Shown here piece after piece: positions 1 through 61,784 of a stretch of DNA of 61,784 nucleotides. Made by a program: the position numbers and the translations under genes. Numbering within the stretch: the first letter of the stretch is position 1; each line of letters opens with the position of its first letter. Source of the stretch: a virus. The DNA is taken from the IMG/VR virus record IMGVR_UViG_3300045988_109877, positions 1 through 61,784 of that record; one strand, written 5' to 3'. The notes under the pieces were generated by a model that was not told the DNA's origin, searched no databases, and saw nothing but the letters and a program-made list of their open reading frames with translations.

Positions 1-326
1 ACAGTCGCATTGTCGCGGACAGTCGCATTGTCGCGGACAGTCGCATTGTCGCGGATAATCGCTTTGTCCCAGATAGTCGCATTGTCGCGGACAGTCGCAT
101 TGTCCCAGATAGTCGCATTGTCGCGGACAGTCGCATTGTCGCGGATAATCGCTTTGTCCCAGACAGTCGCTTCTCCGCGGACAGTCGCTTTGTCGCGGAC
201 AGTCGCTTTGTCGCGGATAATCGCTTCTCCGCGGACAGTCGCATTGTCCCAGACAGTCGCTTTGTCCCAGACAGTCGCATTGTCGCGGACAGTCGCATCT
301 CCGCAGACAGTCGCTTTGTCGTAGAC
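1..326. repeat. 18-nt tandem repeat array (about 18 units, consensus ACAGTCGCATTGTCGCGG with variants); coding on the minus strand
   Basis: Direct reading shows an 18-nt period from position 1. The first 50 nt are identical to 61735-61784. Confidence 0.95.
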
Positions 327-485
327 CCAGCAATCATTATCGTGCGATAGGTTGTCTTCGCATTCTATCCATCCGCCAATGTCGCCCTTCTTGACATTTC
401 CGAAGTCCCTAAGAGCTTTGATGCGGTGCAGGACGTGCCCGTCAACCGCAAATGTTTCTTCTGTCAATTCATATTTCTTTTCCAT
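1..485 (-). CDS. Hexapeptide-repeat (beta-helix type) protein, N-terminal part; the gene continues at 61784 across the contig junction
   Basis: Minus-strand ATG at 485 gives MEKKYELTEETFAVDGHVLHRIKALRDFGNVKKGDIGGWIECEDNLSHDNDCWVYDKATVCGDATV, followed by DNATVR/DKATVW/DKAIIR units. The frame is open to position 1. Merging the 50-nt overlap gives a 771-nt in-frame ORF together with 61449-61734. Confidence 0.7.
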   Translation of the reverse strand, partial: MEKKYELTEETFAVDGHVLHRIKALRDFGNVKKGDIGGWIECEDNLSHDNDCWVYDKATVCGDATVRDNATVWDKATVWDNATVRGEAIIRDKATVRDKATVRGEATVWDKAIIRDNATVRDNATIWDNATVRDNATIWDKAIIRDNATVRDNATVRDNAT

Positions 486-488
486 TTT

Positions 489-671
489 TCATTGATTTAA
501 AAATTCTAAAAGTTCTTCCGCTTGGCTGAGGGCGAAATCTGAGTTGGAGCCTTCATCGTATTCCTTGACAGTCACCTGCACCGCATAGGTGGTGATGCTT
601 GACTGCACGATTGGCAGTCGGTCGCTGTGCGTGAAGCACGCATAGATTCTCGGCCTTATTCTGTATCTCAT
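489..671 (-). CDS. Hypothetical protein (60 aa)
   Basis: ORF lies in the operon orientation and its start overlaps the upstream gene stop (668-671). Confidence 0.4.
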   Translation of the reverse strand: MRYRIRPRIYACFTHSDRLPIVQSSITTYAVQVTVKEYDEGSNSDFALSQAEELLEFLNQ

Positions 672-982
672 TCCTCGCCTCCTTTCGGTTCTTTGCGCTC
701 TTCAACGGCTGCGGATATAACTGCATTTATCGCGTCGCGCTCCTCTGCTGTAATGTGCCTGTGTGCATAGAGGCAAGCAGCCATATATATGTTGAGACCG
801 AGATCTTTATTTTCGGTCATCAGAGTATGGATGAGAAGCCCTATTTCGTGTGTTGTCCCCTTAGAAAAACCACACACGTCGCTCTCTTTCTTGTCTGCTA
901 AAATTACCACTGCTGTACGATTCTTCTTATCTTTATTAAACCAATATTCACTACAGTTGACGATTTTTTCTGCTTCTTTCAT
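668..982 (-). CDS. Hypothetical protein (104 aa)
   Basis: ORF is co-oriented with and tightly packed against its neighbours. I recognised no motif. Confidence 0.5.
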   Translation of the reverse strand: MKEAEKIVNCSEYWFNKDKKNRTAVVILADKKESDVCGFSKGTTHEIGLLIHTLMTENKDLGLNIYMAACLYAHRHITAEERDAINAVISAAVEERKEPKGGEE

Positions 983-1014
983 TGTCTTTTAAATTTGTTA
1001 GAGTTACATAAACT

Positions 1015-1251
1015 TTATTCCTTACTCTCCTTTCTTAGTTCTTTAATCAGAGTGTCAGCAAACTTGACAGCCCATATACAAACATCTTGCATACTTGGAT
1101 TAGGGTCTACACCCTCAATAATAGGTGAGGCAAGTCGTCCGACCATAGCAGCCTTTGCTATCTCGTATCTACGCTGCTCCCAATCTGGGGAGCGCAATGT
1201 CTTGGCGATGCTCACCACCGCCTCTGCCTGTCTTTGTTCTAAAACATTCAT
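1015..1251 (-). CDS. Hypothetical protein (78 aa)
   Basis: ORF is co-oriented in the minus-strand operon. Confidence 0.5.
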   Translation of the reverse strand: MNVLEQRQAEAVVSIAKTLRSPDWEQRRYEIAKAAMVGRLASPIIEGVDPNPSMQDVCIWAVKFADTLIKELRKESKE

Positions 1252-1266
1252 TGTCTTTTAGTTTTG

Positions 1267-2157
1267 TTAGATTATGTCAAAAATGTCCAGTTGTCTTGGT
1301 TCTGTCACTCGTCCGGAGGGGAAGAACAATTGCTCGAAGATATGTTCCATACAGGCGACCACAATTGAGTTGCCTGCGAGCTTGTATTGCTGGGACTCCG
1401 AGATGTACATCGGCTTCCCGTTCTTCCTGTGGCCCTTGACGTAGTTTTTGATTTTGTCGTAGTCCTCGTCGTCGACATCCATCAGACGGAAACACTCGCG
1501 CGGAATAAGTCTGCGGATGCGATATGGGAACGTGTCGCCATAGACGTTGTTAGGTCTGGCGGACGTGAGGGTTGACCCCACGGATTCGGCGAACTCGGTC
1601 TGTAGTTCTGCTACACCGCTTTTCGCTTTGTCCTGCCTATAAGGTCGCAGATTGTTGTCCTTGTCCACCGACACACCGCAAGGCTGACGGCGAACCTCCT
1701 CCGCTACTCGGCGAACCTCCTCCGCTACTCGGCGAACCTCCTCCGTCTTCGGTTCCAAGACTGCGTTTTCCTCGCCCGTGAGGAGAGTGCCGATGATGTC
1801 TCCCTTGTTGCCCTGTACTCTCCCTCGGCGAGTACAGGATGACGGCTGGGAGATGTTGACCGCACCGAACTCCTCCACCTCCGCAAAGCCTTCCCTTGTG
1901 TTGGCTTTGATGCGCAAAGGCTCAAGCAGCATATTGTCTTTCTGCACGCTTGTGATGGTGTTGGACACACCGTCTGTTCTTGGTTCCATCTGTTGCATAT
2001 ATTTCCTTTGTATGTTAATTCTGTGATTCTCATAATCCTTTCTCAGAAGTTTGGCTTCTTCGGTGCGCTTGGGAGTCAATACATTAGGCTCCCTTCCTCT
2101 GCTCGCCACCACGAACGGCTCGGCGATAGAGACGGTCTCTCCGTGGTTGTTCATCAC
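1267..2157 (-). CDS. C5 DNA methyltransferase, C-terminal segment (TRD-like modules plus motifs IX-X)
   Basis: YRIRRLIPRECFRLMDV (motif IX) and KLAGNSIVV (motif X). The segment begins within a SPTVMNNHG module, so the annotated Met is unlikely to be a natural start. Confidence 0.8.
   Translation of the reverse strand: MMNNHGETVSIAEPFVVASRGREPNVLTPKRTEEAKLLRKDYENHRINIQRKYMQQMEPRTDGVSNTITSVQKDNMLLEPLRIKANTREGFAEVEEFGAVNISQPSSCTRRGRVQGNKGDIIGTLLTGEENAVLEPKTEEVRRVAEEVRRVAEEVRRQPCGVSVDKDNNLRPYRQDKAKSGVAELQTEFAESVGSTLTSARPNNVYGDTFPYRIRRLIPRECFRLMDVDDEDYDKIKNYVKGHRKNGKPMYISESQQYKLAGNSIVVACMEHIFEQLFFPSGRVTEPRQLDIFDII
1689..1746. repeat. 21-nt tandem repeat (about 2.8 copies) inside the methyltransferase gene
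   Basis: GGCGAACCTCCTCCGCTACTC is repeated and encodes EEVRRVA x3 on the minus strand. Confidence 0.9.
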
Positions 2158-2792
2158 AGTAGGAGATACCCCCCCCCACGTTATAAACCTTGCCGCAAGC
2201 GTGGTTGCTCGGATACTTGTTCATCTCAACAATCGGCTTTGGCTCCAACACATACTGAGCAGTGTTGCCCCTTGTCCCCGTGCTGCAATGGATGGTGTTC
2301 GCCACCTCCTTCGTGTGGTAGTTCTCGATTTTGCCTTTTTTGTCGCGTGAGTAACTCACAATCTTAGGATCTTCTTTCATCTCGATTATTTTTGGAATAA
2401 GCCCCCCACCAGTGGGGGTGGTGATAGCAGGAGAGATGCCCTCCGTCTTATACGTTCTATATGCCCGATGTTGACCGCTCTCCACGGTCATCACTCTGTC
2501 CGTCTTCTTCATTGCTTGAATCTTCACTAACGAAATACATACAATTGGCATTCACCCTCGCCTTGATGGTTCCGGCTATGTCGTTGACGCATTGGTTGTA
2601 TGTGTCTATCCATAGCCCCCCCCCTATCAATTTTCGGGAGCATCCGTTGAAGCCGCTTGCCCCCTGTCGCTTGTTTCTTCATTTCTCATTCTGTTTTGGT
2701 CGTAATCTTCCACGATGACCACCCCCCCCCCCCTATATCCGTGGTTGCGGAGGCATCGTGCCACCCCGTTGCGGGATATAATATCCTCACTT

Positions 2793-3785
2793 CTATATTC
2801 CGTCTTCTCGATTACTATAACCTTGTCTGTTTCCATTTCCATTTTCCTCGTCTGCTATAGTTACTATACTTCCGTGGTTCAACATCACCGTCGGAGAGAT
2901 TCCGTCAGTACCGATGACGATACCGCTTATCTGACTCTTCGGATATAGCCTTCCGACACGGTTTATTGTTCTTGGATGTAATTGTCGTCGTTCCTCATCA
3001 CGCCTGCTTGGATTGTCTTCGCTATACCCCCCCCCCTCAGTGTACTCAAACTTGTGGTTGGTGGTGGTTTCAGCATTCCATTTCAGCCGCCCCAATATCA
3101 CGTCAGTCTTAAGATAGTATCTATCCTCGACACTCTCACCGTCGTGGTATGTGACAAGTACGTCACGGAGCCGCCGCTCCAACGGGAACGGCTGAGGAAA
3201 ATCATACTTGATGCCGCTCGGGAACAACTGTGGGAACTTGGCGGACGCATCCTTGCGGATGCTTAACGCGAACACCCTCACACGGTTCTGCGGAACACCG
3301 AAATCTTTGGCGTTTATCTTCTTCCAGTATGTCTTGTAGCCTTGTTCGTCAAGGTAGTCTATCCATCGCTGGAAGTCGGGCATAAACTTCTTGGAAGCCA
3401 ACGCCGCCACGTTCTCGAGTAAAAGGAATGACGGACGCTTCGTCTCTATCGCCCTCCTACACTCCCATAGCAATGATGAGCGCGAACCACTGCCTTCCTG
3501 CAAGCCTCGTTGAAGTCCGGCATTGCTGATGTCCTGACAAGGGAAGCTGTAGGTGAACAAGTCAAAGTCAGACACTCGCTCCCAATCGACCTTGCTTATG
3601 TCACCGTGGTTGCATTCGGCATACTCTGGAAACACGGCATTGTGGGCGGCTATTGCGTCATCGTCAATCTCGCTCCATCCGACAAGTTGGAAATCCGCAC
3701 CGCCAGCGTGGCGCCGTGCGACTCGGCGCAGAGCCATCATCTGCGAGCCATACCCGGCGAACGCCTCAAATACTTTTATTTTCAT
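2793..3785 (-). CDS. C5 DNA methyltransferase, N-terminal catalytic segment (motifs I-VIII) plus the first TRD-like modules
   Basis: FEAFAGYGSQ (motif I FxGxG), FPCQDIS (motif IV PCQ), LLLENV (motif VI), QNRVRVF (motif VIII), then GISPTVMLNHG. Confidence 0.85.
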   Translation of the reverse strand: MKIKVFEAFAGYGSQMMALRRVARRHAGGADFQLVGWSEIDDDAIAAHNAVFPEYAECNHGDISKVDWERVSDFDLFTYSFPCQDISNAGLQRGLQEGSGSRSSLLWECRRAIETKRPSFLLLENVAALASKKFMPDFQRWIDYLDEQGYKTYWKKINAKDFGVPQNRVRVFALSIRKDASAKFPQLFPSGIKYDFPQPFPLERRLRDVLVTYHDGESVEDRYYLKTDVILGRLKWNAETTTNHKFEYTEGGGYSEDNPSRRDEERRQLHPRTINRVGRLYPKSQISGIVIGTDGISPTVMLNHGSIVTIADEENGNGNRQGYSNREDGI

Positions 3786-3937
3786 CGTTTCTGTTTTTTT
3801 ATGACGACCGTCCGTGGGTCAATCCGTACCAACTTCCCTCCCTCGTCACGCTTGCGCAGGACAGGAAGCAAATCAAGAGCCTTGCGGCGGCTCAATCTCA
3901 AGTCAGCCTTTGAGTTCTCTATAACGTCGTAGTTCAT
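3782..3937 (-). CDS. Small hypothetical protein (51 aa), translationally coupled to the methyltransferase
   Basis: Minus-strand ATG at 3937 gives MNYDVIENSKADLRLSRRKALDLLPVLRKRDEGGKLVRIDPRTVVIKKQKR. Its TGA overlaps the MTase ATG (ATGA). It is below the ORF-track size cut-off. Confidence 0.35.
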   Translation of the reverse strand: MNYDVIENSKADLRLSRRKALDLLPVLRKRDEGGKLVRIDPRTVVIKKQKR

Positions 3938-3938
3938 A

Positions 3939-4217
3939 TCAGTAAAGTCTGTTGAGTTCGTAAGCCTTTATCACTCTTCTCACATCCCTCTGCGTCATTA
4001 GGTAATCCTTGGCGATGACACTGACGGGAATGGATAGCATGTGTGACTTGTAGACATCCTTGTGAAGAGGGAATCGGATGTCAAGCACCTCCACAATCAT
4101 TTTCTGTTTGGGGGAGTAGTGCGCTATGGCATCGCGGAAAAAATAGTCCACCGCCTCACTCTTGGCTTTGAAAGCCATCGCCTCTTCCTCCGGAGTGTAG
4201 TAGTTTTCGTTCCTCAT
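3939..4217 (-). CDS. Hypothetical protein (92 aa), possible C-terminal HTH
   Basis: The segment VIAKDYLMTQRDVRRVIKAY looks like a helix-turn-helix. The ORF overlaps its neighbour by 4 nt. Confidence 0.45.
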   Translation of the reverse strand: MRNENYYTPEEEAMAFKAKSEAVDYFFRDAIAHYSPKQKMIVEVLDIRFPLHKDVYKSHMLSIPVSVIAKDYLMTQRDVRRVIKAYELNRLY

Positions 4218-4528
4218 AGCGCAGCAGTAATTTCGCCTGACGCTGAAGGTTGACCAAGCGAAGGTTGTTCTTGTCGTGGGGAATCTCCACGACCGCCCTC
4301 GCGCACCGCATCAGCAGTCTGTAGTTGTTTGTTGAGATAGTCTTCATACGCTCTTGCCTGTCCTTGCAGGTCGTTGATGGTGTGCAGGCATCGGATGATG
4401 TCGTTGAGTTCCCCTTCGTCGAGATGCGCCCAGTCGTTGGCTATCGGTCTGAGAGCCGCTTCCGCCACAAGCAGCGCAGTGAGGAACCTGCTGTTCACAC
4501 GTTTATCTTTTTGAATCTGTTCTTTCAT
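4214..4528 (-). CDS. Hypothetical protein (104 aa)
   Basis: ORF is co-oriented in the operon, immediately downstream of the DnaB gene in the direction of transcription. Confidence 0.45.
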   Translation of the reverse strand: MKEQIQKDKRVNSRFLTALLVAEAALRPIANDWAHLDEGELNDIIRCLHTINDLQGQARAYEDYLNKQLQTADAVREGGRGDSPRQEQPSLGQPSASGEITAAL

Positions 4529-4541
4529 TTTTTTTATGAAT

Positions 4542-5891
4542 CTAAAATGGTAGTTGTTCCCGATTTGCCGTCACCATCGTAGCCGTTGGCATATCGGCAA
4601 GGTCGGAGAACCTTGTGTATTGCTTCTCGTAGGCAGCAATGAACGATGTCGTACCCGTATTTCTGCCTTTAGCCACGATGATCTCCGCAGTGCCGTCGGT
4701 GCTGACGTTGGCGAACCTGTCCTTGTAGGCAAGATTCTTACCCTCCGTCTTGTAGTACTCGGGGCGGTAGACGAATATCACGTTGTCGGCATTCGACTCA
4801 ATCTCACCGGAGCCACGCAGACGGGCAAGGGAAGGGTAGGGATTCATGCGGTCGCGGCTGAGTTGGGAGAGCAGAATGATGCTCACGTCAATCTCACCGG
4901 CGAGCCGCTTCAGCGTGGCGCAGATGTCGCCAATCTCCTGCACGCGGTTGTCAATCTTGCCCATAGAGATGAGCTGGAGGTAGTCGATGACAAAGAGTTT
5001 CGCCTTCTTGCGGTAGGCAAGCTGACGTATCCAGGCGCATATCTTCGCCACGCTCTGCGCCTTGCGGTTGAACCACATAGGCAGCGTTCCCGTCCTCTCC
5101 ACTGCGGCGCCCACGCGGTTGTAATCGTCCGCTCCGAGCCGCTTGTAAAGGATGTCCGAGGAAGATACCTGCGCATCGCCCGACACCATACGTGCCGCAA
5201 GCTGCATCACCGACATCTCCAGCGTCACCACCCCCACACCGACACCCGCGGTGGCGGCATTAAGGGCGAACGTCAGCGCAAGGGAAGTCTTGCCCATAGA
5301 CGTTTCGCCGGCGATGATGGTCAGGTCTGTTACGTGCAGACCTCCGCGCTCGTCTATCCCTCTAAGTCCCACGGGGATTTCCGGTGCGTTGTGCGTCCGT
5401 GACTGATTATCAAACACGTTGCGCATCACCTCGTTGCAAGCCTCCTCAGCCGTCACCATTTCCGTGGTGTTCGACACAAGGCAGTTGGCAATCTCCGAGT
5501 TGAGCCGCTGTAGGGTTGATTCTGAAGGCTCGAGCGGTTGCATAAGCTTCTGCTGTGCCTCCATAATCGCGGCAAGCGTGCGCCTCCTCACAAGCAAGTC
5601 GGTCAACAGTTCGTCCGTTCCGTAAGCGGAAGTCACGGGACGAGCACACTGCTCGTTGAATGCAAGGAATGCCGCCTTGTCCACCGTCATCAGCCGTGCC
5701 GTCACCGCCATCATATCGGCATCGCCTCCGTTGTTGCGGATGTACAGCATCGCCTCCCATATCGTGCGGTTTTCAGGAACGGTGAACACCTCGGGGTCAA
5801 GGACATCGGCAAGACGGTAGAACTCACCGCTGTTGGTGACGCAGGCACTAAGCAGATTGGCTTCCGCTTCCGGGTTGCACAGGCTGTTCAT
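4542..5891 (-). CDS. dnaB: Replicative DNA helicase, DnaB family
   Basis: IIAGETSMGKTSLAL (Walker A/H1), TLEMS (H1a), LFVIDYLQLI (Walker B/H2), LLSQLSR (H3), LRGSGEIESNADNVIFVYRPEYY (H4). Confidence 0.9.
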   Translation of the reverse strand: MNSLCNPEAEANLLSACVTNSGEFYRLADVLDPEVFTVPENRTIWEAMLYIRNNGGDADMMAVTARLMTVDKAAFLAFNEQCARPVTSAYGTDELLTDLLVRRRTLAAIMEAQQKLMQPLEPSESTLQRLNSEIANCLVSNTTEMVTAEEACNEVMRNVFDNQSRTHNAPEIPVGLRGIDERGGLHVTDLTIIAGETSMGKTSLALTFALNAATAGVGVGVVTLEMSVMQLAARMVSGDAQVSSSDILYKRLGADDYNRVGAAVERTGTLPMWFNRKAQSVAKICAWIRQLAYRKKAKLFVIDYLQLISMGKIDNRVQEIGDICATLKRLAGEIDVSIILLSQLSRDRMNPYPSLARLRGSGEIESNADNVIFVYRPEYYKTEGKNLAYKDRFANVSTDGTAEIIVAKGRNTGTTSFIAAYEKQYTRFSDLADMPTATMVTANREQLPF

Positions 5892-6774
5892 TCTCTGGTG
5901 GTTTATAGGATTCCTTGAAGTTCTTCATTCTCTCAAAAATCTCCTCCTCAAAGCGCGGAATGCCGATGAAGAAAGGCTTGCCGTTGCCGACATCCTGCAT
6001 ATAGTGTCGACCGAAGGCGGTGAAAACCTCATCGTCGTAGCCGAGAGCGTCTATGTGCGGAGCCATAAGGTCGTAGAGGAACTCGTTCCACGCCGGCGGC
6101 TGGGCAAGTTCTCCGTTGGCTCTACGGATGTTTAGGAGCGAATCAGCGTGCTTCTTCGCGTCTTGGATGGTCTTGTAGTCCTGTCCTCGCTCAATCCAGC
6201 CACGCTTGATGGTGTGAATCTGCACGGCAAGTCTGTCACGGGGTAGGTTGTACTTGTAGCACATAGCCTCCACCCACATATCCTCGCCCATCAAAACGTC
6301 CTCAATCTCCGACACTGGAATGATCTCCGTTGCCGTCGGCGATGTCGGTTTTTCTCTTTCTTTTGCTACGACGTAGTCGTAGTTTTCTTTCTCTTCAGGG
6401 GCTTTTTCTTCTTGGGTAGTAGGGGGTGTGGGGGAAGAAGGGGTTTCTTCTTTTTCGGAAAAACAATTCAAATCAATTGTTTTATTTGTTTTTATTTGTT
6501 TTTTTTGTTTTTCAATTGTTTCAGAATTGTTTTCGATTTGTTTTTTTGCCGCATTGCGGTTTCCTTTTGGAGCCCCACGCTTGCTGGGGATGTCCATTCC
6601 GTCCACAATCTGACTATATATGGCAGTCAGAAGGAAGTCCACCTCGAAGGACAAACCTTCCGGCATAGACTGTTCCTCCACGATTGTCCGAATCGCTGAA
6701 TATGCTTCCGCCTGCTGCTCGGGTTTGAGCTTGGATATAGCGTTCATCCATTCTGTCTTGAATACAAAATCCAT
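5848..6774 (-). CDS. Putative replication initiator / helicase-loading protein
   Basis: It lies directly upstream of and overlaps dnaB. It has a central low-complexity K/E/P/T linker. Position is the only basis for the call. Confidence 0.35.
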   Translation of the reverse strand: MDFVFKTEWMNAISKLKPEQQAEAYSAIRTIVEEQSMPEGLSFEVDFLLTAIYSQIVDGMDIPSKRGAPKGNRNAAKKQIENNSETIEKQKKQIKTNKTIDLNCFSEKEETPSSPTPPTTQEEKAPEEKENYDYVVAKEREKPTSPTATEIIPVSEIEDVLMGEDMWVEAMCYKYNLPRDRLAVQIHTIKRGWIERGQDYKTIQDAKKHADSLLNIRRANGELAQPPAWNEFLYDLMAPHIDALGYDDEVFTAFGRHYMQDVGNGKPFFIGIPRFEEEIFERMKNFKESYKPPENEQPVQPGSGSQSA

Positions 6775-6779
6775 ATTGC

Positions 6780-7019
6780 TTACTCCTTGTTGTCAATAGA
6801 CACTGAATGGTCGTTCAGTTGTCTGTGGTAGGTCAATCGTTTCTCTTTGATAAGTCTGCGTAGAGCCGCAAGCGTCTCTTCACGTACAGCGTTGTGTATG
6901 GCTGTGAACGGCACGAGCGCAGGAGGATTCAGTTTCTCCTGCATCTGTGCTATCATCTTCAATAGTGCGGAATCGTCAATCATAACTTGATTTTTATTGG
7001 GAGGTTCGCTGATGTCCAC
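6780..7019 (-). CDS. Hypothetical protein (79 aa)
   Basis: ORF is co-oriented. I recognised no motif. Confidence 0.4.
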   Translation of the reverse strand: MDISEPPNKNQVMIDDSALLKMIAQMQEKLNPPALVPFTAIHNAVREETLAALRRLIKEKRLTYHRQLNDHSVSIDNKE

Positions 7020-7471
7020 GCAAGAAGCATAGCGTCACGCTCCTCCTGGTTGCTCCGCTTGGCGGTATAGCCGGTGATGGCGCATATCTCCTCGTGGGTG
7101 ATTTTGCGGTCTTTGCCTTTCCATATCTTGCGCAGAGGCGGTTGAAGCCGTACATCAAGGCTGAAGTGCCGCGCTATGTCGGCAATGTCGATGCCTATCT
7201 GATGGTTGCGCCCCACGTGGTAGCCTTTCTTCGCCGCCACCGCCTTGCTGTCGGAAGGCAGTGAATGGAAGTTGTGGGCAGTAGCCCACGAAGCCTCCAC
7301 CACCACAGCGACCGTCAACGTGGGATATTCGTTGCGCACTCTGCGGAGGTTGTCCAACAGCGCGGGAAGCGTCATTGTGGTTGCCTCTACCCTTTTGGTT
7401 TTGGGACAGAGTGTTGCGACACCGCTTGCCTCCACGTCCGGGTCGATGCCGATGATAATGTCGTATGTCAT
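6980..7471 (-). CDS. RuvC-like Holliday junction resolvase
   Basis: IIGIDPDVEASG (first catalytic Asp), VVVEASW (Glu), EERDAMLLAW (terminal Asp). This is the RNase H-fold RuvC pattern. Confidence 0.6.
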   Translation of the reverse strand: MTYDIIIGIDPDVEASGVATLCPKTKRVEATTMTLPALLDNLRRVRNEYPTLTVAVVVEASWATAHNFHSLPSDSKAVAAKKGYHVGRNHQIGIDIADIARHFSLDVRLQPPLRKIWKGKDRKITHEEICAITGYTAKRSNQEERDAMLLAWTSANLPIKIKL

Positions 7472-7905
7472 AGATACTCCTTTCTTCTGTTGATTTCAAT
7501 TTCCGCCTGTCTAATCATATATTCCTCCTCCGGGGTGGGGATATACCAACCTTCGGTGGCCGCCCAGTTTCGGAAGCGTTCAATTGCCGTTGTCATATCC
7601 TCCGTAGACAAGTCTCTGCTTGATTTCAGCGTCCTCACGTTCTGTTGCAGACGGGTGTCGTAACGTCCGGTGACGAACAAATCTGCATTGCAATGCGCCT
7701 TGAAGTAATACCGCTTCACGTAGTCCATCGTGTTGCCCGTCTCCATTGCCACAATGCCGATACAGACGTGCAGGTAGCGGTTCTGTGGGTCGCTACGCTG
7801 CTTCCTCTCGGTCAGTTCGACCGAGGGCGAGTGCTTGTCAATCAACGACTGCAAGCGTGTCTTGGCACGCTCACAATCGTAGGGATTGGAAAGGTCGAAC
7901 AACAT
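7468..7905 (-). CDS. NinB/Orf-like recombination mediator
   Basis: RSDPQNRYLHVCIG resembles lambda NinB RSLDQNRKLWACLG. The gene sits in the recombination module. Confidence 0.5.
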   Translation of the reverse strand: MLFDLSNPYDCERAKTRLQSLIDKHSPSVELTERKQRSDPQNRYLHVCIGIVAMETGNTMDYVKRYYFKAHCNADLFVTGRYDTRLQQNVRTLKSSRDLSTEDMTTAIERFRNWAATEGWYIPTPEEEYMIRQAEIEINRRKEYL

Positions 7906-7911
7906 AGTCCG

Positions 7912-8220
7912 TTAGTATGGAAGGTCGTCAGAGGAGGCAGACGGAGCCGCCTCAATCTGTTCCGTGGTCGGCTGGCTTGGCATAGGCTTCAGCTCCGAGA
8001 AGTCGCCGATGTAATAATTCTCGCCCTCCACCTGATGGTCTTTCGGCACACTCACCTTCATTGAATGGGTGTAGGTGCGCTCACCGAATGTGGACGGGGT
8101 CTTGCGTTCCCACAGACCGACATTCAAGAATACGTGTTCTGTGCCGTCCTTGCACATTACTTTTTTGAAAAATCTCTTTGGGACTTTGGTTAAGTCGATT
8201 GATCCAGTGTAGTTGCTCAT
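7912..8220 (-). CDS. SSB-like single-stranded DNA-binding protein (non-canonical)
   Basis: The C-terminal acidic tail SASSDDLPY mimics the SSB tip DDDIPF. The gene lies between the recombinase and resolvase genes. Confidence 0.45.
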   Translation of the reverse strand: MSNYTGSIDLTKVPKRFFKKVMCKDGTEHVFLNVGLWERKTPSTFGERTYTHSMKVSVPKDHQVEGENYYIGDFSELKPMPSQPTTEQIEAAPSASSDDLPY

Positions 8221-9113
8221 AATGCTGTGATTCTTATTGATGATTTTACTTTGGTTGTCTTTGTGTATTCCTTGTAGGATTCAGGATTTTCCTCCTTGAA
8301 CTTCTTGGAGTCGAACGTTTCTTTGGTGGTGGGGTCGATGTAGGTGAGCCGCATATTGTCGGTTTCCCACTTCTTCACTCCAGCCTTCTCCATTTCGCCC
8401 TTCATCCGCTCGGAGAACGTCTTCACCTGCTCCTCTATCTCTTTCTTCTTTGCGAGCAGGTCAAGAATCTGCATCTCCATCGCCTTGTAGCGGTCGGGCA
8501 ACGTGTTGACGCTCGGCAGGGGGTTGACGAATTGCCGTCCTTCCACCTCGGCGGCGAGGAGAGAGTCAATCACGCTGTCAGGAATGCGCTGTACCTCCGT
8601 TATTTTAGCCTTGTCCCTACGAAGCCAGATGGCAAGCAGACCGACAACCTTACAGCCTGGGTTTTGCCGCTCGAAGAATGTGGCGTAGATGGACAGTTGC
8701 CAACGTACCTTGTCCTCGTTGAGATTGCTCACGGTCTTTATGTCGCCAAGGATATACTCCGTTTCTGAGACTTTGAACACCTTGTCAATAGGAGACGCAA
8801 AGTGCTCGTTGTCGCTGACAACGTACTCGGATTCACACGGAACGTAGCCGCCCTCCTTGATTAGCCGTTGGTAATTTACCACTTCTGGAATATCCTCGAA
8901 AGTAGTGCCGAAGTCGTCGCAGAACTCCACTTGTGCGTGGATTGCACTGCCACGCTCGGCTGCGGCCTTCAGCGTCTCTTCGTCAACCCCGGCATATTCA
9001 TCGGGAAACAATTGCCGTTGGAGCATCCCAGTGATGCCCTGCAACGCCCTCCCGTCGGGCGCGGTATAGGTATGCCCGACGGGGTCAAATATTATATCTG
9101 AATATCTCAACAT
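8217..9113 (-). CDS. PD-(D/E)XK family exonuclease (RecB/Cas4/YqaJ-like)
   Basis: SPIDKVF ... LGDIKTVS ... QLSIYA matches the D / (D/E)xK / QxxxY pattern. The gene is adjacent to the Erf annealase. Confidence 0.65.
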   Translation of the reverse strand: MLRYSDIIFDPVGHTYTAPDGRALQGITGMLQRQLFPDEYAGVDEETLKAAAERGSAIHAQVEFCDDFGTTFEDIPEVVNYQRLIKEGGYVPCESEYVVSDNEHFASPIDKVFKVSETEYILGDIKTVSNLNEDKVRWQLSIYATFFERQNPGCKVVGLLAIWLRRDKAKITEVQRIPDSVIDSLLAAEVEGRQFVNPLPSVNTLPDRYKAMEMQILDLLAKKKEIEEQVKTFSERMKGEMEKAGVKKWETDNMRLTYIDPTTKETFDSKKFKEENPESYKEYTKTTKVKSSIRITAL

Positions 9114-9114
9114 A

Positions 9115-9735
9115 TTAGCCTTGTTTTAGTTGTTGTTTTCTTTGGGAACAAGCGGTGATTACCGCTTCGTCCTTGCCGAAGTAATAAGAGTTCTTCTTAT
9201 ATATCGCAACGACTTCCTCCTCGGTCTGTGCGGCATACACCGCCGCTATTACTGCCGCCTTGTCAGGAGCAGGAATCTTGGGTGCTGGAGCAGTCGCCTT
9301 TGCCTTGCCTGAGCCCTTCGAGGTTGCCGTATACTCCTTGCCGTTGTTCAGAGCGTCCGCGTCTTTAGAGTCGTCGATAGCGAGCAATCCGTTGAGCGCG
9401 TATTTTCGAGCGTAGGATGATGCCGTACCCGTAACTTGGCTGCCGTCCATTCCTTTTTTTGACGCTTCCTCACGGGCGAATGCCTGGCTGGGCAGCGACC
9501 GTTCTCCGTCAGACAGTGTTGCGGTCGCCTTGACGTAGTATCTGTCGCCGAGCACCACAATATCATCGGTGATGTTTAGATACAGCCTCTCGGCTTTGAG
9601 GAGAGGCTTGACCGCCTCGAGGATGTCCTCGCAGTTGCGGTAATTGTAGCCGCCGAAGTTGTTCCGTTGATTCTTCGGTGCTTTGAGCTGCGATTGCACC
9701 GCAATCACACGCTCGGTAAAAGTCTTGTCTGCCAT
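9115..9735 (-). CDS. erf: ERF-family single-strand annealing protein
   Basis: The N-terminal KNQRNNFGGYNYRNCEDILEAVKPLLK and the SSYARKYALNGLLAID motif are typical of the Erf family. Confidence 0.65.
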   Translation of the reverse strand: MADKTFTERVIAVQSQLKAPKNQRNNFGGYNYRNCEDILEAVKPLLKAERLYLNITDDIVVLGDRYYVKATATLSDGERSLPSQAFAREEASKKGMDGSQVTGTASSYARKYALNGLLAIDDSKDADALNNGKEYTATSKGSGKAKATAPAPKIPAPDKAAVIAAVYAAQTEEEVVAIYKKNSYYFGKDEAVITACSQRKQQLKQG

Positions 9736-9737
9736 AT

Positions 9738-9920
9738 CTATATAAGTTTTTTATCCGTTATTATACAAAGCACTTTCGTGGAGGCGATGAACGACGCCAA
9801 CGCCCCAGCCTTGATGAGAGCGAACGGCAATAGTGCCGCACTCTCGTCCTCGTTGCAGAGGAGGACGATGCTGACTCCCATCCACACGGTCATCAGCAGG
9901 TAGATGATTAGTTTCTTCAT
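9738..9920 (-). CDS. Small membrane protein (60 aa)
   Basis: There are two hydrophobic segments (LIIYLLMTVWMGVSIVLL and ALASFIA). Confidence 0.4.
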   Translation of the reverse strand: MKKLIIYLLMTVWMGVSIVLLCNEDESAALLPFALIKAGALASFIASTKVLCIITDKKLI

Positions 9921-9931
9921 ATATCTATTTT

Positions 9932-10551
9932 TTATAATTGTCTGATAAAAAGGAGACTATCCTCACAGACCGCCTCCCTGAAAAAAACATTGTCAATAAT
10001 GATAAGAAAGTAATAGTCGGCTCGGAGGTATCGAACCTCGCCCCGGTCGTAGAGAATTGGATAAGAGTTGTTAATAATTACCGACCGAAGCCTACCAGTG
10101 CGAGCCGTGATGCCTCCCATATCCGTCACGGACGGGGAGGTAATAAAATACAGTCATAAAAAGAAAGTGTGTGGCAGAGGGGGGAATCGAACCCCCTGCG
10201 ACACCAAGTCTCTAATGAGACCGCCAATGATTTGACGGCAGTCACGAGGAGGAATCGAACCTCCCCTCGGCACCTTGCCACCGCTCGGAATATATAGAGT
10301 GAGCAGTCAAATGCTCTGTAAGGAGTGCTGCTCGTTGGTTGGTTGTATACACTGCGGCGTCATAGGCTCGCCGCTTAGCCTCAGCACCTGTTGCATAGTC
10401 GGTGCTGACCACATCCGCAACGCCAACTCACACACTCGGCTGGAATGCTTATTGTGTGCGACTCGTTGCGGTCGTTATGCTTGTAGTCAATACGTCAATG
10501 TACTCTTTGTAGGCAGGATGGGAATCGAACCCATCCGTATACCATACTGCC
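9932..10551 (-). ncRNA. Candidate large structured RNA or degenerate tRNA-like cluster with four T-arm-like hairpins
   Basis: This 620-nt stretch has no convincing ORF and is GC-rich, unlike the other (AT-rich) intergenic regions. Minus-strand hairpins with GGTTCGAT(T/A)CC loops are at 10024-10040, 10180-10196, 10248-10264 and 10516-10536. I could not complete a cloverleaf for any of them. Confidence 0.35.
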
Positions 10552-11034
10552 TTATTCGTAGATGAATGCGTCGGAGCATTCGTGCCCGACCAAATCACAG
10601 AACTCCTGTGCTTCACGGAGTAGATGCACGTGTCTGGGGCTGTCCAATCTCAGCGAGATTGCCCACTCGCCGGAGATGTAGCGGTTGCAGTCGACATTTA
10701 GAGTGTAAAGCTTGCCGTCCTCACCGCGGACTTCGGTTGATACTTCGGTGTAATTGTCCTGCTCTCTGGCTATCGCCTCTCTGCACTCGCGGACTGCCTT
10801 CATTAATGACTCCCGCTTAATACCTATCGGCTTGCGTTCTTCCAGAGTCTTGATGTTCTCCTCGTATTCATCCGCCCATTCTATCAAGGCTTTTGCGGCA
10901 GCCTCGTCTGCTTCTCTCACTTTCGGTGCGCTCTCTCGGAGAGCCGCTTCAGCGGCTTTGTAGGCTTCGAGCCGCTTCGCCCATATAGAAGGACGGTATA
11001 TGCTTCTTACATCTTCTTCCATATCTATGACCAT
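10552..11034 (-). CDS. Hypothetical acidic protein (160 aa)
   Basis: ORF is co-oriented and has an E/A-rich helical N-terminal half. Confidence 0.5.
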   Translation of the reverse strand: MVIDMEEDVRSIYRPSIWAKRLEAYKAAEAALRESAPKVREADEAAAKALIEWADEYEENIKTLEERKPIGIKRESLMKAVRECREAIAREQDNYTEVSTEVRGEDGKLYTLNVDCNRYISGEWAISLRLDSPRHVHLLREAQEFCDLVGHECSDAFIYE

Positions 11035-11387
11035 TCATATACATTGGTATATCCGTTGATGGCTTCGTCAAGGTCACCTTCATTCTCTATCTCCACGTCG
11101 CCCAGTTCACCATCGCAGGCGGTGATGTCAATAATGCTGACTCCATAAGCGTCCTCACCGTCCTCCGGCTCCGTGTAGGTCGCCGCGTGGTAATGCCTGT
11201 TCTCTGCCCACATATTGTAGAATACGGAGATGACTAAACCATCGACCTCTGTCCAGAATTCCCATTTCTCGTATGGATAGGTGAAAGCGTCCGAATATGA
11301 TTCGTCGACTTCTTTTTTGAACTCTTTTGCGATTTGCGCGATTTGCGCTTCGCTCAGTAGGACACTCTTTAATTCTGTTGTCTGCAT
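11025..11387 (-). CDS. Hypothetical acidic protein (120 aa)
   Basis: ORF is co-oriented and strongly D/E-rich. Confidence 0.5.
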   Translation of the reverse strand: MQTTELKSVLLSEAQIAQIAKEFKKEVDESYSDAFTYPYEKWEFWTEVDGLVISVFYNMWAENRHYHAATYTEPEDGEDAYGVSIIDITACDGELGDVEIENEGDLDEAINGYTNVYEWS

Positions 11388-11409
11388 TGCTCTATATGTT
11401 ATTGGTTAG

Positions 11410-11703
11410 TTAATTATGACTGAACACCTTGTCAAGGTCGCTCTTCTTGATTCTTATTATGTTGCCGTTTCGTCCTGTGGGGAGCCATCCACCACGGATG
11501 CGGTTGTAAATTGTTCCAACGCTGACATCCACGTATTCGGCAGCCTCCTTGATGGTAAGGAGAGGGTCTTCCTCCTGCGGCTTGACCGCTTCAAGCAGAC
11601 ATTCTCCCCAAGCGAGGAAAGCCTGTCGCAGTTGTTCGGTGGTCACTGAGATGGTGACGTTCTGACCGGATTGCAGGATGCTGTTGATGTCAAGCGTGTT
11701 CAT
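11410..11703 (-). CDS. Excisionase/MerR-type helix-turn-helix DNA-binding protein
   Basis: LLTIKEAAEYVDVSVGTIYNRIRGGWLP is a typical Xis-type HTH. Confidence 0.6.
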   Translation of the reverse strand: MNTLDINSILQSGQNVTISVTTEQLRQAFLAWGECLLEAVKPQEEDPLLTIKEAAEYVDVSVGTIYNRIRGGWLPTGRNGNIIRIKKSDLDKVFSHN

Positions 11704-11900
11704 TTCGTTCTCGTTGCGGTTGTCTTTAATTCACGGTAGTTCTGCACTACGCTGATTCTTTTCTTTCCGCCTTTGTTGATGGTGCAGGCGGCAGCACGGA
11801 CGGTAGATGTGGAGGCTTCTCGGTAGCCGAAGACGACTACGTCGCCGACCTCCATCTCTCTCAATGTTGCCCTTACGGACAATTTTTTCACCTTTTTCAT
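11700..11900 (-). CDS. Hypothetical protein (66 aa), first gene of the leftward operon
   Basis: ORF lies directly downstream of the minus-strand -7 box. Confidence 0.45.
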   Translation of the reverse strand: MKKVKKLSVRATLREMEVGDVVVFGYREASTSTVRAAACTINKGGKKRISVVQNYRELKTTATRTK

Positions 11901-11976
11901 TGCTAATTAGTTTTATATTAGTAACTTTGTGGTCTTAATAAGTATTCGCTTTACATCTTTGTTCTAGAATACGACA

Positions 11977-11984
11977 CAAAGATA
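11977..11984 (-). promoter_or_regulatory. Bacteroidetes-type -7 promoter box (TATCTTTG) for the leftward early operon
   Basis: The reverse complement of CAAAGATA matches TAnnTTTG. It lies about 77 nt upstream of the ATG at 11900 and within an imperfect dyad (ACATCTTTGT ... ACAAAGATATGT). Confidence 0.5.
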
Positions 11985-12007
11985 TGTAAAAATACCTATA
12001 CACGTAT

Positions 12008-12015
12008 TATATTTG
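12008..12015 (+). promoter_or_regulatory. Bacteroidetes-type -7 promoter box (TATATTTG) for the repressor-like gene
   Basis: It matches TAnnTTTG, lies 34 nt upstream of the ATG at 12049, and is bracketed by direct repeats GTAAAAATACC at 11986-11996 and 12030-12040. Confidence 0.5.
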
Positions 12016-12048
12016 CAAAGAAATTTTAGGTAAAAATACCAATTCAGA

Positions 12049-12492
12049 ATGATTACAAATAACGAACGTGACGAAAATGCTGTAAGACAACGTATTAATA
12101 GCGTCTTAGAAAAAGAAAAATCATCTATTTATGCGCTCTCGAAGGAAACGGGAGTGGAGCAGACTAAGTTGAATAGACAACTTAGTGGCACTTCTCGCCT
12201 CTCTTTTGAAACAATCAAGGTGTTTTTGCAACGATTTCCGAGGATTTCCGCAGAGTGGTTACTCAATGGTGTAGGCGATATGTGTTGTGGAGTCCCCGAC
12301 GAACAGCTCGAACGTGAGATAGCGGAGGAGACAGGTCGTGTGCAGAGCATCGGCGACAATTCCAGCCACAACACACAGACAATGACGGATTCCGCCATTG
12401 CCAAGGAGAATGAGATGCTAAGGAAGAGTATCGAGGAGAAGAACGAGGAAATCAAGTTCCTCCGCTCCTTAATCCAAAGGAATGCAGACTAA
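12049..12492 (+). CDS. CI-like HTH transcriptional repressor (no peptidase domain)
   Basis: The HTH IYALSKETGVEQTKLNRQLSG is followed by the ISAEWLLNGVGDM motif common in Bacteroidales phage repressors. The gene is divergent from the early operon. Confidence 0.6.
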   Translation: MITNNERDENAVRQRINSVLEKEKSSIYALSKETGVEQTKLNRQLSGTSRLSFETIKVFLQRFPRISAEWLLNGVGDMCCGVPDEQLEREIAEETGRVQSIGDNSSHNTQTMTDSAIAKENEMLRKSIEEKNEEIKFLRSLIQRNAD

Positions 12493-12504
12493 ATATTTTC
12501 GGTT

Positions 12505-12939
12505 ATGAGAAAGTTTTTTAACAAAATGAAAATGGTGGACGAGCAGATTGTGGAAACGCTGCACATCCATAGAAGCGTGCATCTCGCCAAACTGATGGTG
12601 CAGTTCTCCCCTCCTGTAGGCGCGGGACTGATGATGTGCCACACGGCGAGCCTCCTGTGCGGCTGTGTATGGACGATTGCTTCCGTAATAGCGCGGAGTG
12701 CGCTGCTCGTGTTCGCACTGATGGTGGTTCTTTCCGTGGCTTTCGGCTTCTGCTGGATTCATCGGGCGTTCTGCGGCTACAATTTATTGGTAAACGCTTG
12801 CATTGAATATGAGAAGCTGTTCGGGTTCGGAACGCTCCTTACCCCGGCGAGATGGTTTGTGCTTGCGCTTGGCGCCGTGCTTTTCTTCCTTTACTTCCGC
12901 CGAAAGTGGCTTGTTAAACACAAAAAATACAGAATCTAA
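12505..12939 (+). CDS. Membrane protein (144 aa)
   Basis: There are several hydrophobic helices (for example LLVFALMVVLSVAFGFCWI and WFVLALGAVLFFLYF). Confidence 0.5.
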   Translation: MRKFFNKMKMVDEQIVETLHIHRSVHLAKLMVQFSPPVGAGLMMCHTASLLCGCVWTIASVIARSALLVFALMVVLSVAFGFCWIHRAFCGYNLLVNACIEYEKLFGFGTLLTPARWFVLALGAVLFFLYFRRKWLVKHKKYRI

Positions 12940-12943
12940 AAAA

Positions 12944-13396
12944 ATGGATAAGAAGAAAATATTGAGATGGATAGCGGTGCCGATTGTGGCAGTCGTGGCG
13001 TGGTCGTTGGCGAACTGGATAGAGTTCGGATTGTTGCAATCCTTGCTTGATTGGCTTAGGACGCTGCATAACGACAATTGGTTCTGTCAGGCCCTTGTCC
13101 GCTTGGCTAATTCTAAATTCCCGGTCTTCTATCTGTGGGTTTTTGTGTACGGCTTTCTCGTGGCGTGTGCGATAGTGGCGACGGTGCGTGTGGCTCCCAG
13201 CCACAAACGCAAGGTGGCGGTTGTGGCTGCCGTGGTTGCGACTGCGACTCCGATTGTGCAGGAGTTGTGCCTTGCCGACTTGTCATCAGTCAGTGCAGTG
13301 CTCAAGGAGGTGGCTCGGGCGTGGTATTGGATTGGGATGGTGCTGATCGGCTCGCTTGCTGCTTGCAAGGTTGTGTACGACAATTATGACAGATAG
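12944..13396 (+). CDS. Membrane protein (150 aa)
   Basis: I chose the ATG at 12944 (MDKKKILRWIAVPIVAVVAWSL) because it follows the stop of the previous gene. There are four predicted TM segments. Confidence 0.5.
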   Translation: MDKKKILRWIAVPIVAVVAWSLANWIEFGLLQSLLDWLRTLHNDNWFCQALVRLANSKFPVFYLWVFVYGFLVACAIVATVRVAPSHKRKVAVVAAVVATATPIVQELCLADLSSVSAVLKEVARAWYWIGMVLIGSLAACKVVYDNYDR

Positions 13397-13654
13397 ATGG
13401 GTGCTATAATCAGACTTACGCTCGTGGTGATGATGGCGTTATGCTCCATCTCCGCCTGCGCCCCGGAGCGGACGCAGAGCCAGACAGAGAAGGTGTATGT
13501 GTGCCACGGCCCCAAGTCCAAGAGATACCATAGAAATCCCAACTGCAAGGGTCTGTGCCGTTGTTCCACCGACATCAGGCAGATGACAAGGCAAGAGGCG
13601 GAGGCAAAGCACTACACCCCTTGCAGGATATGCTACAAAAAAAGGGAGGCATAA
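13397..13654 (+). CDS. Small lipoprotein with a Cys/His-rich motif
   Basis: The signal peptide ends in a lipobox-like SISAC. It is followed by VYVCHGPKSKRYHRNPNCKGLCRC ... YTPCRICY. Confidence 0.5.
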   Translation: MGAIIRLTLVVMMALCSISACAPERTQSQTEKVYVCHGPKSKRYHRNPNCKGLCRCSTDIRQMTRQEAEAKHYTPCRICYKKREA

Positions 13655-13699
13655 TCTGTCTCCCTTGTCTCTGTAATACCCATACATAAGTCGCCATGG

Positions 13700-14050
13700 C
13701 TAATAACTCTCCATCCATTCGGTGTATGCGTCACATCCGCTGAGGCAGTCAGCCACATAGCCGGTGGTGTCCTGCTCGCACAGATACTCCCATACCGCCT
13801 TAGCCTCGGTCTGTCCTTCTCCTCGGTCGTAGGCTGTGGCGAACTCCTGCCACTCAGTAGAGGACTCCACTTTCGCCCACAACAACGGCTCCTCATCCGC
13901 AACGGAATCCATTAAGCAGAAAAAGGCATTGCCGCTCCAGTAGGTTTTGTTGACAGCCTCGGTTGAGGCATAGGCGGCGTGGACTCCGAAGCCGCACATA
14001 AACATCGCTCCCGAGAGGAGAGCCGCTGAGATATATTGTCTTGTTGTCAT
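13700..14050 (-). CDS. Secreted hypothetical protein (116 aa)
   Basis: There is an N-terminal signal-like segment AALLSGAMFMCGFGVHAAYA. Confidence 0.45.
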   Translation of the reverse strand: MTTRQYISAALLSGAMFMCGFGVHAAYASTEAVNKTYWSGNAFFCLMDSVADEEPLLWAKVESSTEWQEFATAYDRGEGQTEAKAVWEYLCEQDTTGYVADCLSGCDAYTEWMESY

Positions 14051-14063
14051 TGTCGTTGTTGTT

Positions 14064-14387
14064 TTATTCGGTTGTCACTTTGTTTAAATCAATGTCAGGG
14101 GTGGCGGTTCGCTTCTTTCCGCTGCGTGTGGTGTAGCGTATCTTGCCTGTCTCATCGTCCACCCACTTGACAAGGGTGATCACCCCGGACTCCGCATTGC
14201 TCTTGCTCACGCTGACCTCCTTGCGGTTCACTCCGTCGCTCACCACAATGTAGTATTTGACGTTTCCTTTCTTCGTCTCGCCCTGATGTATGCGGGGCGA
14301 CTCCATCGTGATAGTCTGAGACTCTACCCATTTCGCGCTTGCGGTGGATGCTATCAGCAGTGCCACCGCCAAGAAGATTGCTTTCAT
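14064..14387 (-). CDS. Secreted hypothetical protein (107 aa)
   Basis: The signal peptide is MKAIFLAVALLIASTASA. Confidence 0.5.
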   Translation of the reverse strand: MKAIFLAVALLIASTASAKWVESQTITMESPRIHQGETKKGNVKYYIVVSDGVNRKEVSVSKSNAESGVITLVKWVDDETGKIRYTTRSGKKRTATPDIDLNKVTTE

Positions 14388-14420
14388 AATTTGTTATTTA
14401 GTTAGTTAATATTTAAGTTG

Positions 14421-14588
14421 TTAGATGTTGCTCTTTTTGCTACCTTTATACTTGGCGAACAAGCCGATCGCCCAGACGGGGAAGGCTGCCGCCGCATATA
14501 TTGCGGTAAGGTCTTGCGTGTCGGTCACTGCCGCCATCAAGGTGGCGGAGAACAAGGACAGGGACGCAGATGCTAAAAATCGTATCAT
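14421..14588 (-). CDS. Small membrane protein (55 aa)
   Basis: Hand translation gives MIRFLASASLSLFSATLMAAVTDTQDLTAIYAAAAFPVWAIGLFAKYKGSKKSNI. A minus-strand -7 box (TACCTTTG) lies at 14615-14622. Confidence 0.35.
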   Translation of the reverse strand: MIRFLASASLSLFSATLMAAVTDTQDLTAIYAAAAFPVWAIGLFAKYKGSKKSNI

Positions 14589-14747
14589 AGTTCTTTGATT
14601 TTTGAATTACACCCCAAAGGTAATATGTATAACTTTACTAACCAAACAAAAAGTAAAGAAAATGTATTACGTTAACATTGTTTAGTAATTGGTATACACA
14701 TTACTATATATATAATGAGTACCTTTGTGTCATAAACATACAGATAT

Positions 14748-15053
14748 ATGGACAATCTTGACACTATCTTAAAGGCGAAAGGACTGACGAAGACGGCATT
14801 GGCTGACCGCCTCGGCATCAAAAAACAGAACCTTAACGGGCTACTCAAAAATCCAACGCTCTCCACCATCAGGAGAATAGCGGAAGCACTTGACATCAAT
14901 CCGAGAGAGTTGTTTGCCGCAGGCGCGGACGAGGTGACGGCACTGATTGAGTGTGACGGAGAGTTGTACGTGGCGCATGATCTGCGCACACTCCGCCAAT
15001 TGGTCGGAGATTTGGAAATATTGAAATCTGAGAGAGATGGGGCGCAAGGGTAG
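14748..15053 (+). CDS. XRE-family HTH regulator
   Basis: GLTKTALADRLGIKKQNLNGLL is an HTH. A -7 box TACCTTTG lies at 14720-14727. Confidence 0.65.
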   Translation: MDNLDTILKAKGLTKTALADRLGIKKQNLNGLLKNPTLSTIRRIAEALDINPRELFAAGADEVTALIECDGELYVAHDLRTLRQLVGDLEILKSERDGAQG

Positions 15054-15309
15054 ACCTTTCGGCACGGAGGTGGTCACCCCTCCGGAGGTAAGGAGAATAT
15101 TTGAGGAGTTGGGTATACAGCTCCTCGCCACACGCAGGGCGAGGCATCTGTCAATAGACGCACTCTCGGAGTTGGCAAGCGTGTCGAATATGACGGTCAG
15201 ACGAGGCGAACACCCTGCGGACTATCCTCGGTATCTTGGGCTCCATTCACTCGCCAAGATATGCAACGCTCTCGGCTGTGACATCGTCATCGTGCCACGC
15301 AGGAGGTAA
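15037..15309 (+). CDS. XRE-family HTH regulator
   Basis: LSIDALSELASVSNMTVRRGE is an HTH, and the C-terminal LAKICNALGCDIVIVP is typical of the family. Confidence 0.6.
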   Translation: MGRKGRPFGTEVVTPPEVRRIFEELGIQLLATRRARHLSIDALSELASVSNMTVRRGEHPADYPRYLGLHSLAKICNALGCDIVIVPRRR

Positions 15310-15385
15310 CTCCCATTGTGTGGGAACAAAAAAAAGAGGCTGCACTATGTGCAACCCCTTTTCGGTGTGTGGTGGTGTGGTCTTG

Positions 15386-15871
15386 CTATCTTGGGATCAA
15401 GACCAACGAGCAGTCAAGAGCCTCGCATAGGCTTAGTATCGTATTAAGACTTGCATTAAGGTTGCCACTTTCAATCCGTGCTATGTTTGAGCGAGCAACA
15501 CCGCTCTTCTCGCTGAGTTCCATCTGCGACATCTCTTTGCTCGTCCTCGCTTGTTTTAGTGCCTTGCATAGGCGCATCCGTGCCTCTGCCTCCGCCTTGC
15601 GCTTGCACACCTTGTGGTAGGTGTCCTCGTCATCAATTACTATCAGGCGGTATACATCATCATCACTCCATCCGTAGTCATCCTCCCACGTAGGGTTGTA
15701 TCTGGGGTCGGCGAAGTCAGCATAGGCAGCCTTGTCCATTTCTATGAGCGTGTATTCGGATTTTTCCATATCCTTCTCGTCTACATCATCAACCCACTCT
15801 ATGTCGTCTATTGTGACATATCCGTATCTCGGTGTCTGCGTAAGGTAGCATACATCTGTAATTGTTGCCAT
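15386..15871 (-). CDS. Acidic N-terminal domain fused to an XRE-family HTH
   Basis: The C-terminus MSQMELSEKSGVARSNIARIESG is an HTH. The N-terminal 90 aa are very D/E/Y/W-rich. Confidence 0.6.
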   Translation of the reverse strand: MATITDVCYLTQTPRYGYVTIDDIEWVDDVDEKDMEKSEYTLIEMDKAAYADFADPRYNPTWEDDYGWSDDDVYRLIVIDDEDTYHKVCKRKAEAEARMRLCKALKQARTSKEMSQMELSEKSGVARSNIARIESGNLNASLNTILSLCEALDCSLVLIPR

Positions 15872-15907
15872 TTTCTTATTCGTTTATAATTTTGTTGTTA
15901 TGTTTGT

Positions 15908-16630
15908 TTATTTCTTCAGCCCAATCTCATACTGATGCACATCGTAGTCGTGATAGCCTACCTTATATCTATCCCACACCTCGTATGTCAACTCTGGTAC
16001 ATCGTTAAAGACGACAAGGATTTCGTCTTCTCTCATTTTATCAAGCACGTCTGCGATGTCGTTCAACCGCTCTGCGAGGGCTTCTTCGTCTTCGCCGAAT
16101 GTCGCGGCATCCTCTCTCAAACCTTCTGCCTCTGACTTCTCGTAGACCGACAGGCGGTCTACTTCAATAAATGCCTTGCGCAGATCGAAAGGAGCATCCT
16201 CCCATCCGCAATCTGTCCACACTCGCTCGCCGTCACGCTTGGTGTATGAGTGCATCGTCAAGTCGTACTTCTTGGCGATTTCTTCAGCCTCTGCAAAAGA
16301 GGCGAAACCTACGATTGCCTTACCTGCCGTGGTGTCTACCACCTTGCAGTATGATGGTGTGTCAAGACCTTCGAGCGATGTAGGGCTATTGGTGCTGAAG
16401 TAGAAAACATCGCCTTCTTGGTTCACACCCTTGTAAACCCGTACATCATCATCAGCGAAATAATCAAGCATTTCTCTCGCCTGTTCTGCATCGAAACCAT
16501 TCAATTCGGTGATATACGCTTCGTTGAGTAACTCTTGCAATTCTTCTTCGCCATATTCGTCGGACGCCAGAAATGGGTCTGCATTGAATGTCATCACATT
16601 AACGTCTGTTGCATTGATTTTTGTTGCCAT
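15908..16630 (-). CDS. Highly acidic hypothetical protein (240 aa)
   Basis: The protein is D/E-rich throughout. It has its own -7 box (TATCTTTG, reverse complement of 16673-16680). Confidence 0.5.
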   Translation of the reverse strand: MATKINATDVNVMTFNADPFLASDEYGEEELQELLNEAYITELNGFDAEQAREMLDYFADDDVRVYKGVNQEGDVFYFSTNSPTSLEGLDTPSYCKVVDTTAGKAIVGFASFAEAEEIAKKYDLTMHSYTKRDGERVWTDCGWEDAPFDLRKAFIEVDRLSVYEKSEAEGLREDAATFGEDEEALAERLNDIADVLDKMREDEILVVFNDVPELTYEVWDRYKVGYHDYDVHQYEIGLKK

Positions 16631-16753
16631 AGTTTTTTGTTTTTAAGTTAGTATTGGTTTTTATTTCTGATGCAAAGATAATACACAATGTAGTATATAT
16701 GCAACACTTTACTCAACAAAATGCACAACGTTAACACTTTTTAGCAAAGACAG

Positions 16754-16789
16754 GCAAAAAACAAGGTGTGACAATGTGCGCCACACCTT
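16754..16789 (-). terminator. Rho-independent terminator (minus strand)
   Basis: The minus strand reads AAGGTGTGgcgcacattgtCACACCTT followed by GTTTTTTGCC, just after the stop at 16842. Confidence 0.65.
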
Positions 16790-16841
16790 ACTATATAATA
16801 TATGCACATTTTGCACAAATACGTGTAAAGTGTGCAAAACA

Positions 16842-17360
16842 CTATGTGTTGCCAAAAAACGGTGTCACCCTCCCTATGCGGTTGTGGCTGTCAGCCGCCT
16901 TGACAGCGTCAGCCAACGCAGTGTCACGCTTGGCGGCGTAGTAGTCAAGTCTGTCACTGCCGATAAGAGCAAGCCATCCACACACAATTGCCAACACGAT
17001 GTAGTCATGGGAGAGCACCTTGATGAGTGCCACTTGTGATGACGAGGTGTCACCATCCATCTGCATTGCCAATGTGTACACATCCGGGGTGTGCGCTACG
17101 TCATCCGTGGTGATGTCGCCACCGATGGGTGTAGCCGTGTAGCCGTGCAGGTGCTCCGCCAGCACGGCAAAAGCCGTGTCTGCAAATCGGATAGTCCTCC
17201 GTGCATTTTCGCCCTCGCAGATGTCGTTGTATATGTGTCTGACGTGTGCCGTTTCCTCGCTCGGCAGGGTGTCGGCAATCACGCTCAAAATGCTCTGTGC
17301 ATCATACTCTATCTCATTGCGCATAAGCGCAATTGTCACTTGTCGTTGTCCTTTTTTCAT
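16842..17360 (-). CDS. Hypothetical virion-associated protein (172 aa)
   Basis: It is part of a three-gene minus-strand block next to the structural genes. I recognised no motif. Confidence 0.4.
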   Translation of the reverse strand: MKKGQRQVTIALMRNEIEYDAQSILSVIADTLPSEETAHVRHIYNDICEGENARRTIRFADTAFAVLAEHLHGYTATPIGGDITTDDVAHTPDVYTLAMQMDGDTSSSQVALIKVLSHDYIVLAIVCGWLALIGSDRLDYYAAKRDTALADAVKAADSHNRIGRVTPFFGNT

Positions 17361-17824
17361 TTTTTACCTGTTTTTTCCGTGTATTTGACTCTTTTTCTTG
17401 TGTTTAAGTCGATGACAATCGCTTCGGCAAGGGTAGTCCCTTGCTCCTCGTAAAATTTCGCACTCTCGGGCGCCAAACGCCCAAGATAGTCAGCCAATAT
17501 GCTTGCAATGACGTATGCCATTGCGTTCGCTCTGATGTTTCTCTCGCCTTGCGGCGCAAGATTGTCGGGGAGAGCAAGGGTGATGATGGAGCCGTCATCG
17601 CTGTCGGTGACACTCTCCACCCACTCTCCACAGATGGTGACGAGTGATGTCACAGCGGTGTCGTACATCGTTGTCAAAAACTGTGCGTCATCGTCAGTGG
17701 CGAACACCTTGTCGTAGGTGCTTGGATCATCTGCCCCGACACTCCTGCCGCCGACATAGACTGTCTCGGCAGACACCATCTGCAAGGCCTTCAGCTTGCT
17801 TAATTGGATTTCAAATCGTTTCAT
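17357..17824 (-). CDS. Hypothetical protein, possibly a head-tail connector/adaptor (155 aa)
   Basis: The call rests on size and position only. The ORF overlaps its neighbour by 4 nt. Confidence 0.35.
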   Translation of the reverse strand: MKRFEIQLSKLKALQMVSAETVYVGGRSVGADDPSTYDKVFATDDDAQFLTTMYDTAVTSLVTICGEWVESVTDSDDGSIITLALPDNLAPQGERNIRANAMAYVIASILADYLGRLAPESAKFYEEQGTTLAEAIVIDLNTRKRVKYTEKTGKK

Positions 17825-17827
17825 ATT

Positions 17828-18175
17828 CTATTTCTCGCTTAAAAGTTGGATACTCAGGTTGTTAACCAAGTTCATGATGTTGCTTTTCGCAGTCTCAGGC
17901 TCCGCCGATGCTCGTGCGTCAAGGGCGAGTTTGAGCAACCGCACGTATAAGTTGCACAAGTCTCTGTCATCCAAGTTGGTAATTGCACGCTCAAAGTTTT
18001 GTTTTTGCGCCCAAACAATGCTCGCCACAAAGTTGCCGATGTCGCCACCATTGGCAAAGGTCTCAGCCTTGCGCTGTAGCTTTGCCTCCTCACGTTTGCT
18101 GAGTACAGGCGCTTTGCTTGCGTCGATTGCCGCAAGACGCTCCCTCCATGCTCTCTCTCTCCGTTGTTTATCCAT
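17828..18175 (-). CDS. Hypothetical helical protein (115 aa)
   Basis: It is the first gene of the block and is served by the -7 box at 18199-18206. Confidence 0.4.
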   Translation of the reverse strand: MDKQRRERAWRERLAAIDASKAPVLSKREEAKLQRKAETFANGGDIGNFVASIVWAQKQNFERAITNLDDRDLCNLYVRLLKLALDARASAEPETAKSNIMNLVNNLSIQLLSEK

Positions 18176-18198
18176 AGTTAATTTTTATTGATTATGTC

Positions 18199-18220
18199 CA
18201 AAGGTAAGTGCTTAATTTTG
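18199..18220. promoter_or_regulatory. Divergent pair of Bacteroidetes -7 boxes
   Basis: CAAAGGTA (18199-18206) is TACCTTTG on the minus strand. TAATTTTG (18213-18220) is on the plus strand, 28 nt upstream of the ATG at 18248. Confidence 0.5.
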
Positions 18221-18247
18221 AGATGTTAAGATAAAAAATAATTAACT

Positions 18248-18772
18248 ATGATAGGTAGCATTATAGGAGGAGCGATGAAGCTCGGTGGGAGCATCTTCGG
18301 CGGCATCAAGGCGCGCCGGGAGGCAAAAAAACAGCAAAAAATGCTTGATGCGCAAAAGGCTGAAAATCAAGCGTGGTATAATAGGCGGTACAATGAGGAT
18401 GGCACTCAACGTGCAGACGCCCAACGTTTGTTGACCAACACGCAAGACCTGCTCAGGCGGCAGACAAAGGCGGCACAGGGAGCGAATGCGGTGACGGGCG
18501 CAAGCACGGAGGCGGTGGCGGCGCAGAAGGCGGCAAACAACCAAGCACTTGCCGAAGCGACAAGCACCATTGCCGCTGCATCTGATGCTCGCAAAGACAA
18601 TATCGAGCAGCAGTACCAAACCAACAACAACGTTTTGGCGGACAAGCAAATGCAAATCAGCCGACAGAAACAAAACGCTATCACGCAGGCAGTGCAGGGC
18701 GTGGCAGGTACAGCAGACAGTATAGGCGGCATCAATGACAGATTTGATAAGGACACCGAAAAGACTAAGTAA
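18248..18772 (+). CDS. Gly-zipper / Q-rich putative internal (ejected) virion protein
   Basis: The N-terminus MIGSIIGGAMKLGGSIFGGI is followed by a Q/A/N-rich helical region. The gene lies upstream of the giant polyvalent gene. Confidence 0.4.
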   Translation: MIGSIIGGAMKLGGSIFGGIKARREAKKQQKMLDAQKAENQAWYNRRYNEDGTQRADAQRLLTNTQDLLRRQTKAAQGANAVTGASTEAVAAQKAANNQALAEATSTIAAASDARKDNIEQQYQTNNNVLADKQMQISRQKQNAITQAVQGVAGTADSIGGINDRFDKDTEKTK

Positions 18773-18774
18773 TA

Positions 18775-20168
18775 TGGATAAGAAAAAAGAAATCGTAGGG
18801 AGTAGCGATACCCCCGTGGTCACCGACAAAAAAGTGACTACTACACCACCGACAACGTCAATTGGTGCAACTGCTCCATCGCAGAGCGAGGACGAGTACA
18901 ACGAGCAGCCGCCGACACCGCAAGCACCTCCTACTACGCCTGCCCCGGCTGTCACGACAACGTCACCAATACAGACACCGCAGTACGATGACACCGACAG
19001 GCGCAATCAAGCGAACTTGGCTGCTCAGCCGACAGACAACGAAACTATGATATTGCAGTTTGACGAGAATAACAAGCCTACCCTTGTCAAAACGGATGTG
19101 GCAACACCGAAAATAACCCCAAAAACGACCGATACGGCTCCGTCAACCACCACACCGGCAACAGAAGGTGAGGAGTACCACACATACAGAGACATCCTCG
19201 CCAAGCTCGCCCCCCAAACGAGTGACGAGGACAAGCGCAAACAGATGCGCAGGGAGAGACGCAAGGCTATCGTCAGCGCACTCGGTGATGGTCTCTCCGC
19301 ATTGTCCAACCTCTATTTTACGACAAAGGGAGCCCCCGACCAAGGACTCAAGCCTGGGTTGACCGAGTCCGCAAAAAAGCGGATGGATGATCTACGTGCG
19401 CAATGGCAAAAGGAAAAGGACAAATATCAAGATCTTATGCTGAAAGGTCTTGAGATGGATAGAGAGCAGGGCAATTGGCTGAAAACATACGAGATGCAGA
19501 AAAACGCCGATAAGCGTGCCGAGGAAAAATTTGCCAAAGAAATGCCGATGCTTGAGAAGGAGATGGCAATGCTTGACGAGAAGATACGTAAACTGAAGGA
19601 TGATAACGACTTAGACGAGAAAACGAAGGCTGACCGCATCGCAGTTGCGCAGGCAGAATTAGAAGCGAAAAAACGTGATTACGATTATCGCAAGACGCAC
19701 CACGGTTTTTCGGAAAAAGAAGACATTGAACGGAAAGACAAGGAGCGGCGTCACAGAGAGAGCCTTGCGGCAAGCAGGGCAGGTGGCGGCGGCAAAAGTG
19801 GCAAAACATATCGCATATACAATTACAATAGTACCGCATATTCAGACTTGACACCGAATGAGGTCAATAGGCTGTATGCCGCCTTGTATTCAGACGGCAA
19901 GGTCGGTAAATACTCTTCCCTTAACGACAAGGTGGCGGCAATCCAACGCTATCACTCGCTCAATAATGACACCTATGAGGTGGAGGTTCCAGTGTATTAT
20001 GAAGATAAAGATGGCAAAAAAAAGATACGTAAATACATAAAAGGGACACGTAGGTACAAAAACCGCAAGGACGATGCCGCCAATGGCGGTAGATATGACA
20101 AGATGTCGACGTGGACAACCTTCAACGGAGGCAATAAAAGTAATGGTACTATTAAAATAAACTATTAA
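18775..20168 (+). CDS. Low-complexity P/T-rich then K/E/R-rich virion-associated protein
   Basis: I chose the ATG at 18775 (MDKKKEIVGS), just after the upstream stop. The protein has a TTPPTTS...PPTPQAPPTTPAP tract followed by a charged coiled-coil-like half. Confidence 0.45.
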
Positions 20169-20170
20169 GG

Positions 20171-23100
20171 ATGTCAGACAGAATAAAGACGCTATACGGC
20201 CAATTAGTCAGAAATGGCTATGACTTAGGAGGATATGAGAAATTCAATGCGGCGATGCACGATAGCAACCGCAGACGCAGTCTGTATAATCAGCTTGTTG
20301 CGAACAGGGCAGACTTGGGTGGATATGAGAAATTCAGCAGCGTTGTTGAGACTGCACCACGCACCACCCCGAGCGCACCGCAGAAAAAGCGTGATGTAGT
20401 GGCGGACACCATCAATATGCTCCGCACTCCATCATCGCAGTACACGCGACCGCAACAGACACAACAGACTGCTCCGAAGAAAAAGTGGAGCAACGAAGTG
20501 GATGTGTACTCGTCAATGCCTGATGTGGTAAAGCAATATGCGCCTACACCGACACCGCTGAAGACAGACTCATCGGTGTCAATGCGTTCAGCCGCAACAT
20601 CAACGTGGAATGCCGCTGACAGAGCGACTCGTGAAGAATACGACAGACTGCATCCGAAGAAGGAGGAGTCTTTCTGGGAGAGAGCTGCCCGTCTGATGAC
20701 AGACGCAGAGATGGGGATGGGCAACGAGAATATGGAAAAGGCGACCGATATGCTTGCATCGCACTACAAGACTCACGATTTGCAGAAATTGTCCGACCAA
20801 GCGTGGAACGCACTTGGGGCAACGCAACAGAAAAACATCACAGACGAGGCTTATGATGAGCTGAAGCGACAATATCCGCAAGCGACAGAAAAGGAGCTGA
20901 GAGAAGCAGCGGCTAAGGTAGCGAGAGCCAAGAGCGACGAGACGATGTACAACCTTGCTGTGCAGAAGAATATGCCTGACAATGCCATCTCGTTCTTTGC
21001 GCGGAAGATGGCTGAGGGCAACTCTGTCGCAAGTCTGTTCACTGGACTCGCTCGACAAAAGGCAGGTACTGTCGGAGACTTGGCGGCTGAGACCGAAGCA
21101 AATGAGCGGTATGGCAAAAAGCACAAGGTGGCAGGTATCGCCGGTTCTGTAGTCGGTATGGCATCAGACCCACTGACGTATGCGGCTGGCGGTGTAGGCG
21201 GAGCGGCAACCAAAGGAGCGTTGTGGGCAGGAGGCAAGGTCTTGTCAGAGGCGGCAGCACGCAAGATGTCGCAGACACTCGGAGGCAAACTGCTCCTCGG
21301 TGCGGTAGGCGGAGCGGCTAACTTCGGCACGTTCGAGGCAGGCGGAGAGGCTTTCAACCAATACAAGTGGGGCGGTACTCTCGATGTAGACCCTGAGACA
21401 GGCAGATATGTCGTAGGCGATTTCTCGCTCGGCAAGGTGGCATCACAGATGGGACACGGACTCACGATGGGTGGACTTACGGGTGCATTCGGTACGTGGC
21501 TCGGCAATGTCAGCACCAAAGCGGCACAAGCCACGACAAGCACCTTAGGCAAACTTGGGGTGCGTGCAGGTGAGCTTGGAGTAGGGCTTGTCGGAGAGGG
21601 TACTATATTCGCCACGCCAGAGTTCATCACCACGTATGGCGATTACAACGACATCATCAAGTCTGTCTCCGATAAAAATTCCCCCAACTATATTGCCGAC
21701 GACAAAGAGCGGAGCAAGTATATTGCAGAGCTAAAGGCGCAGAGAGGAGAGCGGATGATGGATATATGGCAAGACAACCTTGCTATGATTGCAGGCTTCA
21801 AGGCACAGCACGCAATCAAGTCAGCAGGACGCACCATCTCCGAGCTGGCGGCATCACGCAGAGGCAAGGTCGGATTTGTGGAGCGCATGGGCAGGATGCT
21901 TGACGGGCATCCAAGCCTCGCCCTGAGCAAGGAGGAGCAGGCAGAGTTGGACAAGCACGGCTATGGAGACTTGACACAGATGGTCAAGGAGTACAAGGTG
22001 TATGCTCAAAAGGACGGAGACTTGCCGTACAACAAAATCACGCAGTTGCTCAACGACAAAAACGTAAGCGAGGCGGCAAGGGCAAAGATGTACTACTATG
22101 TCACAGGGCACTCCTTGCCAATGTCGGCAGTGATTGCGTCCAACGTCATTGACAATGGCGATAAGACATACACCGTGCAGTCGTTGGGCGACAATGGTGT
22201 AATCACAAGCAGGACTTACGGGAGCCGCAAGAGAGCGGACTATGAAAAGGCTCGCATCGATAGGCAAGCAGAGCTCAACGGAGTGGCGATGGCAGAGCAG
22301 ATGTTTGACAATATGGACAAAGCCGAGCGGCTAAAGGCTGTCTGCACAAGGCTCGCCCAAGACAAGGGAGTGTCGCCGGAGACACTGCTATGGCTGACAC
22401 ACAAAGACCCAAAGCAGATGACCGCCGCAGAAAAGCGGTGGATAAAAGAGATAGAGGCTGCCGCCAACGAGGATGCTCCGCAGGGCGAGAACGCCACAGT
22501 GAGACACATCAAGGGCGTCATTCTTGACGAGTATGGTGTTGATGTAGACAAGGCATTGCGCAAGGCGGCGGACAGCCGCACCGATGCGGAGAAAACAGCC
22601 ATATCGGCTTACAACAACGAATTGGTGCAGGCGGTCGCAGAGCGCAAAAATGCCATTAGCCAAGGCGAGACGACTGACGCATACAGACGTGGTTACGAGG
22701 CAGACACGCAAGGGATGCGTGATGCCTACGTGGCGCAGATGTATGAGCCGAGCGAGGATAATGCCGAGACACTTAGAGGGGTGGAGTCGCAAATCACGGA
22801 GAGTGCCAAATATCAAGCGGCATTGGAGAGAGACGAGCTAAAGCAGATGACACATAAGGACGGCTCCATACATCTTGCCACGCTTAAAGATAAAGACAAG
22901 GACGGCAATGGCAAGCAAGTGTACATAGTAGACGGCGACATTGTGATGAAGGAAGACGGGAGCGGCATTGACGCAGACGCAAGCAGTAAGAGCGTCATCA
23001 TATACGACCCGGCTACTGGAGAGAAAAAGATGGTGTCACCGACTGCGGTTGACGGCATAGAGTCGCTTGGCGAGGTCAAGACGGCAGAGCAGAGAGAGGC

Positions 23101-26100
23101 GGAGATAAACGCACATATGCAGGACACCATCCAGCGAAGCAAGGATTGGTTGGAGGGCAACGTAGCCAACCCTGTCGGTATGCAGATACAATTGGGTGAC
23201 GGACGTATCGCCACCATAGAGGCGATGCACGAAGACGGTAAGTCAGCCATAGCGACACTCCCTGACGGCACTCAGTTTTTGGTGCCGAATGACGTGTTGC
23301 AGAGAATCGTCAACAACGGGCAGTATGCGGATTACAAAGCGAGGAGAGATGCCGAGGCAAGCAAACGAGAGGCAGAGCAAGGCACCGAGAGCGCACCGGA
23401 GACAGCCACGGAAGGCGGACAGCCATTGCCGGAGGAGGCTTCCCCTAAAGAGGAGGAGCGCAGAGAGTATGCGCAAGGAGACGTGTTTGATGTCGTGGTG
23501 GACGGCAATAAGATGCACGCAGAGATAGTGTCACCAAAGGACGCAGACGGAAGGTTCGTTGTCAATGTGGATGATGGCGAGTCTATGCGCACTCTGTATG
23601 TCACCCCGGAGGAGTTGGCTGCGATGGAATACAGAGAGGAGCCATCGCCAAAGGCGGAAGAAACAAGGCTTGCCACCGAGGATTCCTCGGATAAGGCATT
23701 GGAGAGAGGAGAGACGCCGGAAGAATTGTTGCAGTCAATCAAGGAAAACGAGGCGGCAGTGGCGGAAGCACAGAGGACGGTCGATGCTTGGAAAGCCATC
23801 GTAGGAGAGAAGTCACGCAGAGAGGAAGCCGCCAAAGCGGAAGCGGAGCGCATAGCGACCGAGAAGGCGGAGGCGGAAAGGAAAGCCGCTGAGGAGCGTG
23901 AACGTGCCGAGGCGGAGGAAGAAGCTCGTGTTGAGGCAGAGAAGAAAGAGGCAGAGAGGATTGCCGCAGAAAAGGCTGAGGAGGAAGCTCGTGTTGAAGC
24001 CGAAAGGAAGGCAGAGGAGGAGCGCATTGCTAAGCAGAAGACTGAGGAGAAGGTTGACAGTCCGAAGATTGACAAGCAGGGGAATCCAATTGACGCTGAA
24101 GGCAGACTGATAACTGAGAAAGTTGAAGACATCAGCGATTTGTCTGACGATGATTTCAACAATCCGAAACGTTCTGTTGAATTGCCTAAGATACCGAAGA
24201 ATATAGATAACGCTCTCGGTGCGAACGGCAAGCCTGTTATTATCAAGAAGAATATATTCGAACGGAACAAGAACGCTCATTCAGACTTAACGGCAGAGCA
24301 GAGCCGAGAAATACTTAAAACAGCGCTGTACTCGGCTGATTTGTATGCTAAGAACCAAAAATCCAAGCGCCCATTCAATTGGGTAATTATCAAAACAAAA
24401 GACCACGATGGTAAAAACAAACTTGTCCTCTTGGAAGTTAACGACAACAAGGACAATGTGGAAATTGTGCATTGGCACTATCTTGATGACCGAGGCCTTG
24501 AAAAAATAAAAAAGCAAGCCGAACGTGAGGGCGGGCAACTCCTCATACTGCCTTCTGAAAAAGAAGAGGCTGGTGCCCTTTCCAGCCGTACATCCGACTT
24601 GCCTGCTGACAAAGGTAGTGAAAAGGCGGAGAAGAAGCAAGAAAAGCAGAGCGTTTTTGACAAGGCTAAGGAGATTGCCGACAAGGAGGAGAAGAAACGC
24701 AAGGCTGAGGCTGAGGATGACAAGCCAAAAGAACAGTCGCTGACTGAGGCGGAGCGCAAGGACGCCGAGGAGGTTGCAGGTGCGTTGGGCTATCGTGTGG
24801 AATGGGTGGACACGATGGCGGAGAACGGAACGATAGACGCGGACAAGAAAGTGATCCGTATCGCAAAGGATGCCGAGAACCCGTTGGTGCAGGTGCTGGG
24901 ACACGAGGTGGCGCACGGAGTGAAGCGGATGGACGGTGGCAAGTTCAAGGCTTTGCAGAAGGCGGCTATGGAAGTCGTCGGCGAGAAGGAATGGAATGAA
25001 CGCATCGAGAAGAAGCGCAATTTGAATGCTTATGCCGAGGGGAAACTCGCCGAGGAGGTGACGTGCGACATCGTTGGAGAGGCGTTGAACGACAAGGATG
25101 CGTTGAAGCGTCTTGCCGAGTCGCTGAGAGGAGAGAGGGGCATCCTTGCCCGTCTGCGTGACGCAGTGGTGAGGATGGTCGAGTATTTCAAGAACAGAGG
25201 CGACAAGGAAGGTGTGCGCAGGATGAAGGCCGCCGACAGACTTCTCGCAGAGTTTGAGAGTGCGTTGAAGGAGGGCGTTGCACCAGAGCAAGTCAAGCCT
25301 GAAGGTGTAGACCGCAGTGTAAGGGAGAGCCGAAGCGAGAAGACGGAGTTGACAGCGGAGGAGCGGGAACTGAGGGACAACCTTGTGGAGCGTATGCGCA
25401 AGGGTGGACTTGACGTGGTGACTGATTCGGAAGAGATGCAGAGAGTCATAGACACCGAGAACGAGCGGACAAGGATGATGGGTGCCGGTTCAGTCCGTGA
25501 GCATCGTGTGTACCACGGCAGCGGAGCGGACTTCGATGCTTTCGACCACTCGCACATGGGCGAGGGTGAAGGTGCGCAGGCTTACGGTTGGGGCACTTAT
25601 GTGACCGAGGTGGAAGGTATCGGCAGGACGTATGCTATTCAGAATACAACGAAGCACAACGATGCTTTACGTGCATTGCAACACGATGTAGATGCTATAT
25701 CTGACCAACTTAACAGACACCGGGATGATTTGAAGTATGACGAAGAACAGCTAAAACGTGCTAACGAATGGAGAGCCGAGGCTGAACTTGACTATGAATT
25801 GTTCAGAGATGAAGCTGAGAAATTAAAGGAAAAATATGGGGAGGCTTCTCCTAAATACCGAAATCATCTGTTTAATGACATCTATACAGATGAAATGAAA
25901 CGTGCTCAAAGTTCAGTTAAGAGCACAGAAAAGTCAATCCAGTATCGCAAGGAGAAAATAGCAGAGTTGGAAAAGGCATTAAAGGATAAGCAAGCGGAGA
26001 TTGATGAACTGCCGAAGGAGTTTCCACGCCACCTTTACACCGTAGAAATCCCCGATGACAACGGCAGCAACTATCTGGATTGGAATGGACACCCTGCTGA

Positions 26101-29100
26101 ATCTTTACTGAAAGATGTAGGTTCGTTTTTGGAGAGTGAAGGCTTTGAGAGGGTACAGGATGATAACCCTGCCAGATATGAGAAAGGCGAAAGCACCGTT
26201 GTTTTGAACCCCAATGCGACTGGAGCTGATTTGTATGCGGAATTGCGTGAGGCTCTTGGCAGTGACAAGAAAGCGTCACAAGCATTGGCTGAGTTAGGCT
26301 GTATTGGTATCAAATATCCTGCTGACAATATGCGAGGTGGCCGTGAGGATGGCGCAAAGAACTACGTTATCTTCAACGAGAATGATACGAAGATAACCGC
26401 CCATACACGCTTTCTGCGGACAGCAGGCGGAGAGGTGTACGGCTTGGTGAAGGACGGACGCATATACCTTGACCCAAAGGTGGCTACAGCGGAGACTGCG
26501 GTACACGAATACACGCATCTGTGGGGCGATATGCTGAGACGCAAAGACCCAGAGCAATGGAGCCACACGGTGAAGGAACTGAAGAACAGCGTTCTTTGGG
26601 AGGAAGTGAAAGAGTCGTATCCGGAGCTGAAGACCGATGACGAGATAGCGGACGAAGTGTTGTCGACGTTCAGCGGACGCAGAGGAGCGGAACGCTTGCG
26701 CGAGGAGGCACGTAGGGTTGCCGATGGCGAGGGCGGAGTGTTCACCAAGGCGAAGGCTATCGAGACGTTGGAGCGAGTGAAGGAAGCCATAGCGCGGTTC
26801 TGGGAAGGCGTGGCGAGGATGTTCGGCATCAACCGCTACCGCAGTGCCGAGGAGTTGGCTGATATGGCTATGAGGGACTTGCTTGACTCCAAGAATCCTA
26901 TGAAGGATGAGAGCGGAATGAGAAAGCGAGGAGAGGTTGGCGAGACGCTTGCCACGTCAGGCACATATTTCAGCGGAGGCGGACTGCTTGAAGCAGGTCT
27001 GAAAGGCGTGATAGACCCGAAGGTTGCGGTTGAGTTCAGCGAGAAGATAGCAGGAGTGTATGCCGACAACCACGGCAACCACATTGTTGTGGCAGACGTG
27101 AGGGATGTTGACCCCAAGAAACTTGTGGGCGCGGTTGACGGAGGCGAGGTGCAGTACTTCCACGCATCTCCGGTGTGCAAGAACTTCTCCAAAGCCAAGC
27201 GAGAGGGAGGCGAGGTTGAACTTGACAAGGAGACAGCGTTGTCGACAGCCGAGTTTATAGCGAAGACAAGACCGAAGGTGGTGACCATAGAGAACGTAAA
27301 AGGCTACCGCAACAGCGAGGCGTTGAAAATCATCACTGACGAGCTTACCCGTCAAGGATATGACTGGGATGCCGATGTGTACAACGCGGCAGACTACGGA
27401 GGCTATACGAAAAGAGAACGGCTGATAGTGCGAGCCAAGAGAGACGGCAAACTTCCTCCCAAGCCGGAGAAACTTCCCGAAGAACTGAGGAAGAAGGGAT
27501 GGTATAGCGCGGTGGAAGATTTGATTCCACACCTTGAAGAGAAAAAGACAGGTGTTCCGCAAGGCACTGACGAGCGGTTGAAGAACAGCGGAATAGACTA
27601 CCGCACCATTGACAAGCCTTTGTATGTGTTCGGACGTGGCTATGCCAACAAGACCGTAGGGCACGCTTTTGCCGATGAGCTTCTGCCAACGCTCACCACC
27701 GGAGGCGGAGACATCATAATAATGCCTGACGGCAGGGTGCTTAAAGCGTCACCGAGGGTGCTTGCGAGAGTCACTGGGCTGCCCGACACGTACAAGATGC
27801 CTGAGACAGACCAATTGTCGCACACCATAGTCGGCAACGGCATCCCAACGCAGTTGACCGAAGGTGTCATCGCTCCTTTGCTTGACAATGCCATTCCGTC
27901 TGCCGAGCGAGCCACCAAGCGTGAGAGCGTGTTTGACGTGGCGGATAGAGTGTCGCAGAACCTTGAGGAGCGGACGAGGGCGATGGCTGAACGCATTGCA
28001 GAACAACCTGTTGAAGAAATAAACAATCGGTTTAATGAGGAGCTGGAGAAGTACCAAAACAACGAATTGCCAAAAGGCCATCGCTTTGAATTAGGTATGC
28101 CATCAGCAGAGTTGCAAAGTGCTGGTTTCCCAACGCTCCCAATAAGTATGCGTTCTTCGTTGTTGGCGAAAAAAGCCGGAGCGGAGAGACATCCTTTTGC
28201 CCCCACTGACTTACGAGACTTGGTAAACGCAATACAGAAACCTATAGCTATCTTCAATTACTCTAAAAATAATATGCGCAATCTGATTGTAGATGTATCG
28301 CGCGGAGGAAAGCATTTCTTGGTTGGAGTGACACTCAACTATAAAGCAGACAATATAGAAATAAACAGTGTTTCTGGATTATTTCCTAAAGAGAACCACG
28401 AATGGATAAAATGGATTCAAGATGGAAAAGTATTGCGAATAGACCAAAAAGAAAAGGTTCAAGACCTGATTAACAGTCTACGGACTAATCCCGCTGAGTC
28501 TGAAAGAATCGGTTTGAACCTTGATGATGTGGCAAAGAAAGTGAAAGATTTTGAAAATCCCAAGCTTTTTGATGGAAAAATTTCAGAAGTAGACAAAAAG
28601 GGTTCAGATTCAACCGACCGCTCCGTCAGAGAGAATCCCAAAAACGAGGATAAGCCACGCTTCAGCAGAAAGCCGGGCGAGAGCATCTTCGACTATGCGT
28701 CACGTGTGTCGGAGGACGTGGATAGAAGCGTGAGAGAAAGAGTAAGCGCACGGGACGAGTATGAGAAGAAGGTCAAGAGCAAAGGCTTCCAAACGAAGGA
28801 GGCGTTGCAGAACAGTATGCTCGGACTACAGGAGTTTATGCTTGCAATAGACCACGCATCGGGCAACAAGCGGTACATAGAGGACATTCCCGACTTTGAG
28901 AATCCGATACTCGGAGAGAACCGCCTGTCGTCGGTGAACAAGGAGGAGATGCACCAAGTTGCCAAGACGCAATTCAAGCCGTTGATGTCGGCAGTGGCCA
29001 AACTGAGCGGCAACGGCAAGGAGAGCGGAGAATTGTACGACTATATGTTCGCCAAGCACGGACTTGAACGTGATGCCGTGATGCGGCAGAGAGAGGCTCA

Positions 29101-31834
29101 GAAAGAGTTTGACAAGTACCAAAAGGCAAATCCCAAAGGAACTAAAACGATTGGGGATTTCGTTGCAAGCCTTGAAGGCAAAGACTATGCAGGACTTACG
29201 GCATTGACGGCAGAAGACGGCAGGGTGAAGTCGATACAATCGCAGATAGACGCCATAGACGAGCAGATGAAGGCTACAGACGACCAATTGTTGCTCCGTA
29301 AACTCGGTGGTCAGAAGAAGCGGTTGAAGGTGGATTTGCTCAACGCCGCAAGGGATGCCGCCGATGACATCCGCAAGGCTTTTGAAAACAATCCGAGCCA
29401 TGATCGGTCAGACATAAATGAATTGTGGAGTCGAGTAAACGAAGTGAACGGCAACACAATTAGGAAGTTGTATGAGAGCGGTATGCTCACGAAGGAGGCA
29501 TACAACGACATCAGCAGTATGTATACGAATTATATCCCTATGAGGGGATTCGACCAAACGACAAGCGCGGATGCCTACGCTTATCTGACGCACGGCGACA
29601 GCGCATTCAACGCACCGATAAAGACAGCCAAAGGGCGCAGCTCCAAGGCTGACAATCCTATAGCATATATGCAGGCGATGGCGGAAAGTGCGATAATGCA
29701 GGGCAACCGCAACGTATTGGTGAAACAAAAGATGTTGAACTTTGTGCGCAACCATCCGAGCGACCTTGCGAGTGTCAGCGATGTGTGGTTGCAATATGAC
29801 TCGGTTGCAGATGAGTGGAAGCCGGTGTTTCCCGACAATATCGGTGCCAATGACAGCGCATCTGTGGTGGCGAAAAAGATGGAGGCATTCGAGGATAAAA
29901 TGAAACAGATGGCAGAGAAACACCCGGACTTGGTGCAAAGAAGCAACGAAGCACCTGACATCCCATATAAGGTGGTAGAGAAAGGGCAGTTGAACGAACA
30001 CCAAGTGCTTGTGAAGCAAAATGGCAAGTCTTACATCATCACAGTCAACGGCAGCCCAAGAGCGGCACAGGCAGCGAATGGCTTGACGAATCCGGACACA
30101 GACCTTACGGGCGCAGTCGGTAAAGTCTTCGAGGGAGCCGAGGCGTTGAACAGACAATTGTCCTCCTTATACACCACGTTGAACCCCGACTTCATTGGCT
30201 CAAACTATGTGCGAGATGCCTTGTACTCAAATACAATGGTGTACGTCAAGGAAGGAGCTAAGTATGGTGGTTCCTTTAATCTCAATTTCGCCAAATACAA
30301 TCCAGCGGAAATGGCGAACCTATATGCAAGTTACAACAAAGGCAGCCTTGACACATCCAATGAAACGCATAGACTGTTTTTGGAGTTTATGCAGAATGGC
30401 GGAGAAACTGGCTTCGTGAACCTAAAGCAGATAGAGAAGAGGAAGTCGGAGATAGCGAAAGCAATCAAGCGGGATGGGAGAATATCCGCGGCACAAATTT
30501 GGGGCGGTTTGAGCGATGCCGTTGATTTCGCCAACAGGGCAGTAGAGAACAGCGCAAGGTTTGCGGCATATGTCACGTCACGGAAGAGCGGACGCAGTGT
30601 AGGAAGGTCAGTATATGACGCAAAAGAGATTTCTGTCAACTTCAACAGAAAGGGAAGCGGCTCTAAATTTATGGGAGCGGAAGGACAGACCAAGGCAGGA
30701 AACGCCGCCGCTTTTGTGTCGGGAGCCGGAAGAGGCTTGTATATCTTTTGGAACGCAGGTCTTCAAGGACTCACTAACTTCTCAAGACAGATAGGGAGAC
30801 ATCCTGGCAGAGCGTTGACATTGGCGTCATTGCTGTTTGGCTTTGGTGCATTGATGTCGTATTTAGGGAATAGAGACGATGACGATGAAAACAATTACTT
30901 CAATCTTCCCAAGTATATCCGCAGAAGCAACGTCTGCTATAAGATTGGAGATTTGTTTGTCACGATTCCCCTTCCCGTTGAGTATCGGTCATTCTATGGA
31001 CTTGGAGAATTGGCGAGCAGCACACTTGCCGGAAAAGAGGACGGAACGACAAAAGACATCGCCAAAGAAGCGGTTTCACAAGTATCGCAGTTGTTCCCTA
31101 TTGACTTTGCAGAAGGAGGCGGAGGACTGCACGCATTGATTCCGAGTGCCGTAAAGCCGATAGTAGAGGCAGAAACCAACACCGCATGGACAGGTCTGCC
31201 GATTTATAAGGACAATGATTTCAACAAGAATATGCCAGAGTACACGAAAGTGTATAAGACCGCCAATAGGCATCTTGTTGAGATAGCGAGAGCGTTGAAC
31301 GATGCCACAGGAGGCAACAAGTACAAAAAAGGCTTTATAGACATAAATCCTGCGAAAATGGAATATGTCCTCAAGGGTATGCTCGGAGGAGCGTTCAGTT
31401 TCCCAGACAAACTTGTCAAAACAACAGAGACGATTATGGGCGACCGTGAATTTGATTGGCGGAACACACCTTTTGCCAACAGATTCGTGAAGAACGCAGA
31501 CGAGAGGACGGAGTACAAGTCTTTGAACGAACAATACTTTAAGTTGAAAGATGAAATGGATGTCGTCAAACAACAGCTGAAAGGCTTTGAAAAAGAAGCT
31601 GATGCCGGGAACGAAAAATACGAAAAGGCTCTGCTTCAATTGGAGGACAGCAAAGATTATGAAAGGTTGGAATTATTCAAGGATTATGAGAAGGAACTTA
31701 AAGGCTTGAACGATGAACTCAAGGAACTAAGGATGTCTCCTGATTATGACAAGGCAGAAGAAAAAGAGTTGCAAAAAGAGATTGCGGAACAACAGAGACA
31801 ATTGATCGACGAGATGAGAGAAATTAAAAAATAA
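20171..31834 (+). CDS. Giant polyvalent protein (3887 aa) with multiple enzymatic modules
   Basis: This is an uninterrupted 11.66-kb ORF. Features by coordinate:
- HEVAH at 24902.
- YHGSGADFDAFD...GWGTYVTE at 25511-25600 (ART-like H/Y).
- HEYTH at 26504.
- C5-MTase motifs at 26950-27900.
- Two related domains of about 130 aa at 24170-24560 and 28010-28460.
- E/A/K coiled coil at 23800-24060.
- Gly-rich hydrophobic segments at 21125-21640 and 30690-30870. Confidence 0.85.
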   Translation: MSDRIKTLYGQLVRNGYDLGGYEKFNAAMHDSNRRRSLYNQLVANRADLGGYEKFSSVVETAPRTTPSAPQKKRDVVADTINMLRTPSSQYTRPQQTQQTAPKKKWSNEVDVYSSMPDVVKQYAPTPTPLKTDSSVSMRSAATSTWNAADRATREEYDRLHPKKEESFWERAARLMTDAEMGMGNENMEKATDMLASHYKTHDLQKLSDQAWNALGATQQKNITDEAYDELKRQYPQATEKELREAAAKVARAKSDETMYNLAVQKNMPDNAISFFARKMAEGNSVASLFTGLARQKAGTVGDLAAETEANERYGKKHKVAGIAGSVVGMASDPLTYAAGGVGGAATKGALWAGGKVLSEAAARKMSQTLGGKLLLGAVGGAANFGTFEAGGEAFNQYKWGGTLDVDPETGRYVVGDFSLGKVASQMGHGLTMGGLTGAFGTWLGNVSTKAAQATTSTLGKLGVRAGELGVGLVGEGTIFATPEFITTYGDYNDIIKSVSDKNSPNYIADDKERSKYIAELKAQRGERMMDIWQDNLAMIAGFKAQHAIKSAGRTISELAASRRGKVGFVERMGRMLDGHPSLALSKEEQAELDKHGYGDLTQMVKEYKVYAQKDGDLPYNKITQLLNDKNVSEAARAKMYYYVTGHSLPMSAVIASNVIDNGDKTYTVQSLGDNGVITSRTYGSRKRADYEKARIDRQAELNGVAMAEQMFDNMDKAERLKAVCTRLAQDKGVSPETLLWLTHKDPKQMTAAEKRWIKEIEAAANEDAPQGENATVRHIKGVILDEYGVDVDKALRKAADSRTDAEKTAISAYNNELVQAVAERKNAISQGETTDAYRRGYEADTQGMRDAYVAQMYEPSEDNAETLRGVESQITESAKYQAALERDELKQMTHKDGSIHLATLKDKDKDGNGKQVYIVDGDIVMKEDGSGIDADASSKSVIIYDPATGEKKMVSPTAVDGIESLGEVKTAEQREAEINAHMQDTIQRSKDWLEGNVANPVGMQIQLGDGRIATIEAMHEDGKSAIATLPDGTQFLVPNDVLQRIVNNGQYADYKARRDAEASKREAEQGTESAPETATEGGQPLPEEASPKEEERREYAQGDVFDVVVDGNKMHAEIVSPKDADGRFVVNVDDGESMRTLYVTPEELAAMEYREEPSPKAEETRLATEDSSDKALERGETPEELLQSIKENEAAVAEAQRTVDAWKAIVGEKSRREEAAKAEAERIATEKAEAERKAAEERERAEAEEEARVEAEKKEAERIAAEKAEEEARVEAERKAEEERIAKQKTEEKVDSPKIDKQGNPIDAEGRLITEKVEDISDLSDDDFNNPKRSVELPKIPKNIDNALGANGKPVIIKKNIFERNKNAHSDLTAEQSREILKTALYSADLYAKNQKSKRPFNWVIIKTKDHDGKNKLVLLEVNDNKDNVEIVHWHYLDDRGLEKIKKQAEREGGQLLILPSEKEEAGALSSRTSDLPADKGSEKAEKKQEKQSVFDKAKEIADKEEKKRKAEAEDDKPKEQSLTEAERKDAEEVAGALGYRVEWVDTMAENGTIDADKKVIRIAKDAENPLVQVLGHEVAHGVKRMDGGKFKALQKAAMEVVGEKEWNERIEKKRNLNAYAEGKLAEEVTCDIVGEALNDKDALKRLAESLRGERGILARLRDAVVRMVEYFKNRGDKEGVRRMKAADRLLAEFESALKEGVAPEQVKPEGVDRSVRESRSEKTELTAEERELRDNLVERMRKGGLDVVTDSEEMQRVIDTENERTRMMGAGSVREHRVYHGSGADFDAFDHSHMGEGEGAQAYGWGTYVTEVEGIGRTYAIQNTTKHNDALRALQHDVDAISDQLNRHRDDLKYDEEQLKRANEWRAEAELDYELFRDEAEKLKEKYGEASPKYRNHLFNDIYTDEMKRAQSSVKSTEKSIQYRKEKIAELEKALKDKQAEIDELPKEFPRHLYTVEIPDDNGSNYLDWNGHPAESLLKDVGSFLESEGFERVQDDNPARYEKGESTVVLNPNATGADLYAELREALGSDKKASQALAELGCIGIKYPADNMRGGREDGAKNYVIFNENDTKITAHTRFLRTAGGEVYGLVKDGRIYLDPKVATAETAVHEYTHLWGDMLRRKDPEQWSHTVKELKNSVLWEEVKESYPELKTDDEIADEVLSTFSGRRGAERLREEARRVADGEGGVFTKAKAIETLERVKEAIARFWEGVARMFGINRYRSAEELADMAMRDLLDSKNPMKDESGMRKRGEVGETLATSGTYFSGGGLLEAGLKGVIDPKVAVEFSEKIAGVYADNHGNHIVVADVRDVDPKKLVGAVDGGEVQYFHASPVCKNFSKAKREGGEVELDKETALSTAEFIAKTRPKVVTIENVKGYRNSEALKIITDELTRQGYDWDADVYNAADYGGYTKRERLIVRAKRDGKLPPKPEKLPEELRKKGWYSAVEDLIPHLEEKKTGVPQGTDERLKNSGIDYRTIDKPLYVFGRGYANKTVGHAFADELLPTLTTGGGDIIIMPDGRVLKASPRVLARVTGLPDTYKMPETDQLSHTIVGNGIPTQLTEGVIAPLLDNAIPSAERATKRESVFDVADRVSQNLEERTRAMAERIAEQPVEEINNRFNEELEKYQNNELPKGHRFELGMPSAELQSAGFPTLPISMRSSLLAKKAGAERHPFAPTDLRDLVNAIQKPIAIFNYSKNNMRNLIVDVSRGGKHFLVGVTLNYKADNIEINSVSGLFPKENHEWIKWIQDGKVLRIDQKEKVQDLINSLRTNPAESERIGLNLDDVAKKVKDFENPKLFDGKISEVDKKGSDSTDRSVRENPKNEDKPRFSRKPGESIFDYASRVSEDVDRSVRERVSARDEYEKKVKSKGFQTKEALQNSMLGLQEFMLAIDHASGNKRYIEDIPDFENPILGENRLSSVNKEEMHQVAKTQFKPLMSAVAKLSGNGKESGELYDYMFAKHGLERDAVMRQREAQKEFDKYQKANPKGTKTIGDFVASLEGKDYAGLTALTAEDGRVKSIQSQIDAIDEQMKATDDQLLLRKLGGQKKRLKVDLLNAARDAADDIRKAFENNPSHDRSDINELWSRVNEVNGNTIRKLYESGMLTKEAYNDISSMYTNYIPMRGFDQTTSADAYAYLTHGDSAFNAPIKTAKGRSSKADNPIAYMQAMAESAIMQGNRNVLVKQKMLNFVRNHPSDLASVSDVWLQYDSVADEWKPVFPDNIGANDSASVVAKKMEAFEDKMKQMAEKHPDLVQRSNEAPDIPYKVVEKGQLNEHQVLVKQNGKSYIITVNGSPRAAQAANGLTNPDTDLTGAVGKVFEGAEALNRQLSSLYTTLNPDFIGSNYVRDALYSNTMVYVKEGAKYGGSFNLNFAKYNPAEMANLYASYNKGSLDTSNETHRLFLEFMQNGGETGFVNLKQIEKRKSEIAKAIKRDGRISAAQIWGGLSDAVDFANRAVENSARFAAYVTSRKSGRSVGRSVYDAKEISVNFNRKGSGSKFMGAEGQTKAGNAAAFVSGAGRGLYIFWNAGLQGLTNFSRQIGRHPGRALTLASLLFGFGALMSYLGNRDDDDENNYFNLPKYIRRSNVCYKIGDLFVTIPLPVEYRSFYGLGELASSTLAGKEDGTTKDIAKEAVSQVSQLFPIDFAEGGGGLHALIPSAVKPIVEAETNTAWTGLPIYKDNDFNKNMPEYTKVYKTANRHLVEIARALNDATGGNKYKKGFIDINPAKMEYVLKGMLGGAFSFPDKLVKTTETIMGDREFDWRNTPFANRFVKNADERTEYKSLNEQYFKLKDEMDVVKQQLKGFEKEADAGNEKYEKALLQLEDSKDYERLELFKDYEKELKGLNDELKELRMSPDYDKAEEKELQKEIAEQQRQLIDEMREIKK
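26950..27900 (+). other. Embedded C5 cytosine methyltransferase domain within the polyvalent protein
   Basis: YFSGGGLLEAG (motif I), HASPVCKNFS (variant of motif IV with Cys retained), VVTIENVKG (motif VI), YTKRERLIVRA (motif VIII-like), VGNGIPTQL (motif X). Confidence 0.7.
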
Positions 31835-31850
31835 CTACGCTTAACTGATT

Positions 31851-33842
31851 GTGTTCTATAACTTTGAGGATATGATAAAGGTTAACAAGAATAGAATGAT
31901 ACCGTTGTCTCGGCTTACTCAAAGAGAGCGAGCCGAGATGGACACGGTCAAGTTTGACAACAAGTTCAACGATGACCGCAAAGCGACAGACATCCTTTTC
32001 CTTGCGAAGAACTATTGGGATGCTATGAGCAAGTTCCGCAAAGACCGGAAGCGCAACAAAGATTACAATTACGGCAACCAATGGGGCGACAAGGTGGTAG
32101 TGGACGGCAAGGCGATGACCGAGGAGGAGTATATCATAAAACAAGGCGGCACACCGCTGAAGTCCAATCTTATCCGCAGGCTTGTGCGCAACGTGCTTGG
32201 AGTGTACCGCACTCAGACCAAGGAGCCAATGTGCGTGGCGCGAGACCGAGACGAGCAGACGCTTGGAGAAACGATGTCGACCATACTCCAGTACAATTGG
32301 CAGTTGAACGATATGCAGGAGATAAATGCAAGGTCGTATGAGGATTTCCTCATAGGCGGTCTTGTAGTGCATAAGAAAACGTTCGGGTGGCGCAACGGCA
32401 AGTGCGACTGCTGGACAGACTATGTCAACCCGGACAATTTCTTCGTTGACAACAGAGTCACCGACTTCCGCAGTTGGGATACGCAGGTAATAGGCGAGAT
32501 ACATGACTATTCGTTCGAAGATGTGTGCCGAGAGTTCGCACATTCACCGGAAGACTATGCCGCATTGCGAGGAATCTACGCACAGGCGCACAATGCCAAG
32601 TACTATTCCATAGACACGTCATATACTTTCGGATCGAAGAGGGAAGGAGACCTTGACTTCTTCATTCCCAAAGACCCTAACCTATGTCGTGTCATAGAGG
32701 TTTGGAACAAGGAGATGAAACCCCGCTTCCGGTGCCATGACTATATGACGGGAGACTACTACAAGATAGACGAGGAAGACTATAAAGAGTTTGTCTTGGA
32801 CGAGAACCAACGCAGAAAGGAACAGGGTATGGCGCAGGGCATCGAGGAGGACGACATCCCTACCATTGAGGCTGAATGGTTTATGGATGACTATTGGTAT
32901 TACAGATTCCTCACCCCTTTCGGTCATATATTGCAGGAAGGCGAGACCCCATACAAACATCATTCCCATCCGTATGTATACAAGGCATATCCTTTGATTG
33001 ACGGAGAGATTCACTCGTTTGTCAGCGATGTCATAGACCAGCAGAAATACGTCAACCGACTGATAACGCTGAACGACCTTGTCATACGCAGCAGTGCCAA
33101 AGGAGTTGTCCTCTTCCCCGAGGAAGCAAAGCCGGACGGCGTCACTTGGCGAGAGTTGCAGGAGACGTGGGCGAGAGCTGACGGCTTTATGGTGTACAAC
33201 GGCAAGAGCGGCTCCGCACCGAGACAATTGAGCAGCAACAACACCAACGTAGGCATCCAAGAACTATTGTCGTTGCAGTTGAAATTCTTCGAGGACATCA
33301 GCGGTGTCAACGGCGCGTTGCAGGGCAAGCCGGGCTATTCGGGGATGTCGGGAACGTTGTATGCGCAACAGACACAGAACGCCACCACATCGCTTGTGGA
33401 CTTGCTTGAGACATTCTCATCGTTCGTGGTGCAGTCGGCATACAAGGACGTGAAGAACATGCAGCAGTTTTACGACACCAAGAGAGTTGTGAACATCGCT
33501 GGGCGCAGTGGCGGAGCGGTGGTCTACGACCCTGAGAAGATAAACAACATAGAGTTTGACCTTTCCATTGTCGAAAGCACGCAGACACCTGTCGTGCGTC
33601 AGATGGCGAACGACTTCCTTATGCAGATATGGCAGTCCGGTCAGATTACATTGGAGCAGTTGTTGGAGGCTGGCAATTTCCCATTTGCCGACAGTCTGTT
33701 GCAGCAGATCAAGACACAAGGACAGGCGATAGCGCAAGGGCAGCAACCACAGCCGTTGTCGGCAGACGTGCAGCAACAAGTACAGCGGCAGGCGAACCAA
33801 GCCGCTGTACAGCAGATGCAGACTATAATGCAGAGAGCCTAA
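31851..33842 (+). CDS. Portal protein (putative)
   Basis: It is 663 aa and lies between the giant virion protein and TerL. It has a Q-rich C-terminal tail. The GTG start at 31851 could be replaced by the ATG at 31872. Confidence 0.55.
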   Translation: MFYNFEDMIKVNKNRMIPLSRLTQRERAEMDTVKFDNKFNDDRKATDILFLAKNYWDAMSKFRKDRKRNKDYNYGNQWGDKVVVDGKAMTEEEYIIKQGGTPLKSNLIRRLVRNVLGVYRTQTKEPMCVARDRDEQTLGETMSTILQYNWQLNDMQEINARSYEDFLIGGLVVHKKTFGWRNGKCDCWTDYVNPDNFFVDNRVTDFRSWDTQVIGEIHDYSFEDVCREFAHSPEDYAALRGIYAQAHNAKYYSIDTSYTFGSKREGDLDFFIPKDPNLCRVIEVWNKEMKPRFRCHDYMTGDYYKIDEEDYKEFVLDENQRRKEQGMAQGIEEDDIPTIEAEWFMDDYWYYRFLTPFGHILQEGETPYKHHSHPYVYKAYPLIDGEIHSFVSDVIDQQKYVNRLITLNDLVIRSSAKGVVLFPEEAKPDGVTWRELQETWARADGFMVYNGKSGSAPRQLSSNNTNVGIQELLSLQLKFFEDISGVNGALQGKPGYSGMSGTLYAQQTQNATTSLVDLLETFSSFVVQSAYKDVKNMQQFYDTKRVVNIAGRSGGAVVYDPEKINNIEFDLSIVESTQTPVVRQMANDFLMQIWQSGQITLEQLLEAGNFPFADSLLQQIKTQGQAIAQGQQPQPLSADVQQQVQRQANQAAVQQMQTIMQRA

Positions 33843-34150
33843 CGCTTGGTGAACCAATCGAGGAATGCGGAATGTTTAAGGGCGATGATGTCGGCAGGCA
33901 TCTCGCCCTTTCCGTTCCTGTATGGGGTGCAATAGAAACACTCCCTTTGCATATCGGCAACAGACGCATCTTTAGGTATATAGCTCTTACGTTTGAGGAC
34001 ACGGAAGTTGCGTCTGTCAACAACGACAAGTCTGCCATCCTCAGACGGCATCACATAATAGCGGTCACCATTCTCATTGTGTGCGTTGTCCGCTTTTCTT
34101 ACGGCAAGAGAATACACAATCTCAGCCTTGATTTTCTTGAAGATATTCAT
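33839..34150 (-). CDS. Hypothetical protein (103 aa), downstream of TerL
   Basis: ORF is adjacent to (2 nt after) the terL stop. I recognised no motif. Confidence 0.45.
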   Translation of the reverse strand: MNIFKKIKAEIVYSLAVRKADNAHNENGDRYYVMPSEDGRLVVVDRRNFRVLKRKSYIPKDASVADMQRECFYCTPYRNGKGEMPADIIALKHSAFLDWFTKR

Positions 34151-34151
34151 A

Positions 34152-36227
34152 TCAGAATTTTGCTAAAGAGTTAATATTGGTCTTTGTTATCAGTCTATCG
34201 TTGTGTGCTACAACGCTTGGACGTTCCATCTCGAAGAAGCATATATGCAACCCAATGGCACGAGTCATCAGCAAGTCATCGTGTTTTCCGATTTCCGCAC
34301 CGAACGATCCGTTCTGCTTCTGTTCGTAGCATAGATACTCATCAAGGCACCGCTCGTCACGCTCTACATACAGAGCCTCCCTGACGACTTTCACAAGCGT
34401 GGATATAATCATTGGCTTCGTCTGCACGTTGGTATGGAATCCATACTTCACGCTTCTCCCCTCACGGATGTCAATCTCGCTCGGCTTGCGCGCATACAAA
34501 TTGTTGTAGACATTCTTGATTTGGTTGAGGATGAACACCGACTGGTCGCCATCAACCATTCTGTCCCTGTCTTTAGTCTCAAGGGTGTTGGACTCTATGA
34601 CAAGCAGGCTGTCGTTGTATAGTTTGGCTATCTGAGCCGCTTTCCAAGCAAGAAGGTCGTGGTCTATATGTCCGTACCATTGCGCCACCACGCAAGGTTT
34701 TCCGTCCGTCTCCATCATCCAATACCTGTCGAACACCACGACAACGGAGAAGTCGGCTTTGTTGGAACGACCTCCAACGTCCACCACAGTAAGGTATCGG
34801 TTTGCGATGCGCTTGTCAGGGAACACTTCCGGCAATTCCCACACACAGAACTTTCCTTGCGAGTCCGCCTCGAATTTCACGTGCTGCAAAGCCTCCTTGC
34901 CGCTGTCACCGTCACCATACACGTCCCCGACAAGCTGAGGCGGACGACAGGACGGTTTGAGCAATTCCACCTTGTATTTGTCGAACACCGAGCATCCTGA
35001 GTGTTGGAAAGCCTCCACGTCATCAGACGGATATTCGGCAGCCATATCACCGTGTTCATCATACTCGGCACGTTTCAGGCAATACCAATGGATTCCCTCA
35101 AGCGTGGCTCCCTGCTGCCATAGCCACCACAGATACTTTCCGCTGTCGTGCCGTCTGTCCGAGATATACTCGTTAAGTCTGTTCTTGTAGAGATTCCTTG
35201 CAAATTCCTCCCTGTCTTTTATCGGCAGCGTGTATCTCTCAATCTTGAACCACGGCACGAACAAGGATTTGAATGTAGACTTGTTCTCCTTAGCCGCCCG
35301 GTATTCAGACTCGAAGAAATTACCCGTTCCGTTGGCTGTGGACTCATAGACAATCATTGTCATAGGCATAAGACCAGCACCGGAGCAGGCGGTACGCACA
35401 ATCTCCTGCGGTGTCTTGCCCTCGGTCTTCTTCCAAAACGCCACCTCGGTGCAATGTACAAGCGCGGAGTCGCCGCCACGCGCGGAGTTAGGCTCCACGG
35501 CAGTGCCTATCTTCACCTTGCAGTTGCGTTGCGGAATCTTGAAGATGTTCCCCGATGCGGCTTCCGTCATAAACTTAGGCTCGTTGTCCTTGAAAGACGC
35601 ACCGACATCGTACATCATCTCCAATGGATATGCCTGAATCAGTTTGTCGAACATACCTTTCACTTCCACCGAAGCATCCTTTGTGTGACCGACTATAAGG
35701 CTGTTCCATCCCGTCTTGTGGACAAGTTGTATCCACGACATATAAATCTGCGTCACCGTAGAGCCGCCCCATTGGCGAGCCTTCAGCACTATCACACGAA
35801 TGGGCGCACCGGCAAGGCGCATCTCCTCGAACACCGACACAAGCATACGTTGCGGAAGATTCAGCGAAAAAGGAATGTCATCGCCACCCTCCTTGTTCTT
35901 GATCCTTGCGAACACGAACGCCCAAAAGCAGAAGTCGTGCTTGCACCGTATGCGTATAAGTGTTTCCGACAAGGCTTCCTTTCCTATTTCCGGTCTACCC
36001 GACGCTCCGAGGAACTTCGCCAAAGAACCGCACCTAAGCACCGCTTTCACGAAAGGCTCCTCAAGCATCGCTTTCGGCACGTACTGCCTCGGTATGTCAA
36101 AGTCGGGAATCTCAATCCATTCACGTTCCAATATAGCACCTTCTCCGGTCAAAGGATTGAACGGAGCGAAAAGGACGGCATTCCTCTTGTCATTCTCCTT
36201 CAGCAATCGTTCAATTTCTTCTTCCAT
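34152..36227 (-). CDS. terL: Terminase large subunit
   Basis: LKARQWGGSTV is Walker A-like and ALVHCTEVAFW is Walker B-like. The nuclease half shows LTVVDVGGRSNKADFSVVVVFDR and LLVIESNT (RNase H-fold acidic residues). Confidence 0.8.
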   Translation of the reverse strand: MEEEIERLLKENDKRNAVLFAPFNPLTGEGAILEREWIEIPDFDIPRQYVPKAMLEEPFVKAVLRCGSLAKFLGASGRPEIGKEALSETLIRIRCKHDFCFWAFVFARIKNKEGGDDIPFSLNLPQRMLVSVFEEMRLAGAPIRVIVLKARQWGGSTVTQIYMSWIQLVHKTGWNSLIVGHTKDASVEVKGMFDKLIQAYPLEMMYDVGASFKDNEPKFMTEAASGNIFKIPQRNCKVKIGTAVEPNSARGGDSALVHCTEVAFWKKTEGKTPQEIVRTACSGAGLMPMTMIVYESTANGTGNFFESEYRAAKENKSTFKSLFVPWFKIERYTLPIKDREEFARNLYKNRLNEYISDRRHDSGKYLWWLWQQGATLEGIHWYCLKRAEYDEHGDMAAEYPSDDVEAFQHSGCSVFDKYKVELLKPSCRPPQLVGDVYGDGDSGKEALQHVKFEADSQGKFCVWELPEVFPDKRIANRYLTVVDVGGRSNKADFSVVVVFDRYWMMETDGKPCVVAQWYGHIDHDLLAWKAAQIAKLYNDSLLVIESNTLETKDRDRMVDGDQSVFILNQIKNVYNNLYARKPSEIDIREGRSVKYGFHTNVQTKPMIISTLVKVVREALYVERDERCLDEYLCYEQKQNGSFGAEIGKHDDLLMTRAIGLHICFFEMERPSVVAHNDRLITKTNINSLAKF

Positions 36228-36694
36228 TTAATCGGATTGATAAGCAGTCCGTACAACAGACCTGCGATGTAACAATATAGATGGATTATGCCGTTCACAC
36301 TCGGTATGAGCATACCGAGGAGAATGAACGCTGCCATATATGAATGGTAGTAAACCTTGTGCTCCACCAGATAACTGAAGCGACCGAGCAGAACGAAGCA
36401 TATTCCGGACAATCCGACAGTAGGCACGTCCCACATTATAGGAGTGAACGAAGCACAGACAAACGCCACAACAATGTCGGACACCGCAATGTTGAAAGTG
36501 AACGCCACGGCAAGCAGACACCACACGTTCATAAGGCAGTGGATAGCAGAGACGTGGAAGAAATGATAAAGGAATCTGTTGCGGAAAGCGCATCCGTCGA
36601 ATATGGCGAAAGCCTCCACATCGTTCACGAGTAGAAGACAAATAACAGCGGCTGACACCGCAAGCACTATATTGCGAGCTGTCCGTTTCTCCAT
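36200..36694 (-). CDS. Rhomboid-family intramembrane serine protease-like protein
   Basis: HFFHVSAIHCLMNVW (HxxxxHxxxN), VGLSGICFVLLG (GxSG) and IIHLYCYIAGLLYG (His plus GxxxG) are spread across about six hydrophobic helices. Confidence 0.65.
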   Translation of the reverse strand: MEKRTARNIVLAVSAAVICLLLVNDVEAFAIFDGCAFRNRFLYHFFHVSAIHCLMNVWCLLAVAFTFNIAVSDIVVAFVCASFTPIMWDVPTVGLSGICFVLLGRFSYLVEHKVYYHSYMAAFILLGMLIPSVNGIIHLYCYIAGLLYGLLINPIKWKKKLNDC

Positions 36695-37089
36695 CTCTTC
36701 TTGATTTTATGGAGGATGACCTTTGCACTCTTTATAGTGAGATAGAACTTAGGCGCACCGCCCTCTATCACACGTATAACGGCATCCTCAAGTTTGATAC
36801 CTTCGTGAGTCCGCTCAATCTCAGCCACACGCTTCTCTATCTCCTTGAACATCTCTCTGCGAGTGTCGCCCATCTGCGCCAAGTCATAGCCCTTGCGTAT
36901 CTTGTGGATCATCACGACCGCACGTTCTATGGACACCCAGAAATGCGATGTCGGAGAATTTATGGTTGCAGTAAGAATGTCAGAAAGGTTGAACTCCCCT
37001 TTCTGAAGCGACAACTGTTCACGGAACGCACGCATAAGGTCTCTGTCCCTGTCGTCCTTGAAACACGCAATGCTACCTTTCTGTCTCAT
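36667..37089 (-). CDS. Hypothetical protein (140 aa), first gene of the TerL operon; a small-terminase role is possible
   Basis: Position upstream of terL is the only basis for the call. Confidence 0.3.
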   Translation of the reverse strand: MRQKGSIACFKDDRDRDLMRAFREQLSLQKGEFNLSDILTATINSPTSHFWVSIERAVVMIHKIRKGYDLAQMGDTRREMFKEIEKRVAEIERTHEGIKLEDAVIRVIEGGAPKFYLTIKSAKVILHKIKKRWRNGQLAI

Positions 37090-37151
37090 ACCCTATCAAA
37101 ATTAAAAATTACTCAGTTAATAAAAAAGACTGATAGCCAACACGATAGGAG

Positions 37152-37159
37152 TAACTTTG
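37152..37159 (+). promoter_or_regulatory. Bacteroidetes -7 box (TAACTTTG) for the scaffold/capsid operon
   Basis: It matches TAnnTTTG and lies 33 nt upstream of the ATG at 37192. Confidence 0.5.
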
Positions 37160-37191
37160 GGTAAGTAAGAATATAAACAAAGCAAATCAAT

Positions 37192-37989
37192 ATGGAAGAC
37201 CCTAAGAATGAACAGGTTAAAAGCAAGCGAGACTCCTTTCTCGAACGTTTGAAGGGGAAATACCCCGACAAGCAATTCACTGACGATGAGGAGATTTACG
37301 GAGCCATCAACGATGATTACGACAATTACGACAACGAGTTGAAGCGGCTGAAGGATGACGAAAGCAAAATAATGGAGATGTTTTCGGCAGACCCACGCAC
37401 GGCAACGTTGTTTCAGACGGCAGCCGCAAAAGGCGATGTCATCACAAAGTTCGTGTCGTTGTTCGGCCCGGAGATTGCCGATGCCTATGAAGACCCCGAG
37501 AAGATGGAGGAAATCTCCAAAGCAGGGCAGGAGTATCTTGACCGCATAGCGCAGAGCAGAGACCTTGAAGAGCAGTATAACAAGAACATTCAGAAGTCGG
37601 TGGAAGACATTGAACAACTGAAGAATGAGAAAGGCTATACCGACGAGCAGGTTGATGAAGGGATGAAGAAAATCTGCCAAATCGCCTATGATGCCATTGT
37701 AGGCAAGTTCTCCAAAGAAGCACTCGACTTCGCCTTTAAGGGATTGTCACACGATGAGGATGTAGAGACGGCGGCGCAGGAAGCGGAAGTAAGAGGACGC
37801 AACGCCAATATCGAGGAGAAGCTGAGAAAGCGCAGTAAGGGAGATGGAATCCCAGCCGCACCAAGCGGACGCGCAGGTTCAGCGCAGACCACACCGAAGC
37901 GCAGCCTTGGAGCCCTTGACTCCGCAAGTGAAGCCTCTTCCATTTGGGAGAGAGGCGGTTTTAAAAGAAACAAGACAAATCAATATTAA
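37192..37989 (+). CDS. Scaffolding protein (putative)
   Basis: It is an acidic helical 265-aa protein immediately upstream of the capsid gene. Confidence 0.55.
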   Translation: MEDPKNEQVKSKRDSFLERLKGKYPDKQFTDDEEIYGAINDDYDNYDNELKRLKDDESKIMEMFSADPRTATLFQTAAAKGDVITKFVSLFGPEIADAYEDPEKMEEISKAGQEYLDRIAQSRDLEEQYNKNIQKSVEDIEQLKNEKGYTDEQVDEGMKKICQIAYDAIVGKFSKEALDFAFKGLSHDEDVETAAQEAEVRGRNANIEEKLRKRSKGDGIPAAPSGRAGSAQTTPKRSLGALDSASEASSIWERGGFKRNKTNQY

Positions 37990-38004
37990 CAAAATTAGAA
38001 AACA

Positions 38005-39453
38005 ATGAAGAAAGAATTTTTGAAAAAGAACTTGTGGCGAATGCTTTTGGGTATTTTGGCAATGGTGTTCGGCGCAACGGACGCCGTCGTAATGGCGGCA
38101 GCGGCAGACCTTCCTGACGCAGGAAAGACCAATTCGGGCAACCCCGACAGCAATGACGGTATTGCAACCGAGACGCAAGGACGTGAGGACGGTGATCCGG
38201 AGATGTACACCAAAGACATCGATTCAAAGATCGTCAAAATCCGTCCGATGGCTACGCCTATCGACCAAATCAGCCGATATGGTAAATTCTTGAAGACCGA
38301 CTCAATGGTAGTCAAGTACTATTCTCTCGGCACACGACCCATCAAGACAACGTTGTCGGAGAATGTAACCAAGATGGAGAATGGCGCCACATCTATGACA
38401 ATCAAGGTGTCAGACCCGACAATGTTCACACTCGACGACACAATCCGAGTAGTCGGAGCGAAGGCGGTTTCTCGCCCGGACGGGACTAAATACAATGATG
38501 AAGACCCGTTGGAGAAAGATGACCCAATGCGTCCCGACTTGATTCTGTGTGTGTGCGGCAGAGACCAGAACAACGGTTATCCAGTAGTGTATGCGGTCAA
38601 CGGAGACTTGAACGACAAGAAAGAGCCGATTCTCATTCCTGCGCTCAACAAGGACGAAGTGACACTCATCCGTATGGGCAAGGCTTGTGCGGAGCTTGAC
38701 GTTCAGACAGGACGTTTCAACAACCTTCCTACAAGCGAGGAACAGTATTGTCAGAACTTTATGATTCAAGTGGAGCAGTCGACATTTGACAAGATTGCGT
38801 CAAAAGAGGTTGATTGGAACTTCTCCGACATCGAGGAGGACGGCATCTATGATATGCGCCTTGCACAGGAGAACACATATCTCTTCGGAGCGAAAGCACG
38901 TATCAAGCACATCACAAAGGACAATATGGACACTTGGTTCACAGGCGGTATTTGGTATATGGCAGGCAAGGACATCGAGGTCGGAACATACAATGAAACA
39001 CGCAAATGTGTGGAAATCAGCGATGACAACCTTGTCGAGATTTCAAAGGACTTGTTTGTGGGCACTGGCATCGGCAACAAACGCAAGGTCATCCTCTGCG
39101 GTTCCGATATGCTTGAGGCATTCTCTAAAATCAAGTCGGAGAAATTCCGCTTGAAAGAGAACGTAGAATCTTGGAACCTTAAATTCAAGTCTTGGTCTAC
39201 CGACTTCGGAGAACTTCTCGTCATCCATCACGAGCTGTTCGATATGAACGGAATGAGCGACTGCGGCTTTGCTCTCGATCCTGAGTATCTCACGAAGAAG
39301 ACCCACATCTCTTGGCAGCGCAACGTGCTTGACTTGAAGAAAGCAGGCATCCGCAACACGGATGCAGTAGTGATCCAGGAAGTCGCTTGTCTGTATCTGC
39401 GTTATGCCAAGGCACACGCACGAATGAAACTCGCGGCAAAGGCAGGAGCGTAA
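38005..39453 (+). CDS. Major capsid protein (putative)
   Basis: It is 482 aa, follows the scaffold gene, and is followed by a strong terminator. Confidence 0.6.
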   Translation: MKKEFLKKNLWRMLLGILAMVFGATDAVVMAAAADLPDAGKTNSGNPDSNDGIATETQGREDGDPEMYTKDIDSKIVKIRPMATPIDQISRYGKFLKTDSMVVKYYSLGTRPIKTTLSENVTKMENGATSMTIKVSDPTMFTLDDTIRVVGAKAVSRPDGTKYNDEDPLEKDDPMRPDLILCVCGRDQNNGYPVVYAVNGDLNDKKEPILIPALNKDEVTLIRMGKACAELDVQTGRFNNLPTSEEQYCQNFMIQVEQSTFDKIASKEVDWNFSDIEEDGIYDMRLAQENTYLFGAKARIKHITKDNMDTWFTGGIWYMAGKDIEVGTYNETRKCVEISDDNLVEISKDLFVGTGIGNKRKVILCGSDMLEAFSKIKSEKFRLKENVESWNLKFKSWSTDFGELLVIHHELFDMNGMSDCGFALDPEYLTKKTHISWQRNVLDLKKAGIRNTDAVVIQEVACLYLRYAKAHARMKLAAKAGA

Positions 39454-39475
39454 CTGAAACATAGTATTAACAGAT

Positions 39476-39505
39476 AAAGGGGTGTCCAACCGATACCCCT
39501 TTTTA
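39476..39505 (+). terminator. Rho-independent terminator after the capsid gene
   Basis: AAAGGGGTgtccaaccgatACCCCTTT is followed by a T-run. Confidence 0.75.
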
Positions 39506-39519
39506 AAAATCATAACGAT

Positions 39520-39942
39520 ATGCAGAAAACATATAAGTCCAAGTCGTTTCTCAGCATCTCAGTGGCTGTAGGGAAAATGACTTGCCAAGACACCCAAGAC
39601 AGTAACAAGTCTGTGACAAAGGACGTTTTCAAACACATCACCTTTGAACCGGACACCACGGGCTATGCTTACTACAGCACCGCTGACGAGGCAGAGCAGA
39701 AGGCTATCGAGGCACACCCTTTATTCAACAAAATGTTTGTTGTTAAGGATGCTCCAGCACCTGCGGTGGCAAAGAAGACAGCCGCAACACCAGTGGAGAA
39801 GAAAGAGGTAGAGGTGACGAGTGCGGCTGACGCAAAGCAGTATCTTGTAGACACGTTCGGCATCAGCAGAACGAAGATACAGTCGACGGCAGACATCAAG
39901 AAATACGCAGAACAGAACGGAGTAGTGTTTGTAGGCATCTGA
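39520..39942 (+). CDS. Hypothetical structural protein (140 aa)
   Basis: ORF is co-oriented after the capsid gene. A decoration role is possible. Confidence 0.4.
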   Translation: MQKTYKSKSFLSISVAVGKMTCQDTQDSNKSVTKDVFKHITFEPDTTGYAYYSTADEAEQKAIEAHPLFNKMFVVKDAPAPAVAKKTAATPVEKKEVEVTSAADAKQYLVDTFGISRTKIQSTADIKKYAEQNGVVFVGI

Positions 39943-39943
39943 T

Positions 39944-40597
39944 ATGCGGTACGACTTGAAACAGATAGAGAAGGATGTGCGCCTTGTCCTTGACAGGAAC
40001 AAGGCAGCGGACAGCCTCCTTGACGAGGAGACCACCACGCTGACGCTCAACGACATCATTGACGGGCGGATAGAACTTGCCGCACGCACCGTGCTGCTCA
40101 ACGCTCCGCTGCATCTCATCGGAGAGGGGAAAGAATTGCCTGTGGACGTGAATTGGGAATCACAACCCGGCTATGGTATGGGATTCATTATGCTACCGTC
40201 CGACTATCTGCGTCTTGTCACGTTTCAGATGACAGACTGGGAACGTCCGGTCACCGAACCGATAACAGAAGAAAACCCATTGTATGCAAGACAACGCAGC
40301 CGCTATCCGGGTGTCAGAGGATGTCCGCAGCGGCCTGTCGTTGCCATTGCTTCTTACCCTTCCGGTATGGCGTTGGAGTTTTTCTCCTGCCGAGGAGGAG
40401 AGAAGGTGGCGGTGCGCAGGGCAAGATATATTCCGATTCCGAGAATTGAAGTGGGAGAAGACAACTTGAAGGAAATTGAACTTCCACACAAATGCTATGA
40501 CGGCATTGTCTTCACCACGGCAGCGATGGTGTGCGCAGTGCTGAAGGATGACTTGGCGGCAGTAATAAGTGAAACAGCAAATCAATTATTGAAATGA
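39944..40597 (+). CDS. Hypothetical structural protein (217 aa)
   Basis: It is tightly packed in the late operon. Confidence 0.45.
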   Translation: MRYDLKQIEKDVRLVLDRNKAADSLLDEETTTLTLNDIIDGRIELAARTVLLNAPLHLIGEGKELPVDVNWESQPGYGMGFIMLPSDYLRLVTFQMTDWERPVTEPITEENPLYARQRSRYPGVRGCPQRPVVAIASYPSGMALEFFSCRGGEKVAVRRARYIPIPRIEVGEDNLKEIELPHKCYDGIVFTTAAMVCAVLKDDLAAVISETANQLLK

Positions 40598-41616
40598 CAA
40601 CAGATGTACATAATTTAGGAAATTTCGCATCACTGGCAGCCGCTTGGGAAAGATACCCAAATGGGGCGATGGTCGGAGACTACATATTCATTGCCGGGGT
40701 GCGGTATGACTGGGACAAATATGAGAAACAATGGCTGACACCAGTGGCGGTAACGGATATGAACATATCAGTGTTCGATGTCTCCACCTATGACTTTGAA
40801 GCAAATGATTGGCGGCACGCCTTGCCTAATGGAGAATACACTGTTGTCTCCAATACACAAGCGGTCGGCAAGCTGTTGAAGTATGACGACGGCTTCGTGC
40901 TTGAAGGTTTTGTCACATTGACGGAAGCGGGGGCGGACAAAGTGTTCTCTCCTGTCGTTGATGGCAGCAAACCAAAGGCGGACGCAAAAATATTGTCGGG
41001 CAACCAATCGTATCACAAGTATGTGTATGTGGATTCCAAAGGGGTGTACAATGTAAGCGACGCCACGGAGATAGGTCAGATAGGCGACATTCAACACCAT
41101 CTTGACGACTTGCAACAATATGTGGACGACAATTTGAACTCGTTGGACAAGGCCGTTTCCGCTATAAAGAAGGATGTCGGCACAACGGAGGACGAGGCGG
41201 ACAAGGAAGGCAGTCTGCACGCACAGATAAATTATTTGAAGCAGAACGGAGGAAGTTGTGACTGCGAAGAGATTATTGAATACGACAAGGCTCTTGTGAC
41301 GGCACTCACACCAGACTCCACATCAGAGGAGATAAGTCTCGCTTTCGTCCCCATAGGAGCGAAAGACAAGACAACACCTGTGCTTCCGAAGGTAAACGAC
41401 CTGTTGGTGACCAATGGTAGAGTGAAGGAGATGGCTCAGTTTGTCAACGTCACCGACTATCTCACTCCAAAAGGCACACACCGATACACGCTGATTTACC
41501 AAGACGGCTCCATTCTTCACACCATACAGATGCTTGGCTTTACGAGTGTTCATTCCGTGGAGCAGAACGACCTTGCGGATTTTTCAGAAGTTGAATTGGT
41601 TCCAAAGACCATATAA
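40594..41616 (+). CDS. Putative tail/fibre-associated protein (340 aa)
   Basis: DVGTTEDEADKEGSLHAQINYLK resembles SIGTDSDAASANGSLYARIKK in the gene at 42646. Confidence 0.4.
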   Translation: MTTDVHNLGNFASLAAAWERYPNGAMVGDYIFIAGVRYDWDKYEKQWLTPVAVTDMNISVFDVSTYDFEANDWRHALPNGEYTVVSNTQAVGKLLKYDDGFVLEGFVTLTEAGADKVFSPVVDGSKPKADAKILSGNQSYHKYVYVDSKGVYNVSDATEIGQIGDIQHHLDDLQQYVDDNLNSLDKAVSAIKKDVGTTEDEADKEGSLHAQINYLKQNGGSCDCEEIIEYDKALVTALTPDSTSEEISLAFVPIGAKDKTTPVLPKVNDLLVTNGRVKEMAQFVNVTDYLTPKGTHRYTLIYQDGSILHTIQMLGFTSVHSVEQNDLADFSEVELVPKTI

Positions 41617-41636
41617 TCATTAAATTTATTTTTTTT

Positions 41637-42632
41637 ATGGCAGAAAAAAAACTACAAGTGGACAGCCCGGTGAAAGTAATCACATCGGGCACCAAACCGA
41701 CCATTGAGAACTTACCGAAAGGGAGCATCGCAGTCGGCAGAGTAAACAACCGTCTTGCCGCTGTTGCCGCTCTCGGTGATCCAAGCGAAGAGACAGAGGC
41801 GGAAATCCAAGACCTTTTGCAGTACGATACTGCGGAAGGAGAGAATGCGACAGTCACCGACTTGGGTGGCATCAAAGCTGGAACAAAAGCGAGCGATTTA
41901 AAAGGCAAACCCCTAAGTGAAGTACTTGACGCTTTGTTGTTCCCAGTTGTAGAACCAACGTTTGTGGCTCCGACAGCGACATTGACCCTTGATTCTTCAG
42001 TGGCAAGGACACAAGAGGTTGGGGCGGTGGCACCGACAGCGGACAAGTTTACACACTCTTTTAACAAGGGTTCTATCAACATCGCCGGCAAAAAAGTGAA
42101 TGATAGAGCAGGCGCGGAAACCGCATTCGCATTGTCCTGCAATGACGGCTCAATCCCTACTAAGTTTACCTCGGCAAGAGCATACACATATAAAGGGAGC
42201 GTTAGTTATGCACAAGGCTCACAACCTAAAGACTCGAAAGGCAACAATGTTGGAAGTCCGCTTGCAGCAGGTACGGTGGCAACCAAAGAGGTTGTAGTGA
42301 ACGCAGTATACCCTTACTTCGCAAACACGAAAAGTGCGGCAGAATTGACAAAGCAACCATTGACCACGATTAACTACATCGAGGTTTCTTGTGTAAGCGA
42401 AAATTCTCAAAACCGACACGCTTTCGCTTTGCCTGCGACATACACAGTGACTAAGATTGAGTACTTCGATACAGTCGCAAACAAATACAATCCGATGGCA
42501 ACGTCCGATTTCACAGGGGTGGTATACTCCCAGATCGTACAGGGCAATTCAGTGCAGTACAAGAAATACTCTCGCAACACGCAGGGTTTGTCTGCTGCAA
42601 CAAAGTTCAAAATCACATTCACTAAAGCATAG
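41637..42632 (+). CDS. Putative receptor-binding/tail fibre protein 1
   Basis: The N-terminus MAEKKLQVDSPVKVITSGTKPTIENLPKGSIAVG is shared with the N-terminus of the gene at 43639. Confidence 0.45.
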   Translation: MAEKKLQVDSPVKVITSGTKPTIENLPKGSIAVGRVNNRLAAVAALGDPSEETEAEIQDLLQYDTAEGENATVTDLGGIKAGTKASDLKGKPLSEVLDALLFPVVEPTFVAPTATLTLDSSVARTQEVGAVAPTADKFTHSFNKGSINIAGKKVNDRAGAETAFALSCNDGSIPTKFTSARAYTYKGSVSYAQGSQPKDSKGNNVGSPLAAGTVATKEVVVNAVYPYFANTKSAAELTKQPLTTINYIEVSCVSENSQNRHAFALPATYTVTKIEYFDTVANKYNPMATSDFTGVVYSQIVQGNSVQYKKYSRNTQGLSAATKFKITFTKA

Positions 42633-42645
42633 GAGGACATAAGTT

Positions 42646-43587
42646 ATGGCAAGAATAAAAGGACAAGCGAATTATGCCTCTAACTTTGAGGTGTTGAAAC
42701 AAGCTCCACTTGACTCAAGAAGCGTTGTGTCTGACTCTGGAGATTTGATAAAAGCAGTGACGTGGCGGGATGCCGATGGAAACGTATGGTTGTATGACGG
42801 TTTGATTGTCGTCGTACCGAACACAAATAATCCGTCAGCTCCGGAAGTGTATGTTCTTAAAGATAAGGACAACTATGGACGCCCTGACACTTGGTTTAAG
42901 CTCGGTGCGGACAATTCGTCTGCGGTGGCCGCCATTCAAGAGACATTGAAAAAGAAAGCCAATCTTGTATTAGGGACGGTGCCAGTAAACGAACTTCCTA
43001 TTGCAAGTTCGTTAGGAAATCCTAATAATGGAACAATTCCAACAACGTTTGCAGTTAGCAAGGCTATTAATGATAAGATTGTAGGTCTGCTTAATTGGCA
43101 AGGGGTTAAGGATACTACTGATGAAATCAAGGCTATTGCACCTGCTAAGAAGGGTGATGTATGGCATTCAAACGAAGATGGTTCGGAATGGGTATGTACT
43201 GAAGATATATCTACAGTTAATGATTCTGCGTGGACTGAACTCGGCACTCCTATTGATTTGGGTGGATACTATACCAAGAATGAGGTTGACAAGAAGGTCA
43301 AACCGCTTGCCGACAGCATAGGCACTGATAGCGATGCCGCTTCTGCTAATGGTTCTCTGTATGCACGAATCAAGAAGAACGCGACCGACATCTCAACTAA
43401 TACAGCAAATATAAATGCTACTAAAGAAAAAGTCAGTGGTCTTGACACTAAGGTAACAGCTAACACCGAGGCAATTGCAACTAAAGCAAGTAATTCTGAT
43501 TTAGCGGCATTGCAAAGCAAAGTTGAGCTTAAAGCAAACCAAAGCGATATTCCGACCGCTGTGCAACTCGTTGTGAAAACTATTTAA
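42646..43587 (+). CDS. Putative tail fibre protein with a coiled-coil C-terminus
   Basis: The C-terminal region has heptad-like repeats (TNTANINATKEKVSGLDTKVTANTEAIATKASNSDLAALQSKVELKANQ). Confidence 0.45.
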   Translation: MARIKGQANYASNFEVLKQAPLDSRSVVSDSGDLIKAVTWRDADGNVWLYDGLIVVVPNTNNPSAPEVYVLKDKDNYGRPDTWFKLGADNSSAVAAIQETLKKKANLVLGTVPVNELPIASSLGNPNNGTIPTTFAVSKAINDKIVGLLNWQGVKDTTDEIKAIAPAKKGDVWHSNEDGSEWVCTEDISTVNDSAWTELGTPIDLGGYYTKNEVDKKVKPLADSIGTDSDAASANGSLYARIKKNATDISTNTANINATKEKVSGLDTKVTANTEAIATKASNSDLAALQSKVELKANQSDIPTAVQLVVKTI

Positions 43588-43600
43588 ATATTTAACCAAT

Positions 43601-43630
43601 GGGGATGGAATCTCCATCCCCTTCCTATTT
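43601..43630 (+). terminator. Rho-independent terminator
   Basis: GGGGATGGAatctCCATCCCC is followed by TTCCTATTT. Confidence 0.6.
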
Positions 43631-43638
43631 AGATAACT

Positions 43639-46062
43639 ATGGCAGAAGTAACGATTAAACTTGACAGCCCTATTTCAATAGTAGATAAGGGCACTCCATC
43701 AACAACAAACCTTCCTAATGGAAGTATTGCATTAGAGAAGGATAAAAATAATAATTTAAAGATATACGGAAATGTAGGCAATGAAGTTGTCGATATAGAA
43801 AGAGTTGATGCATTAGATAACGGAGATGCTTCTGCATCATTTGTAGCAGGCCGTAACCTTAAAGTTAATGGTTGGGAATTTTATTGGAAAGATGTATGGG
43901 AAGAATCAGAACCATCGGCTATTAAACATATAGAAAGTGCAGGTGTCAATGCTGCTATCAATGAAATAAAAGGAACTGGAGCTGATGTGTCTGCTTTCAC
44001 GTTTCCGACAACTAAAGATGAATTCATTGCATATCTAAAAACTATTACGTTTGATTTCAGCAATCAACCTAATCAAGTATCTGGTTATGGAAGTGTTACA
44101 TACGGTATTATGAATAAAAATGCTGGAACAACTACTATTGTGGAAGGTATGTATAACGATATATCTAATAAAATGCATAGGTCACATATAGAAGGTCAAC
44201 ATATGTCTATTCCAGATGTGGAATATGCAGTATCTTGCCATGTAGAAGGACAGGATTGTAATATTGTAGGATATGCTTCAAATTGTCATCTTGAAGGCAA
44301 TAGTAATGCGACAATTCACTCAATGAACCCTAATGCTGGTTTTTGGGAAGAAGCATTAGGATGTCATGTTGAAGGTGGTGATAATGTTGTGGGAGGACAA
44401 AATTCACATGCAGAAGGTCAATATAATGCAGCTCTTGGAACAGCGTCACATTGTGAAGGTAAGGGATTTTATAAAGATTATATTACTGATTGGAAACAAC
44501 GAACATATAGAGACAATGATTACATAGTAAGTAAGTGGAAAGAAACTCCATTAGGAAAAAAAGAAGGAGAGACAAAAATCCATTATAAATTTTCCGCAGC
44601 AATAGCCCCGTTCTCACATATTGAAGGAATGGGAAATATAACAGAACAATGTGGTGCTAAGTTTTCTGGATTAGATACAGGTGTAGAGACAGTATTTATT
44701 AATGGTTCTAACCATGCTGAAGGAGTAGGTAATTATAATGGCGGCGCAGCTTCGCATGTTGAAGGCATTAGAAACGAAATAAATAAAGATGCCTACGCTT
44801 CCCATGCTGAAGGTATTAAAAATACTACCCAAAACAGAGCAGAGCATGCTTCTGGTCAATATAACAAATCAAACAAAGCATCCGATACATTTGGAGATGC
44901 AGGTAATACATTATTTTCAGTAGGCTGTGGTACATCTGATACTGACAGAAAGAATGCTTTTGAGGTAATGCAAGATGGGACATGTAAATATTTAGATGTT
45001 GCTACAGGAGAACAGATAGATGTTGGTGTTGCAAAAGAATTATCAAAACCTTTTGATTTGACGATAGGAAGCACAACTAAGAAAGTTGATGGTAAATCAG
45101 TTGTTACTTTTACTGCTGAAGAAATTAATAATTCAAGACAATTTAATGGAGTTTTAATACAGAAATTAACTACGGCAAGTACGGAAGCTGATATAAGAAA
45201 AGCATTTACTGAAATGAATACTAAAATTGTATTGTTTCCAACTCCAGGTAGTGTTATAACCAAACTTAATGGGAATAACAAAGGTATCGTTGTTTCATTA
45301 AGCGAACCTGATGCTACAACATTGGGACGAAGCATAGTTGTATATTATGGTGACGGAACTTACACTATTGTTGTAAAAAATGACTTTACTAAGGTATTAG
45401 TACCTTGGAGAAAAGACAGTTCTTTGCGTGACCTGTACATCTCTGCTGGTGCGGTGTACAACGAGCAGACGGGGTTCTATGAATTGAACGGGCTAACGGA
45501 CATAACCGAGGAGGAGATGAGAGTGATATATAAATATGCTGGGACGCCACAAGTTAAAGCTGCATTCGCTTACTCTAAGGCAAGGACAAATCTTCCGATG
45601 CCAGGAATGTACAATGGGTCGGTGTATGGAGCTATGTTTTATGGATGCCCAAATCTTGAAGTTGCGTATCTTGGCAACAAACAGTCGTCTCCGACAAGCT
45701 ATGATGTTCCACTTGTATATACTGAAGGAAATAATTGCTTTTACTTGTGCAAAAAACTGAAAAAAATATACGGCAAGATATATCAAAGAAATAATTGGGA
45801 CCTCACGTTCGGATATTGCCTCGCTTTGGAAGAGGTTAGGATTGCTGAGCTTTATTCATCAATACAATTATCTTGGTCGCCGAACCTCAGCAAGGAATCG
45901 GTGCAGTATATGATAACTAACGCCAACCCACTGAGTGGAGCGGCTGTTGGCAGTATAACAATCACACTTCACCCTACAGCCTATGCCCGTCTGAAAGACG
46001 ATGCGGACATAGTGGCTGCGTTGGAGGCAAAAGGGGGAATTGTAACATTAGTATCAGCATAA
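43639..46062 (+). CDS. Tail fibre / adhesin-like protein with HxEG head repeats and a BspA-type leucine-rich C-terminus
   Basis: The motif S/CH(I/V/A)EG recurs at least 10 times between 44170 and 44860 (YadA/Hep_Hag-like). The C-terminus FYGCPNLEVAYLGN ... CFYLCKKLKKIYG ... FGYCLALEEVRI is BspA-LRR-like. Confidence 0.6.
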   Translation: MAEVTIKLDSPISIVDKGTPSTTNLPNGSIALEKDKNNNLKIYGNVGNEVVDIERVDALDNGDASASFVAGRNLKVNGWEFYWKDVWEESEPSAIKHIESAGVNAAINEIKGTGADVSAFTFPTTKDEFIAYLKTITFDFSNQPNQVSGYGSVTYGIMNKNAGTTTIVEGMYNDISNKMHRSHIEGQHMSIPDVEYAVSCHVEGQDCNIVGYASNCHLEGNSNATIHSMNPNAGFWEEALGCHVEGGDNVVGGQNSHAEGQYNAALGTASHCEGKGFYKDYITDWKQRTYRDNDYIVSKWKETPLGKKEGETKIHYKFSAAIAPFSHIEGMGNITEQCGAKFSGLDTGVETVFINGSNHAEGVGNYNGGAASHVEGIRNEINKDAYASHAEGIKNTTQNRAEHASGQYNKSNKASDTFGDAGNTLFSVGCGTSDTDRKNAFEVMQDGTCKYLDVATGEQIDVGVAKELSKPFDLTIGSTTKKVDGKSVVTFTAEEINNSRQFNGVLIQKLTTASTEADIRKAFTEMNTKIVLFPTPGSVITKLNGNNKGIVVSLSEPDATTLGRSIVVYYGDGTYTIVVKNDFTKVLVPWRKDSSLRDLYISAGAVYNEQTGFYELNGLTDITEEEMRVIYKYAGTPQVKAAFAYSKARTNLPMPGMYNGSVYGAMFYGCPNLEVAYLGNKQSSPTSYDVPLVYTEGNNCFYLCKKLKKIYGKIYQRNNWDLTFGYCLALEEVRIAELYSSIQLSWSPNLSKESVQYMITNANPLSGAAVGSITITLHPTAYARLKDDADIVAALEAKGGIVTLVSA

Positions 46063-46075
46063 AAAACATAGAATT

Positions 46076-46477
46076 ATGATAAAAAAAGAAAACAACGAGA
46101 TTTTCAGCACGGAAGAGAAGTACGTGCATATCAAGAACACAGACGTTTATTTCAAACGTGGGCTTGCAATCGGTCTGTCAGTAGAGCAGTGCGAGGAAGT
46201 GGACGAAGTGCCGCAAACCACCAACACCAAAGCCTATGAGGACAAGGTAGACAGCCTTATCCGCGGTCGCTACTCGCTCAGCGAGGAACTTGGCATACTG
46301 CGACAGAAAGACACGAAGAAAGCGGAATATGACGCTTATTTCGCCTACTGCGAGCAGTGCAAGGCGGAAGCCAAAGAATGGCTCAGAGAACATCCGAACG
46401 GCGATTTGCCGCAAGTGGAAGAAGTGACGAACTATCTTTCGGAAACGACTGACGATGTTGTGGGATTTGGGCAATAG
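46076..46477 (+). CDS. Hypothetical protein (133 aa)
   Basis: It is the last gene of the fibre block. I recognised no motif. Confidence 0.45.
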   Translation: MIKKENNEIFSTEEKYVHIKNTDVYFKRGLAIGLSVEQCEEVDEVPQTTNTKAYEDKVDSLIRGRYSLSEELGILRQKDTKKAEYDAYFAYCEQCKAEAKEWLREHPNGDLPQVEEVTNYLSETTDDVVGFGQ

Positions 46478-46484
46478 AAAAAGG

Positions 46485-46585
46485 CAGCAAGGGCGAAGCC
46501 CATACCGCCTATTATGGTTCGCAAGGGCGGAAGCCCAAAACTGACCATTATGGTTCGCAAGGGCAAGCCCAAAACTGACCATTAC
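46485..46585 (+). repeat. Three GGGC-loop-GCCC hairpins, two of them within a tandem unit of about 35 nt
   Basis: The hairpins are GGGCGAAGCCC (46491-46501), GGGCGGAAGCCC and GGGCAAGCCC. The units ATTATGGTTCGCAAGGGC(GG)AAGCCCAAAACTGACC lie at 46511-46546 and 46547-46580. Confidence 0.85.
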
Positions 46586-46636
46586 ACAACAAAGATAGAA
46601 ACAATATTGAAAACCACAAAATGAAACAAGAAAAAA

Positions 46637-47125
46637 ATGACAGGAACGGCAGTAAACAATAGTCTTCGTATCGGGACTGCAAGTATGGGAGTGTTCATAG
46701 GCGAAATCAGCACACTGCTCTGGGATATGCGGTGGCTGATGCTCCTCGCTGGGGTGCTGATTATTGTAGACTTGTGGCTCGGTGTTCACAAGTCTATCTC
46801 CAACAACGTTGACATCCGAGCAAGCCGCGCTCTGAGGCGGACAATGATGAAGATAGCCGACTACCTGTGTATCGTGATACTCGGTGCTGTGGTAGGCAAG
46901 GCTCTCGGAGAACCGCTCGGATGCTCCGCCATAGTAATCGCCGTGGTGCTTATGTCGATAGCGTGCTTGTGCGAACTTGATAGCATCATCAGCAACTGGG
47001 GCGAAATCAAAGGAGTTAAAATAAACGTCTTCAAGATTATTCTCGGACTTGTAGGCTACAAGCGAAAAGAACTTGGAGAAGCACTAAAAGGAACAATTAC
47101 AATCACTAAAAAACGGAAGAAATGA
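46637..47125 (+). CDS. Holin (putative)
   Basis: It has three hydrophobic helices, and its stop overlaps the endolysin start (ATGA at 47122). Confidence 0.55.
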   Translation: MTGTAVNNSLRIGTASMGVFIGEISTLLWDMRWLMLLAGVLIIVDLWLGVHKSISNNVDIRASRALRRTMMKIADYLCIVILGAVVGKALGEPLGCSAIVIAVVLMSIACLCELDSIISNWGEIKGVKINVFKIILGLVGYKRKELGEALKGTITITKKRKK

Positions 47126-47529
47126 AATATTTCACACTTAACGAACTGACACGGAGCGACACCGCATCACGGATGAAGATAGACAACACACCGACCACCG
47201 AAGCGGTGAAGAACTTGACGGCACTTGTGGACAAGGTTCTCGACCCTTTGCGTGAGATGTACGGCAAGCCGATATACATCTCCAGCGGCTACCGCTGTCC
47301 ACGGCTGAACAAGGCGGTGGGCGGTGTCGCTGGCTCGCAGCACAAGACAGGACAGGCAGCCGACATCAATCAGCGAAGCCGCGAGGAGAACGCGAGTATC
47401 TTTAAACTGATCGAGGAGAACTTCGATTTCGACCAACTGCTGTGGGAGAACGGGGGGCAGTGGGTACACGTCAGTTTCCGCGCAGACGGCAAGAACAGAA
47501 GACAAGTGAAACGACTATGGAAGAAATGA
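47122..47529 (+). CDS. Peptidase M15 family endolysin (zinc D-Ala-D-Ala carboxypeptidase fold)
   Basis: SSGYRCPRLNKAVGGVAGSQHKTGQAADI and WVHVSF match the H/D/H zinc ligand pattern of M15 peptidases. Confidence 0.8.
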   Translation: MKYFTLNELTRSDTASRMKIDNTPTTEAVKNLTALVDKVLDPLREMYGKPIYISSGYRCPRLNKAVGGVAGSQHKTGQAADINQRSREENASIFKLIEENFDFDQLLWENGGQWVHVSFRADGKNRRQVKRLWKK

Positions 47530-47632
47530 TTTATTAACCAGACAACGGAACGCGCTCTTTGACATACGGAATCACCGAAAAAAAACTACAAAATTTTCTT
47601 GAAATTATATACAATATTTCGATGAAATTATA

Positions 47633-47640
47633 TATCTTTG
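47633..47640 (+). promoter_or_regulatory. Bacteroidetes -7 box (TATCTTTG), followed by a 5' UTR hairpin at 47647-47679
   Basis: It matches TAnnTTTG and lies 77 nt upstream of the ATG at 47717. The hairpin is AAAAGTCCCATAT cggctaa ATATGAGACTTTT. Confidence 0.5.
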
Positions 47641-47716
47641 CATAGAAAAAGTCCCATATCGGCTAAATATGAGACTTTTAGAAATTCGGCGCACCGCCAA
47701 ATAAAATTTTAATTGT

Positions 47717-48319
47717 ATGCAAGATAATTTAAATTCATCGAAACGGCAAGCATTCTCGAAAGAAGATGCCGTAGAACTGCTTAGACAGTATGCAGTGCAG
47801 ATATTCAGTGCCTTTGATGTGGCGCTGGAGAAATACAATGTGGAGATACAACAGACAAGCCCGCTTGCACGGGTGCGGTTGGACTCGCAATTGTTGCACG
47901 CAAAAATAACAGACAGCTTTATTGACACATTCCCAGAGAATACGATTGTTGGCAAATATCGCAGAATCATTTTCCGCTATGTGGGCAATAACAATAAATG
48001 CCAGCTTATAATCAAGAAGCTAAGCAAATTAGGTCATCCGTCGTACATAAGCACACGACTGAGCAACACGATATTGTCGCAAGGTCAATGCGAGTTGTTT
48101 GATGGTGACGAAAGCGCAAAGCGAGAACCTTTATTGATTTTTGGCTATACAAAAGACAGATACGGCAATTTGACAAATCCGAGAATCGTCTATTTTGACG
48201 AAGAACCGATTTGGGAAATTGTTCCGTCCGATTTCGCCGCTACTCTGCCGAATATGGACAGCGTAGAACGTATCGAAGTAAAGCCGAAAAGAAAGCAGAG
48301 AGAGAAAAAAGCAGAATGA
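47717..48319 (+). CDS. Hypothetical protein (200 aa), partner of the HTH-ImmA/IrrE gene
   Basis: It has its own promoter, and the next gene starts 10-46 nt downstream. I recognised no motif. Confidence 0.5.
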   Translation: MQDNLNSSKRQAFSKEDAVELLRQYAVQIFSAFDVALEKYNVEIQQTSPLARVRLDSQLLHAKITDSFIDTFPENTIVGKYRRIIFRYVGNNNKCQLIIKKLSKLGHPSYISTRLSNTILSQGQCELFDGDESAKREPLLIFGYTKDRYGNLTNPRIVYFDEEPIWEIVPSDFAATLPNMDSVERIEVKPKRKQREKKAE

Positions 48320-48364
48320 TAAAAACGGGTGGTGTGCCGTTTTATTCATCAAACGGATTTAGTT

Positions 48365-49456
48365 ATGGAAAATCAACAACTGGCAAACGCAAAGAGGCGC
48401 AGGCAGCTGATATTTGCAAGGGAGTACAGAGGACTATCGCAGACGGAGCTTGCAAAACGTGTCGCGGGATTGTCGCAATCCAATCTTTCAAGGTTTGAAC
48501 AATTAGGCGGCTCATTGTCGGAAACGGTTTTGCGAAGAGTTATGGATGTGCTTGAATTCCCTTTCGAGTTCCTCGGTATAGAAATTGAAAATAATCCAGA
48601 GAGCAAGCATTATCGCAAGAAAAGTCGGATTGGAGCAAAGGACAAGGCAAAGATAGACAAATTTGTGGCTGTTGCGACTTATGTGTTCGACAATATCCTT
48701 GATGAGTTTGACGCACCACCTTTCAATTTTCATTATCTCAATGCGGAGGACGGAATAAGTCCTGAGGAAGTCGCAAGGCAGACACGTAGAACGTGCCGAA
48801 TTGGGAGTGGTGCTATCCGCAATATCTGTAATCTTCTTGAGCGCAATGGTGTGTTCGTGTATTTCTGGGATTGCGAGTATGAGGATTTTGACGGGGTGTC
48901 GCTTGTCTCCGACAAAGGGAATCATATCATTGTGGTCAACAAGAATATGCCGAATGACCGCATTCGCTTTTCTCTTGCGCACGAGCTTGGCCACTTGATA
49001 ATGCACAACAGTATGTTTGTCGTTCTTGAGGCAAGGGATAAGGAGAAGGAAGCCAACCAATTTGCAGCGGAATTTCTTATGCCAGAGAGGGAAATAGGAA
49101 GCTCGCTTCTGAACGTGAGACTATCGGCATTGCCGTTGCTGAAACAAATGTGGTTGACATCAATGTCCTCGTTGATTATGCGCGCGAAAACTCTCGGTAA
49201 AATAGACAGCGACAGGTACAGAATGCTTATGACAGAAATGAGCCGTAGAAGGTGGCGCACAAACGAGCCAATACAGGTAGAACTTGACCGCCCGATATAT
49301 TTGGCAGATGCAGAAAATATGTTGCAGGACGATTTCAATCTTGACTATACGGAGCAGGCAAAGATGTTGGCTTTGCCCGTAGACATACTCAGAACGATAT
49401 TCCAAGAAAAAACAACGCCCAAAATATTGAAACCAGAGTTTTGGGCAACTCGTTGA
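48365..49456 (+). CDS. XRE-HTH fused to an ImmA/IrrE-type zinc metallopeptidase
   Basis: GLSQTELAKRVAGLSQSNLSRFE is an HTH. RFSLAHELGHLIMH is the HExxH motif of COG2856/DUF955. I preferred the ATG at 48365 over the GTG at 48329. Confidence 0.75.
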   Translation: MENQQLANAKRRRQLIFAREYRGLSQTELAKRVAGLSQSNLSRFEQLGGSLSETVLRRVMDVLEFPFEFLGIEIENNPESKHYRKKSRIGAKDKAKIDKFVAVATYVFDNILDEFDAPPFNFHYLNAEDGISPEEVARQTRRTCRIGSGAIRNICNLLERNGVFVYFWDCEYEDFDGVSLVSDKGNHIIVVNKNMPNDRIRFSLAHELGHLIMHNSMFVVLEARDKEKEANQFAAEFLMPEREIGSSLLNVRLSALPLLKQMWLTSMSSLIMRAKTLGKIDSDRYRMLMTEMSRRRWRTNEPIQVELDRPIYLADAENMLQDDFNLDYTEQAKMLALPVDILRTIFQEKTTPKILKPEFWATR

Positions 49457-49545
49457 CAATACACTCCATAATGGAGATGTGCTTAAAAACGCTGGGGCGG
49501 TGATTCCGAATGTCGGAGTCGCCGCTCCTTTTGTCATAAACGTTT

Positions 49546-50028
49546 TTGAGAATGAGAGATGACGAGAAATGCAGATATATCTGCGTGGTGATAGGCTGGG
49601 TGCTGATTGCCGTGCTTGCGGTGATGTGCATCAGATGCAAGTCGGTGCAGTATGTACCCGTTGAGACGGTTCGCACCGATACGTGCTACGTGAACAAGAT
49701 ACGCACTGACTCAGTGAACAAGATACGCACTGACTCAGTGTATGTGCGCGACTCGGTGGTCGTGGAGCGCGGCGGTGACACAATCAAGGTGACCTCTTGG
49801 CGGTGGCGCGAGCGGTACGTTACGCAGCACGACACCGTCTATCGGAGCAGAACGGACAGCGCCTATCGGAGCAGGACGGACAGCGTTGCCGTGCCTTACC
49901 CAGTGGAGCGGAAGCTGTCACGTTGGGAGAAGACGAAGCAGGACATCGGCGGCATAGCCATCGGTGCGTTCATCGCCGTTGTGTCGGCAGTCGTGATTTG
50001 GTTGGCGGTGAAGAAGATGCGGAAATAA
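49546..50028 (+). CDS. Bitopic membrane protein with internal tandem repeats (spanin-like?)
   Basis: It has N- and C-terminal TM helices. There are 24-nt repeats at 49690-49737 (NKIRTDSV x2) and about 49838-49885 (YRSRTDS x2). Confidence 0.45.
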   Translation: MRMRDDEKCRYICVVIGWVLIAVLAVMCIRCKSVQYVPVETVRTDTCYVNKIRTDSVNKIRTDSVYVRDSVVVERGGDTIKVTSWRWRERYVTQHDTVYRSRTDSAYRSRTDSVAVPYPVERKLSRWEKTKQDIGGIAIGAFIAVVSAVVIWLAVKKMRK

Positions 50029-50200
50029 AAAAGCCCCCGACTAAATAAAATATCACCACAACATCCTATTTATCTACACACACGTTCCGTGCGGTGTCGG
50101 GAGCCAATATGCCTGAATCGCACGGACGTTTTGTGTCTTGTCTAAAGATAAAGCGGATGTTGTGGTTCGACAAAGTTAGTAAATTAAATAGGGAAATCAA

Positions 50201-50506
50201 ATGAAAACAATCGAAATCTTTGCCGAGGCAGTGAGATTCGCCTCCGAAGCATCCGACATTCCGAGCGACAGGATATTGTCGGAGAGCCGCGACGCTGACG
50301 TTGTGGACGCAAGAATGCTCGTTATACAGACGCTTTATGACATAGGGCTGTATCCGCGGAGGATAGCCGAGCTGTTCGGAATGACGCCATCTAACGTGCG
50401 TCATCTGCTGACTGCTGACAATCGGAAAGCAACAAACAAAATCTACGCAAACAACTTGCAAGCATTACGCAAGCACATAGCAAGCATCTTCTTTGACACC
50501 GAGTGA
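50201..50506 (+). CDS. DnaA domain IV-like HTH protein
   Basis: RDADVVDARMLVIQTLYDIGLYPRRIAELFGMTPSNVRHLL resembles the DnaA C-terminal DNA-binding fold. Confidence 0.45.
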   Translation: MKTIEIFAEAVRFASEASDIPSDRILSESRDADVVDARMLVIQTLYDIGLYPRRIAELFGMTPSNVRHLLTADNRKATNKIYANNLQALRKHIASIFFDTE

Positions 50507-50563
50507 TTCCGTGCGATATTTGTGATGCGGTTGATATTGACCGTAATTTAAATTCAAACCATT

Positions 50564-51094
50564 ATGACAGCGGAAGAAATGTTGGCGATGAGAGGAGTCG
50601 CCAAGAACGCTTGGGGAGAAGAGGAGAGCCGCCCTTGCTACAAGAGAGGACATAGCGGACAACGAGCCACAGGCATCGCACTCGGTGCGGTAGGTGTGGG
50701 TCTTGCCATCCTCGGCATCCCATTGGCATTGGTTGCCGCAAAAGCATTCGCATCCAAAGCGGAGGCAGTGGCTAACGGCAACTCGCAGATGATTGGGGAA
50801 ACCAACAACCTTGTACGCACTGTGGCAGCAGGGTTGCAGATGGAGTCACAGAACAGAGAGAACGCAATCCTTATGGAGCGCAAGGAACGTGTCGACAGCA
50901 CTCCATCGGTGCAGAGCTACATCGACCTTGCAGTGGGAGCCGGAGCATACAGCGGTAGTTCGGCGAACTCGCAGGCGGCAGCCACAGCGGCAAACGTCTA
51001 TGCGAACAATCCTGCGATGGAGAACTTCTCATTTGTGAGAACGATTCCTTATTCTCAACCTCAGCCGTGTTGCACTCCGTGCTGCAACGGCTAA
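50564..51094 (+). CDS. Membrane-anchored protein with a Cys-rich C-terminus
   Basis: It has the TM segment GIALGAVGVGLAILGIPLALVAA and ends in PQPCCTPCCNG. Confidence 0.45.
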   Translation: MTAEEMLAMRGVAKNAWGEEESRPCYKRGHSGQRATGIALGAVGVGLAILGIPLALVAAKAFASKAEAVANGNSQMIGETNNLVRTVAAGLQMESQNRENAILMERKERVDSTPSVQSYIDLAVGAGAYSGSSANSQAAATAANVYANNPAMENFSFVRTIPYSQPQPCCTPCCNG

Positions 51095-51145
51095 CGGACT
51101 GCGGAGGGCGGCACGTCTGCCGTCTTCCGCTATTTCGTATATGTT

Positions 51146-51490
51146 ATGGGACTGTTCAGACGTAATATTGACCTTAAACGGATAGACGAGATGATTCCTA
51201 CAAGCAAATTTGACTTGAAGATGCAATGCCTTTCCATAGCGAGGGGTGATGTAGACAAGGCTGTCAAACTATATGATTTTGTCGCAGGAGGGCTTGACAT
51301 CCCAGATGTCACCGCACCGCCGCCGACAACGATGCAACAGGTGAAGAACATCGCCGGGAGCGTGTTCGGCTGGGTGAAGGAGAACAAGGACGGACTGCTT
51401 GAGGCATACAACGTGGTAAGGTCATTGCGCAACGGCAGTGTAGTGGAAACAGCGGCAGAGGCGGTCACCGACCTGCCGCCATTGGAATAG
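51146..51490 (+). CDS. Hypothetical protein (114 aa)
   Basis: ORF is co-oriented. Confidence 0.45.
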   Translation: MGLFRRNIDLKRIDEMIPTSKFDLKMQCLSIARGDVDKAVKLYDFVAGGLDIPDVTAPPPTTMQQVKNIAGSVFGWVKENKDGLLEAYNVVRSLRNGSVVETAAEAVTDLPPLE

Positions 51491-51494
51491 AGAG

Positions 51495-51698
51495 ATGGAA
51501 ATAATGCAAATAACGATTCCGGTCTATGCGGAGAGCAAGGACGAGGCTGACGGAATGCGCAGCGCGTGGGTGGACTTCTCCAACCAGTTGCGGTCAAAGG
51601 GATGTGTGGTCACTGCCGCCAAGACATCCGAGGCACTGAAGGCTTGGAACGCCAACGCTCTTGTAAGAGCCGGAATACTCAAACATTACAGACGATGA
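51495..51698 (+). CDS. Hypothetical protein (67 aa)
   Basis: ORF is co-oriented. Its stop overlaps the next start (ATGA at 51695). Confidence 0.4.
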   Translation: MEIMQITIPVYAESKDEADGMRSAWVDFSNQLRSKGCVVTAAKTSEALKAWNANALVRAGILKHYRR

Positions 51699-51856
51699 AC
51701 ATAGTACAAGCATTGAAGGCGATATTCGACCTTCTGAAGAAGAACTACGAGACAGTGTCGGCTAACAACAAATATCTTGAAAAGATATATGAGAGTCTGA
51801 CAACGAATGACATATCGTTCACTGACACACCTGATGAAGGTGAAACGATTGACTGA
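51695..51856 (+). CDS. Hypothetical protein (53 aa)
   Basis: I chose the ATG at 51695 (MNIVQALKAIFDLLKK) because of the ATGA coupling. Confidence 0.35.
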   Translation: MNIVQALKAIFDLLKKNYETVSANNKYLEKIYESLTTNDISFTDTPDEGETID

Positions 51857-51885
51857 TTTCAGGTAACTTTAAAAATTGGATAGTT

Positions 51886-52293
51886 ATGATTAATGTAACA
51901 CCTATCGCAATTACCGCCACATCCCAGGAATATGCCTGCAGCGTGGTGGAGAATCTCTGCCAGGCATACTGCCTTGCTCAGAGCATTCAGCCTCAGTCCG
52001 CAGTTTCCTACAGCATCGCATCGCAGGAAACGATAAGCGGAACAACGTTTGTCACCGTGCAGGCAACTGGAACGGTGACTTATCAGCCTCGCAACGGCAA
52101 GTGCTGCTGCAAGCCTCAAGTGAAGATGTTCACCGAGTCTTTCGACATCATCTTCAAGGGCACCGGCACACCGGCACTCGCCCTTACGCAGGGTGTGACA
52201 AGTCGGGCTCCGGCAAACGTGAAGTGCAACGGGAACGTTTATGGTTATTCGATGGTCACTGATGTGACCATTACCGCCACCTTTCCCGGATAG
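51886..52293 (+). CDS. Hypothetical beta-rich protein (135 aa)
   Basis: ORF is co-oriented, T/S/V-rich, and contains a CCCK motif. Confidence 0.45.
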   Translation: MINVTPIAITATSQEYACSVVENLCQAYCLAQSIQPQSAVSYSIASQETISGTTFVTVQATGTVTYQPRNGKCCCKPQVKMFTESFDIIFKGTGTPALALTQGVTSRAPANVKCNGNVYGYSMVTDVTITATFPG

Positions 52294-52295
52294 CA

Positions 52296-52580
52296 ATGTG
52301 GCATCTGGTGCGGATAGTGTTGGCTTGCGTTCTGCTGAACCATCTCGGTCTCGCAGAAGAAATCGCAAGAAGGCTGACGGGTAAGAAACGTCTGCTTCCG
52401 CTGACGTGCTCCAAATGCCTCAGTTTCTGGTGTTGTCTGCCATATTCCGTCATCATCCTCGGATGGAATGTGGTGGACTGCATCAGTGCCTCGCTTCTGT
52501 GCGCCTATGCCGCTTTATGGTTTGAATTGCTTTTCAGTATTGCAAACAAATATTATGGAAGACTATGGGAACAATTGTAA
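52296..52580 (+). CDS. Small membrane protein (94 aa)
   Basis: It has three hydrophobic helices. Confidence 0.45.
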   Translation: MWHLVRIVLACVLLNHLGLAEEIARRLTGKKRLLPLTCSKCLSFWCCLPYSVIILGWNVVDCISASLLCAYAALWFELLFSIANKYYGRLWEQL

Positions 52581-52690
52581 AATACATTCCACCGAAGAAG
52601 ACGGTGTACAAGACCGCCACGAAGATCGTGTGTCCGAAATGCGGAAAGAATTAGAACGCTTCGTGCGGTGCTTCCATCTCGGCAGGGAAG

Positions 52691-53941
52691 TCAGTCAAGC
52701 AAGTCCACAAGCTCCTTCTTGATGTCGTCGTCGATGTTGCGGTAACGAGAGAAAGCCTTGCTTCCATCCTTGTGACCGGACATAGAGCCGACAAGATTGG
52801 GGTCTTTGACCTGTTTGTAAAGATTGCCTATGAACGTCCTGCGTGCAAGATGGGAGGAGGCTATCTCGTTGATTGGTCTGCGCACCTCGCATCCTTTGGA
52901 AGAATCATAGACAAGCACCGACCTTGTTATGCCGCAGATGGTGAAGAACCGCTTTATGGCTGCGTTATATGCTTGGTCTGCGATGAAAGGGAACAGCCTG
53001 CCGTCCTTGTCCACTCCCATATATTTCTTCACAAGCATCCGCGCGCTGTTGTTCAGCGGCACTCTGACGATGTCGGTATGCTCGCTCCGTGTCTTCCGGG
53101 GGATATACTCCACGGCTCCGTTGACAATATTGTCGGTAGTCAGCCTTGTAAGGTCGGACACACGGCAGCCTATGCAGCACTGGAACAGGAAAATATCTCT
53201 CTGCACCTCGAGGGACGGGTAGTCGGACAAGTCGTAGTTGGCGATGCGGTTGCGTTCCGCTATGCTTATATAATAAGGTGTGCCGTATCTCTCCGCTTTC
53301 ACCGACACATTGTCGGTCGGAGAGCGGTCGATGATCCCCAGCGTCACCATCTCCTTGAACAAAGAACGCAGACGTTTGAATGTAGTGCATATATAGTTTG
53401 CTCCGCCAATCTTCTCCACATCCTTGATGTAAGACAGGAATTTCCTAACGTCATCCTCCGACATCGTTTTCAAAGTAAGACTGTATGAAGGGGAGTATTT
53501 ACGTCTGAACACCTCGAAACTTTTCAGTTTGTTCTTCAGCACCTCATATCCTCGCAACGTTCCCAAAGCAATGTTCTTGTGGGCGAGCAGGTCGGCAAAT
53601 TCTTCATCGAGAACCATCGGTTCTTCCTTGTCTTCCGGATTTAGAACGTCCTCCACCATTCTCTGCAAGTCACGGCTTGTGCGTATGTCCGCATAGTGGG
53701 AGGAGTAGACACGCATAATGATGTCCTTGAGATAAGCCACCTTGTTGTCCACATCTTCCCTATAAGCTATCTGGCACATCGCACGCTGTTTGATGCATTC
53801 TTTTTTGGAATCCCATAGGGATGGGTACACCATAATATGGCTGATGAAGTATAACTGCACCTTGCGCCCGTCACTCAGACGGAAGCGTATTTTGACCTCG
53901 GAATCTTTGGTCGTTCGGATGAATGCTTTGATTGTTGCCAT
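52691..53941 (-). CDS. int: Tyrosine recombinase / phage integrase (Bacteroides type)
   Basis: I chose the start MATIKAFIRTTKDSEVKIRFRL (arm-binding N-domain). The catalytic residues are CRVSDL (Arg), SHLARRTF (HxxR), SGH and FSRY (Tyr). Confidence 0.85.
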   Translation of the reverse strand: MATIKAFIRTTKDSEVKIRFRLSDGRKVQLYFISHIMVYPSLWDSKKECIKQRAMCQIAYREDVDNKVAYLKDIIMRVYSSHYADIRTSRDLQRMVEDVLNPEDKEEPMVLDEEFADLLAHKNIALGTLRGYEVLKNKLKSFEVFRRKYSPSYSLTLKTMSEDDVRKFLSYIKDVEKIGGANYICTTFKRLRSLFKEMVTLGIIDRSPTDNVSVKAERYGTPYYISIAERNRIANYDLSDYPSLEVQRDIFLFQCCIGCRVSDLTRLTTDNIVNGAVEYIPRKTRSEHTDIVRVPLNNSARMLVKKYMGVDKDGRLFPFIADQAYNAAIKRFFTICGITRSVLVYDSSKGCEVRRPINEIASSHLARRTFIGNLYKQVKDPNLVGSMSGHKDGSKAFSRYRNIDDDIKKELVDLLD

Positions 53942-53958
53942 ACGCAAAGGTATGAAAC

Positions 53959-54185
53959 TTGCACAACACTTGCACAACATTTGCACAACATATTTGTTAT
54001 TGGTTGTAATTATTTAATACTATCTGTATAATCAAACATTTCAAAATGCTGATTGTTAAGTGATATAAAAGCAAATCAAGTGAACGGCTAACAAACAACG
54101 TTGTCCGGGTAAGACAACAAGGGTAGTTTGACTATCAGAAAGTTATGGTGGATGTGCGGTGGATTTGCACAACATTTGCACAACA
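53959..54185. promoter_or_regulatory. attP-like region: five direct TTGCACAACA repeats in two clusters flanking an AT-rich segment of about 175 bp
   Basis: The copies are at 53959, 53970, 53981, 54165 and 54176, with an 11-nt period inside each cluster. The region lies directly upstream of int. Confidence 0.5.
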
Positions 54186-54190
54186 CGGAC

Positions 54191-54228
54191 AAAAAAAGGG
54201 GGACGGTTCTCACGAATCATCCCCCTTT
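54191..54228 (-). terminator. Rho-independent terminator ending the long minus-strand operon
   Basis: The minus strand reads AAAGGGGGAtgattcgtgagaaccgTCCCCCTTT followed by TTTTGTCC, 40 nt after the stop at 54266. Confidence 0.75.
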
Positions 54229-54265
54229 GTCATTAACCAATAACACTAACACAAACTAAAAAGAA

Positions 54266-56953
54266 TTATTTTATTCTTCCATCATCCTTCGGAGTTATCT
54301 CAAAGGATGCCTTTGTCAATCTTTGTCCGGGAGACATCGTGCCGACAAGCACGAGGCGGAAAGCCTTGTATGGTGTGCCTTGTATGCCGGTGATGTATCT
54401 CTCAACGCTTGACGCCACTGGCGTCCACCGCTTGTAGTCCATCGTTCCATACAAGGCTGTCTTTATCTTGTCTCCGCGGGCGATCATCGTGTTGACCGTC
54501 TTCAGCGCATCTCCGTCACCGAATGTTATCGGACGTGACACTGCGGCAACAACGACATCGTCTTCGTTCTCCTGCGACAGGTCTATAATGTCCGACCTTG
54601 TGCTCTCTACGGACACCTGCACTACGCTGTTTGGGTAAGAGTTGGCTATAGCGACAACCTTGCCTGTGCGCACCTCTCCCCATTGCTTGCTCCGGAGCGA
54701 GTAGGTGGGGGCGAAGACGTTGCTCGGATTGCAGATGAGAATCCGTTGCCTTACGTAGTCGTATGCAATACGGCTTCCGCTGAGGAACCCTTTGAACGAT
54801 TCAAACGAGATTCTGTCGGGCTCCAAGAGTTTCGTAAAGCCGGGGAGTGCAGACGGGCTGAACCACTCACCGTCCAAAGCCTCGGACAGGCACTGCGTTT
54901 GGGAGCCTTGAAGCACCATCAGTCCTCTGTTGGAAGAGAAGAGGATTGCATCGTCTATCTGCGTTATGCTGTCGGCATTATTGACAATGTCTCTTGTCAC
55001 CGGAGTGACGGAAGCGATGCCTCCGTTCTCGTTGGTCTGCAACGCCCATATTCCTTCATCGGTGAATGCGTATAGGGGGTACTGACCGAATTGCCCTTCA
55101 GACAAAGCTTGCGTTGTTGAAGACAGCCCTATGATTTCACCGAAGCCAACCGTGTTTATACCTGCCACAGGGAAGTAGAACGGCATATTTACCGCAGATG
55201 TATAGACTTTGTTGGGTTCCTTGAACACCTTGTCGGTGGTCACTGGATCAGTACCCGTTGCCGCAGTTTCCCAAAACTTGTCAGTCTTGTCCCAATTGCA
55301 TTTCTCGTCCCAGAAAGGGAACACATAGAACGCTCCGTTGAGGAAATCGTGCTGCTTCATCTCCACCTGCATATAGACAGGTTCGTTAGGAGTGGCACTC
55401 ACTCCGTTGTATATCCTCTTGGCAATCATCTTTGTGGCAAACGTGTTGGGGTAGAACCCATAGAGTCCTACGTTCTCTTGATTTAATCTGTCTTTTTCGG
55501 GAGCCACGATGAATTGTCCGGATGTGTTGTGCAGCTCATACCATACAGAGAACGAGTACGACTCGCTTCTTTCATACCGTTGTGCCGCTGATGTATTCCA
55601 TCCGCCGAAAAATTTTCGGCTGATGTTGGAAATGCTCAGCCTTGAATTGTATACAAACGCCTGTTTGGGCAACAACGATTCGTGGCTGTTGTAGTCATCG
55701 GTCATAACCTCCTTATTGACCAACGATGAGAGATAGGAATCTTGTATGTCAATCTCCCTCATAGCCGTATATTCCTTCAACTCCGATATGGGAATAGACT
55801 TGAGCAGATAAAACAAAGACTTGTTCTCCACATCCTTTTTTATCTCATCATTGGTAAACTTAGGCAAGGTGAAATACCATTTGTCTCCCAGAGGGAACGT
55901 GTTGTAATGAAGACGGAATCCGGATGTTGATGTGAAGGAGAGTATGCCGTAGTTAATACGGGTGTCTGATGTTTTAAGCTTTGCCTTGTGGCAGTGCTCG
56001 TTGTCTATCTTGTCGTATCCGCTTTGCTTGTATGTGTAAATAGGTGCGCTGATGAAAATGTCGACACTCTTTATGATGTCGCTGTAATCCTTCAAAGCAG
56101 ATGTGTTGGATAGTACATTGCACAAAAGTCGGCAAGGTGTGCAACTTATGTTTATTTTCGTTTCAGTGTTGCCCACATCCAATTCGGGTGCGATAAGATA
56201 CATAGGTTCAAAGGTGCTTGGAGTCATAAGGATAGGAGCCGAGTGCATCGTGAGTGTCGTGCCGTCATAAAGACGGTATGCGTATCTCACAAAGAAAGGG
56301 AATATGAACCGCCCATACTTGGTGTTGTTGGCGATGATCATATTCGCTATTACGCACAACTGCTGTTCCAAATCCCTTTGGTTCTCCTCCTTCATCCAAT
56401 CTAAGTTCTGCGCCTTATCCCACTTTGTTTTGAATGTCAGTTTATGGGGGAGTTCCTTGTTCTCGTTCAACGTCCAACCATCTGTAAAATCGGACATTTC
56501 CAAACCGAAGCTCAGGTTTAGTTCCGGGAGATGAGTGCCGAGATTCTTATAGACGAACACACCAGTGTCCTTGTCTTCTTTCCAAAGGAAATAGCGCATT
56601 TCGTTTTCGGAATAGGCGATGAGCGTGTTGCCCACACTCACAATCTTGGGGAGACCGGCTACATCTCCTATCTCCTTGAAAACGCTGTCGCCGTCCTCCG
56701 CTGTCGGAGACATCTGATAGTACAGTGTGTTGTCCTTGAAGAAGATGTAGTGTTCGCTTTCTGAAGTCACGGAATGCACGAAGAGTAGTCCGTACTTGTC
56801 GTTGACGTTCCACAGGCATTTACCTTTGCCGACCGCCTTCAACTCGCCTTCTTCCGGGATAAGGTTCACAAGGTGCGACATCACTCCGTCTTGTGCACTA
56901 TAGTCTGAAGGAGCATTGGAGATGCCCACAAATTCAATGTCTTTATTCATCAT
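54266..56953 (-). CDS. Large hypothetical protein (895 aa)
   Basis: This is a long uninterrupted ORF rich in beta-type sequence. I recognised no catalytic motif. A structural or tail role is possible. Confidence 0.6.
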   Translation of the reverse strand: MMNKDIEFVGISNAPSDYSAQDGVMSHLVNLIPEEGELKAVGKGKCLWNVNDKYGLLFVHSVTSESEHYIFFKDNTLYYQMSPTAEDGDSVFKEIGDVAGLPKIVSVGNTLIAYSENEMRYFLWKEDKDTGVFVYKNLGTHLPELNLSFGLEMSDFTDGWTLNENKELPHKLTFKTKWDKAQNLDWMKEENQRDLEQQLCVIANMIIANNTKYGRFIFPFFVRYAYRLYDGTTLTMHSAPILMTPSTFEPMYLIAPELDVGNTETKINISCTPCRLLCNVLSNTSALKDYSDIIKSVDIFISAPIYTYKQSGYDKIDNEHCHKAKLKTSDTRINYGILSFTSTSGFRLHYNTFPLGDKWYFTLPKFTNDEIKKDVENKSLFYLLKSIPISELKEYTAMREIDIQDSYLSSLVNKEVMTDDYNSHESLLPKQAFVYNSRLSISNISRKFFGGWNTSAAQRYERSESYSFSVWYELHNTSGQFIVAPEKDRLNQENVGLYGFYPNTFATKMIAKRIYNGVSATPNEPVYMQVEMKQHDFLNGAFYVFPFWDEKCNWDKTDKFWETAATGTDPVTTDKVFKEPNKVYTSAVNMPFYFPVAGINTVGFGEIIGLSSTTQALSEGQFGQYPLYAFTDEGIWALQTNENGGIASVTPVTRDIVNNADSITQIDDAILFSSNRGLMVLQGSQTQCLSEALDGEWFSPSALPGFTKLLEPDRISFESFKGFLSGSRIAYDYVRQRILICNPSNVFAPTYSLRSKQWGEVRTGKVVAIANSYPNSVVQVSVESTRSDIIDLSQENEDDVVVAAVSRPITFGDGDALKTVNTMIARGDKIKTALYGTMDYKRWTPVASSVERYITGIQGTPYKAFRLVLVGTMSPGQRLTKASFEITPKDDGRIK

Positions 56954-57308
56954 ACAGATTGTTTCTCGTTATCAACGGCAGAGCCGTCCCAATGTTGTCC
57001 ACCTCCACTGCGGAACCCACGGGCAGGTGAGCCTCCCTCTTTCCGCACAGAACGATGATTTTCTTTGCCAAGTCGTAGAAATTGGCACGGAGGAAATTGC
57101 TTCCGAAGTTGACCTTACGGCACACACCGCGGAATTTTCCTTTCACATTTCGTTCAGCGACATAAAGATAATATTCACCGCCCGCGTTCCACACATTGAT
57201 GGCATCGCCGGGGTGCAGACCGAGAGTCTTGCTGACCCTTGATGTTATGTCTATCTGTCCGTTCTCACGGAAGTATATATCCGGTTTCCTTGTTTCCGCC
57301 ATTCTCAT
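56943..57308 (-). CDS. Hypothetical protein (about 121 aa)
   Basis: I preferred the ATG at 57308 (MRMAETRKPDIYF) over the upstream GTG at 57383 because it abuts the previous stop. Confidence 0.4.
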   Translation of the reverse strand: MRMAETRKPDIYFRENGQIDITSRVSKTLGLHPGDAINVWNAGGEYYLYVAERNVKGKFRGVCRKVNFGSNFLRANFYDLAKKIIVLCGKREAHLPVGSAVEVDNIGTALPLITRNNLYDE

Positions 57309-57682
57309 TTCCTTAAAATTTTGAAGTAGTAAAAATCCTTGCATCGGCATCGCACCACTTTCTTCCTTGCAGTCTTGCCACACTCTATCCCATAGTCATA
57401 ATAGATGCGGTTGACGGAAGGACACGTTGCGTTGAAACCGATGGTGTTGTGCTGAAAGTTTTTCTGCAACGGAGCGAAGGGGGTGTCCTTGCCCACAAGG
57501 TCGGGATGGTTAACGCAGAACCCATACTCCCGTCCATCCGAGAACATATGAATCTTATTCTCATCCACAATATCAGCCATCACTATCTCCGCCAAGCGCG
57601 GAGATAATGTGACTGAGTTATCTGTATCATCCAACACGACATACAGCCTGTTAAGCATCTTGTCAAGAATCCGTCCAATCAT
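57305..57682 (-). CDS. Hypothetical protein (125 aa)
   Basis: ORF is co-oriented, with 4-nt overlaps on both sides. Confidence 0.45.
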   Translation of the reverse strand: MIGRILDKMLNRLYVVLDDTDNSVTLSPRLAEIVMADIVDENKIHMFSDGREYGFCVNHPDLVGKDTPFAPLQKNFQHNTIGFNATCPSVNRIYYDYGIECGKTARKKVVRCRCKDFYYFKILRK

Positions 57683-57912
57683 CGTTTTGTATTTGGGTAA
57701 ATCAATCTACTGCGGAAACTTATGGTTTCGATGTAGGAGAACGACAAGTTTCCAGTTTTCAAATCACGCATATGCCGTTCCGCGTCAGCCTTGTTATCAA
57801 AAATGAAACTGCAAATCTCATATTTTCCGGTCCCTTTGGTGTTGACTATGTTGGCATAGTACTTATACCCCAGAAGGTAGGATATTATTCGTTGAATCAA
57901 AGACATTTCCAT
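57679..57912 (-). CDS. Hypothetical protein (about 77 aa)
   Basis: I preferred the ATG at 57912 (MEMSLIQRI) to the TTG at 57957. Confidence 0.35.
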   Translation of the reverse strand: MEMSLIQRIISYLLGYKYYANIVNTKGTGKYEICSFIFDNKADAERHMRDLKTGNLSFSYIETISFRSRLIYPNTKR

Positions 57913-57972
57913 AAATAAACTTTTTACTAAGGTAATAATTAATCGCCTATCAGACAACTTTTTTTGTTAATC

Positions 57973-58818
57973 TTAAAGCTCTGTTTTCTCGTTTACTCGT
58001 TCGAACCGCTTGCACGCAGGGCGCATCTGCGATGCGTTGTATGAAGGCCACTTGCAATGTCCTTTTGCGGCGACCTCGTATCTGTAGTTGGCGCACACTC
58101 CACAGCAACGGAACTTGTCTGCCTGTGCCACGCTGATGCTCTTCAGCTCTCTTATGGCAGCGTCAATGCAAGCCTCCAATGCCGCCCGCTTGCGTTTGTT
58201 CACTTCGTTCACCTGTGCTGCCACGCTCTTCTCCTCGATGGCGATACACGCTTTTTGTATCGCTACGAGGTTGTTGATGCTCGGAGGGGTTATCTTCAGC
58301 GGCACTTCCGCGCATGCGGCTGCAAGACGTTCTGTGTATTCCTCGGCAAACTCAATCGCCATAAGCGAGAGAAACCGCACCACCTCACTCTGTGCGTTTA
58401 TGTCGGAATCCTCGACATCGTAATTGAGAGAGCGGATAAATTCCTCCACATTAAGGCGGAGGAGCGAGAACACCTTCTTCGTGTCCTCGAAGAAGCGGTA
58501 TTCTAAGAACTGCATCAATTGCAGTTCCGCACCGAACATTCCTCCAGTCAACTCCTTGTTGAGAGAACGAATGGCGTTGCCGAGGTCGCAACTGACACGC
58601 TTGTAGATAAGTTCTCCTCTGTTGTTGGTCTTGAAGTTGAAGCATAAATAGCGGAGCCTTTCCGCCTCACGGATCGTGAGCAGTGCAATGAACAATGGTT
58701 TAAGCACGAGGTTTCTGACCTTGCACGGCTGGAGCGGTTTTGGTGGCAGCTCTGGAGCCACGGCAGTGCGTCTTGCGGTCGCTGCCGTCAGTCTGATGGG
58801 GAATAGTATCATTGACAT
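57973..58818 (-). CDS. Hypothetical protein (281 aa) with a C-terminal Cys cluster
   Basis: CCGVCANYRYEVAAKGHCKWP...RPACKRF suggests a zinc-binding tail. The function is otherwise unknown. Confidence 0.5.
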   Translation of the reverse strand: MSMILFPIRLTAATARRTAVAPELPPKPLQPCKVRNLVLKPLFIALLTIREAERLRYLCFNFKTNNRGELIYKRVSCDLGNAIRSLNKELTGGMFGAELQLMQFLEYRFFEDTKKVFSLLRLNVEEFIRSLNYDVEDSDINAQSEVVRFLSLMAIEFAEEYTERLAAACAEVPLKITPPSINNLVAIQKACIAIEEKSVAAQVNEVNKRKRAALEACIDAAIRELKSISVAQADKFRCCGVCANYRYEVAAKGHCKWPSYNASQMRPACKRFERVNEKTEL

Positions 58819-59399
58819 TCGTTGATAAATCGTTCTTGTTGTTTCTGGAAAAATTCTTTGTTTATCTCACAACCTACAAAGTCAAAGCCGAGATTATACG
58901 CGGCTATCCTTGACGAGCCACTGCCTAAATGCGTGTCAAGAATCTTGTCGCCTTGCTTTGCAAAGGTCTTAATGAGATATTCGTATAAAGCCACAGGTTT
59001 CTGCGTTGGGTGTATACGTTTCTGTCTGAATAGATGACTGAATAGTTTCGCTGGCGCATTGAACGATGTCCACAAGTATTCGCACGCAGAAAAGTTCTTC
59101 CACGGCTGTCGCTTGTCCCACACAACGAAACATCTGCAAGGAGGAAGATCGAAATAGTTTCCACCGCAAATTATCTGATTCTTCGACACGCGGAACAACT
59201 CCTGGAAATATTCATCCGTAGGCGGAATATCCCATTCCATCGGCATTGTGTTCAACGCCCTTATGCACTTCTTGCCTCCTGTAATGCCTGCGCCACTCGC
59301 TTTAAGACCATAAGGAGGATCGACAATGGCTAAATCAAAAGCCTTGTCGGGGAGAGTCCGCATATACTCTATGCAGTCAATGTTGTACGCTATATTCAT
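58809..59399 (-). CDS. Beta-class N6-adenine/N4-cytosine DNA methyltransferase
   Basis: AIVDPPYGL (motif IV DPPY) precedes ILDTHLGSGSSRIAA (motif I). This is the N-4/N-6 MTase order. Confidence 0.85.
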   Translation of the reverse strand: MNIAYNIDCIEYMRTLPDKAFDLAIVDPPYGLKASGAGITGGKKCIRALNTMPMEWDIPPTDEYFQELFRVSKNQIICGGNYFDLPPCRCFVVWDKRQPWKNFSACEYLWTSFNAPAKLFSHLFRQKRIHPTQKPVALYEYLIKTFAKQGDKILDTHLGSGSSRIAAYNLGFDFVGCEINKEFFQKQQERFINECQ

Positions 59400-59402
59400 T
59401 GG

Positions 59403-59436
59403 AAAAAAGAAAGGGAGGAAACCGATACTTCCTCCC
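59403..59436 (-). terminator. Intrinsic terminator abutting the methyltransferase start codon
   Basis: The minus strand reads GGGAGGAAgtatcggtTTCCTCCC followed by TTTCTTTTTT, then CC and the ATG at 59399. Confidence 0.7.
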
Positions 59437-59450
59437 TGTTGTCCTCTGGG

Positions 59451-59610
59451 GTTAAAGTTTTTTATCTACAATAGTAGAAATTAGTTCGTTTCAATCCACA
59501 GCCTTTCGGCTGACAAAATTTTGAATCGATTTTTGTTTAAATCCACAGCCTTTCGGCTGACTCCTTCGGACACCACAGAGATAGTGAAGAGAGTATCGTA
59601 AATACAAAAA
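59451..59610. repeat. 14-bp inverted repeat bracketing the CRISPR-repeat-like units
   Basis: GGGTTAAAGTTTTT at 59451-59464 and its reverse complement AAAAACTTTAACCC at 59597-59610. Confidence 0.85.
59464..59561 (-). CRISPR. Orphan CRISPR-repeat-like units: two type I-C-like repeats (27 nt) and one Cas12a (type V-A) crRNA handle, with no cas genes
   Basis: The minus strand reads GTCAGCCGAAAGGCTGTGGATTTAAAC (59561-59535), a 20-nt spacer, GTCAGCCGAAAGGCTGTGGATTGAAAC (59514-59488), GAACT, then AATTTCTACTATTGTAGAT (59482-59464). Confidence 0.65.
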
Positions 59611-59644
59611 CTTTAACCCAATTAACAGAGGGAGGTTAATAATG

Positions 59645-60244
59645 TTAAATAAAATCGTAAATGGCGATATCGCCTTGTGGGTTCTTCTTGTTCTTCTTGT
59701 TGCGCCTCCACGCATAGGCGAACGGCATAAACTTCTCATACCACCGTGCGTCCTCCATCATGGAGCCTACATACTGGGTAAGGTTCGGCTTGTAGTCAAA
59801 CTCCACAATCTGCGCCCAGTCGCCCTTGCGGTTGCCACCGAAGAGGTGCATCAACTTGTTGCCTTTACTCCAATCTTGGCAGAACTCCTTGAAGTAAAAA
59901 ACATTATGGTTTTGCTTGTCTGGGTCTTCGAGAATCAGACGAACAAAGGCAGTTTGATTGTAGCGAATCATCAGTCTGTCCAACTTCACCAAGACATCGA
60001 TAGGCTTGACCTCGTGTGTGCATTCGTAAAGTCCGTGGGCGAAGTAAGGTTCGCCCTGCTTTGTGAAGCGGACGCGCAAGTCGAAGCATCGTGCGCCATC
60101 GTACCACTGTTCCTCAATTGTCTTGCGCTGACACCGAGCGAACGGAATCATAAACCATCCATACCACTTCTGCGGTCGGAGATAGGTCATTGAATTATGT
60201 GTGCCGATTATCGGCGTACCTTGTTTCTGTTCCATTGTCTTCAA
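59645..60244 (-). CDS. PI-PLC X-domain-like phosphodiesterase
   Basis: IIGTHNSMTY (catalytic His motif), CFDLRVR (Arg) and YFAHGLYE (second His) match the bacterial PI-PLC / PLC-like TIM barrel pattern. Confidence 0.5.
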   Translation of the reverse strand: MKTMEQKQGTPIIGTHNSMTYLRPQKWYGWFMIPFARCQRKTIEEQWYDGARCFDLRVRFTKQGEPYFAHGLYECTHEVKPIDVLVKLDRLMIRYNQTAFVRLILEDPDKQNHNVFYFKEFCQDWSKGNKLMHLFGGNRKGDWAQIVEFDYKPNLTQYVGSMMEDARWYEKFMPFAYAWRRNKKNKKNPQGDIAIYDFI

Positions 60245-60256
60245 TCAATTTTTAAT

Positions 60257-60445
60257 TCAAAAAGTAATTTGCTTAATTAGCGGCGAGTAACCGCTGTTGT
60301 TTCCTTGCGACTTAACTCGTATCAACGAATAACTGTCCGTTGCGACAATCCATTCGCCGAAAACAAACGGTTTCTTGAAACATTCGGGAAATTCAGGAGC
60401 TTCGCCTGCGAGCTTCTTCAACACGCTCTTAATCTCTTTTCTCAT
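60257..60445 (-). CDS. Small hypothetical protein (62 aa)
   Basis: ORF is co-oriented, upstream of the CRISPR-repeat-like locus. Confidence 0.4.
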   Translation of the reverse strand: MRKEIKSVLKKLAGEAPEFPECFKKPFVFGEWIVATDSYSLIRVKSQGNNSGYSPLIKQITF

Positions 60446-60654
60446 ATATTCATTCTCCTTATCTCGTTAATTTTATTAACAACTTCGCCGACTGAATTGT
60501 CGGTTGAAAACTTGTGGATAAGCGTGCAGCCATTTGCAATGTACAACGATCCGTCAATAAGTCTGACGGACAGGCTTGCGCACACTTCCTCATTTCGCTT
60601 CTGCGCCCTCCGCCTCTGCTGGCGAAGAAGCCACATCCTGTATTGCTTTATCAT
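60442..60654 (-). CDS. Small hypothetical protein (70 aa)
   Basis: ORF is co-oriented with 4-nt overlaps. It has a basic N-terminus. Confidence 0.4.
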   Translation of the reverse strand: MIKQYRMWLLRQQRRRAQKRNEEVCASLSVRLIDGSLYIANGCTLIHKFSTDNSVGEVVNKINEIRRMNI

Positions 60655-60839
60655 TTTAATAGTAATTTTACTGCGGAGAGTGCTTTTATAAGTGATTCTA
60701 AACGTTGTTTATCTATGTAGAATAGGCTTCTCGCTATTTTTCCATCTTCATACGCAGAAATCAAAACATACTCTTCATTTGCCTCTATATTTATAAAAGC
60801 ATGGTTATGTTTATCATCAATAATATCTAAGCTATACAT
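60651..60839 (-). CDS. Small hypothetical protein (62 aa)
   Basis: I chose the ATG at 60839 (MYSLDIIDDKHNHAF). The longer track ORF to 61124 overlaps the 199-aa gene out of frame. Confidence 0.4.
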   Translation of the reverse strand: MYSLDIIDDKHNHAFINIEANEEYVLISAYEDGKIARSLFYIDKQRLESLIKALSAVKLLLK

Positions 60840-60852
60840 TACTCTATTGTTT

Positions 60853-61452
60853 TTATAAAAAGACCTTGTTGTAAAGTTCGGCGAATAGTTTCCCGAATTG
60901 CGCTGCACGCTCGGATGTCTTGAAGCAAAGGCAAGAATTGATATACGCAGCCACATTCGTAGGCGTGTAATGCGTAGACATGTATTGCGCATCCGCGCAC
61001 ACGAACCCCGCATCATCATCATTATACCTGAACCGAGGAAACCACTTGTCTTGTTCACAATCCGAGAAATCGGATACAAAGCCATCTTCTTTGTTCCACG
61101 CTTCTGCAATAGTGAACAGTTCATTTAAGGCAATCAGTGCCTCAATGTGCTTGGGGTTGATGTCACTTATAAGCTTGGTGACATCATCGAATTTATTGAG
61201 GAATCCAAGAGCTTTTAACCCAAGCATTTCTCTTGCGCTCTCAAAGTCCGTAATGACTTCGTTTATGTCACCGCATTCAACTTCTTCAAGAATGAAATCA
61301 AACGGTGACAAATGACTGTCAACGTCCCGACTTTCATTGTTGTAGCTGAGGTATCTCATCAACACTCTTCCAGCTTCTTTACGTGAATTGTGGATGGCTC
61401 GCATAACAGTCTGTTCGCTTCCATCCGCGTTTTTGATAATGTACTTTTTCAT
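60853..61452 (-). CDS. Hypothetical protein (199 aa)
   Basis: ORF is co-oriented and overlaps the upstream stop by 4 nt. Confidence 0.5.
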   Translation of the reverse strand: MKKYIIKNADGSEQTVMRAIHNSRKEAGRVLMRYLSYNNESRDVDSHLSPFDFILEEVECGDINEVITDFESAREMLGLKALGFLNKFDDVTKLISDINPKHIEALIALNELFTIAEAWNKEDGFVSDFSDCEQDKWFPRFRYNDDDAGFVCADAQYMSTHYTPTNVAAYINSCLCFKTSERAAQFGKLFAELYNKVFL

Positions 61453-61784
61453 TTGAATTCTTGTTTGATTGATTCTACATATTTCACTATTCGCTCGTAT
61501 TCACGACCTTTCTTCTCGCTGTCGTTATAAGCCTTCTTGATAAGTTCCTCACCCGTACCGTAAAAGCACCCAACAGACCACATATCGTTCGAGCGTGTCC
61601 AAGTAAAATATCTTCCACTGCTCCACCAATTCTTGAACACGATGTAGTCGGATCTTTTTTCAACTATCGCTTCTCCGTAGACTTCCGCTTTTCCGTAGAC
61701 TTCCGCTTCTCCGCAGACAGTCGCATCTCCGCGGACAGTCGCATTGTCGCGGACAGTCGCATTGTCGCGGACAGTCGCATTGTC
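61449..61784 (-). CDS. Hexapeptide-repeat beta-helix protein, C-terminal part (continuation of 1-485)
   Basis: Translation gives DNATVRDNATVRDNATVRGDATVCGEAEVYGKAEVYGEAIVEKRSDYIVFKNWWSSGRYFTWTRSNDMWSVGCFYGTGEELIKKAYNDSEKKGREYERIVKYVESIKQEFK. Position 61784 is a codon first base, matching position 50. Confidence 0.7.
   Translation of the reverse strand, partial: DNATVRDNATVRDNATVRGDATVCGEAEVYGKAEVYGEAIVEKRSDYIVFKNWWSSGRYFTWTRSNDMWSVGCFYGTGEELIKKAYNDSEKKGREYERIVKYVESIKQEFK
61664..61784. repeat. Continuation of the 18-nt tandem repeat; the last 50 nt duplicate positions 1-50
   Basis: Direct reading shows that 61735-61784 equals 1-50 exactly. Confidence 0.95.

Follow-up and report, generated by a model that had tools for sequence, protein, structure and literature searches.

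The window, a stretch of 61,784 nucleotides of viral DNA, carries on its minus strand an orphan C5 cytosine methyltransferase of a gut phage that is probably temperate and whose host probably belongs to the Bacteroidales. Two further methyltransferase genes are present in the phage. The catalytic core lies in two parts. Motifs I (FAGYGS), IV (FPCQD), VI (LLENV) and VIII (QNRVRVF, 3270-3290) all fall within the ORF at 3785-2793 (minus strand), which matches positions 2-227 of the Pfam DNA_methylase profile PF00145 (E = 4.9e-48), and motifs IX (RRLIPRECFRL, 1483-1515) and X (AGNSIV, 1360-1377) fall within a C-terminal part at 1270-2220 (minus strand) matching profile positions 252-322. Motifs VIII and IX are ~1,754 nt apart, in line with the ~1.75 kb given in the original prediction, whose description of a C5 methyltransferase with an exceptionally long variable region of modules resembling target-recognition domains (TRDs) is borne out by the PF00145 matches at both ends and by the collinearity of the modules with intact homologues. 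The ten C5 methyltransferase motifs are not contained in one polypeptide, as every frame in the window is closed somewhere between motifs VIII and IX. Four overlapping ORFs are found: alpha, beta and, between them, two one-module mini-ORFs (ORF-2 and ORF-3), neither of which carries either half of the catalytic core. Frames are named relative to the ATG at 3785 (f0), and the features are as follows.

2793..3785, minus strand: alpha (ORF-1), 330 aa, intact; motifs I-VIII, tract 1, then TRD-like module 1 (GISPTVMLNHG)
2966..3026, minus strand: module 0, GIAKTIQAGVMRNDDNY, in the alternative frame f1; read only if tract 1 is G9
2627..2842, minus strand: ORF-2, 71 aa, module 2 (GVARCLRNHGYRGGG), with its own ATG and in phase; overlaps the end of alpha by ~47 nt
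2460..2682, minus strand: ORF-3 (module 3), head MKKQATGGKRLQRMLPKIDRGG in f2, body starting LWIDTYNQCVNDIAGTIKA in f0; out of phase
2084..2512, minus strand: ORF-4, the head of beta (MKKTDRV...), 142 aa; modules 4, 5 and the start of 6, ending after tract 5
1267..2168, minus strand: rest of beta, in f2; modules 6-9 (VSPTVMNNHG, GVSNTITSVQKDN, IIGTLLTGEEN, VGSTLTSARPNN) and motifs IX and X
1688..1745, minus strand: 21-bp in-frame tandem repeat found with TRF (EEVRRVA, 2.8 copies), in the linker preceding module 9

In the window, alpha is thus ON with module 1 and ORF-2 is ON, and both ORF-3 and beta are OFF. A protein identical to alpha occurs on 11 contigs. The family is abundant in public gut metagenomes, its clusters holding 132, 72 and 47 member sequences, the first being the 90% cluster of alpha and the second that of ORF-2 (68-71 aa). 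A phmmer search of ORF-2 against 1.84 billion representatives returned only eight close short relatives; of three weaker matches (P0129, P0130 and P0131), P0129 and P0131 are repeat proteins. The ORF-2 ATG is the start of a 494-aa beta ORF in P0004, and the ORF-4 ATG at 2512 starts intact beta ORFs of 461-504 aa with motifs IX-X in P0005-P0009, P0147 and P0149. ORF-3, whose homologues include an intact mini-ORF of L027 and one of the in-frame modules of P0012, yields a 51-aa product with the G9 of tract 3 and requires G8 or G11 to be in phase; this is the case in few of ~20 contigs, tract 3 being G8 in L138 and in L129, where the 73-aa in-phase form is found. Module 0 had no match by BLASTP alone, and its f1 reading outscored 498/500 shuffles in alignment with the equivalent segment of P0012 and 496/500 with that of P0089; the f0 reading did not do so. 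The EEVRRVA repeat varies in copy number (2 vs 3 in near-identical contigs, 1 in P0002), and no record matched the 296-aa C-terminal ORF exactly.

All nine T-[LIV] signatures quoted in the original prediction are present, together with a tenth in an alternative frame:

3002-3028, minus strand: GIAKTIQAG, f1 (the tenth signature)
2871-2903, minus strand: GISPTVMLNHG, f0
2723-2767, minus strand: GVARCLRNHGYRGGG, f1
2559-2579, minus strand: IAGTIKA, f0
2402-2440, minus strand: GISPAITTPTGGG, f1
2264-2305, minus strand: VANTIHCSTGTRGN, f1
2140-2169, minus strand: (G)VSPTVMNNHG, f2
1933-1971, minus strand: GVSNTITSVQKDN, f2
1765-1797, minus strand: IIGTLLTGEEN, f2
1546-1581, minus strand: VGSTLTSARPNN, f2

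These ten modules are collinear with the in-frame modules of intact homologues of 638-738 aa (P0012, P0067, P0076, P0089). Module 9 and motifs IX-X align to M.MpeI (4dkj), module 9 matching its TL motif just before motif IX. When a profile of the GISPT..GGG module class was compared with the PDB, it gave a weak match (E = 0.3, among spurious designed repeat proteins) to residues 237-258 of M.HhaI, the TRD core around T250; sequence searches of the PDB with modules 4-8 found nothing meaningful. An AlphaFold model of the intact close relative P0001, built on a 60-sequence alignment, is confident in the core only, and since the pLDDT of its variable region falls below 50 (residues 213-331 and 380-439) it does not allow TRD lobes to be counted.

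Six frame changes would be needed to read the ancestral protein through. Four of them lie outside homopolymers, at module boundaries where a stop and a start overlap, and are kept in relatives of 90-97% identity. The frame structure is identical across six independent assemblies, and nonsense codons are absent from each module's own frame. Furthermore, synonymous differences are in excess in alpha (f0, p ~1e-25), B1 (f0, p = 3e-4), ORF-2 (B2; f1, p = 0.013), the head of ORF-3 (C2; f2, p = 7e-4, absent in f1), segment E (f1, p = 2e-9) and segment F (1267..2168; f2, p = 2e-26). The modules are under selection in their own, mutually shifted frames. The single enzyme of 835 aa that the original prediction implies once the frames are corrected is accordingly not supported: six assemblies share the same frames, four of the six changes lie outside homopolymers, and no combination of tract lengths gave one ORF in silico. 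The key feature of the locus, its poly-G tracts together with the alpha/beta split, was absent from the original prediction.

Poly-G tracts and the reading frames they set

Five poly-G tracts, four long and one of six residues, lie within the modules on the coding strand:

3027..3036, minus strand: tract 1, G10; three-way switch of the alpha C-terminus
2722..2733, minus strand: tract 2, G12, inside module 2; 6, 7, 8, 9, 10 or 12 in relatives
2616..2624, minus strand: tract 3, G9; 7, 8, 9 or 10 in relatives
2405..2410, minus strand: tract 4, G6, in phase; mostly 6 in relatives, also 7, 10, 11 and 12
2169..2177, minus strand: tract 5, G9, which turns beta OFF; G8 or G11 joins ORF-4 to the frame of motifs IX-X

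The four long tracts (G10, G12, G9 and G9) are the only G/C runs of at least 7 in the window, the longest elsewhere being 6, and a first-order Markov simulation predicts 0.095 runs of at least 9 where four are observed. All five tracts encode Gly-Gly-Gly loops of modules, as pure G runs in 5/5 cases, even though GGG is the rarest glycine codon outside the locus (9.5% of Gly codons in the other ORFs) and none of the six Gly-Gly-Gly sites there uses GGGGGGGGG. In the intact homologue P0089, G/C runs are at most 4 long. The placement of the tracts is not due to chance.

Whenever a tract changes length, one ORF or module is turned on or off; in silico, a change of a single G is enough to do this to the alpha tail, to ORF-2, to ORF-3 and to beta. 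At tract 1, G10 or G7 leads into module 1 (330 or 327 aa), G9 into module 0 (273 aa), and G8 or G11 to an immediate stop (253 or 254 aa). The tract 1 lengths found among relatives (7, 8, 9 and 10) give exactly the products predicted in silico. Shortening tract 5 from G9 to G8 in silico creates a 414-aa ORF that reaches motifs IX-X, and tract 5 is G8 in every relative that joins ORF-4 via this tract to an intact beta or a single chain (L010, L016, L117, L125, L137-L144). L009 and L011 have an intact beta, yet have lost tract 5 through an E-F deletion.

Tract variation and natural states among relatives

In ~30 public assemblies of the phage family, tract lengths differ although the flanks are nearly identical. 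L137-L140 have no SNPs in 2,677 bp and nonetheless show one to three tract differences, and L005 and L007 differ in two tracts but nowhere else across the 1.7 kb that they share. Tract lengths combine differently in almost every lineage, with gaps between lineages of up to 4-6 nt (12 vs 8 or 6). Two contigs end within a tract. The combination seen in the window recurs in five other assemblies, and the length calls are therefore not noise. Across these sequences, tract length changes far faster than the flanking DNA. A scan of metagenomes with the tract 5 pattern added five real contigs, besides six chance matches, and a scan of viral contigs gave no new ones. The contigs that bear the locus in L137 and P0149 measure 212-221 kb. 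No close relative was found among GenBank phage records, where megablast returned nothing and blastn one 240-bp match at 65%.

Alpha occurs in relatives at 330/328/327, 273 and 253 aa and beta at 384-504 aa. An intact alpha (253, 273 or 327-330 aa) is present in nearly all relatives examined, the sole exception being L017. Beta is intact from its conserved ATG (window position 2512) in L009, L010, L117, L125, L137-L144 and P0005, and both halves are intact in L009, L010, L138 and L141-L143. About half of the sampled lineages have beta OFF, including that of the window, L005, L007, L012, L015, L017 and L018, a proportion that would also fit neutral drift of the tracts in a dispensable gene. The gene is divided into four ORFs in the window and forms a single chain in L016, P0001-P0003 and P0089, with deletions from tract to tract having produced the intact chains of L016 (622 aa) and P0002 (538 aa). 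No intact protein of more than ~630 aa was found among close relatives in 5.8 billion proteins. In the divergent relatives L041, L042, L043, L065 and L076, alpha and beta are split at an overlapping or near-adjacent stop and start with both ORFs intact and without poly-G in the variable region; comparable splits in L047, L056 and L063 have a G8-G9 tract nearby. Alpha/beta splits are thus common across the family.

Distant relatives (L020-L032 and others) carry the motifs in permuted order, IX-X before I-VIII, within a single ORF. They have no TRD in cis, their cores being flanked by arrays of TRD mini-ORFs. In related gut phages such permuted cores end without a TL-type module and are trailed by 8-13 mini-ORFs. 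Each junction in these arrays has an ATG 5 nt upstream of a stop (GAATATGATTAA), and the mini-ORFs are under purifying selection (pN/pS ~0.29).

Competing readings of the locus

We favour, with a probability of roughly 0.6, the reading that the locus is a hypermutable, M.AquI-like split and candidate multispecific methyltransferase that has been caught in a beta-OFF state. Because the tracts and the shifted frames at the module boundaries cut the gene into four ORFs, the choice of sequences that the phage methylates is probably switched at random. The ancestor was probably a single-chain enzyme with many tandem TRD modules, which has here been turned into a split, hypermutable contingency locus. 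By analogy with M.AquI and fragment complementation, alpha and beta would reassemble non-covalently into an active enzyme, and the modules on either half would determine the methylated motifs. If so, replication slippage at the tracts would give rise to phage subpopulations with differing methylation repertoires, including none, and could be a form of bet-hedging, some hosts restricting by Type II enzymes and others by methylation-dependent ones. The tracts would double as deletion junctions that remodel the array.

The state of beta could also be taken to mean that a multispecific methyltransferase is being lost, the tracts being mutational hot spots and the frame changes fixed inactivating indels. 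Such decay into a pseudogene would account for the six frame changes, for the lineages with beta OFF (that of the window, L005, L007, L012, L015, L017 and L018) and for an ORF-3 that is almost never in phase, and the two other methyltransferase genes of the phage could make the locus dispensable. We nevertheless regard it as unlikely, given an alpha that is intact in nearly all relatives examined (132 cluster members, with the exception of L017), the lack of nonsense codons and the significant synonymous excess of the modules in their own shifted frames, the confinement of frame changes to module boundaries and tracts, their retention in relatives of 90-97% identity, the pure-G coding of all five Gly triplets against the codon usage of the genome, and the frequency of states in which both alpha and beta are intact. 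An intact gene that only seems broken through sequencing or assembly errors in homopolymer length is extremely improbable. Poly-G is error-prone on some platforms and two contigs do break at tracts, but the tract lengths are identical in six assemblies from different samples and assemblers, the lineages differ by up to 4-6 nt (12 vs 8 or 6), four of the frame changes fall at sites other than homopolymers, and all other genes in the window are unbroken.

RNA polymerase can slip at long homopolymers, and the modules are collinear with those of intact single-chain homologues. One polypeptide of ~835 aa, the single giant multispecific enzyme of the original prediction, might therefore be thought to arise through slippage during transcription of the G runs, through programmed ribosomal frameshifting at the module junctions, or through both. 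This is very improbable: the four non-homopolymer frame changes (GGAAAATGGAAATGG, AGAATGAGAAATGAAG and similar) have neither a slippery heptamer nor a known +1 context, the yield of six consecutive recoding events would be negligible, and a conserved ATG opens each downstream frame, starting ORFs that are called independently in relatives. Programmed +1 frameshifting was rejected for the want of a slippery context, and the P-site GAU of the permuted arrays would be unable to re-pair at +1. Reassignment of a stop codon is excluded, since the interrupting stops are mixed (TAG, TGA and TAA) and the other genes of the window, including a 3,887-aa ORF, read normally. There is, in our view, a slim chance that the out-of-frame modules form a silent store of cassettes, moved by recombination at tracts or conserved junctions into alpha or beta. 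Deletions with end points in tracts made L016, L014, P0002 and P0001, in-frame junction recombinants exist (P0004, P0123), and permuted relatives carry the same modules in varied order between conserved junctions of ~20 nt. Against this, all modules are in direct orientation, so that recombination could only delete them, irreversibly within a lineage; the gene lists of the contigs place no recombinase beside the locus; and recombination at junctions preserves the frame offsets and by itself brings no module into frame. A diversity-generating retroelement or an invertible shufflon would fit poorly, as variation is confined to repeat lengths and the modules all point the same way.

Finally, ORF-2 and ORF-3, and more so the permuted arrays, might encode separate recognition proteins of 50-75 aa that dock onto a catalytic core lacking a TRD, each mini-ORF having its own start, its own stop and often its own poly-G switch. 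The junction ATGs, the pN/pS of ~0.29 and the permuted cores without a TL-type module speak in favour of this tentative reading, which we consider quite unlikely. If true, it would amount to a combinatorial multi-subunit, multispecific C5 methyltransferase with individually switchable parts, comparable to the Type I S subunit but making m5C. Counting against both docked mini-proteins and the M.AquI-like split, an engineered split into a large domain and a TRD plus motif IX gave no complementation with either M.MpeI or M.SssI (PMC5944983).

Relation to known systems and significance

In architecture, the locus resembles the C5 methyltransferases of Bacillus phages (M.SPRI, M.Phi3TI, M.Rho11sI and M.H2I), known from the work of the Trautner laboratory, in which 3-4 TRDs share one chain of 440-500 aa. 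Both are phage orphan enzymes with tandem modules of ~40-60 aa, TRDs in the Bacillus enzymes and candidate TRDs here, between motifs VIII and IX, and both have a presumed role in protection from several host restriction systems, whereas here ~10 modules are spread over four ORFs with five poly-G switches. Phase-variable methyltransferases are known in bacteria, as in the Type III mod phasevarions, the poly-G tract of NgoAV hsdS and the poly-G/C methyltransferase genes of Helicobacter and Campylobacter. There too, slippage of a coding homopolymer shifts the frame and leads to ON/OFF switching or altered specificity, and the present locus has two features of such contingency genes: five frame-setting coding homopolymers and tract polymorphism in near-identical genomes. 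In the bacterial cases, however, usually one tract switches the whole enzyme, whereas the five tracts of this phage gene lie in different modules, and tract 1 picks between two modules or none.

M.AquI is a natural C5 methyltransferase made of an alpha (I-VIII) and a beta (IX-X) subunit, and the same division, with the break in the variable region, recurs in fragment complementation of M.BspRI, M.HhaI and M.SssI (PMC3404938). As in M.AquI, the ORFs overlap, with alpha intact here and beta intact in relatives and one G away from it in the window. Unlike this locus, M.AquI is monospecific, stable and part of a restriction-modification system; here there are several break points, two mini-ORFs stand between the halves, and how far each half extends depends on homopolymer length. 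The window gene has the canonical motif order, in contrast to the circularly permuted C5 methyltransferases (M.BssHII, M.Alw26I and others), which share with L020-L032 the order IX-X then I-VIII (PMC5944983). The known permutants, however, carry a TRD in the same chain (TRD-IX-X-I..VIII), which L020-L032 lack in cis. Our literature searches returned no description of a multispecific TRD array, a split into alpha and beta and homopolymer phase variation combined in a phage.

Gene callers and frame-repair pipelines will annotate loci of this kind wrongly, calling them pseudogenes or hypothetical mini-proteins. Phages escape restriction in large part through orphan methyltransferases of their own, and those of the gut face a huge, shifting restriction repertoire in the Bacteroidales. 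The locus suggests that, from three known ingredients, a phage may have assembled a stochastic, module-by-module switch of methylation specificity.

Architecture of the split methyltransferase locus

By Pfam, a 330-aa minus-strand ORF (3785-2793) covers the N-terminal two thirds of the C5 DNA methylase domain (profile positions 2-227), and the minus-strand frame stopping at 1267 covers the C-terminal end of that domain (profile positions 252-322). Together with the coordinates of motif VIII (QNRVRVF, 3270-3290, minus strand) and motif IX (RRLIPRECFRL, 1483-1515, minus strand), this confirmed the original prediction of a C5 methyltransferase with about 1.75 kb between these motifs. All nine T-[LIV] signatures listed in that prediction were found, in frame order f0, f1, f0, f1, f1, f2, f2, f2, f2 (f0 being the frame of the ATG at 3785, f1 and f2 the shifted frames), and f1 holds a tenth, GIAKTIQAG, at 3002-3028. 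The idea that this is a broken gene to be mended by frame correction fails, as no combination of poly-G tract lengths yields a single ORF across the locus. Six frame changes are needed to read the ancestral protein through. Two lie at tracts 3 and 5, and the other four sit at module boundaries (f1 to f0 near 2970, f0 to f1 at 2857-2796, f1 to f2 at 2685-2630 and f0 to f1 at 2551-2460) and are kept in 90-97% identical relatives. Each downstream frame opens with a conserved ATG overlapping the end of the preceding frame, and the locus is therefore read as four ORFs.

ORFs and poly-G tracts of the locus (all minus strand, which is the coding strand)
3785-2793, minus: alpha, motifs I-VIII, tract 1 and module 1; ON, 330 aa
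2842-2627, minus: ORF-2, module 2 with tract 2; ON at G12, 71 aa
from 2682, minus: ORF-3, module 3 with tract 3; OFF at G9, needs G8 or G11
from 2512, minus: beta, modules 4-9, tracts 4 and 5, motifs IX-X; OFF at G9 in tract 5
3027-3036, minus: tract 1, G10
2722-2733, minus: tract 2, G12
2616-2624, minus: tract 3, G9
2405-2410, minus: tract 4, G6
2169-2177, minus: tract 5, G9

The exact alpha product was found on 11 public contigs, and six assemblies from different samples and assemblers share the tract lengths (10, 12, 9, 6, 9) and the stops, which are a mixture of TAG, TGA and TAA. The window's other genes, including a 3,887-aa ORF, are intact. Together with the shifts kept in relatives, this rules out both a general assembly error and recoding.

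Poly-G tracts and their length variation

The whole 61,784-bp window holds only four G/C homopolymers of at least 7, all of them coding-strand G runs in the variable region and absent from the original prediction; outside the methyltransferase gene the longest is 6. For runs of at least 9, four were observed against 0.095 expected by Markov simulation. Every tract encodes one module's Gly-Gly-Gly. Among the Gly codons of the window's other ORFs, GGG is the least used (9.5%), and a pure G run occurs at none of the window's 6 other Gly-Gly-Gly sites. P0089, a related intact 727-aa gene on 17 contigs, lacks any G/C run of 5 or more. Taken together, these features argue that the tracts are a selected, lineage-specific property, and not a side effect of glycine coding.

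Four related loci (L137, L138, L139 and L140) encode an identical 477-aa beta protein, with 0 SNPs over 2,677 bp of non-tract sequence, and yet differ at one to three tracts: their respective lengths are 8/10/8/8 at tract 1, 8/7/7/8 at tract 2 and 9/8/10/7 at tract 3. Two tracts are likewise the sole differences between L005 and L007. Over about 30 contigs, lengths range over 7-10, 6-12, 7-10, 6-12 and 8-11 for tracts 1 to 5, and contigs that are nearly identical show no further indel except in how many copies they have of an in-frame 21-bp repeat. Judged by such sequence comparisons, the tracts are hypermutable. The locus is split into alpha and beta, with five hypermutable poly-G tracts inside its recognition modules. 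The 21-bp repeat (EEVRRVA, window 1688-1745) has 1 to 3 copies in relatives, and the related protein P0003 reads this stretch in a different frame (SSGGGSPSSGGGSPS), for which a shift further downstream compensates.

The length of tract 1 switches the alpha product between three forms: with G10 or G7, module 1 follows a 20-aa linker read out of frame (330/327 aa), with G9 the ORF runs through module 0 and then stops (273 aa), and with G8 or G11 it stops immediately (253/254 aa). All three product types are seen in relatives. Aligned to the equivalent segments of P0012 and P0089, module 0 outscores about 99% of shuffles when read in f1 and does not when read in f0; BLASTP alone gave no match. 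In silico, removing one G from tract 5 produces a 414-aa beta reaching motifs IX-X. Both alpha and beta are intact in L009, L010, L138 and L141-L143, a 253-aa alpha accompanies an intact beta in L117, L137, L139 and L140, and ORF-3 is in phase in L129. Clusters at 90% hold 132 alpha, 72 ORF-2 and 47 beta sequences.

Relatives and the identity of the modules

Close relatives yielded no intact protein of about 835 aa. Their intact single chains arise from deletions ending in tracts, joining tract 1 to tract 4 (L016, 622 aa) or to tract 5 (P0002, 538 aa), with P0001 (590 aa) a third example; longer beta forms are in-frame junction recombinants (P0004, 494 aa, from the ORF-2 ATG, and P0123). The distant single chains P0012 (638 aa), P0067 (672 aa), P0076 (738 aa) and P0089 share the module types of this locus and their order, with every module in frame, at 33-37% identity over 99-100% of the repaired query. 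By this collinearity they show the ancestral architecture, and the predicted origin from a many-module, candidate multispecific enzyme is supported.

Module 9 and motifs IX-X align to M.MpeI (GIGPTLTASGAN...RYLTPLECF), and a profile of the GISPT..GGG class (13 sequences) weakly matches M.HhaI residues 237-258 (E = 0.3), the TRD core including T250. Modules 4-8 had no match among PDB sequences. An AlphaFold model of P0001 is confident in the core (pLDDT above 80) and falls below 50 over most of residues 213-507. Given their position, size (45-65 aa), signature and collinearity, we call the modules TRD-like, with a putative specificity for each.

Divergent relatives from Bacteroidales and other gut genome bins have two intact ORFs split in the variable region, whose stop and start overlap or closely adjoin. 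The variable region has no poly-G tract in L041 (16-nt overlap), L042 and L065 (both ATGA), L043 and L076; similar splits in L047, L056 and L063 lie near a G8-G9 tract. Among C5 enzymes, M.AquI naturally consists of an alpha (I-VIII) and a beta (IX-X) polypeptide (PMC3404938). From these precedents it is plausible that frame breaks in the variable region need not inactivate the enzyme and can alter the modules attached to each half.

In Muribaculaceae, a related methylase has a poly-G tract directly behind its catalytic domain: four genomes (L068, L069, L072, L073) have G8 and an intact ORF, and the complete chromosome OX620685 (L080) has G10, at which the ORF ends. Isolate-level genomes thus contain a poly-G switch of this kind too. 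Equally fragmented multi-module variable regions occur at Bacteroidales-bin loci, with six poly-G tracts of 7-10 in L039 (5400-7600) and four in L088; at L053, from cultured Paramuribaculum intestinale DSM 100749, there are three ORFs and a G8 tract, the last ORF having at least five in-frame modules. The homologues P0010 (628 aa) and P0060 (895 aa) carry Hint/intein-type Pfam domains (PF07591, PF13403, PF14890), suggesting possible intein insertions in the family.

In a permuted set of distant relatives (L020-L032, L038, L055, L060-L062, L074, L075 and L079; for example L027:3617-6623), whose catalytic domain is about 50% identical to the window enzyme, motifs IX-X precede I-VIII in one ORF without a TRD, a circular permutation. 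Arrays of up to 11-13 TRD-like mini-ORFs (46-62 aa) follow, some also lying upstream of the core in L030. Nearly all end in IEYD* or similar, with the next ATG 5 nt before that stop (GAATATGATTAA) and a +1 frame shift at most steps. The same modules recur in differing order among related phages, and a pN/pS of about 0.29 shows purifying selection on the mini-ORFs.

Phage context, selection and function

The contig is of viral origin: its IMG/VR relatives measure 41-63 kb, and it encodes ERF, DnaB and a polyvalent protein. Among cellular bins, the catalytic domain has its closest relatives mostly in Bacteroidales (50-59% identity). Contigs of 212-221 kb carry the locus as well, suggesting a prophage. 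The phage encodes a further C5-methylase domain and an N6/N4 methylase.

Further features of the window
20171-31834, plus strand: polyvalent protein, 3,887 aa, with LPD13, ART-PolyVal, C5 DNA_methylase (aa 2267-2567), MuF_C and LPD38; a second cytosine methylase, probably virion-delivered
58809-59399 and 57973-58818, minus strand: overlapping ORFs of 196 and 281 aa
1-321: 18-bp tandem repeat, 17.8 copies, consensus ACAGTCGCATTGTCGCGG, 82% matches, (SRTVAL)n in one frame

The match of the 196-aa ORF to N6_N4_Mtase is confined to the C-terminal part (profile positions 140-217 of 221), and the 281-aa ORF has no Pfam match; the pair may be another split or partial methylase.

The main rival explanation, that the locus is decaying or under relaxed selection, was weighed using substitutions among 90-97% identical relatives, each segment being tested for synonymous excess in its own frame. 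These are strongly synonymous-biased in each module's own frame (segment A, f0, p about 1e-25; B1, f0, p = 3e-4; B2, f1, p = 0.013; the ORF-3 head, f2, with no such excess in the overlapping f1, p = 7e-4; E, f1, p = 2e-9; F, f2, p = 2e-26), and no module contains a nonsense codon in its frame. This argues against a long-dead pseudogene and falls short of proof of present activity; we consider decay unlikely. More radical, and somewhat less probable still, is the possibility, raised mainly by the permuted relatives, that TRD mini-proteins act in trans.

The most likely function, with a probability of roughly 0.6, is random variation in the m5C methylation repertoire of the phage, to which the slippage states of the tracts would give rise; the window captures a state in which alpha is ON and beta is OFF. 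Literature searches turned up no account of a multi-module array, an alpha/beta split and tract switching in combination. The locus joins known principles: the multispecificity of SPR-type enzymes, the split of M.AquI and SSR phase variation.

Follow-up and report, generated by a model that had tools for sequence, protein, structure and literature searches.

A conserved array of anticodon-less tRNA-like elements in a non-coding region of a gut Bacteroidales prophage

What does a prophage carry in a long stretch of its genome that encodes no protein? The window analysed here, the whole 61.8-kb stretch of viral DNA, has its longest ORF-free stretch, 631 nt, at positions 9921-10551, where only short overlapping ORFs occur. 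An earlier note had described a long, GC-rich region without ORFs, and its length and non-coding character are borne out, since 1-nt indels in relatives exclude coding. The description as GC-rich holds relative to most other intergenic gaps (0.21-0.41 against 0.49 in this one) but not relative to the genome mean (0.488). Against shuffled sequences, the region as a whole folds with z = -6.5. The four T-arm hairpins recognised in the earlier note are real: GGTTCGAWW occurs four times in the entire window, each time within the gap (10029-10531) and on the minus strand, and a stricter T-arm scan (5-bp stem, G53-C61 and a TTCRANN loop) recovered three of the four and nothing comparable elsewhere in the window. 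The stems CGCAACG/CGTTGCG, CAGCACC/GGTGCTG and GAGCAG/CTGCTC listed in that note are likewise present and predicted to pair. The gap is a conserved, structured and strand-specific non-coding RNA module on the minus strand of a gut Bacteroidales prophage.

In relatives, the array always lies between a 160-aa ORF (orf160) and a 60-aa ORF (orf60; Table 1). The orf160 product belongs to no Pfam or PHROG family, and its AF2 model (pLDDT 81.6) has no significant match in the PDB. Orf60 adjoins the array in nearly every related locus reaching that far, even where later genes differ; in L120 and L121 the gene that follows is SbcC-like instead of Erf. The neighbours in the early operon include erf, exo and dnaB/replication genes. 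On the array strand, no Bacteroidetes -7 box was found between 11984-11977 and the array, which fits co-transcription with the early operon. A Bacteroidetes-type promoter of the module's own was not found within the ORF-free region, and a sigma-70 promoter scan gave nothing on the relevant strand. The simplest reading is that the module would be transcribed together with the leftward early operon of this phage, a temperate Bacteroidales podophage.

The region is conserved among related loci from human-gut metagenomes, with one module order: TLE-A, a core of ~220 nt, TLE-B, a hairpin, TLE-C, a second hairpin, TLE-D and a terminator-like hairpin, where TLE denotes a tRNA-like element. This order was found in 15 IMG/VR, 11 ENA/Logan and 31 metagenome loci, and a minority of the related loci are deletion, duplication, insertion or truncation variants. 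AT-rich spacers and inserts differ in length, and the inserts contain 12-13-nt tandem repeats of variable copy number. Searches further afield were negative. Blastn of the region against 50,697 phage records gave no match, a protein-anchored scan of GTDB genomes gave nothing, a core 20-mer matched in IMG/VR only the same 15 contigs, and a TLE-D covariance model found nothing in 72 unrelated loci. Among cultured phages the closest are Bacteroides phages BS-TP4 and BKO1-TP3, whose capsid shows 69-71% aa identity, and neither has the array; the early operon of BS-TP4 has no comparable gap and no match to the TLE-D model. The family is narrow and restricted to one phage lineage, and the covariation described below therefore rests on few clades.

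Table 1 Features of the array and its flanking genes in the window.
Feature	Positions	Strand	Evidence and remarks
orf160	10552..11034	-	Upstream partner gene; beside the array in every related locus reaching that far; 55-99% aa identity
TLE-A, minimal tRNA-like element	10511..10552	-	Sequence; isolated MFE gives the acceptor/T-arm fold, z = -2.6
Conserved core RNA, ~220 nt	10287..10510	-	Conservation and predicted fold
TLE-B, truncated in the window	10248..10286	-	Alignments
B' insert	10197..10247	-	In about 1/3 of relatives, between two copies of GGGGAGGTTCGATTCCTCC
TLE-C, 3' half only	10172..10196	-	T-arm GGGGG-TTCGATT-CCCCC, 3' acceptor strand CTCTGCC, discriminator A
Hairpin H2	10113..10140	-	CCTCCC...TCCGTGACGGA...GGGAGG; internal loop, GNRA-type tetraloop; 5 nt upstream of TLE-D
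TLE-D	10014..10107	-	MFE gives the described fold, z = -3.5; covariation
Terminator-like hairpin, GGGAGGCGGTCTGTGAGGATAGTCTCC then TTTTT	9947..9978	-	Sequence; part of the region MFE
orf60	9738..9920	-	Small hydrophobic protein, directly downstream of the array; 85-97% aa identity

Each TLE has a canonical T-arm and an acceptor stem, together with either a D-like hairpin or a short linker that contains GG. No TLE has an anticodon arm, and on this point the alignments agree with the earlier note for all elements. The acceptor stem and T-arm form a coaxial stack of 12-13 bp in TLE-A, TLE-B and TLE-C and of 11 bp in TLE-D, which has a 4-bp T stem. As in canonical tRNA, the acceptor stem is stacked on a T-arm with a loop of the T54-Psi55-C56-R57-A58 type in TLE-A, B, C and D, and isolated TLEs fold as acceptor plus T-arm. 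The GG is conserved in every linker or D-like loop. Variation in the T-loop follows the tRNA rule: U55 and A58 never change, a purine stands at position 57 in every case, 54 and 56 hardly vary, and 59-60 are free. The TLEs thus keep only the 'top half' of tRNA and its elbow. None encodes CCA, and their trailers (N73-C-A/T) resemble the G-CAA trailer of a host tRNA-Ser gene. They stand at module boundaries, with TLE-A beginning in the orf160 stop codon and TLE-A and TLE-B bracketing the core, and they also abut hairpins. Each genome carries 3-6 copies, and T-arm hairpins have been duplicated on their own in L119 and L138.

TLE-A is the simplest of these elements. Its acceptor stem, AGGCA(G)/(C)TGCCT, starts with the last A of the orf160 stop codon as the first paired base and is joined by a 10-nt GG-containing linker, TATGGTATAC, to a 7-bp T-arm, GGATGGG-TTCGATT-CCCATCC, followed by ACA. 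The isolated element reproduces as its MFE the acceptor/T-arm minihelix that the earlier note had drawn at 10551-10509 (z value in Table 1). TLE-A was found in the related loci covering its position. Its stems are nearly invariant and show no covariation; its T-loop occurs as TTCGATT, TTCAATT, TTCGAGT, TTCGAGC, TTCAACT, TTTGATT and GTCAATT.

For TLE-D, compensatory changes support the fold. For this element, the T-arm hairpin at 10040, the earlier note had found no 5' acceptor strand, mistakenly: CGGCTCG (10107-10101) pairs perfectly with CGAGCCG (10024-10018), and covariation backs the pairing. The perfect 7-bp acceptor stem is followed by the linker CACTGGTAG, in which the GG is conserved, by a 10-bp stem, in whose ~32-nt AU-rich loop the motifs AUUAUUAACAA, CUUA and UCUCU are conserved, and by the T-arm GAGG-TTCGATA-CCTC and discriminator A. 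Across 16 sequences, 99.1% of cells are paired and 6 pairs have changed on both sides; across 52 hits (34 distinct), 98.9% are paired and 7 pairs have changed on both sides, distributed over all three helices. Slid controls gave 32-50% paired. A model-guided alignment took the place of a MAFFT alignment of 19 variants, which had misregistered the two stem types. In many sequences half of the long-stem pairs are G-U, and the structure therefore exists only on the minus strand.

H2, upstream of TLE-D, is a paralogue of H1, the hairpin before TLE-C in relatives. The H2 loop occurs as GTGA, GCGA and GTGAC, and compensatory changes occur in the inner stems of both hairpins (TCC/GGA to TCT/AGA in H2; CCC/GGG to TCC/GGA in H1). 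The RNA module ends with the terminator-like hairpin, 27 nt before the orf60 start codon. Among the variants of this hairpin, G-T becomes G-C in the stem and GTGA becomes GCGA in the loop, which keeps both the pairing and the GNRA type. A simple terminator scan did not call it.

TLE-B and TLE-C are incomplete in the window. Of TLE-B, the 5' acceptor strand (GAGCGGT), the T-arm (GGGAGG-TTCGATT-CCTCC) and a D-like mini-hairpin (GGCA-AGG-TGCC) are present. Deleted is the strand (C)ACCGCT(C), which completes the acceptor stem on the 3' side in most relatives. Intact TLE-B copies from relatives fold as acceptor, mini-hairpin and T-arm (z = -2.9) and match the TLE-D covariance model weakly over its full length. 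TLE-C, of which the window has the 3' half, begins in relatives with GGCAGAG, a D-arm, GCGG-TGGTT-CCGC, and an AT-rich insert of ~65 nt. In its intact copies 100% of cells are paired, with two compensatory T-stem changes (GGGGG/CCCCC to GCAGG/CCTGC).

Between the two lies the B' insert, an optional segment of ~70 nt in relatives with a duplicated T-arm at its bounds. It contains TCGTGAC, the hairpins GACTGCC-GTCAAATCATT-GGCGGTC and GTCTC-ATTA-GAGAC, and then CTTGGTGTCGCA, and in the window it runs straight into the T-arm of TLE-C. With the insert present, the two T-arm copies can instead pair together as one long helix (z = -5.8). T-arm-to-T-arm deletions are seen in three loci (the window, L087 and L117), and their junctions are of two or more kinds, that of the window differing from that of L117. 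The window is a rare deletion variant, in which a recombination between T-arms removed the TLE-B 3' strand and the TLE-C 5' half. The earlier note was right that the elements at 10264 and 10196 lack acceptor partner strands here; the deletion is the cause, and most relatives have the partner strands (AGCGGTG...CACCGCT and GGCAGAG...CTCTGCC, respectively). In the window, L087 and L117, where TLE-B has no 3' strand, only a predicted hybrid closing stem, GUGGCA/UGCCAC, is left, and the 3' boundary of the core would then not be set by an intact TLE there.

The core between TLE-A and TLE-B is the most conserved part of the array. After a short spacer, it is predicted to adopt a multi-branch fold with the outer helix ACATT/AGTGT, in which CCGCAACG/CGTTGCGG enclose CGCACAC/GTGTGTG, CAGCACC/GGTGCTG and GCGGCG/CGCCGC; the 3' portion has a CA-rich single strand, ATACAACCAACCAAC, and then the hairpin GAGCAG/CTGCTC. 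Core identity is 94.6-98.6% to relatives in which orf160 is at 72-78% and TLE-D at 70-73%, and an exact core 20-mer was found in 31 gut-metagenome loci. RNAalifold gave 53 pairs with no double-sided changes and five one-sided changes, all to G-U wobble; because compensatory changes are absent, the fold is a prediction. An 84-96-aa ORF on the opposite strand (10275-10565) was rejected as a coding gene, given the 1-nt indels in relatives and a near-invariance without third-position variation. The ~220-nt core is a strong candidate for a functional RNA of no known family.

We compared the array with known RNA families. ARAGORN reported no tRNA or tmRNA in the window in default, intron (up to 120 nt) or mitochondrial modes, and in 21 related loci it reported no tRNA gene besides one host tRNA-Ser. 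That host gene apart, more than 50 related loci gave no call of a tRNA, tmRNA or Rfam family. No cloverleaf with a 5-bp anticodon stem and a 7-nt loop was found, and anticodons from relaxed ARAGORN runs were mutually inconsistent. The unlimited-intron mode gave one poor call, in one of three relatives, with several mismatched pairs: a 'tRNA-Arg with a 289-nt intron', called in L118 despite its many mismatches and absent from other relatives. Rfam's Intron_gpI has no match at E <= 10, which argues against a tRNA with a group I intron. The intron-containing tRNA offered in the earlier note finds no support. At the gathering threshold and at E <= 10, Rfam searches of the window and one intact relative returned only local T-arm matches, and no family among tmRNA, group I intron, GOLLD, ROOL and YrlA was matched. 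For tmRNA, the match was confined to a 17-nt T-arm at 10-17 bits (gathering score 47), no TLE has a G:U at 3:70, and default ARAGORN was negative; a single permuted-tmRNA call (-ps80), in L118 and not in the window or L090, was taken as spurious. A YrlA Y RNA was rejected because Rfam gave no match at E <= 10 and no TROVE domain occurs among the best 25 of 27 Pfam families matched by the 74 window ORFs. GOLLD and ROOL have no match at the gathering threshold or at E <= 10, and modules of the array are gained and lost independently. Of the suggestion of a novel phage RNA or tRNA-mimic cluster, what stands is a conserved, structured, tRNA-like module outside Rfam; its modularity argues against a GOLLD/ROOL-like single fold.

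Two further readings were rejected. Intact TLEs have both acceptor strands, and so differ from the tRNA 3' fragments found at attP. In L095 the prophage junction lies at a host tRNA-Ser(GGA), beside the integrase and ~4.4 kb from the array; the T-arm of this tRNA, GCGAGTTCGAATCTCGC, is unlike every TLE, and the empty integration site is seen in a Bacteroidales MAG (CP091725.1). In the window, the integrase is ~42 kb from the array and has no T-arm nearby. An antisense RNA of the P1/P7 C4 type has no Rfam match, and the longest stretches elsewhere in the window that are perfectly complementary to the loop of TLE-D, to the insert of TLE-C or to loops in the core are only 9-12 nt. The best duplex of the TLE-D loop (61394-61345, -28.5 kcal/mol) was equalled by 2 of 39 shuffled queries and is not significant.

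Any account of function has to start from what is observed at the locus, namely its architecture, its conservation, a strand-specific structure at the RNA level and its modular rearrangements. Our working model, held tentatively and with somewhat less than even confidence, is that the TLEs act as processing signals for host tRNA-maturation enzymes, punctuating the early transcript and releasing the core and tRNA-like RNAs. For bacterial RNase P and the CCA-adding enzyme, an acceptor/T-arm minihelix is a sufficient substrate. In structure, the TLEs have the layout of a processing signal of the mascRNA type: a stack of 11-13 bp, an intact elbow and a position at a boundary. No phage-encoded RNA-processing enzyme or RNA-binding partner was found by a Pfam scan of the 74 window ORFs, among the best 25 of 27 matched families, and the model therefore needs host enzymes. 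Cleavage by host RNase P would fall at the 5' edge of every TLE and that by RNase Z after its discriminator, with the CCA-adding enzyme acting thereafter. The putative cuts would punctuate the early transcript, detach the RNA from the orf160 mRNA at its stop codon, and free the core RNA from between TLE-A and TLE-B. They would also free stable small tRNA-like RNAs, among them TLE-D displaying its conserved AU-rich loop. Against the model weigh the 4-bp T stem of TLE-D, the lack of a TLE-B 3' strand in the window, L087 and L117, the alternative long helix between T-arm copies where the B' insert is present, the core's lack of compensatory changes, the non-significant antisense match of the TLE-D loop and the narrowness of the family.

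More broadly, it is possible, if doubtful, that the TLEs form a new class of phage-encoded, anticodon-less tRNA 'top-half' mimics that engage host tRNA biology, either as decoys for defence toxins or enzymes directed at the acceptor end, CCA end or T-loop, or as recruiters of RNase P/Z and the CCA-adding enzyme, which would make a set of stable regulatory RNAs out of the early transcript, the ~220-nt core among them. The decoy function by itself, in which early-expressed mimics would act as sponges that titrate a host factor recognising the tRNA top half and so protect host tRNAs, lies on the unlikely side. Candidate targets are toxins that alter or cleave the acceptor stem, CCA end or T-loop (nucleotidyl-/pyrophosphotransferases of the CapRel, MenT and AbiEii types, or RNases acting on the T-loop or acceptor) and T-arm enzymes such as TrmA and TruB. 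The array does occupy an early operon, a typical place for counter-defence genes, in several copies per genome with T-arm hairpins duplicated separately from other parts (L119 and L138); it retains top-half determinants alone, in a phage without an RNA enzyme of its own (74 ORFs; best 25 of 27 Pfam families). However, no defence system or toxin is linked to it, its copy number of 3-6 is low, natural variants dispense with some elements, and it is the core rather than the TLEs that is most conserved. Nor could mimics that have no anticodon loop decoy the anticodon nucleases, which are the best known of the defences directed at tRNA. We consider it unlikely that the array is instead a cis-acting leader of the delayed-early genes, in which antitermination or attenuation would govern whether transcription continues into orf60, erf, exo and the replication genes and the TLEs would be accessory. 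This reading, which we liken to HK022 put and lambda nut/tL1 (processive antitermination or attenuation), leaves the conserved, covarying T-loops and acceptor stems unexplained, and neither an antiterminator protein nor a terminator call for the hairpin supports it. In its favour, the layout mirrors lambda pL - N - tL1 - recombination genes, with a U-tract hairpin just before orf60 and erf; no Bacteroidetes -7 box occurs from the early promoter region to erf; and the GNRA-capped hairpins recall boxB-like protein-binding hairpins. A cis-acting leader and the processing model can both hold.

That the whole 630-830 nt forms a single large ornate RNA like GOLLD or ROOL, with the T-loops as tertiary contacts, is improbable. 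The region is phage-encoded, folds well as a whole (z = -6.5) and has several GNRA tetraloops and T-loops, which are common tertiary motifs, but Rfam matches neither GOLLD, ROOL nor any other large RNA, and every TLE is closed by its own acceptor stem. Independent insertion, deletion, duplication and fusion of elements among close relatives, with varying spacer lengths, argue against one integrated fold. Functionless remains, either decaying tRNA genes or tRNA fragments left as att scars, are already largely refuted and very improbable. The earlier note's 'decayed tRNA genes' is half true of the window, where two elements are indeed truncated by deletion; TLE-C also resembles a tRNA with a replaced anticodon arm, and phages often carry tRNA 3' fragments at attP. 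For the family the idea fails: compensatory changes preserve a non-tRNA architecture, both acceptor strands are present in intact elements, unlike in att fragments, conservation of the region exceeds that of the neighbouring genes, and the array is internal to the prophage, distant from both the L095 tRNA-Ser(GGA) junction (~4.4 kb) and the window integrase (~42 kb, no T-arm nearby). We give as little credence to an element acting at the DNA level, such as a replication origin or recombination hot spot built of inverted repeats and AT-rich stretches by erf and dnaB. Its place beside recombination and replication genes, its AT-rich inserts with 12-13-nt tandem repeats of variable copy number and its rearrangements, clearly mediated by T-arm repeats, would suit such an element. 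Against it, the G-U pairs of the TLE-D long stem would give C-A mismatches if the opposite strand or a cruciform were the folded form, T-loop positions vary by tRNA rules, and one-sided core changes go to wobble pairs.

tRNA mimicry is well known from plant RNA viruses, herpesviruses, mammalian lncRNAs, tmRNA and Y RNAs. We know of no earlier description of an array of anticodon-less tRNA mimics within a temperate phage's early operon, and a search of the literature for such arrays in phage early operons found nothing. Should RNase P and RNase Z indeed cut the TLEs, Bacteroidales phages would use 'tRNA punctuation' to mature an early polycistronic RNA and stable small RNAs, and the elements could serve as compact processing handles for Bacteroides synthetic biology. 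If they recruit RNase P/Z and the CCA-adding enzyme, they would be a bacterial-virus counterpart of mascRNA and TMER biology in a highly abundant gut phylum; if they serve as decoys, the phage would have in them an RNA-based counter-defence to toxins acting on the acceptor end of tRNA. In both cases, conservation of the core exceeds that of the surrounding proteins across dozens of human-gut samples, and the T-arm repeats provide a clear natural case of repeat-mediated remodelling of an RNA locus.

Several known systems resemble the array in part. In mascRNA/MALAT1, MEN-beta and engineered tRNA-gRNA arrays, as proposed here for the TLEs, a tRNA-like fold within a longer transcript is a signal for cleavage by RNase P/RNase Z that sets where the flanking RNAs end and yields a small CCA-tailed RNA without aminoacylation or decoding. 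Those systems are eukaryotic or synthetic and have a full cloverleaf with an anticodon-like arm, whereas the TLEs occur in a bacterial host, as an array of several elements that either lack the anticodon arm or have a long stem or AT-rich insert in its place. With the Rfam mascRNA-menRNA model there is only a sub-threshold local match (14.5 bits; gathering score 42.5). The tRNA-like domain of tmRNA is wired like TLE-D, with an acceptor stem, a D-loop analogue that is single-stranded and has no D stem, a long helix at the position of the anticodon arm and a T-arm that joins the 3' acceptor strand directly. Unlike tmRNA, TLE-D has no G3:U70 alanine identity pair, pseudoknots or tag reading frame, and its internal loop is only ~30 nt. 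YrlA, bound by Rsr/Ro, is also a non-coding RNA, sometimes phage-encoded, with a tRNA-like module (acceptor-like stem, T-arm and D-loop contacts), but this domain is internal and closed by the Ro-binding stem, and the gene lies beside rsr; TLE acceptor stems are free ends.

Among phages, RNase P cuts the C4 RNA of P1/P7 and the CI RNA of satellite P4, small regulatory RNAs, from early or immunity transcripts. Like these, the array places small structured RNA in a temperate-phage early operon, and maturation by RNase P is proposed here; C4 and CI RNAs differ in being single, ~70-80 nt long, without a canonical T-arm and engaged in antisense pairing within the same transcript. The TMERs of the gammaherpesvirus MHV68 are viral arrays of non-decoding tRNA-like elements that serve as RNase Z handles for adjacent small RNAs, a role proposed here for the TLEs, but they belong to a eukaryotic virus, depend on Pol III promoters within their tRNA-like part, fold into a full cloverleaf and have miRNA hairpins for cargo. 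In tRNA-operon spacers (3'ETS-leuZ and ITS-metZW), as would be the case for the core, a functional RNA is freed from between tRNA-shaped elements by RNase P/E/Z processing. There, genuine tRNAs flank short spacers; here, anticodon-less mimics flank a structured 'spacer' that is the most conserved part of the locus.

Between orf160 and orf60, ORFs of 160 and 60 aa on the minus strand, the early operon of a prophage holds an array of anticodon-less mimics of the tRNA top half and a structured core of high conservation. As a conserved structured RNA module, the discovery is solid. At 631 nt, this interval is the window's longest ORF-free gap, and genes for Erf, a RecE-like exonuclease and DnaB lie 3' of orf60 on the same strand. 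The earlier note had called the region GC-rich, which holds relative to most other gaps (0.21-0.41 GC) but not relative to the genome, since its GC content of 0.49 is the genome mean (0.488). The four T-arm sequences reported there were borne out: all four GGTTCGAWW matches of the 61.8-kb window fall inside the gap on the minus strand. Its predicted folding is far more stable than that of shuffled sequence (z = -6.5). ARAGORN called 0 tRNA and 0 tmRNA in the window. No Rfam family reached the gathering threshold, and at E <= 10 only 17-nt T-arm pieces were matched.

Relatives were collected by protein-anchored searches (15 IMG/VR contigs and 11 ENA/Logan loci) and through exact matches to a 20-mer taken from the conserved part (31 loci in human-gut metagenomes and 3 further matches due to chance). 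In every related locus long enough to show both orf160 and orf60, the module lies between them. Its canonical order on the coding strand, derived from these relatives, is numbered 1-9 in the table; the tRNA-like elements TLE-A to TLE-D each have an acceptor stem, a GG linker or D-like hairpin and a T-arm, without an anticodon arm. No tRNA was called in the relatives tested, and one intact relative matched no Rfam family.

Features of the array, its surroundings and selected related loci (window positions unless a locus is named)
Feature	Position (strand)	Description
Array interval	9921-10551 (-)	
orf160	10552-11034 (-)	160-aa ORF
1 TLE-A		acceptor AGGCAG/CTGCCT, 10-nt GG linker, 7-bp T-arm; starts in or just after orf160 stop codon
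2 Optional hairpin		GCCTCTnnGAGGC; some relatives
3 Core	10287-10510 (-)	~220 nt, conserved
4 TLE-B		GAGCGGT, mini-hairpin GGCA-AGG-TGCC, T-arm, ACCGCTC
5 Hairpin H1		GNRA-capped
6 TLE-C		GGCAGAG, D-arm GCGG-TGGTT-CCGC, ~65-nt AT-rich insert, T-arm, CTCTGCC
7 Hairpin H2		GNRA-capped
8 TLE-D	10107-10101 with 10024-10018 (-)	CGGCTCG, GG linker, 10-bp stem with ~30-nt loop, T-arm, CGAGCCG; positions are those of the acceptor stem
9 Terminator-like hairpin		followed by U-tract
orf60	9738-9920 (-)	60-aa ORF
Divergent gap	11901-12048	AT-rich, 0.26 GC
-7 box in divergent gap	11984-11977 (-)	TATCTTTG
-7 boxes in divergent gap	(+)	TAACTTTG, TATATTTG
Integrase	52691-53986	
3887-aa ORF	20171-31834 (+)	adjoins portal gene
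DNA methylases	2793-3785 (-) and other ORFs	two C-5 cytosine, one N6/N4
Complementarity to TLE-D loop	61394-61345 (-)	inside 199-aa ORF 60853-61452
TLE-C insert, example	L090:6960-7030	deleted in window
tRNA-Ser(GGA) integration site, loci	L095:5974-6063, L158:7388-7476	
L119 allele	L119:1986-2851	

About one third of the relatives (e.g. L082, L117 and L120) carry a 15-nt hairpin insertion, GCCTCTTAGAGGC or GCCTCTCTGAGGC, directly 3' of TLE-A and before the core; it is absent from the window. A unit of 12-13 nt, TGAGTTTAGTAAT, occurs in the TLE-C insert, and genomes differ in its tandem copy number, from 1 to 3. TGA, TAG and TAA share one frame of the unit, so that successive copies place stops in all three frames. 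In one relative, L123, a 154-aa ORF call starts inside this insert and continues across TLE-D.

Diverged versions of TLE-D replace the acceptor CGGCTCG/CGAGCCG by CGGCACG/CGTGCCG, the long stem CTTCGGTCG/CGACCGGGG by CGGCAGACGG/CCGTTTGTCG and CGATGGACGG/CCGTCTGTCG, and the T stem GAGG/CCTC by GGGG/CCCC. A MAFFT alignment of 16 variants had 99.1% of cells paired, with 6 pairs changed on both sides. When 52 hits (34 distinct) were aligned with the model as guide, 98.9% of cells were paired, against 32-50% in slid controls, with 7 both-sided pair changes distributed over all three helices. Because the RNA family is confined to one phage lineage in human-gut samples, the covariation comes from few clades. 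In many sequences, G-U pairs make up half of the long stem, which restricts the structure to the minus strand; such strand-specific pairing argues against a DNA cruciform or origin. TLE-C had 100% of cells paired and two compensatory changes in its T stem, and the inner stems of H1 and H2 and the terminator-like hairpin showed compensatory or wobble-preserving changes, with GNRA loops kept. The T-loops (TTCGATT, TTCAATT, TTCGAGT, TTCGATA, TTCAACT, TTCGACT and others) vary by the tRNA rule: positions 55 (U) and 58 (A) are invariant, 57 is a purine throughout, 54 (U) and 56 (C) almost never vary, and 59-60 are free. Single-base departures (TTTGATT, GTCAATT, TTAGATT, TTTGAGT) are rare. GG is retained in every TLE linker or D-like loop, and the minimum-energy fold of each isolated TLE is an acceptor plus T-arm.

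The core is 94.6-98.6% identical to that of relatives whose orf160 and TLE-D are 72-78% and 70-73% identical, respectively. Coding on either strand is ruled out by 1-nt indels in relatives. RNAalifold predicted 53 pairs; all five in-stem changes are to wobble pairs, with 0 compensatory, and the predicted fold is therefore plausible but unproven.

The window carries a rearranged allele. Approximately one third of the relatives have ~70 nt more, segment B', flanked by the two copies of a duplicated T-arm. The window, L087 and L117 lack the stretch between the second copy of the B' T-arm and the TLE-C T-arm, and the deletion junction in the window differs from that in L117. Lost are the TLE-B 3' strand, H1, the TLE-C 5' strand and D-arm, and the AT-rich insert. 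This T-arm-to-T-arm deletion orphaned the T-arm hairpins at 10264 and 10196, whose acceptor partners, which the earlier note could not find, are truly absent. The 5' acceptor strand that it overlooked for the element at 10040 does exist: TLE-D is intact, with a perfect 7-bp stem. With the 3' strand gone, TLE-B in the window cannot be closed by its own acceptor pairing, and all that is left is a predicted hybrid stem, GUGGCA/UGCCAC. Alternatively, pairing between the two T-arm copies can form one long helix, both in this hybrid (z = -3.8) and in B'-containing alleles (z = -5.8). The window-type allele is rare (3 of ~55 distinct contigs). Other alleles have an extra stand-alone T-arm hairpin in tandem (L119), a duplication of B3-H1-C-H2-D5 (L138), or loss of the core 3' end and TLE-B (L150); with the window-type allele, these indicate that the repeated T-arms are recombination substrates.

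Each TLE keeps an 11-13-bp acceptor/T-stem stack, a T-loop/GG elbow, and a discriminator with a CCA-less trailer. We infer that these are exactly the features read by tRNA-end-processing enzymes, with those needed for decoding discarded, making processing the most likely mechanism. Four observations fit processing by enzymes of the host: the TLE trailers (N73-C-A/T) are similar to the one in the host's gene for tRNA-Ser (G-CAA); no phage-encoded RNA enzyme is among the Pfam matches listed for the window proteome (25 of 27 families); the TLEs are placed at module borders, with the TLE-A start inside the orf160 stop codon; and the only Bacteroidetes -7 box upstream of the array on the minus strand lies in the divergent regulatory gap, so that the array is probably part of the early leftward transcript. 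In the proposed pathway, host RNase P and RNase Z, followed by the CCA-adding enzyme, would cut at the TLE edges. These cuts would separate the orf160 message from downstream RNA, free the core lying between TLE-A and TLE-B, and yield stable tRNA-like small RNAs. TLE-D would display its conserved AU-rich loop (AUUAUUAACAA...CUUA...UCUCU), and the terminator-like hairpin would close the module before orf60 and erf. The architecture is demonstrated; the steps that follow from it are our reading, and we hold the pathway as a whole only tentatively. Its main rival, that the TLEs act as a decoy for factors recognising the tRNA top half, we consider unlikely. Control of read-through into orf60 and erf by the hairpin or module is a further, likewise unlikely rival, compatible with host-enzyme processing. 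A search for antisense targets in the window gave no significant match; a 29-bp stretch that complements the TLE-D loop with interruptions (-28.5 kcal/mol) is probably due to chance, as 2 of 39 shuffled queries reach this energy.

Dying tRNA genes were rejected because selection maintains a non-tRNA architecture, tmRNA because the array has no G3:U70, tag reading frame or pseudoknots, and Y RNA because no rsr product is among the Pfam matches listed (25 of 27 families) and no Y RNA model matches. An intron-containing tRNA and GOLLD or ROOL were likewise rejected. The array is also not attP: in a 130-kb contig the prophage meets the host at the 3' end of tRNA-Ser(GGA), with the integrase alongside and the array ~4.4 kb away, and no T-arm lies near the window integrase. 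A close relative is integrated at the tRNA-Ser(GGA) 3' end of an uncultured Bacteroidales bacterium, and homology to the empty integration site, present in Bacteroidales MAG CP091725.1 (2.79 Mb), stops inside the tRNA 3' end. The window integrase and gene order differ, indicating that integration modules have been swapped within the lineage.

The window genome, that of a temperate podophage, has genes for an integrase, HTH proteins resembling repressors, a P22-like portal and a capsid protein of the SU10 type. Among cultured phages, those of Bacteroides are closest to it, with 69-71% aa identity in the capsid. The divergent gap, with Bacteroidetes -7 boxes on both strands, separates the leftward early operon from rightward HTH repressor-like genes and is probably a genetic switch. 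Bacteroides phage BS-TP4, a relative, has a 5391-aa counterpart of the 3887-aa ORF, annotated as hypothetical; the ORF may encode a very large ejection or internal virion protein. Pfam also gives a T7_gp14-like match somewhere among the proteins of the window. Together with the PAPS-reductase-like, amidoligase/GATase_4 and WYL genes of relatives, the methylases suggest DNA-modification or counter-restriction cargo.

orf160 is always immediately upstream of the array, its stop codon overlapping TLE-A. In its AF2 model (pLDDT 81.6), three long helices are followed by an antiparallel sheet of three strands and a short helix. The closest PDB structure, at only E = 0.3, is Borrelia Pur-alpha, which binds single-stranded nucleic acid. 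The orf160 product is a candidate RNA partner. orf60 is very hydrophobic and 85-97% conserved, and accompanies the array even in loci with other genes next to it, such as L120 and L121, which have an SbcC-like ATPase in place of Erf.

Literature searches found no published description of the array, and the element is absent from Rfam 15. Its function is directly testable. Among known systems, the array is best filed with tRNA mimicry and tRNA-like processing handles.

Follow-up and report, generated by a model that had tools for sequence, protein, structure and literature searches.

The phage DNA analysed here carries, on its minus strand, an intergenic cassette that is probably a composite RNA anti-CRISPR: a repeat-mimicking decoy of the Racr type directed, judging from its sequence, against both class 1 and class 2 CRISPR systems. 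The window, by which we mean the entire stretch of 61,784 nt (IMG/VR record IMGVR_UViG_3300045988_109877), represents a temperate tailed phage with genes for portal, TerL, MCP, and integrase. The cassette occupies positions 59402-59645, flanked by a gene for a DNA methyltransferase and one without annotation, and packs three repeat-like units into 98 nt: two resembling type I-C repeats and one identical to the crRNA handle of Cas12a (type V-A). A tblastn search of the window with I-C and V-A Cas proteins returned nothing significant, and no cas genes were found. The original prediction, that a phage lacking cas genes carries imitations of CRISPR repeats from two classes on a single strand, was borne out, and all of the repeat-like elements it listed are present on the minus strand.

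Read 5' to 3' on that strand, the cassette begins with a conserved edge (59645-59620, containing TTAACATTATTAACCTCCCTCTGTTAATT), the sequence of which was found 3' of two different upstream genes among relatives. Within this edge, CCTCTG (59631-59626) pairs with CAGAGG in the tail, giving an outer 6-bp helix in the MFE fold. The leader arm of a long-range helix follows (59619-59594); its first part, GGGTTAAAGTTTTT (59619-59606), pairs with the tail, and TATTTACGATA (59604-59594) could form G-U wobble pairs with the 3' half of the Cas12a handle. A leader hairpin (CTCTCTTCACTATCTCTGTGGTGTCCGAAGGAG; 59593-59562) was predicted in both MFE and centroid folds and is conserved in relatives L001-L010; it had no match in Rfam and matched no repeat type. 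The leader had been foreseen correctly, but 44 nt rather than 35 nt separate it from the first I-C-like unit, and the feature, which had been bounded at 59611, really starts slightly beyond, at about 59645-59619. I-C-like unit 1 (GTCAGCCGAAAGGCTGTGGATTTAAAC; 27 nt, 59561-59535) is composed of GT, the stem-loop CAGCC-GAAA-GGCTG, and the tail TGGATTTAAAC; unit 2 (GTCAGCCGAAAGGCTGTGGATTGAAAC; 27 nt, 59514-59488) has the same GT and stem-loop followed by the canonical I-C tail TGGATTGAAAC. Between them lies the 20-nt inter-unit segment AAAAATCGATTCAAAATTTT (59534-59515). After unit 2, a GAACT linker (59487-59483), the truncated equivalent of a covarying hairpin, "hp2", of other clades, leads to the Cas12a handle (AATTTCTACTATTGTAGAT; 19 nt, 59482-59464), which is exact and occurs once in the window; linker and ATTGAAAC together resemble the 5' part of a full V-A repeat. 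The 26-nt tail (AAAAAACTTTAACCCCAGAGGACAAC; 59463-59438) supplies the 3' arm of the long-range helix, 59462-59449 pairing with 59619-59606 and 59448-59443 with 59631-59626. An intrinsic terminator closes the cassette (59437-59402; AGGGAGGAAG-loop-TTTCCTCCCT and a T-tract), its hairpin (59437-59412) having 11 pairs, 5 of them G-C, and a T-rich tail. Cas5c is predicted to cut between G and TGGATT, and Cas12a just 5' of AATTTCTACT.

The I-C-type 27-mer pattern was matched twice in the window and never in 100 shuffles, while the 19-mer handle had one exact match, as compared with a mean of 0.02 matches in shuffles allowing ≤3 mismatches. The gap had been described as free of open reading frames; an 82-aa mechanical ORF (59491-59739) does cross it. 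Cassette lengths among relatives are 216, 225, 262-266, and 273 nt, and since the indels at this ORF are not multiples of 3, it is not coding. No Rfam family reached its gathering score anywhere in the window, and at the locus itself a threshold of E ≤ 10 returned only weak, sub-threshold matches to CRISPR-DR9, DR47, and DR2 (E > 5).

The cassette mimics genuine CRISPR repeats in both sequence and structure. Its I-C-like units follow the pattern GT, C...G-closed hairpin, then TGGATT[T/G]AAAC, and each shares with genuine I-C repeats the GT overhang, the C-G-closed stem, and an 11-nt tail identical at 11/11 positions, both natural variants being represented. The tail of unit 2, TGGATTGAAAC, is identical to that of the I-C repeats of Bacteroides coprophilus (GTCGCACCCTGCGTGGGTGCGTGGATTGAAAC; PMC3374615) and Xanthomonas oryzae. 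The tail of unit 1, TGGATTTAAAC, recurs in L193, a 54-repeat I-C array adjoining cas3-cas5d-csd1-cas7-cas4-cas1-cas2; the nearest named Cas8c relatives of this locus are from Clostridia, not Bacteroidota, so the array validates the tail variant but not the host. These matches uphold the earlier type I-C reading. The I-C-like stems are short (5-7 bp, in units of 27-31 nt versus 32-34 nt for genuine repeats), no genuine array with such short I-C units was found, and recognition of the shortened units by Cas5c is putative. The handle, as had been predicted, is a true Cas12a handle, identical at 19/19 positions to those of the genuine V-A arrays L044 and L166; in the cassette it stands without the normal 17-nt 5' part of the V-A repeat. 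Genuine V-A repeats (L044, L049) themselves begin with ATT[T/G]AAACG at the 5' end; part of the I-C tail signal is therefore ambiguous, and the tail of unit 2 may serve at the same time as the 5' portion of a full-length V-A repeat. Two 27-nt units and one handle, unaccompanied by cas genes, do not make a genuine array. Among the Cas12a loci, L164 and L166 belong to Bacteroidota; in L164, a lone degenerate repeat with a short sequence and a terminator after it may be present beside cas12a.

This arrangement recurs across phages. More than 60 distinct phage and prophage loci join an I-C-like unit to the same Cas12a handle; 36 IMG/VR contigs contain TGGATTGAAAC-N(0-25)-handle, and nine bacterial loci, named among others Segatella copri, Leyella stercorea, Prevotella, and Prevotellamassilia, couple an I-C tail to the handle within prophage-like DNA. 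Genomes with prophage copies include Segatella copri HDE04 (NZ_CP152346.1), Leyella stercorea An906, and Prevotellamassilia timonensis. When the scan relied on the handle alone, the I-C-like unit turned up again unforced. A blastn search of GenBank phages matched the methyltransferase gene only and retrieved nothing related to the intergenic cassette. Most relatives have their 33-nt Cas12a repeat (hp2 and handle) flanked by a full I-C-type repeat on one side and another I-C-type hairpin on the other; in 47 of 65 cases these hairpins stand 32-34 nt apart, which is the spacer distance. A near-exact copy of a CRISPR repeat published for Prevotella (30 nt, GGTTTAATCGTACCTTTATGGAATTGAAAT) is an additional element in many relatives, so stacking the repeats of several host systems is a theme of the family. 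Most other clades have their own TAnnTTTG promoter a few bases before GTC, as well as their own terminator, and are often antisense to their neighbours. In the window clade no such Bacteroidota-type promoter precedes the cassette, which is therefore probably co-transcribed.

Constraint across the family falls differently on the different elements. Covariation in the I-C stem was scored on an anchor-based, N-padded alignment, used in place of a MAFFT alignment that misaligned the hairpins. Among 39 distinct units, 96.6% of cells were paired (25-42% in slid controls) and 5 of 6 pairs showed changes on both sides; 61 double-change cells were observed versus 17.9 ± 4.3 in shuffles. The I-C tail is invariant but for one position, and no covariation occurs in the Cas12a stem. 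A scan that used the I-C tail plus hp2 as its anchor found the exact handle in 55 of about 64 family members, with three more differing in the loop only. A free I-C stem combined with a fixed I-C tail and a fixed Cas12a stem is the pattern expected for protein-recognised mimics.

The cassette folds strongly (MFE z = −5.75); of 200 shuffles, none matched it. Leader GGGTTAAAGTTTTT and tail form an inverted repeat of 14 nt, 100% complementary and 143 nt apart; the predicted helix is perfect over 14 bp and would extend to about 26 bp counting G-U pairs. A MITE-like element with terminal inverted repeats was considered and rejected, because the 14-bp inverted repeat is internal and the conserved cassette edges lie further out. 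The predicted helix of the window clade also ties up the 3' half of the Cas12a handle, a potential obstacle to Cas12a binding if the RNA is not first remodelled or processed. The segment after the handle is always base-paired across the family, by a local hairpin in other clades and by the leader-tail helix in the window clade. The hairpins of the other clades have a mean MFE of −6.2 kcal/mol, as compared with −0.9 for 53 real V-A spacers (p = 6e-12). Such constant predicted pairing fits a deliberately non-guiding decoy.

Neither of the two spacer-like segments led to a target. The tail had been proposed to act with the handle as a stand-alone crRNA or hijack guide, a proposal that failed on two counts: the tail is an arm of the leader helix, and a protospacer search of IMG/VR found no target for it with a TTTV PAM. 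Self-targeting of the leader DNA by a tail-guided Cas12a was also rejected, the PAM position reading AATA, not TTTV, and position 1 being mismatched. Nor is the 20-nt segment the short spacer it had been taken for. At 18 of 20 positions AAAAATCGATTCAAAATTTT is identical to AAAAATCGATTCAGAATTTC, which in the single-unit relatives L001, L002, L007, and L010 constitutes the linker plus the first six bases of the handle, and the segment is best read from this alignment as a recombination scar (linker plus handle remnant). A search of IMG/VR with its 19-mers recovered family members and chance-level matches only. For both segments, 19-mer matches outside the family comprised a few unrelated coding sequences, in about the number expected by chance and with no proper PAM or seed, and both are conserved rather than variable between relatives.

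Downstream of the cassette lies, in keeping with the original prediction, an N6/N4 DNA methyltransferase gene (Pfam E = 4.7e-18) with its DPPY motif visible; its ATG is at 59399, 5 nt after the T-tract. The upstream gene, said there to be PLC-like, had no family match in the window; a relative's homologue scores just marginally for PI-PLC-X (E = 4.6e-5; 23.5 bits versus a cutoff of 23.1). The cassette sits beside an orphan DNA methyltransferase in a variable accessory spot; the methyltransferase is absent in close relatives, and relatives without it still keep the cassette. No known Acr or Aca genes were recognised near the cassette, and the neighbouring genes in three relatives (L041, L011, L002) had no recognisable Acr/Aca or other annotation. 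Relatives reside in Segatella, Leyella, and Prevotella genomes, and some carry the genuine Prevotella repeat; the window phage appears to be a phage of gut Prevotella-type bacteria, its tie to the Prevotellaceae coming via these relatives only. Cas12a occurs in Prevotella. Gut Bacteroidota commonly have I-B, I-C, and II-C systems (PMC11307328).

As a composite RNA anti-CRISPR, the cassette would operate as follows. Minus-strand transcription of the flanking operon would include a non-coding RNA that stops at the cassette's own terminator. It would present two Cas5c binding and processing sites, one for each natural I-C tail variant (TTTAAAC and TTGAAAC), and one Cas12a site, the 19-nt handle. 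Host Cas5c/Cascade subunits and Cas12a would bind and cut these mimics as pre-crRNA. No usable guide would be found 3' of them, the I-C units being followed by the 20-nt scar or the Cas12a hairpin and the handle by the helix-locked tail; the ribonucleoproteins formed on the mimics would therefore be dead ends. Such complexes would titrate Cas proteins away from crRNAs that target the phage, simultaneously in two CRISPR classes. That the cassette RNA is transcribed, that Cas proteins bind and cut it, and that it inhibits them are steps that we infer from its sequence; single-type Racrs against I-C and against V-A have been experimentally validated (PMC10651486). A more elaborate version, which we offer tentatively and regard as possible but doubtful, is a nested multi-valent crRNA mimic, one RNA stretch being read differently by different CRISPR systems so that up to three subtypes and two classes could be disarmed by an RNA of ~130-220 nt. 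Cas5c would cut at both hairpins to give a full-length I-C crRNA look-alike, the "guide" of which would be the folded Cas12a repeat; Cas12a, acting on that same RNA, would cut out a dead crRNA of its own; and a third system would be presented with the genuine 30-nt Prevotella repeat of an upstream module. The window clade would then be a rearranged version, with two I-C variants and V-A.

Other explanations deserve weighing. The cassette could be a crRNA-like regulator of the Cracr type, in which the 20-nt inter-unit segment (for I-C) or the tail (for Cas12a) (or both) would serve as a short guide directing the host's Cascade or Cas12a to the promoter of the host cas genes or of a CreT-like toxin, where binding without cleavage would silence immunity. 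A single pseudo-repeat, a pseudo-spacer of ~21 nt, and a terminator have the exact shape of CracrVA1, and the inter-unit core AAAATCGATTCA is conserved in the window clade; short-spacer type I crlRNAs have also been reported. We nevertheless consider this regulator unlikely: in the wider family the pseudo-spacers are covarying hairpins without a conserved PAM-proximal seed, in the window the tail is paired to the leader and the 20-nt segment is accounted for by linker and handle remnant, and described Cracr arrays are always of one type, unlike this combination of I-C and V-A. Far less probable, and largely refuted, is a viral mini-CRISPR array for conflicts between viruses, whose 20-nt or 24-nt segment, once loaded into Cas proteins of the host, would act as a spacer targeting competing phages. 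The layout of repeat, short segment, and repeat would suit it, and such mini-arrays are known in viruses (PMC11656645), but the segments are non-canonical (20 nt for I-C versus 33-35 in genuine arrays; a leader-paired tail for V-A), they do not vary between relatives, and their 19-mer matches are those described above.

Two further readings leave immunity out of the picture. The phage might borrow the RNase activity of the host's Cas5c and Cas12a for the processing of a polycistronic phage transcript, separating the upstream mRNA from the methyltransferase mRNA or stabilising it, with no effect on immunity. Probable co-transcription of the promoterless window-clade cassette and the position of the methyltransferase ATG, 5 nt past the T-tract, are what one would then predict; set against them, the RNA is a stand-alone gene in most other clades, with its own promoter and terminator and often antisense, and mRNA processing that relied on non-essential, strain-variable host genes would be fragile, which makes this borrowing quite improbable. 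The cassette might instead be a cis-acting structured leader or attenuator of read-through into the methyltransferase or other downstream genes, its likeness to repeats being incidental or the vestige of a captured, decaying array. The strong overall fold accords with such a role, as does the complementarity of 5' CCTCCCTCTG to CAGAGG and part of the 5' arm of the terminator, which would provide an anti-terminator alternative. The same mimics, however, turn up in many genomic settings that are unrelated; their stems covary, the protein-contact sequences are under purifying selection, and the cassette persists where the methyltransferase is missing; an attenuator is thus very improbable.

Among known systems, the closest to the composite decoy are the Racrs (Camara-Wilpert et al. 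2023, Nature; PMC10651486), of which RacrIC1 and RacrVA1-3 have been validated. Like them, the cassette is phage-encoded outside a CRISPR-cas locus, mimics host repeat sequence and hairpin, and lacks a functional spacer; by analogy, its RNA would presumably draw Cas processing or effector proteins into aberrant complexes. Unlike them, it is not solitary: two I-C-type units and one V-A unit share one RNA, so that both class 1 and class 2 are represented, and a third repeat type is present in relatives. Its I-C stems are shortened, its units partly overlap or nest (the I-C tail being the 5' end of a V-A repeat), and relatives place the V-A repeat between two I-C-type hairpins that are a spacer length apart. 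With three repeat-like units so close together, the cassette is a Racr variant rather than a plain member. The SRUFinder pipeline, by design, kept only repeats without association to other partial repeats. With Cracrs and viral crlRNAs (Liu et al., bioRxiv 10.1101/2024.10.29.618823), the V-A part shares a pseudo-repeat, short pseudo-spacer, and intrinsic terminator, and with Cracr arrays the cassette shares the multiplexing of several units per transcript, here with T and G variants of the I-C tail side by side. Those arrays, however, "always target ... the same type" and are reported only for Pseudomonadota, Bacillota, and Actinomycetota (bioRxiv 10.1101/2024.10.29.618823), whereas this family mixes I-C with V-A and is linked to Prevotellaceae; moreover, Cracr function needs a pseudo-spacer seed matching a host promoter, and the pseudo-spacers here are base-paired. 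The predicted novelty of a mixed-class transcript agrees with the literature searched, in which SRUFinder excluded associated repeats and Cracr arrays are single-type. Host CreR/CreA and standalone repeat-like elements (PMC10120712; the Cracr preprint) resemble the cassette in having a single degenerate repeat, a short sequence, and a terminator, but are host-encoded and adjoin and regulate cas genes, whereas the cassette is phage-borne with mixed repeat types. Viral mini-CRISPR arrays (PMC11656645) share with it the succession of repeat, short segment, and repeat in a virus without cas genes; they differ in that the segment here is 20 nt, conserved, and without protospacers, between repeats of different types.

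From its sequence relationships, then, the cassette seems to belong to a large, previously undescribed family of composite decoy RNAs, most likely blunting several host CRISPR defences. RNA anti-CRISPRs known so far are single repeat mimics or same-type arrays. The composite-decoy reading predicts outcomes that can be checked in existing heterologous I-C and V-A assay strains. If it is true, these RNAs offer a natural design for small, genetically encodable inhibitors of multiple Cas proteins (Cas12a and Cascade). Phages of a dominant human-gut genus would meet hosts with several CRISPR systems using one broad-spectrum decoy, and if CRISPR targeting often fails against Prevotella phages, this would be why.

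Between 59650 and 59391, read on the minus strand, the cassette opens directly behind the stop codon of an upstream 199-aa ORF (TAA, 59647-59645) with a conserved edge, TTAACATTATTAACCTCCCTCTGTTAATT, and continues through a leader arm, GGGTTAAAGTTTTT (59619-59606), to GTATTTACGATA and a 32-nt hairpin region. Then follow a first I-C-like unit, GTCAGCCGAAAGGCTGTGGATTTAAAC (59561-59535), a 20-nt inter-unit segment, AAAAATCGATTCAAAATTTT (59534-59515), a second I-C-like unit, GTCAGCCGAAAGGCTGTGGATTGAAAC (59514-59488), the bases GAACT, a Cas12a handle, AATTTCTACTATTGTAGAT (59482-59464), the tail AAAAAACTTTAACCCCAGAGGACAAC, and a terminator hairpin (59437-59412) with its T-tract. All of these lie on the minus strand, as does the DNA methyltransferase (Pfam N6_N4_Mtase, E=4.7e-18) with its ATG at 59399. 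The 27-mer unit occurs twice in the window and the 19-mer handle once in 61.8 kb; shuffles contain essentially none. This reading bears out the cassette described in the original prediction save for small details: the leader lies 44 nt, not 35 nt, from unit 1, and the cassette starts earlier than the limit then given, near 59645-59619. An 82-aa ORF, a mechanical call, spans the region but is not coding, because the indels of close relatives there are not multiples of three.

Genuine I-C repeats consist of GT, a C...G stem-loop and TGGATTGAAAC; published repeats include GTCGCGTCCTCACGGGCGCGTGGATTGAAAC of Xanthomonas oryzae (PMC8406640) and GTCGCACCCTGCGTGGGTGCGTGGATTGAAAC of Bacteroides coprophilus (PMC3374615). 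The variant tail TGGATTTAAAC in place of TGGATTGAAAC is also genuine, as found by metagenome scan in I-C arrays of contigs L193, L168, L170, L171, L187 and L191. The L193 locus (3147-14778) has an array of 54 repeats of GTCTCCCTTCGTGAGAAGGGAGTGGATTTAAAC with spacers of 33-35 nt, directly downstream of cas3-cas5d-csd1-cas7-cas4-cas1-cas2; its nearest named Cas8c relatives are from Clostridia. Both tails being natural, the two units of the window thus copy two natural I-C tail variants. GT and the tail served as anchors for 39 distinct phage units, in which 96.6% of stem cells were paired, against 25-42% in slid registers; five of six stem pairs had changed on both sides, and double-change cells numbered 61, compared with 17.9 +/- 4.3 in shuffles. 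In the tail, variation is confined essentially to a single position, TGGATT[G/T/C/A]AAAC. Genuine V-A repeats, such as those of L044 (ATTTAAACGACTAATTAAATTTCTACTATTGTAGAT) and L049, can also have ATTTAAACG at their start, and ATTGAAACGAACT plus handle in the window also resembles a V-A repeat that is complete but for a short internal deletion. The I-C reading stands, because V-A repeats have no counterpart of the GT-hairpin-TGG part and unit 1 has no handle after it; the last 8-9 nt of the I-C tail probably serve both mimics, an overlapping design.

The handle in the window is identical to that of the genuine V-A arrays L166, L044 and L049, the first with 42 repeats adjoining cas12a-cas4-cas1-cas2. 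When the family was scanned by the I-C tail and the hairpin hp2 alone, without requiring a handle, the exact handle was present in 55 of about 64 members; three differed in the loop only, and about six showed single-base damage or deletion. Members with a single-base change or small deletion (L223, L226, L263, L279, L282 and L292; handle lost in L279) may be decaying copies. Unlike the neighbouring hairpins, the handle stem does not covary. In published structures, the Cas12a handle and the 11-nt I-C 5' handle are read base-specifically by Cas proteins, and bases fixed where these proteins read them, with free covariation elsewhere, are what mimicry under selection predicts.

The exact I-C-like unit of the window recovered 10 close relatives in IMG/VR, and later two more (L203 and L204); these relatives carry one or two such units. 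More broadly, TGGATTGAAAC followed by 0-25 nt and a Cas12a handle was matched by 36 IMG/VR viral contigs, in a number of genomic contexts unrelated to one another. Of 11 loci with the same pattern in GTDB genomes, two are genuine V-A arrays. The other nine are prophage-like elements, under the titles Segatella copri, Leyella stercorea, Prevotella spp., Prevotellamassilia, a Tannerellaceae bacterium and, from other phyla, three MAGs, all three of which we suspect to be mis-binned. In most clades the element is a stand-alone RNA gene with a -7 box of Bacteroidota type (TAnnTTTG) a few nucleotides ahead of GTC, and the order is I-C-like unit, hp2 (a 4-5-bp hairpin), Cas12a handle, hp3 (a second hairpin) and terminator. 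The format of hp3 is that of the 5' part of an I-C repeat: 48 of 65 stems have C as their first base, most of these with G as the last, and the next three bases are TGG, CGG or CGT in 37 of 65. Its distance from the I-C tail is 32-34 nt in 47 of 65, equal to a spacer in genuine I-C arrays. Such spacing may reflect design, a nested I-C mini-array with the Cas12a repeat as its 'spacer', or may be the mere sum of hp2 (14 nt) and handle (19 nt).

Upstream of 22 distinct handle sites are one or two copies of TTTAATCG(T/A)ACCTTTATGGAATTGAAA(T/G), lying within a long-range stem that covaries (CGGAAG/CTTCCG versus CGGAGGG/CCCTCCG). Relatives with such copies ahead of the I-C-like unit include L041 (4380-4590), L047, L050, L071, L077 and about 20 further loci. 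The copies are near-identical to a published 30-nt Prevotella CRISPR repeat, GGTTTAATCGTACCTTTATGGAATTGAAAT, used by Devoto et al. to tie Lak megaphages to Prevotella (PMC6784885), and so tie the family to Prevotella-type hosts; with the I-C-like unit and the handle, the RNAs of these relatives therefore mimic three repeat types. L062 (around 4539-4557) keeps the handle, hp3 and terminator with other sequence in place of the I-C-like unit, and the modules are therefore separable. Another composite, GTCCTTCAATGGAATTGAAAC, handle, hairpin, CTTTTAATCGTACCAGAAGGATTTTAAAAG and terminator, surrounds the handle in L065, L081, L123 and L139, and in L104 an I-B-like unit is joined to an I-C-like unit and a Cas12a handle. 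An unrelated family of solitary Cas12a handles with loop GTG or ATG (L053, L075, L124 in two copies, and L142), probably of phages of another host group, is flanked by a terminator and by a helix of leader and tail (CGGAAG...CTTCCG); this closing helix recalls the leader-tail pairing of the window. Just downstream of cas12a, without an array, the Bacteroidales metagenome contig L164 (9908-9990) carries a single V-A repeat, GTCTAAACGATTTTTAAAATTTCTACTATTGTAGAT, and a short sequence, which may be a host CreR-like element.

The tail had been read as part of a stand-alone crRNA or hijack guide, a reading that is not supported. We found that the leader arm GGGTTAAAGTTTTT and AAAAACTTTAACCC in the tail are perfectly complementary, a 14-bp inverted repeat with its arms 143 nt apart that the original prediction had missed. 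In the predicted RNA fold the helix runs outward through CCUCUG/CAGAGG and inward, by way of G-U wobbles, to take in the 3' half of the handle; the cassette has an MFE of -80.8 kcal/mol (z=-5.75), and no shuffle folds equally well. Being paired with the leader, the tail is not free as a guide of crRNA type. In the rest of the clades, the 24 nt that follow the handle are instead strongly self-structured (mean MFE -6.2 kcal/mol, 83% at or below -4), as compared with 53 real V-A spacers (mean -0.9 kcal/mol, 0% at or below -4; Mann-Whitney p=6e-12); the would-be guide is masked in every clade. Nor is there support for the inter-unit segment as the short spacer once proposed: at 18/20 positions it agrees with AAAAATCGATTCAGAATTTC, which in single-unit relatives is made up of the linker and the first six bases of the handle, and it therefore looks like a scar of second-unit insertion. 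Protospacer searches of IMG/VR with 19-mers of both segments returned only family members and a few unrelated coding sequences lacking a proper PAM or seed, the unrelated matches being about as many as expected by chance for a database of that size.

The window belongs to a tailed phage and encodes a portal, a large terminase, a major head protein, a DnaB-like helicase and an integrase; the integrase (52691-53986, minus; phrog_1, E=1.4e-23) makes the phage probably temperate. Elsewhere in the genome (2793-3785, minus) is a second DNA methyltransferase (phrog_116, E=8.9e-57), and a single 3,887-aa ORF (20171-31834, plus) lies just upstream of the portal gene. No cas genes were found in the window by tblastn with I-C and V-A Cas proteins, and no annotation was found for the small ORFs neighbouring the cassette. 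The adjacent methyltransferase gene (58809-59399, minus) is an indel: L002-type relatives lack it and have, immediately after the cassette, a homologue (97% identity) of the next gene of the window (57973-58818). The upstream gene differs in other relatives. The cassette thus occupies a variable accessory spot. Because the T-tract of the terminator precedes the methyltransferase ATG by 5 nt, this gene seems to depend on read-through for its expression, and CCTCCCTCTG at the cassette 5' end could compete with the terminator stem.

Solitary repeat units acting as RNA anti-CRISPRs (Racrs) were described in 2023, with I-C and V-A examples validated; the discovery pipeline kept only repeats without association to other partial repeats (PMC10651486). 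The main rival to a decoy is a regulatory role like that of Cracrs, the viral crRNA-like regulators for which multi-unit arrays are also reported (bioRxiv 10.1101/2024.10.29.618823). Co-encoded Cracr units are stated there always to address the same type, whereas the cassette mixes I-C and V-A, and no Bacteroidota are listed for Cracrs. We consider such a role improbable. No description of mixed-type composite repeat mimics was found in the literature on Racrs, Cracrs and repeat mimics, and within the literature searched the composite cross-class architecture is new. The core of the original prediction, a chimera carried by a phage that mimics both I-C and V-A repeats and is a candidate RNA anti-CRISPR, is supported and extends to a family. 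The copies of the Prevotella repeat in relatives show that this family is organised around the stacking of repeats of several host systems. The most likely mechanism, which we favour with some reserve, is a multi-valent decoy RNA that would trap Cas5c/Cascade subunits and Cas12a in dead-end complexes.
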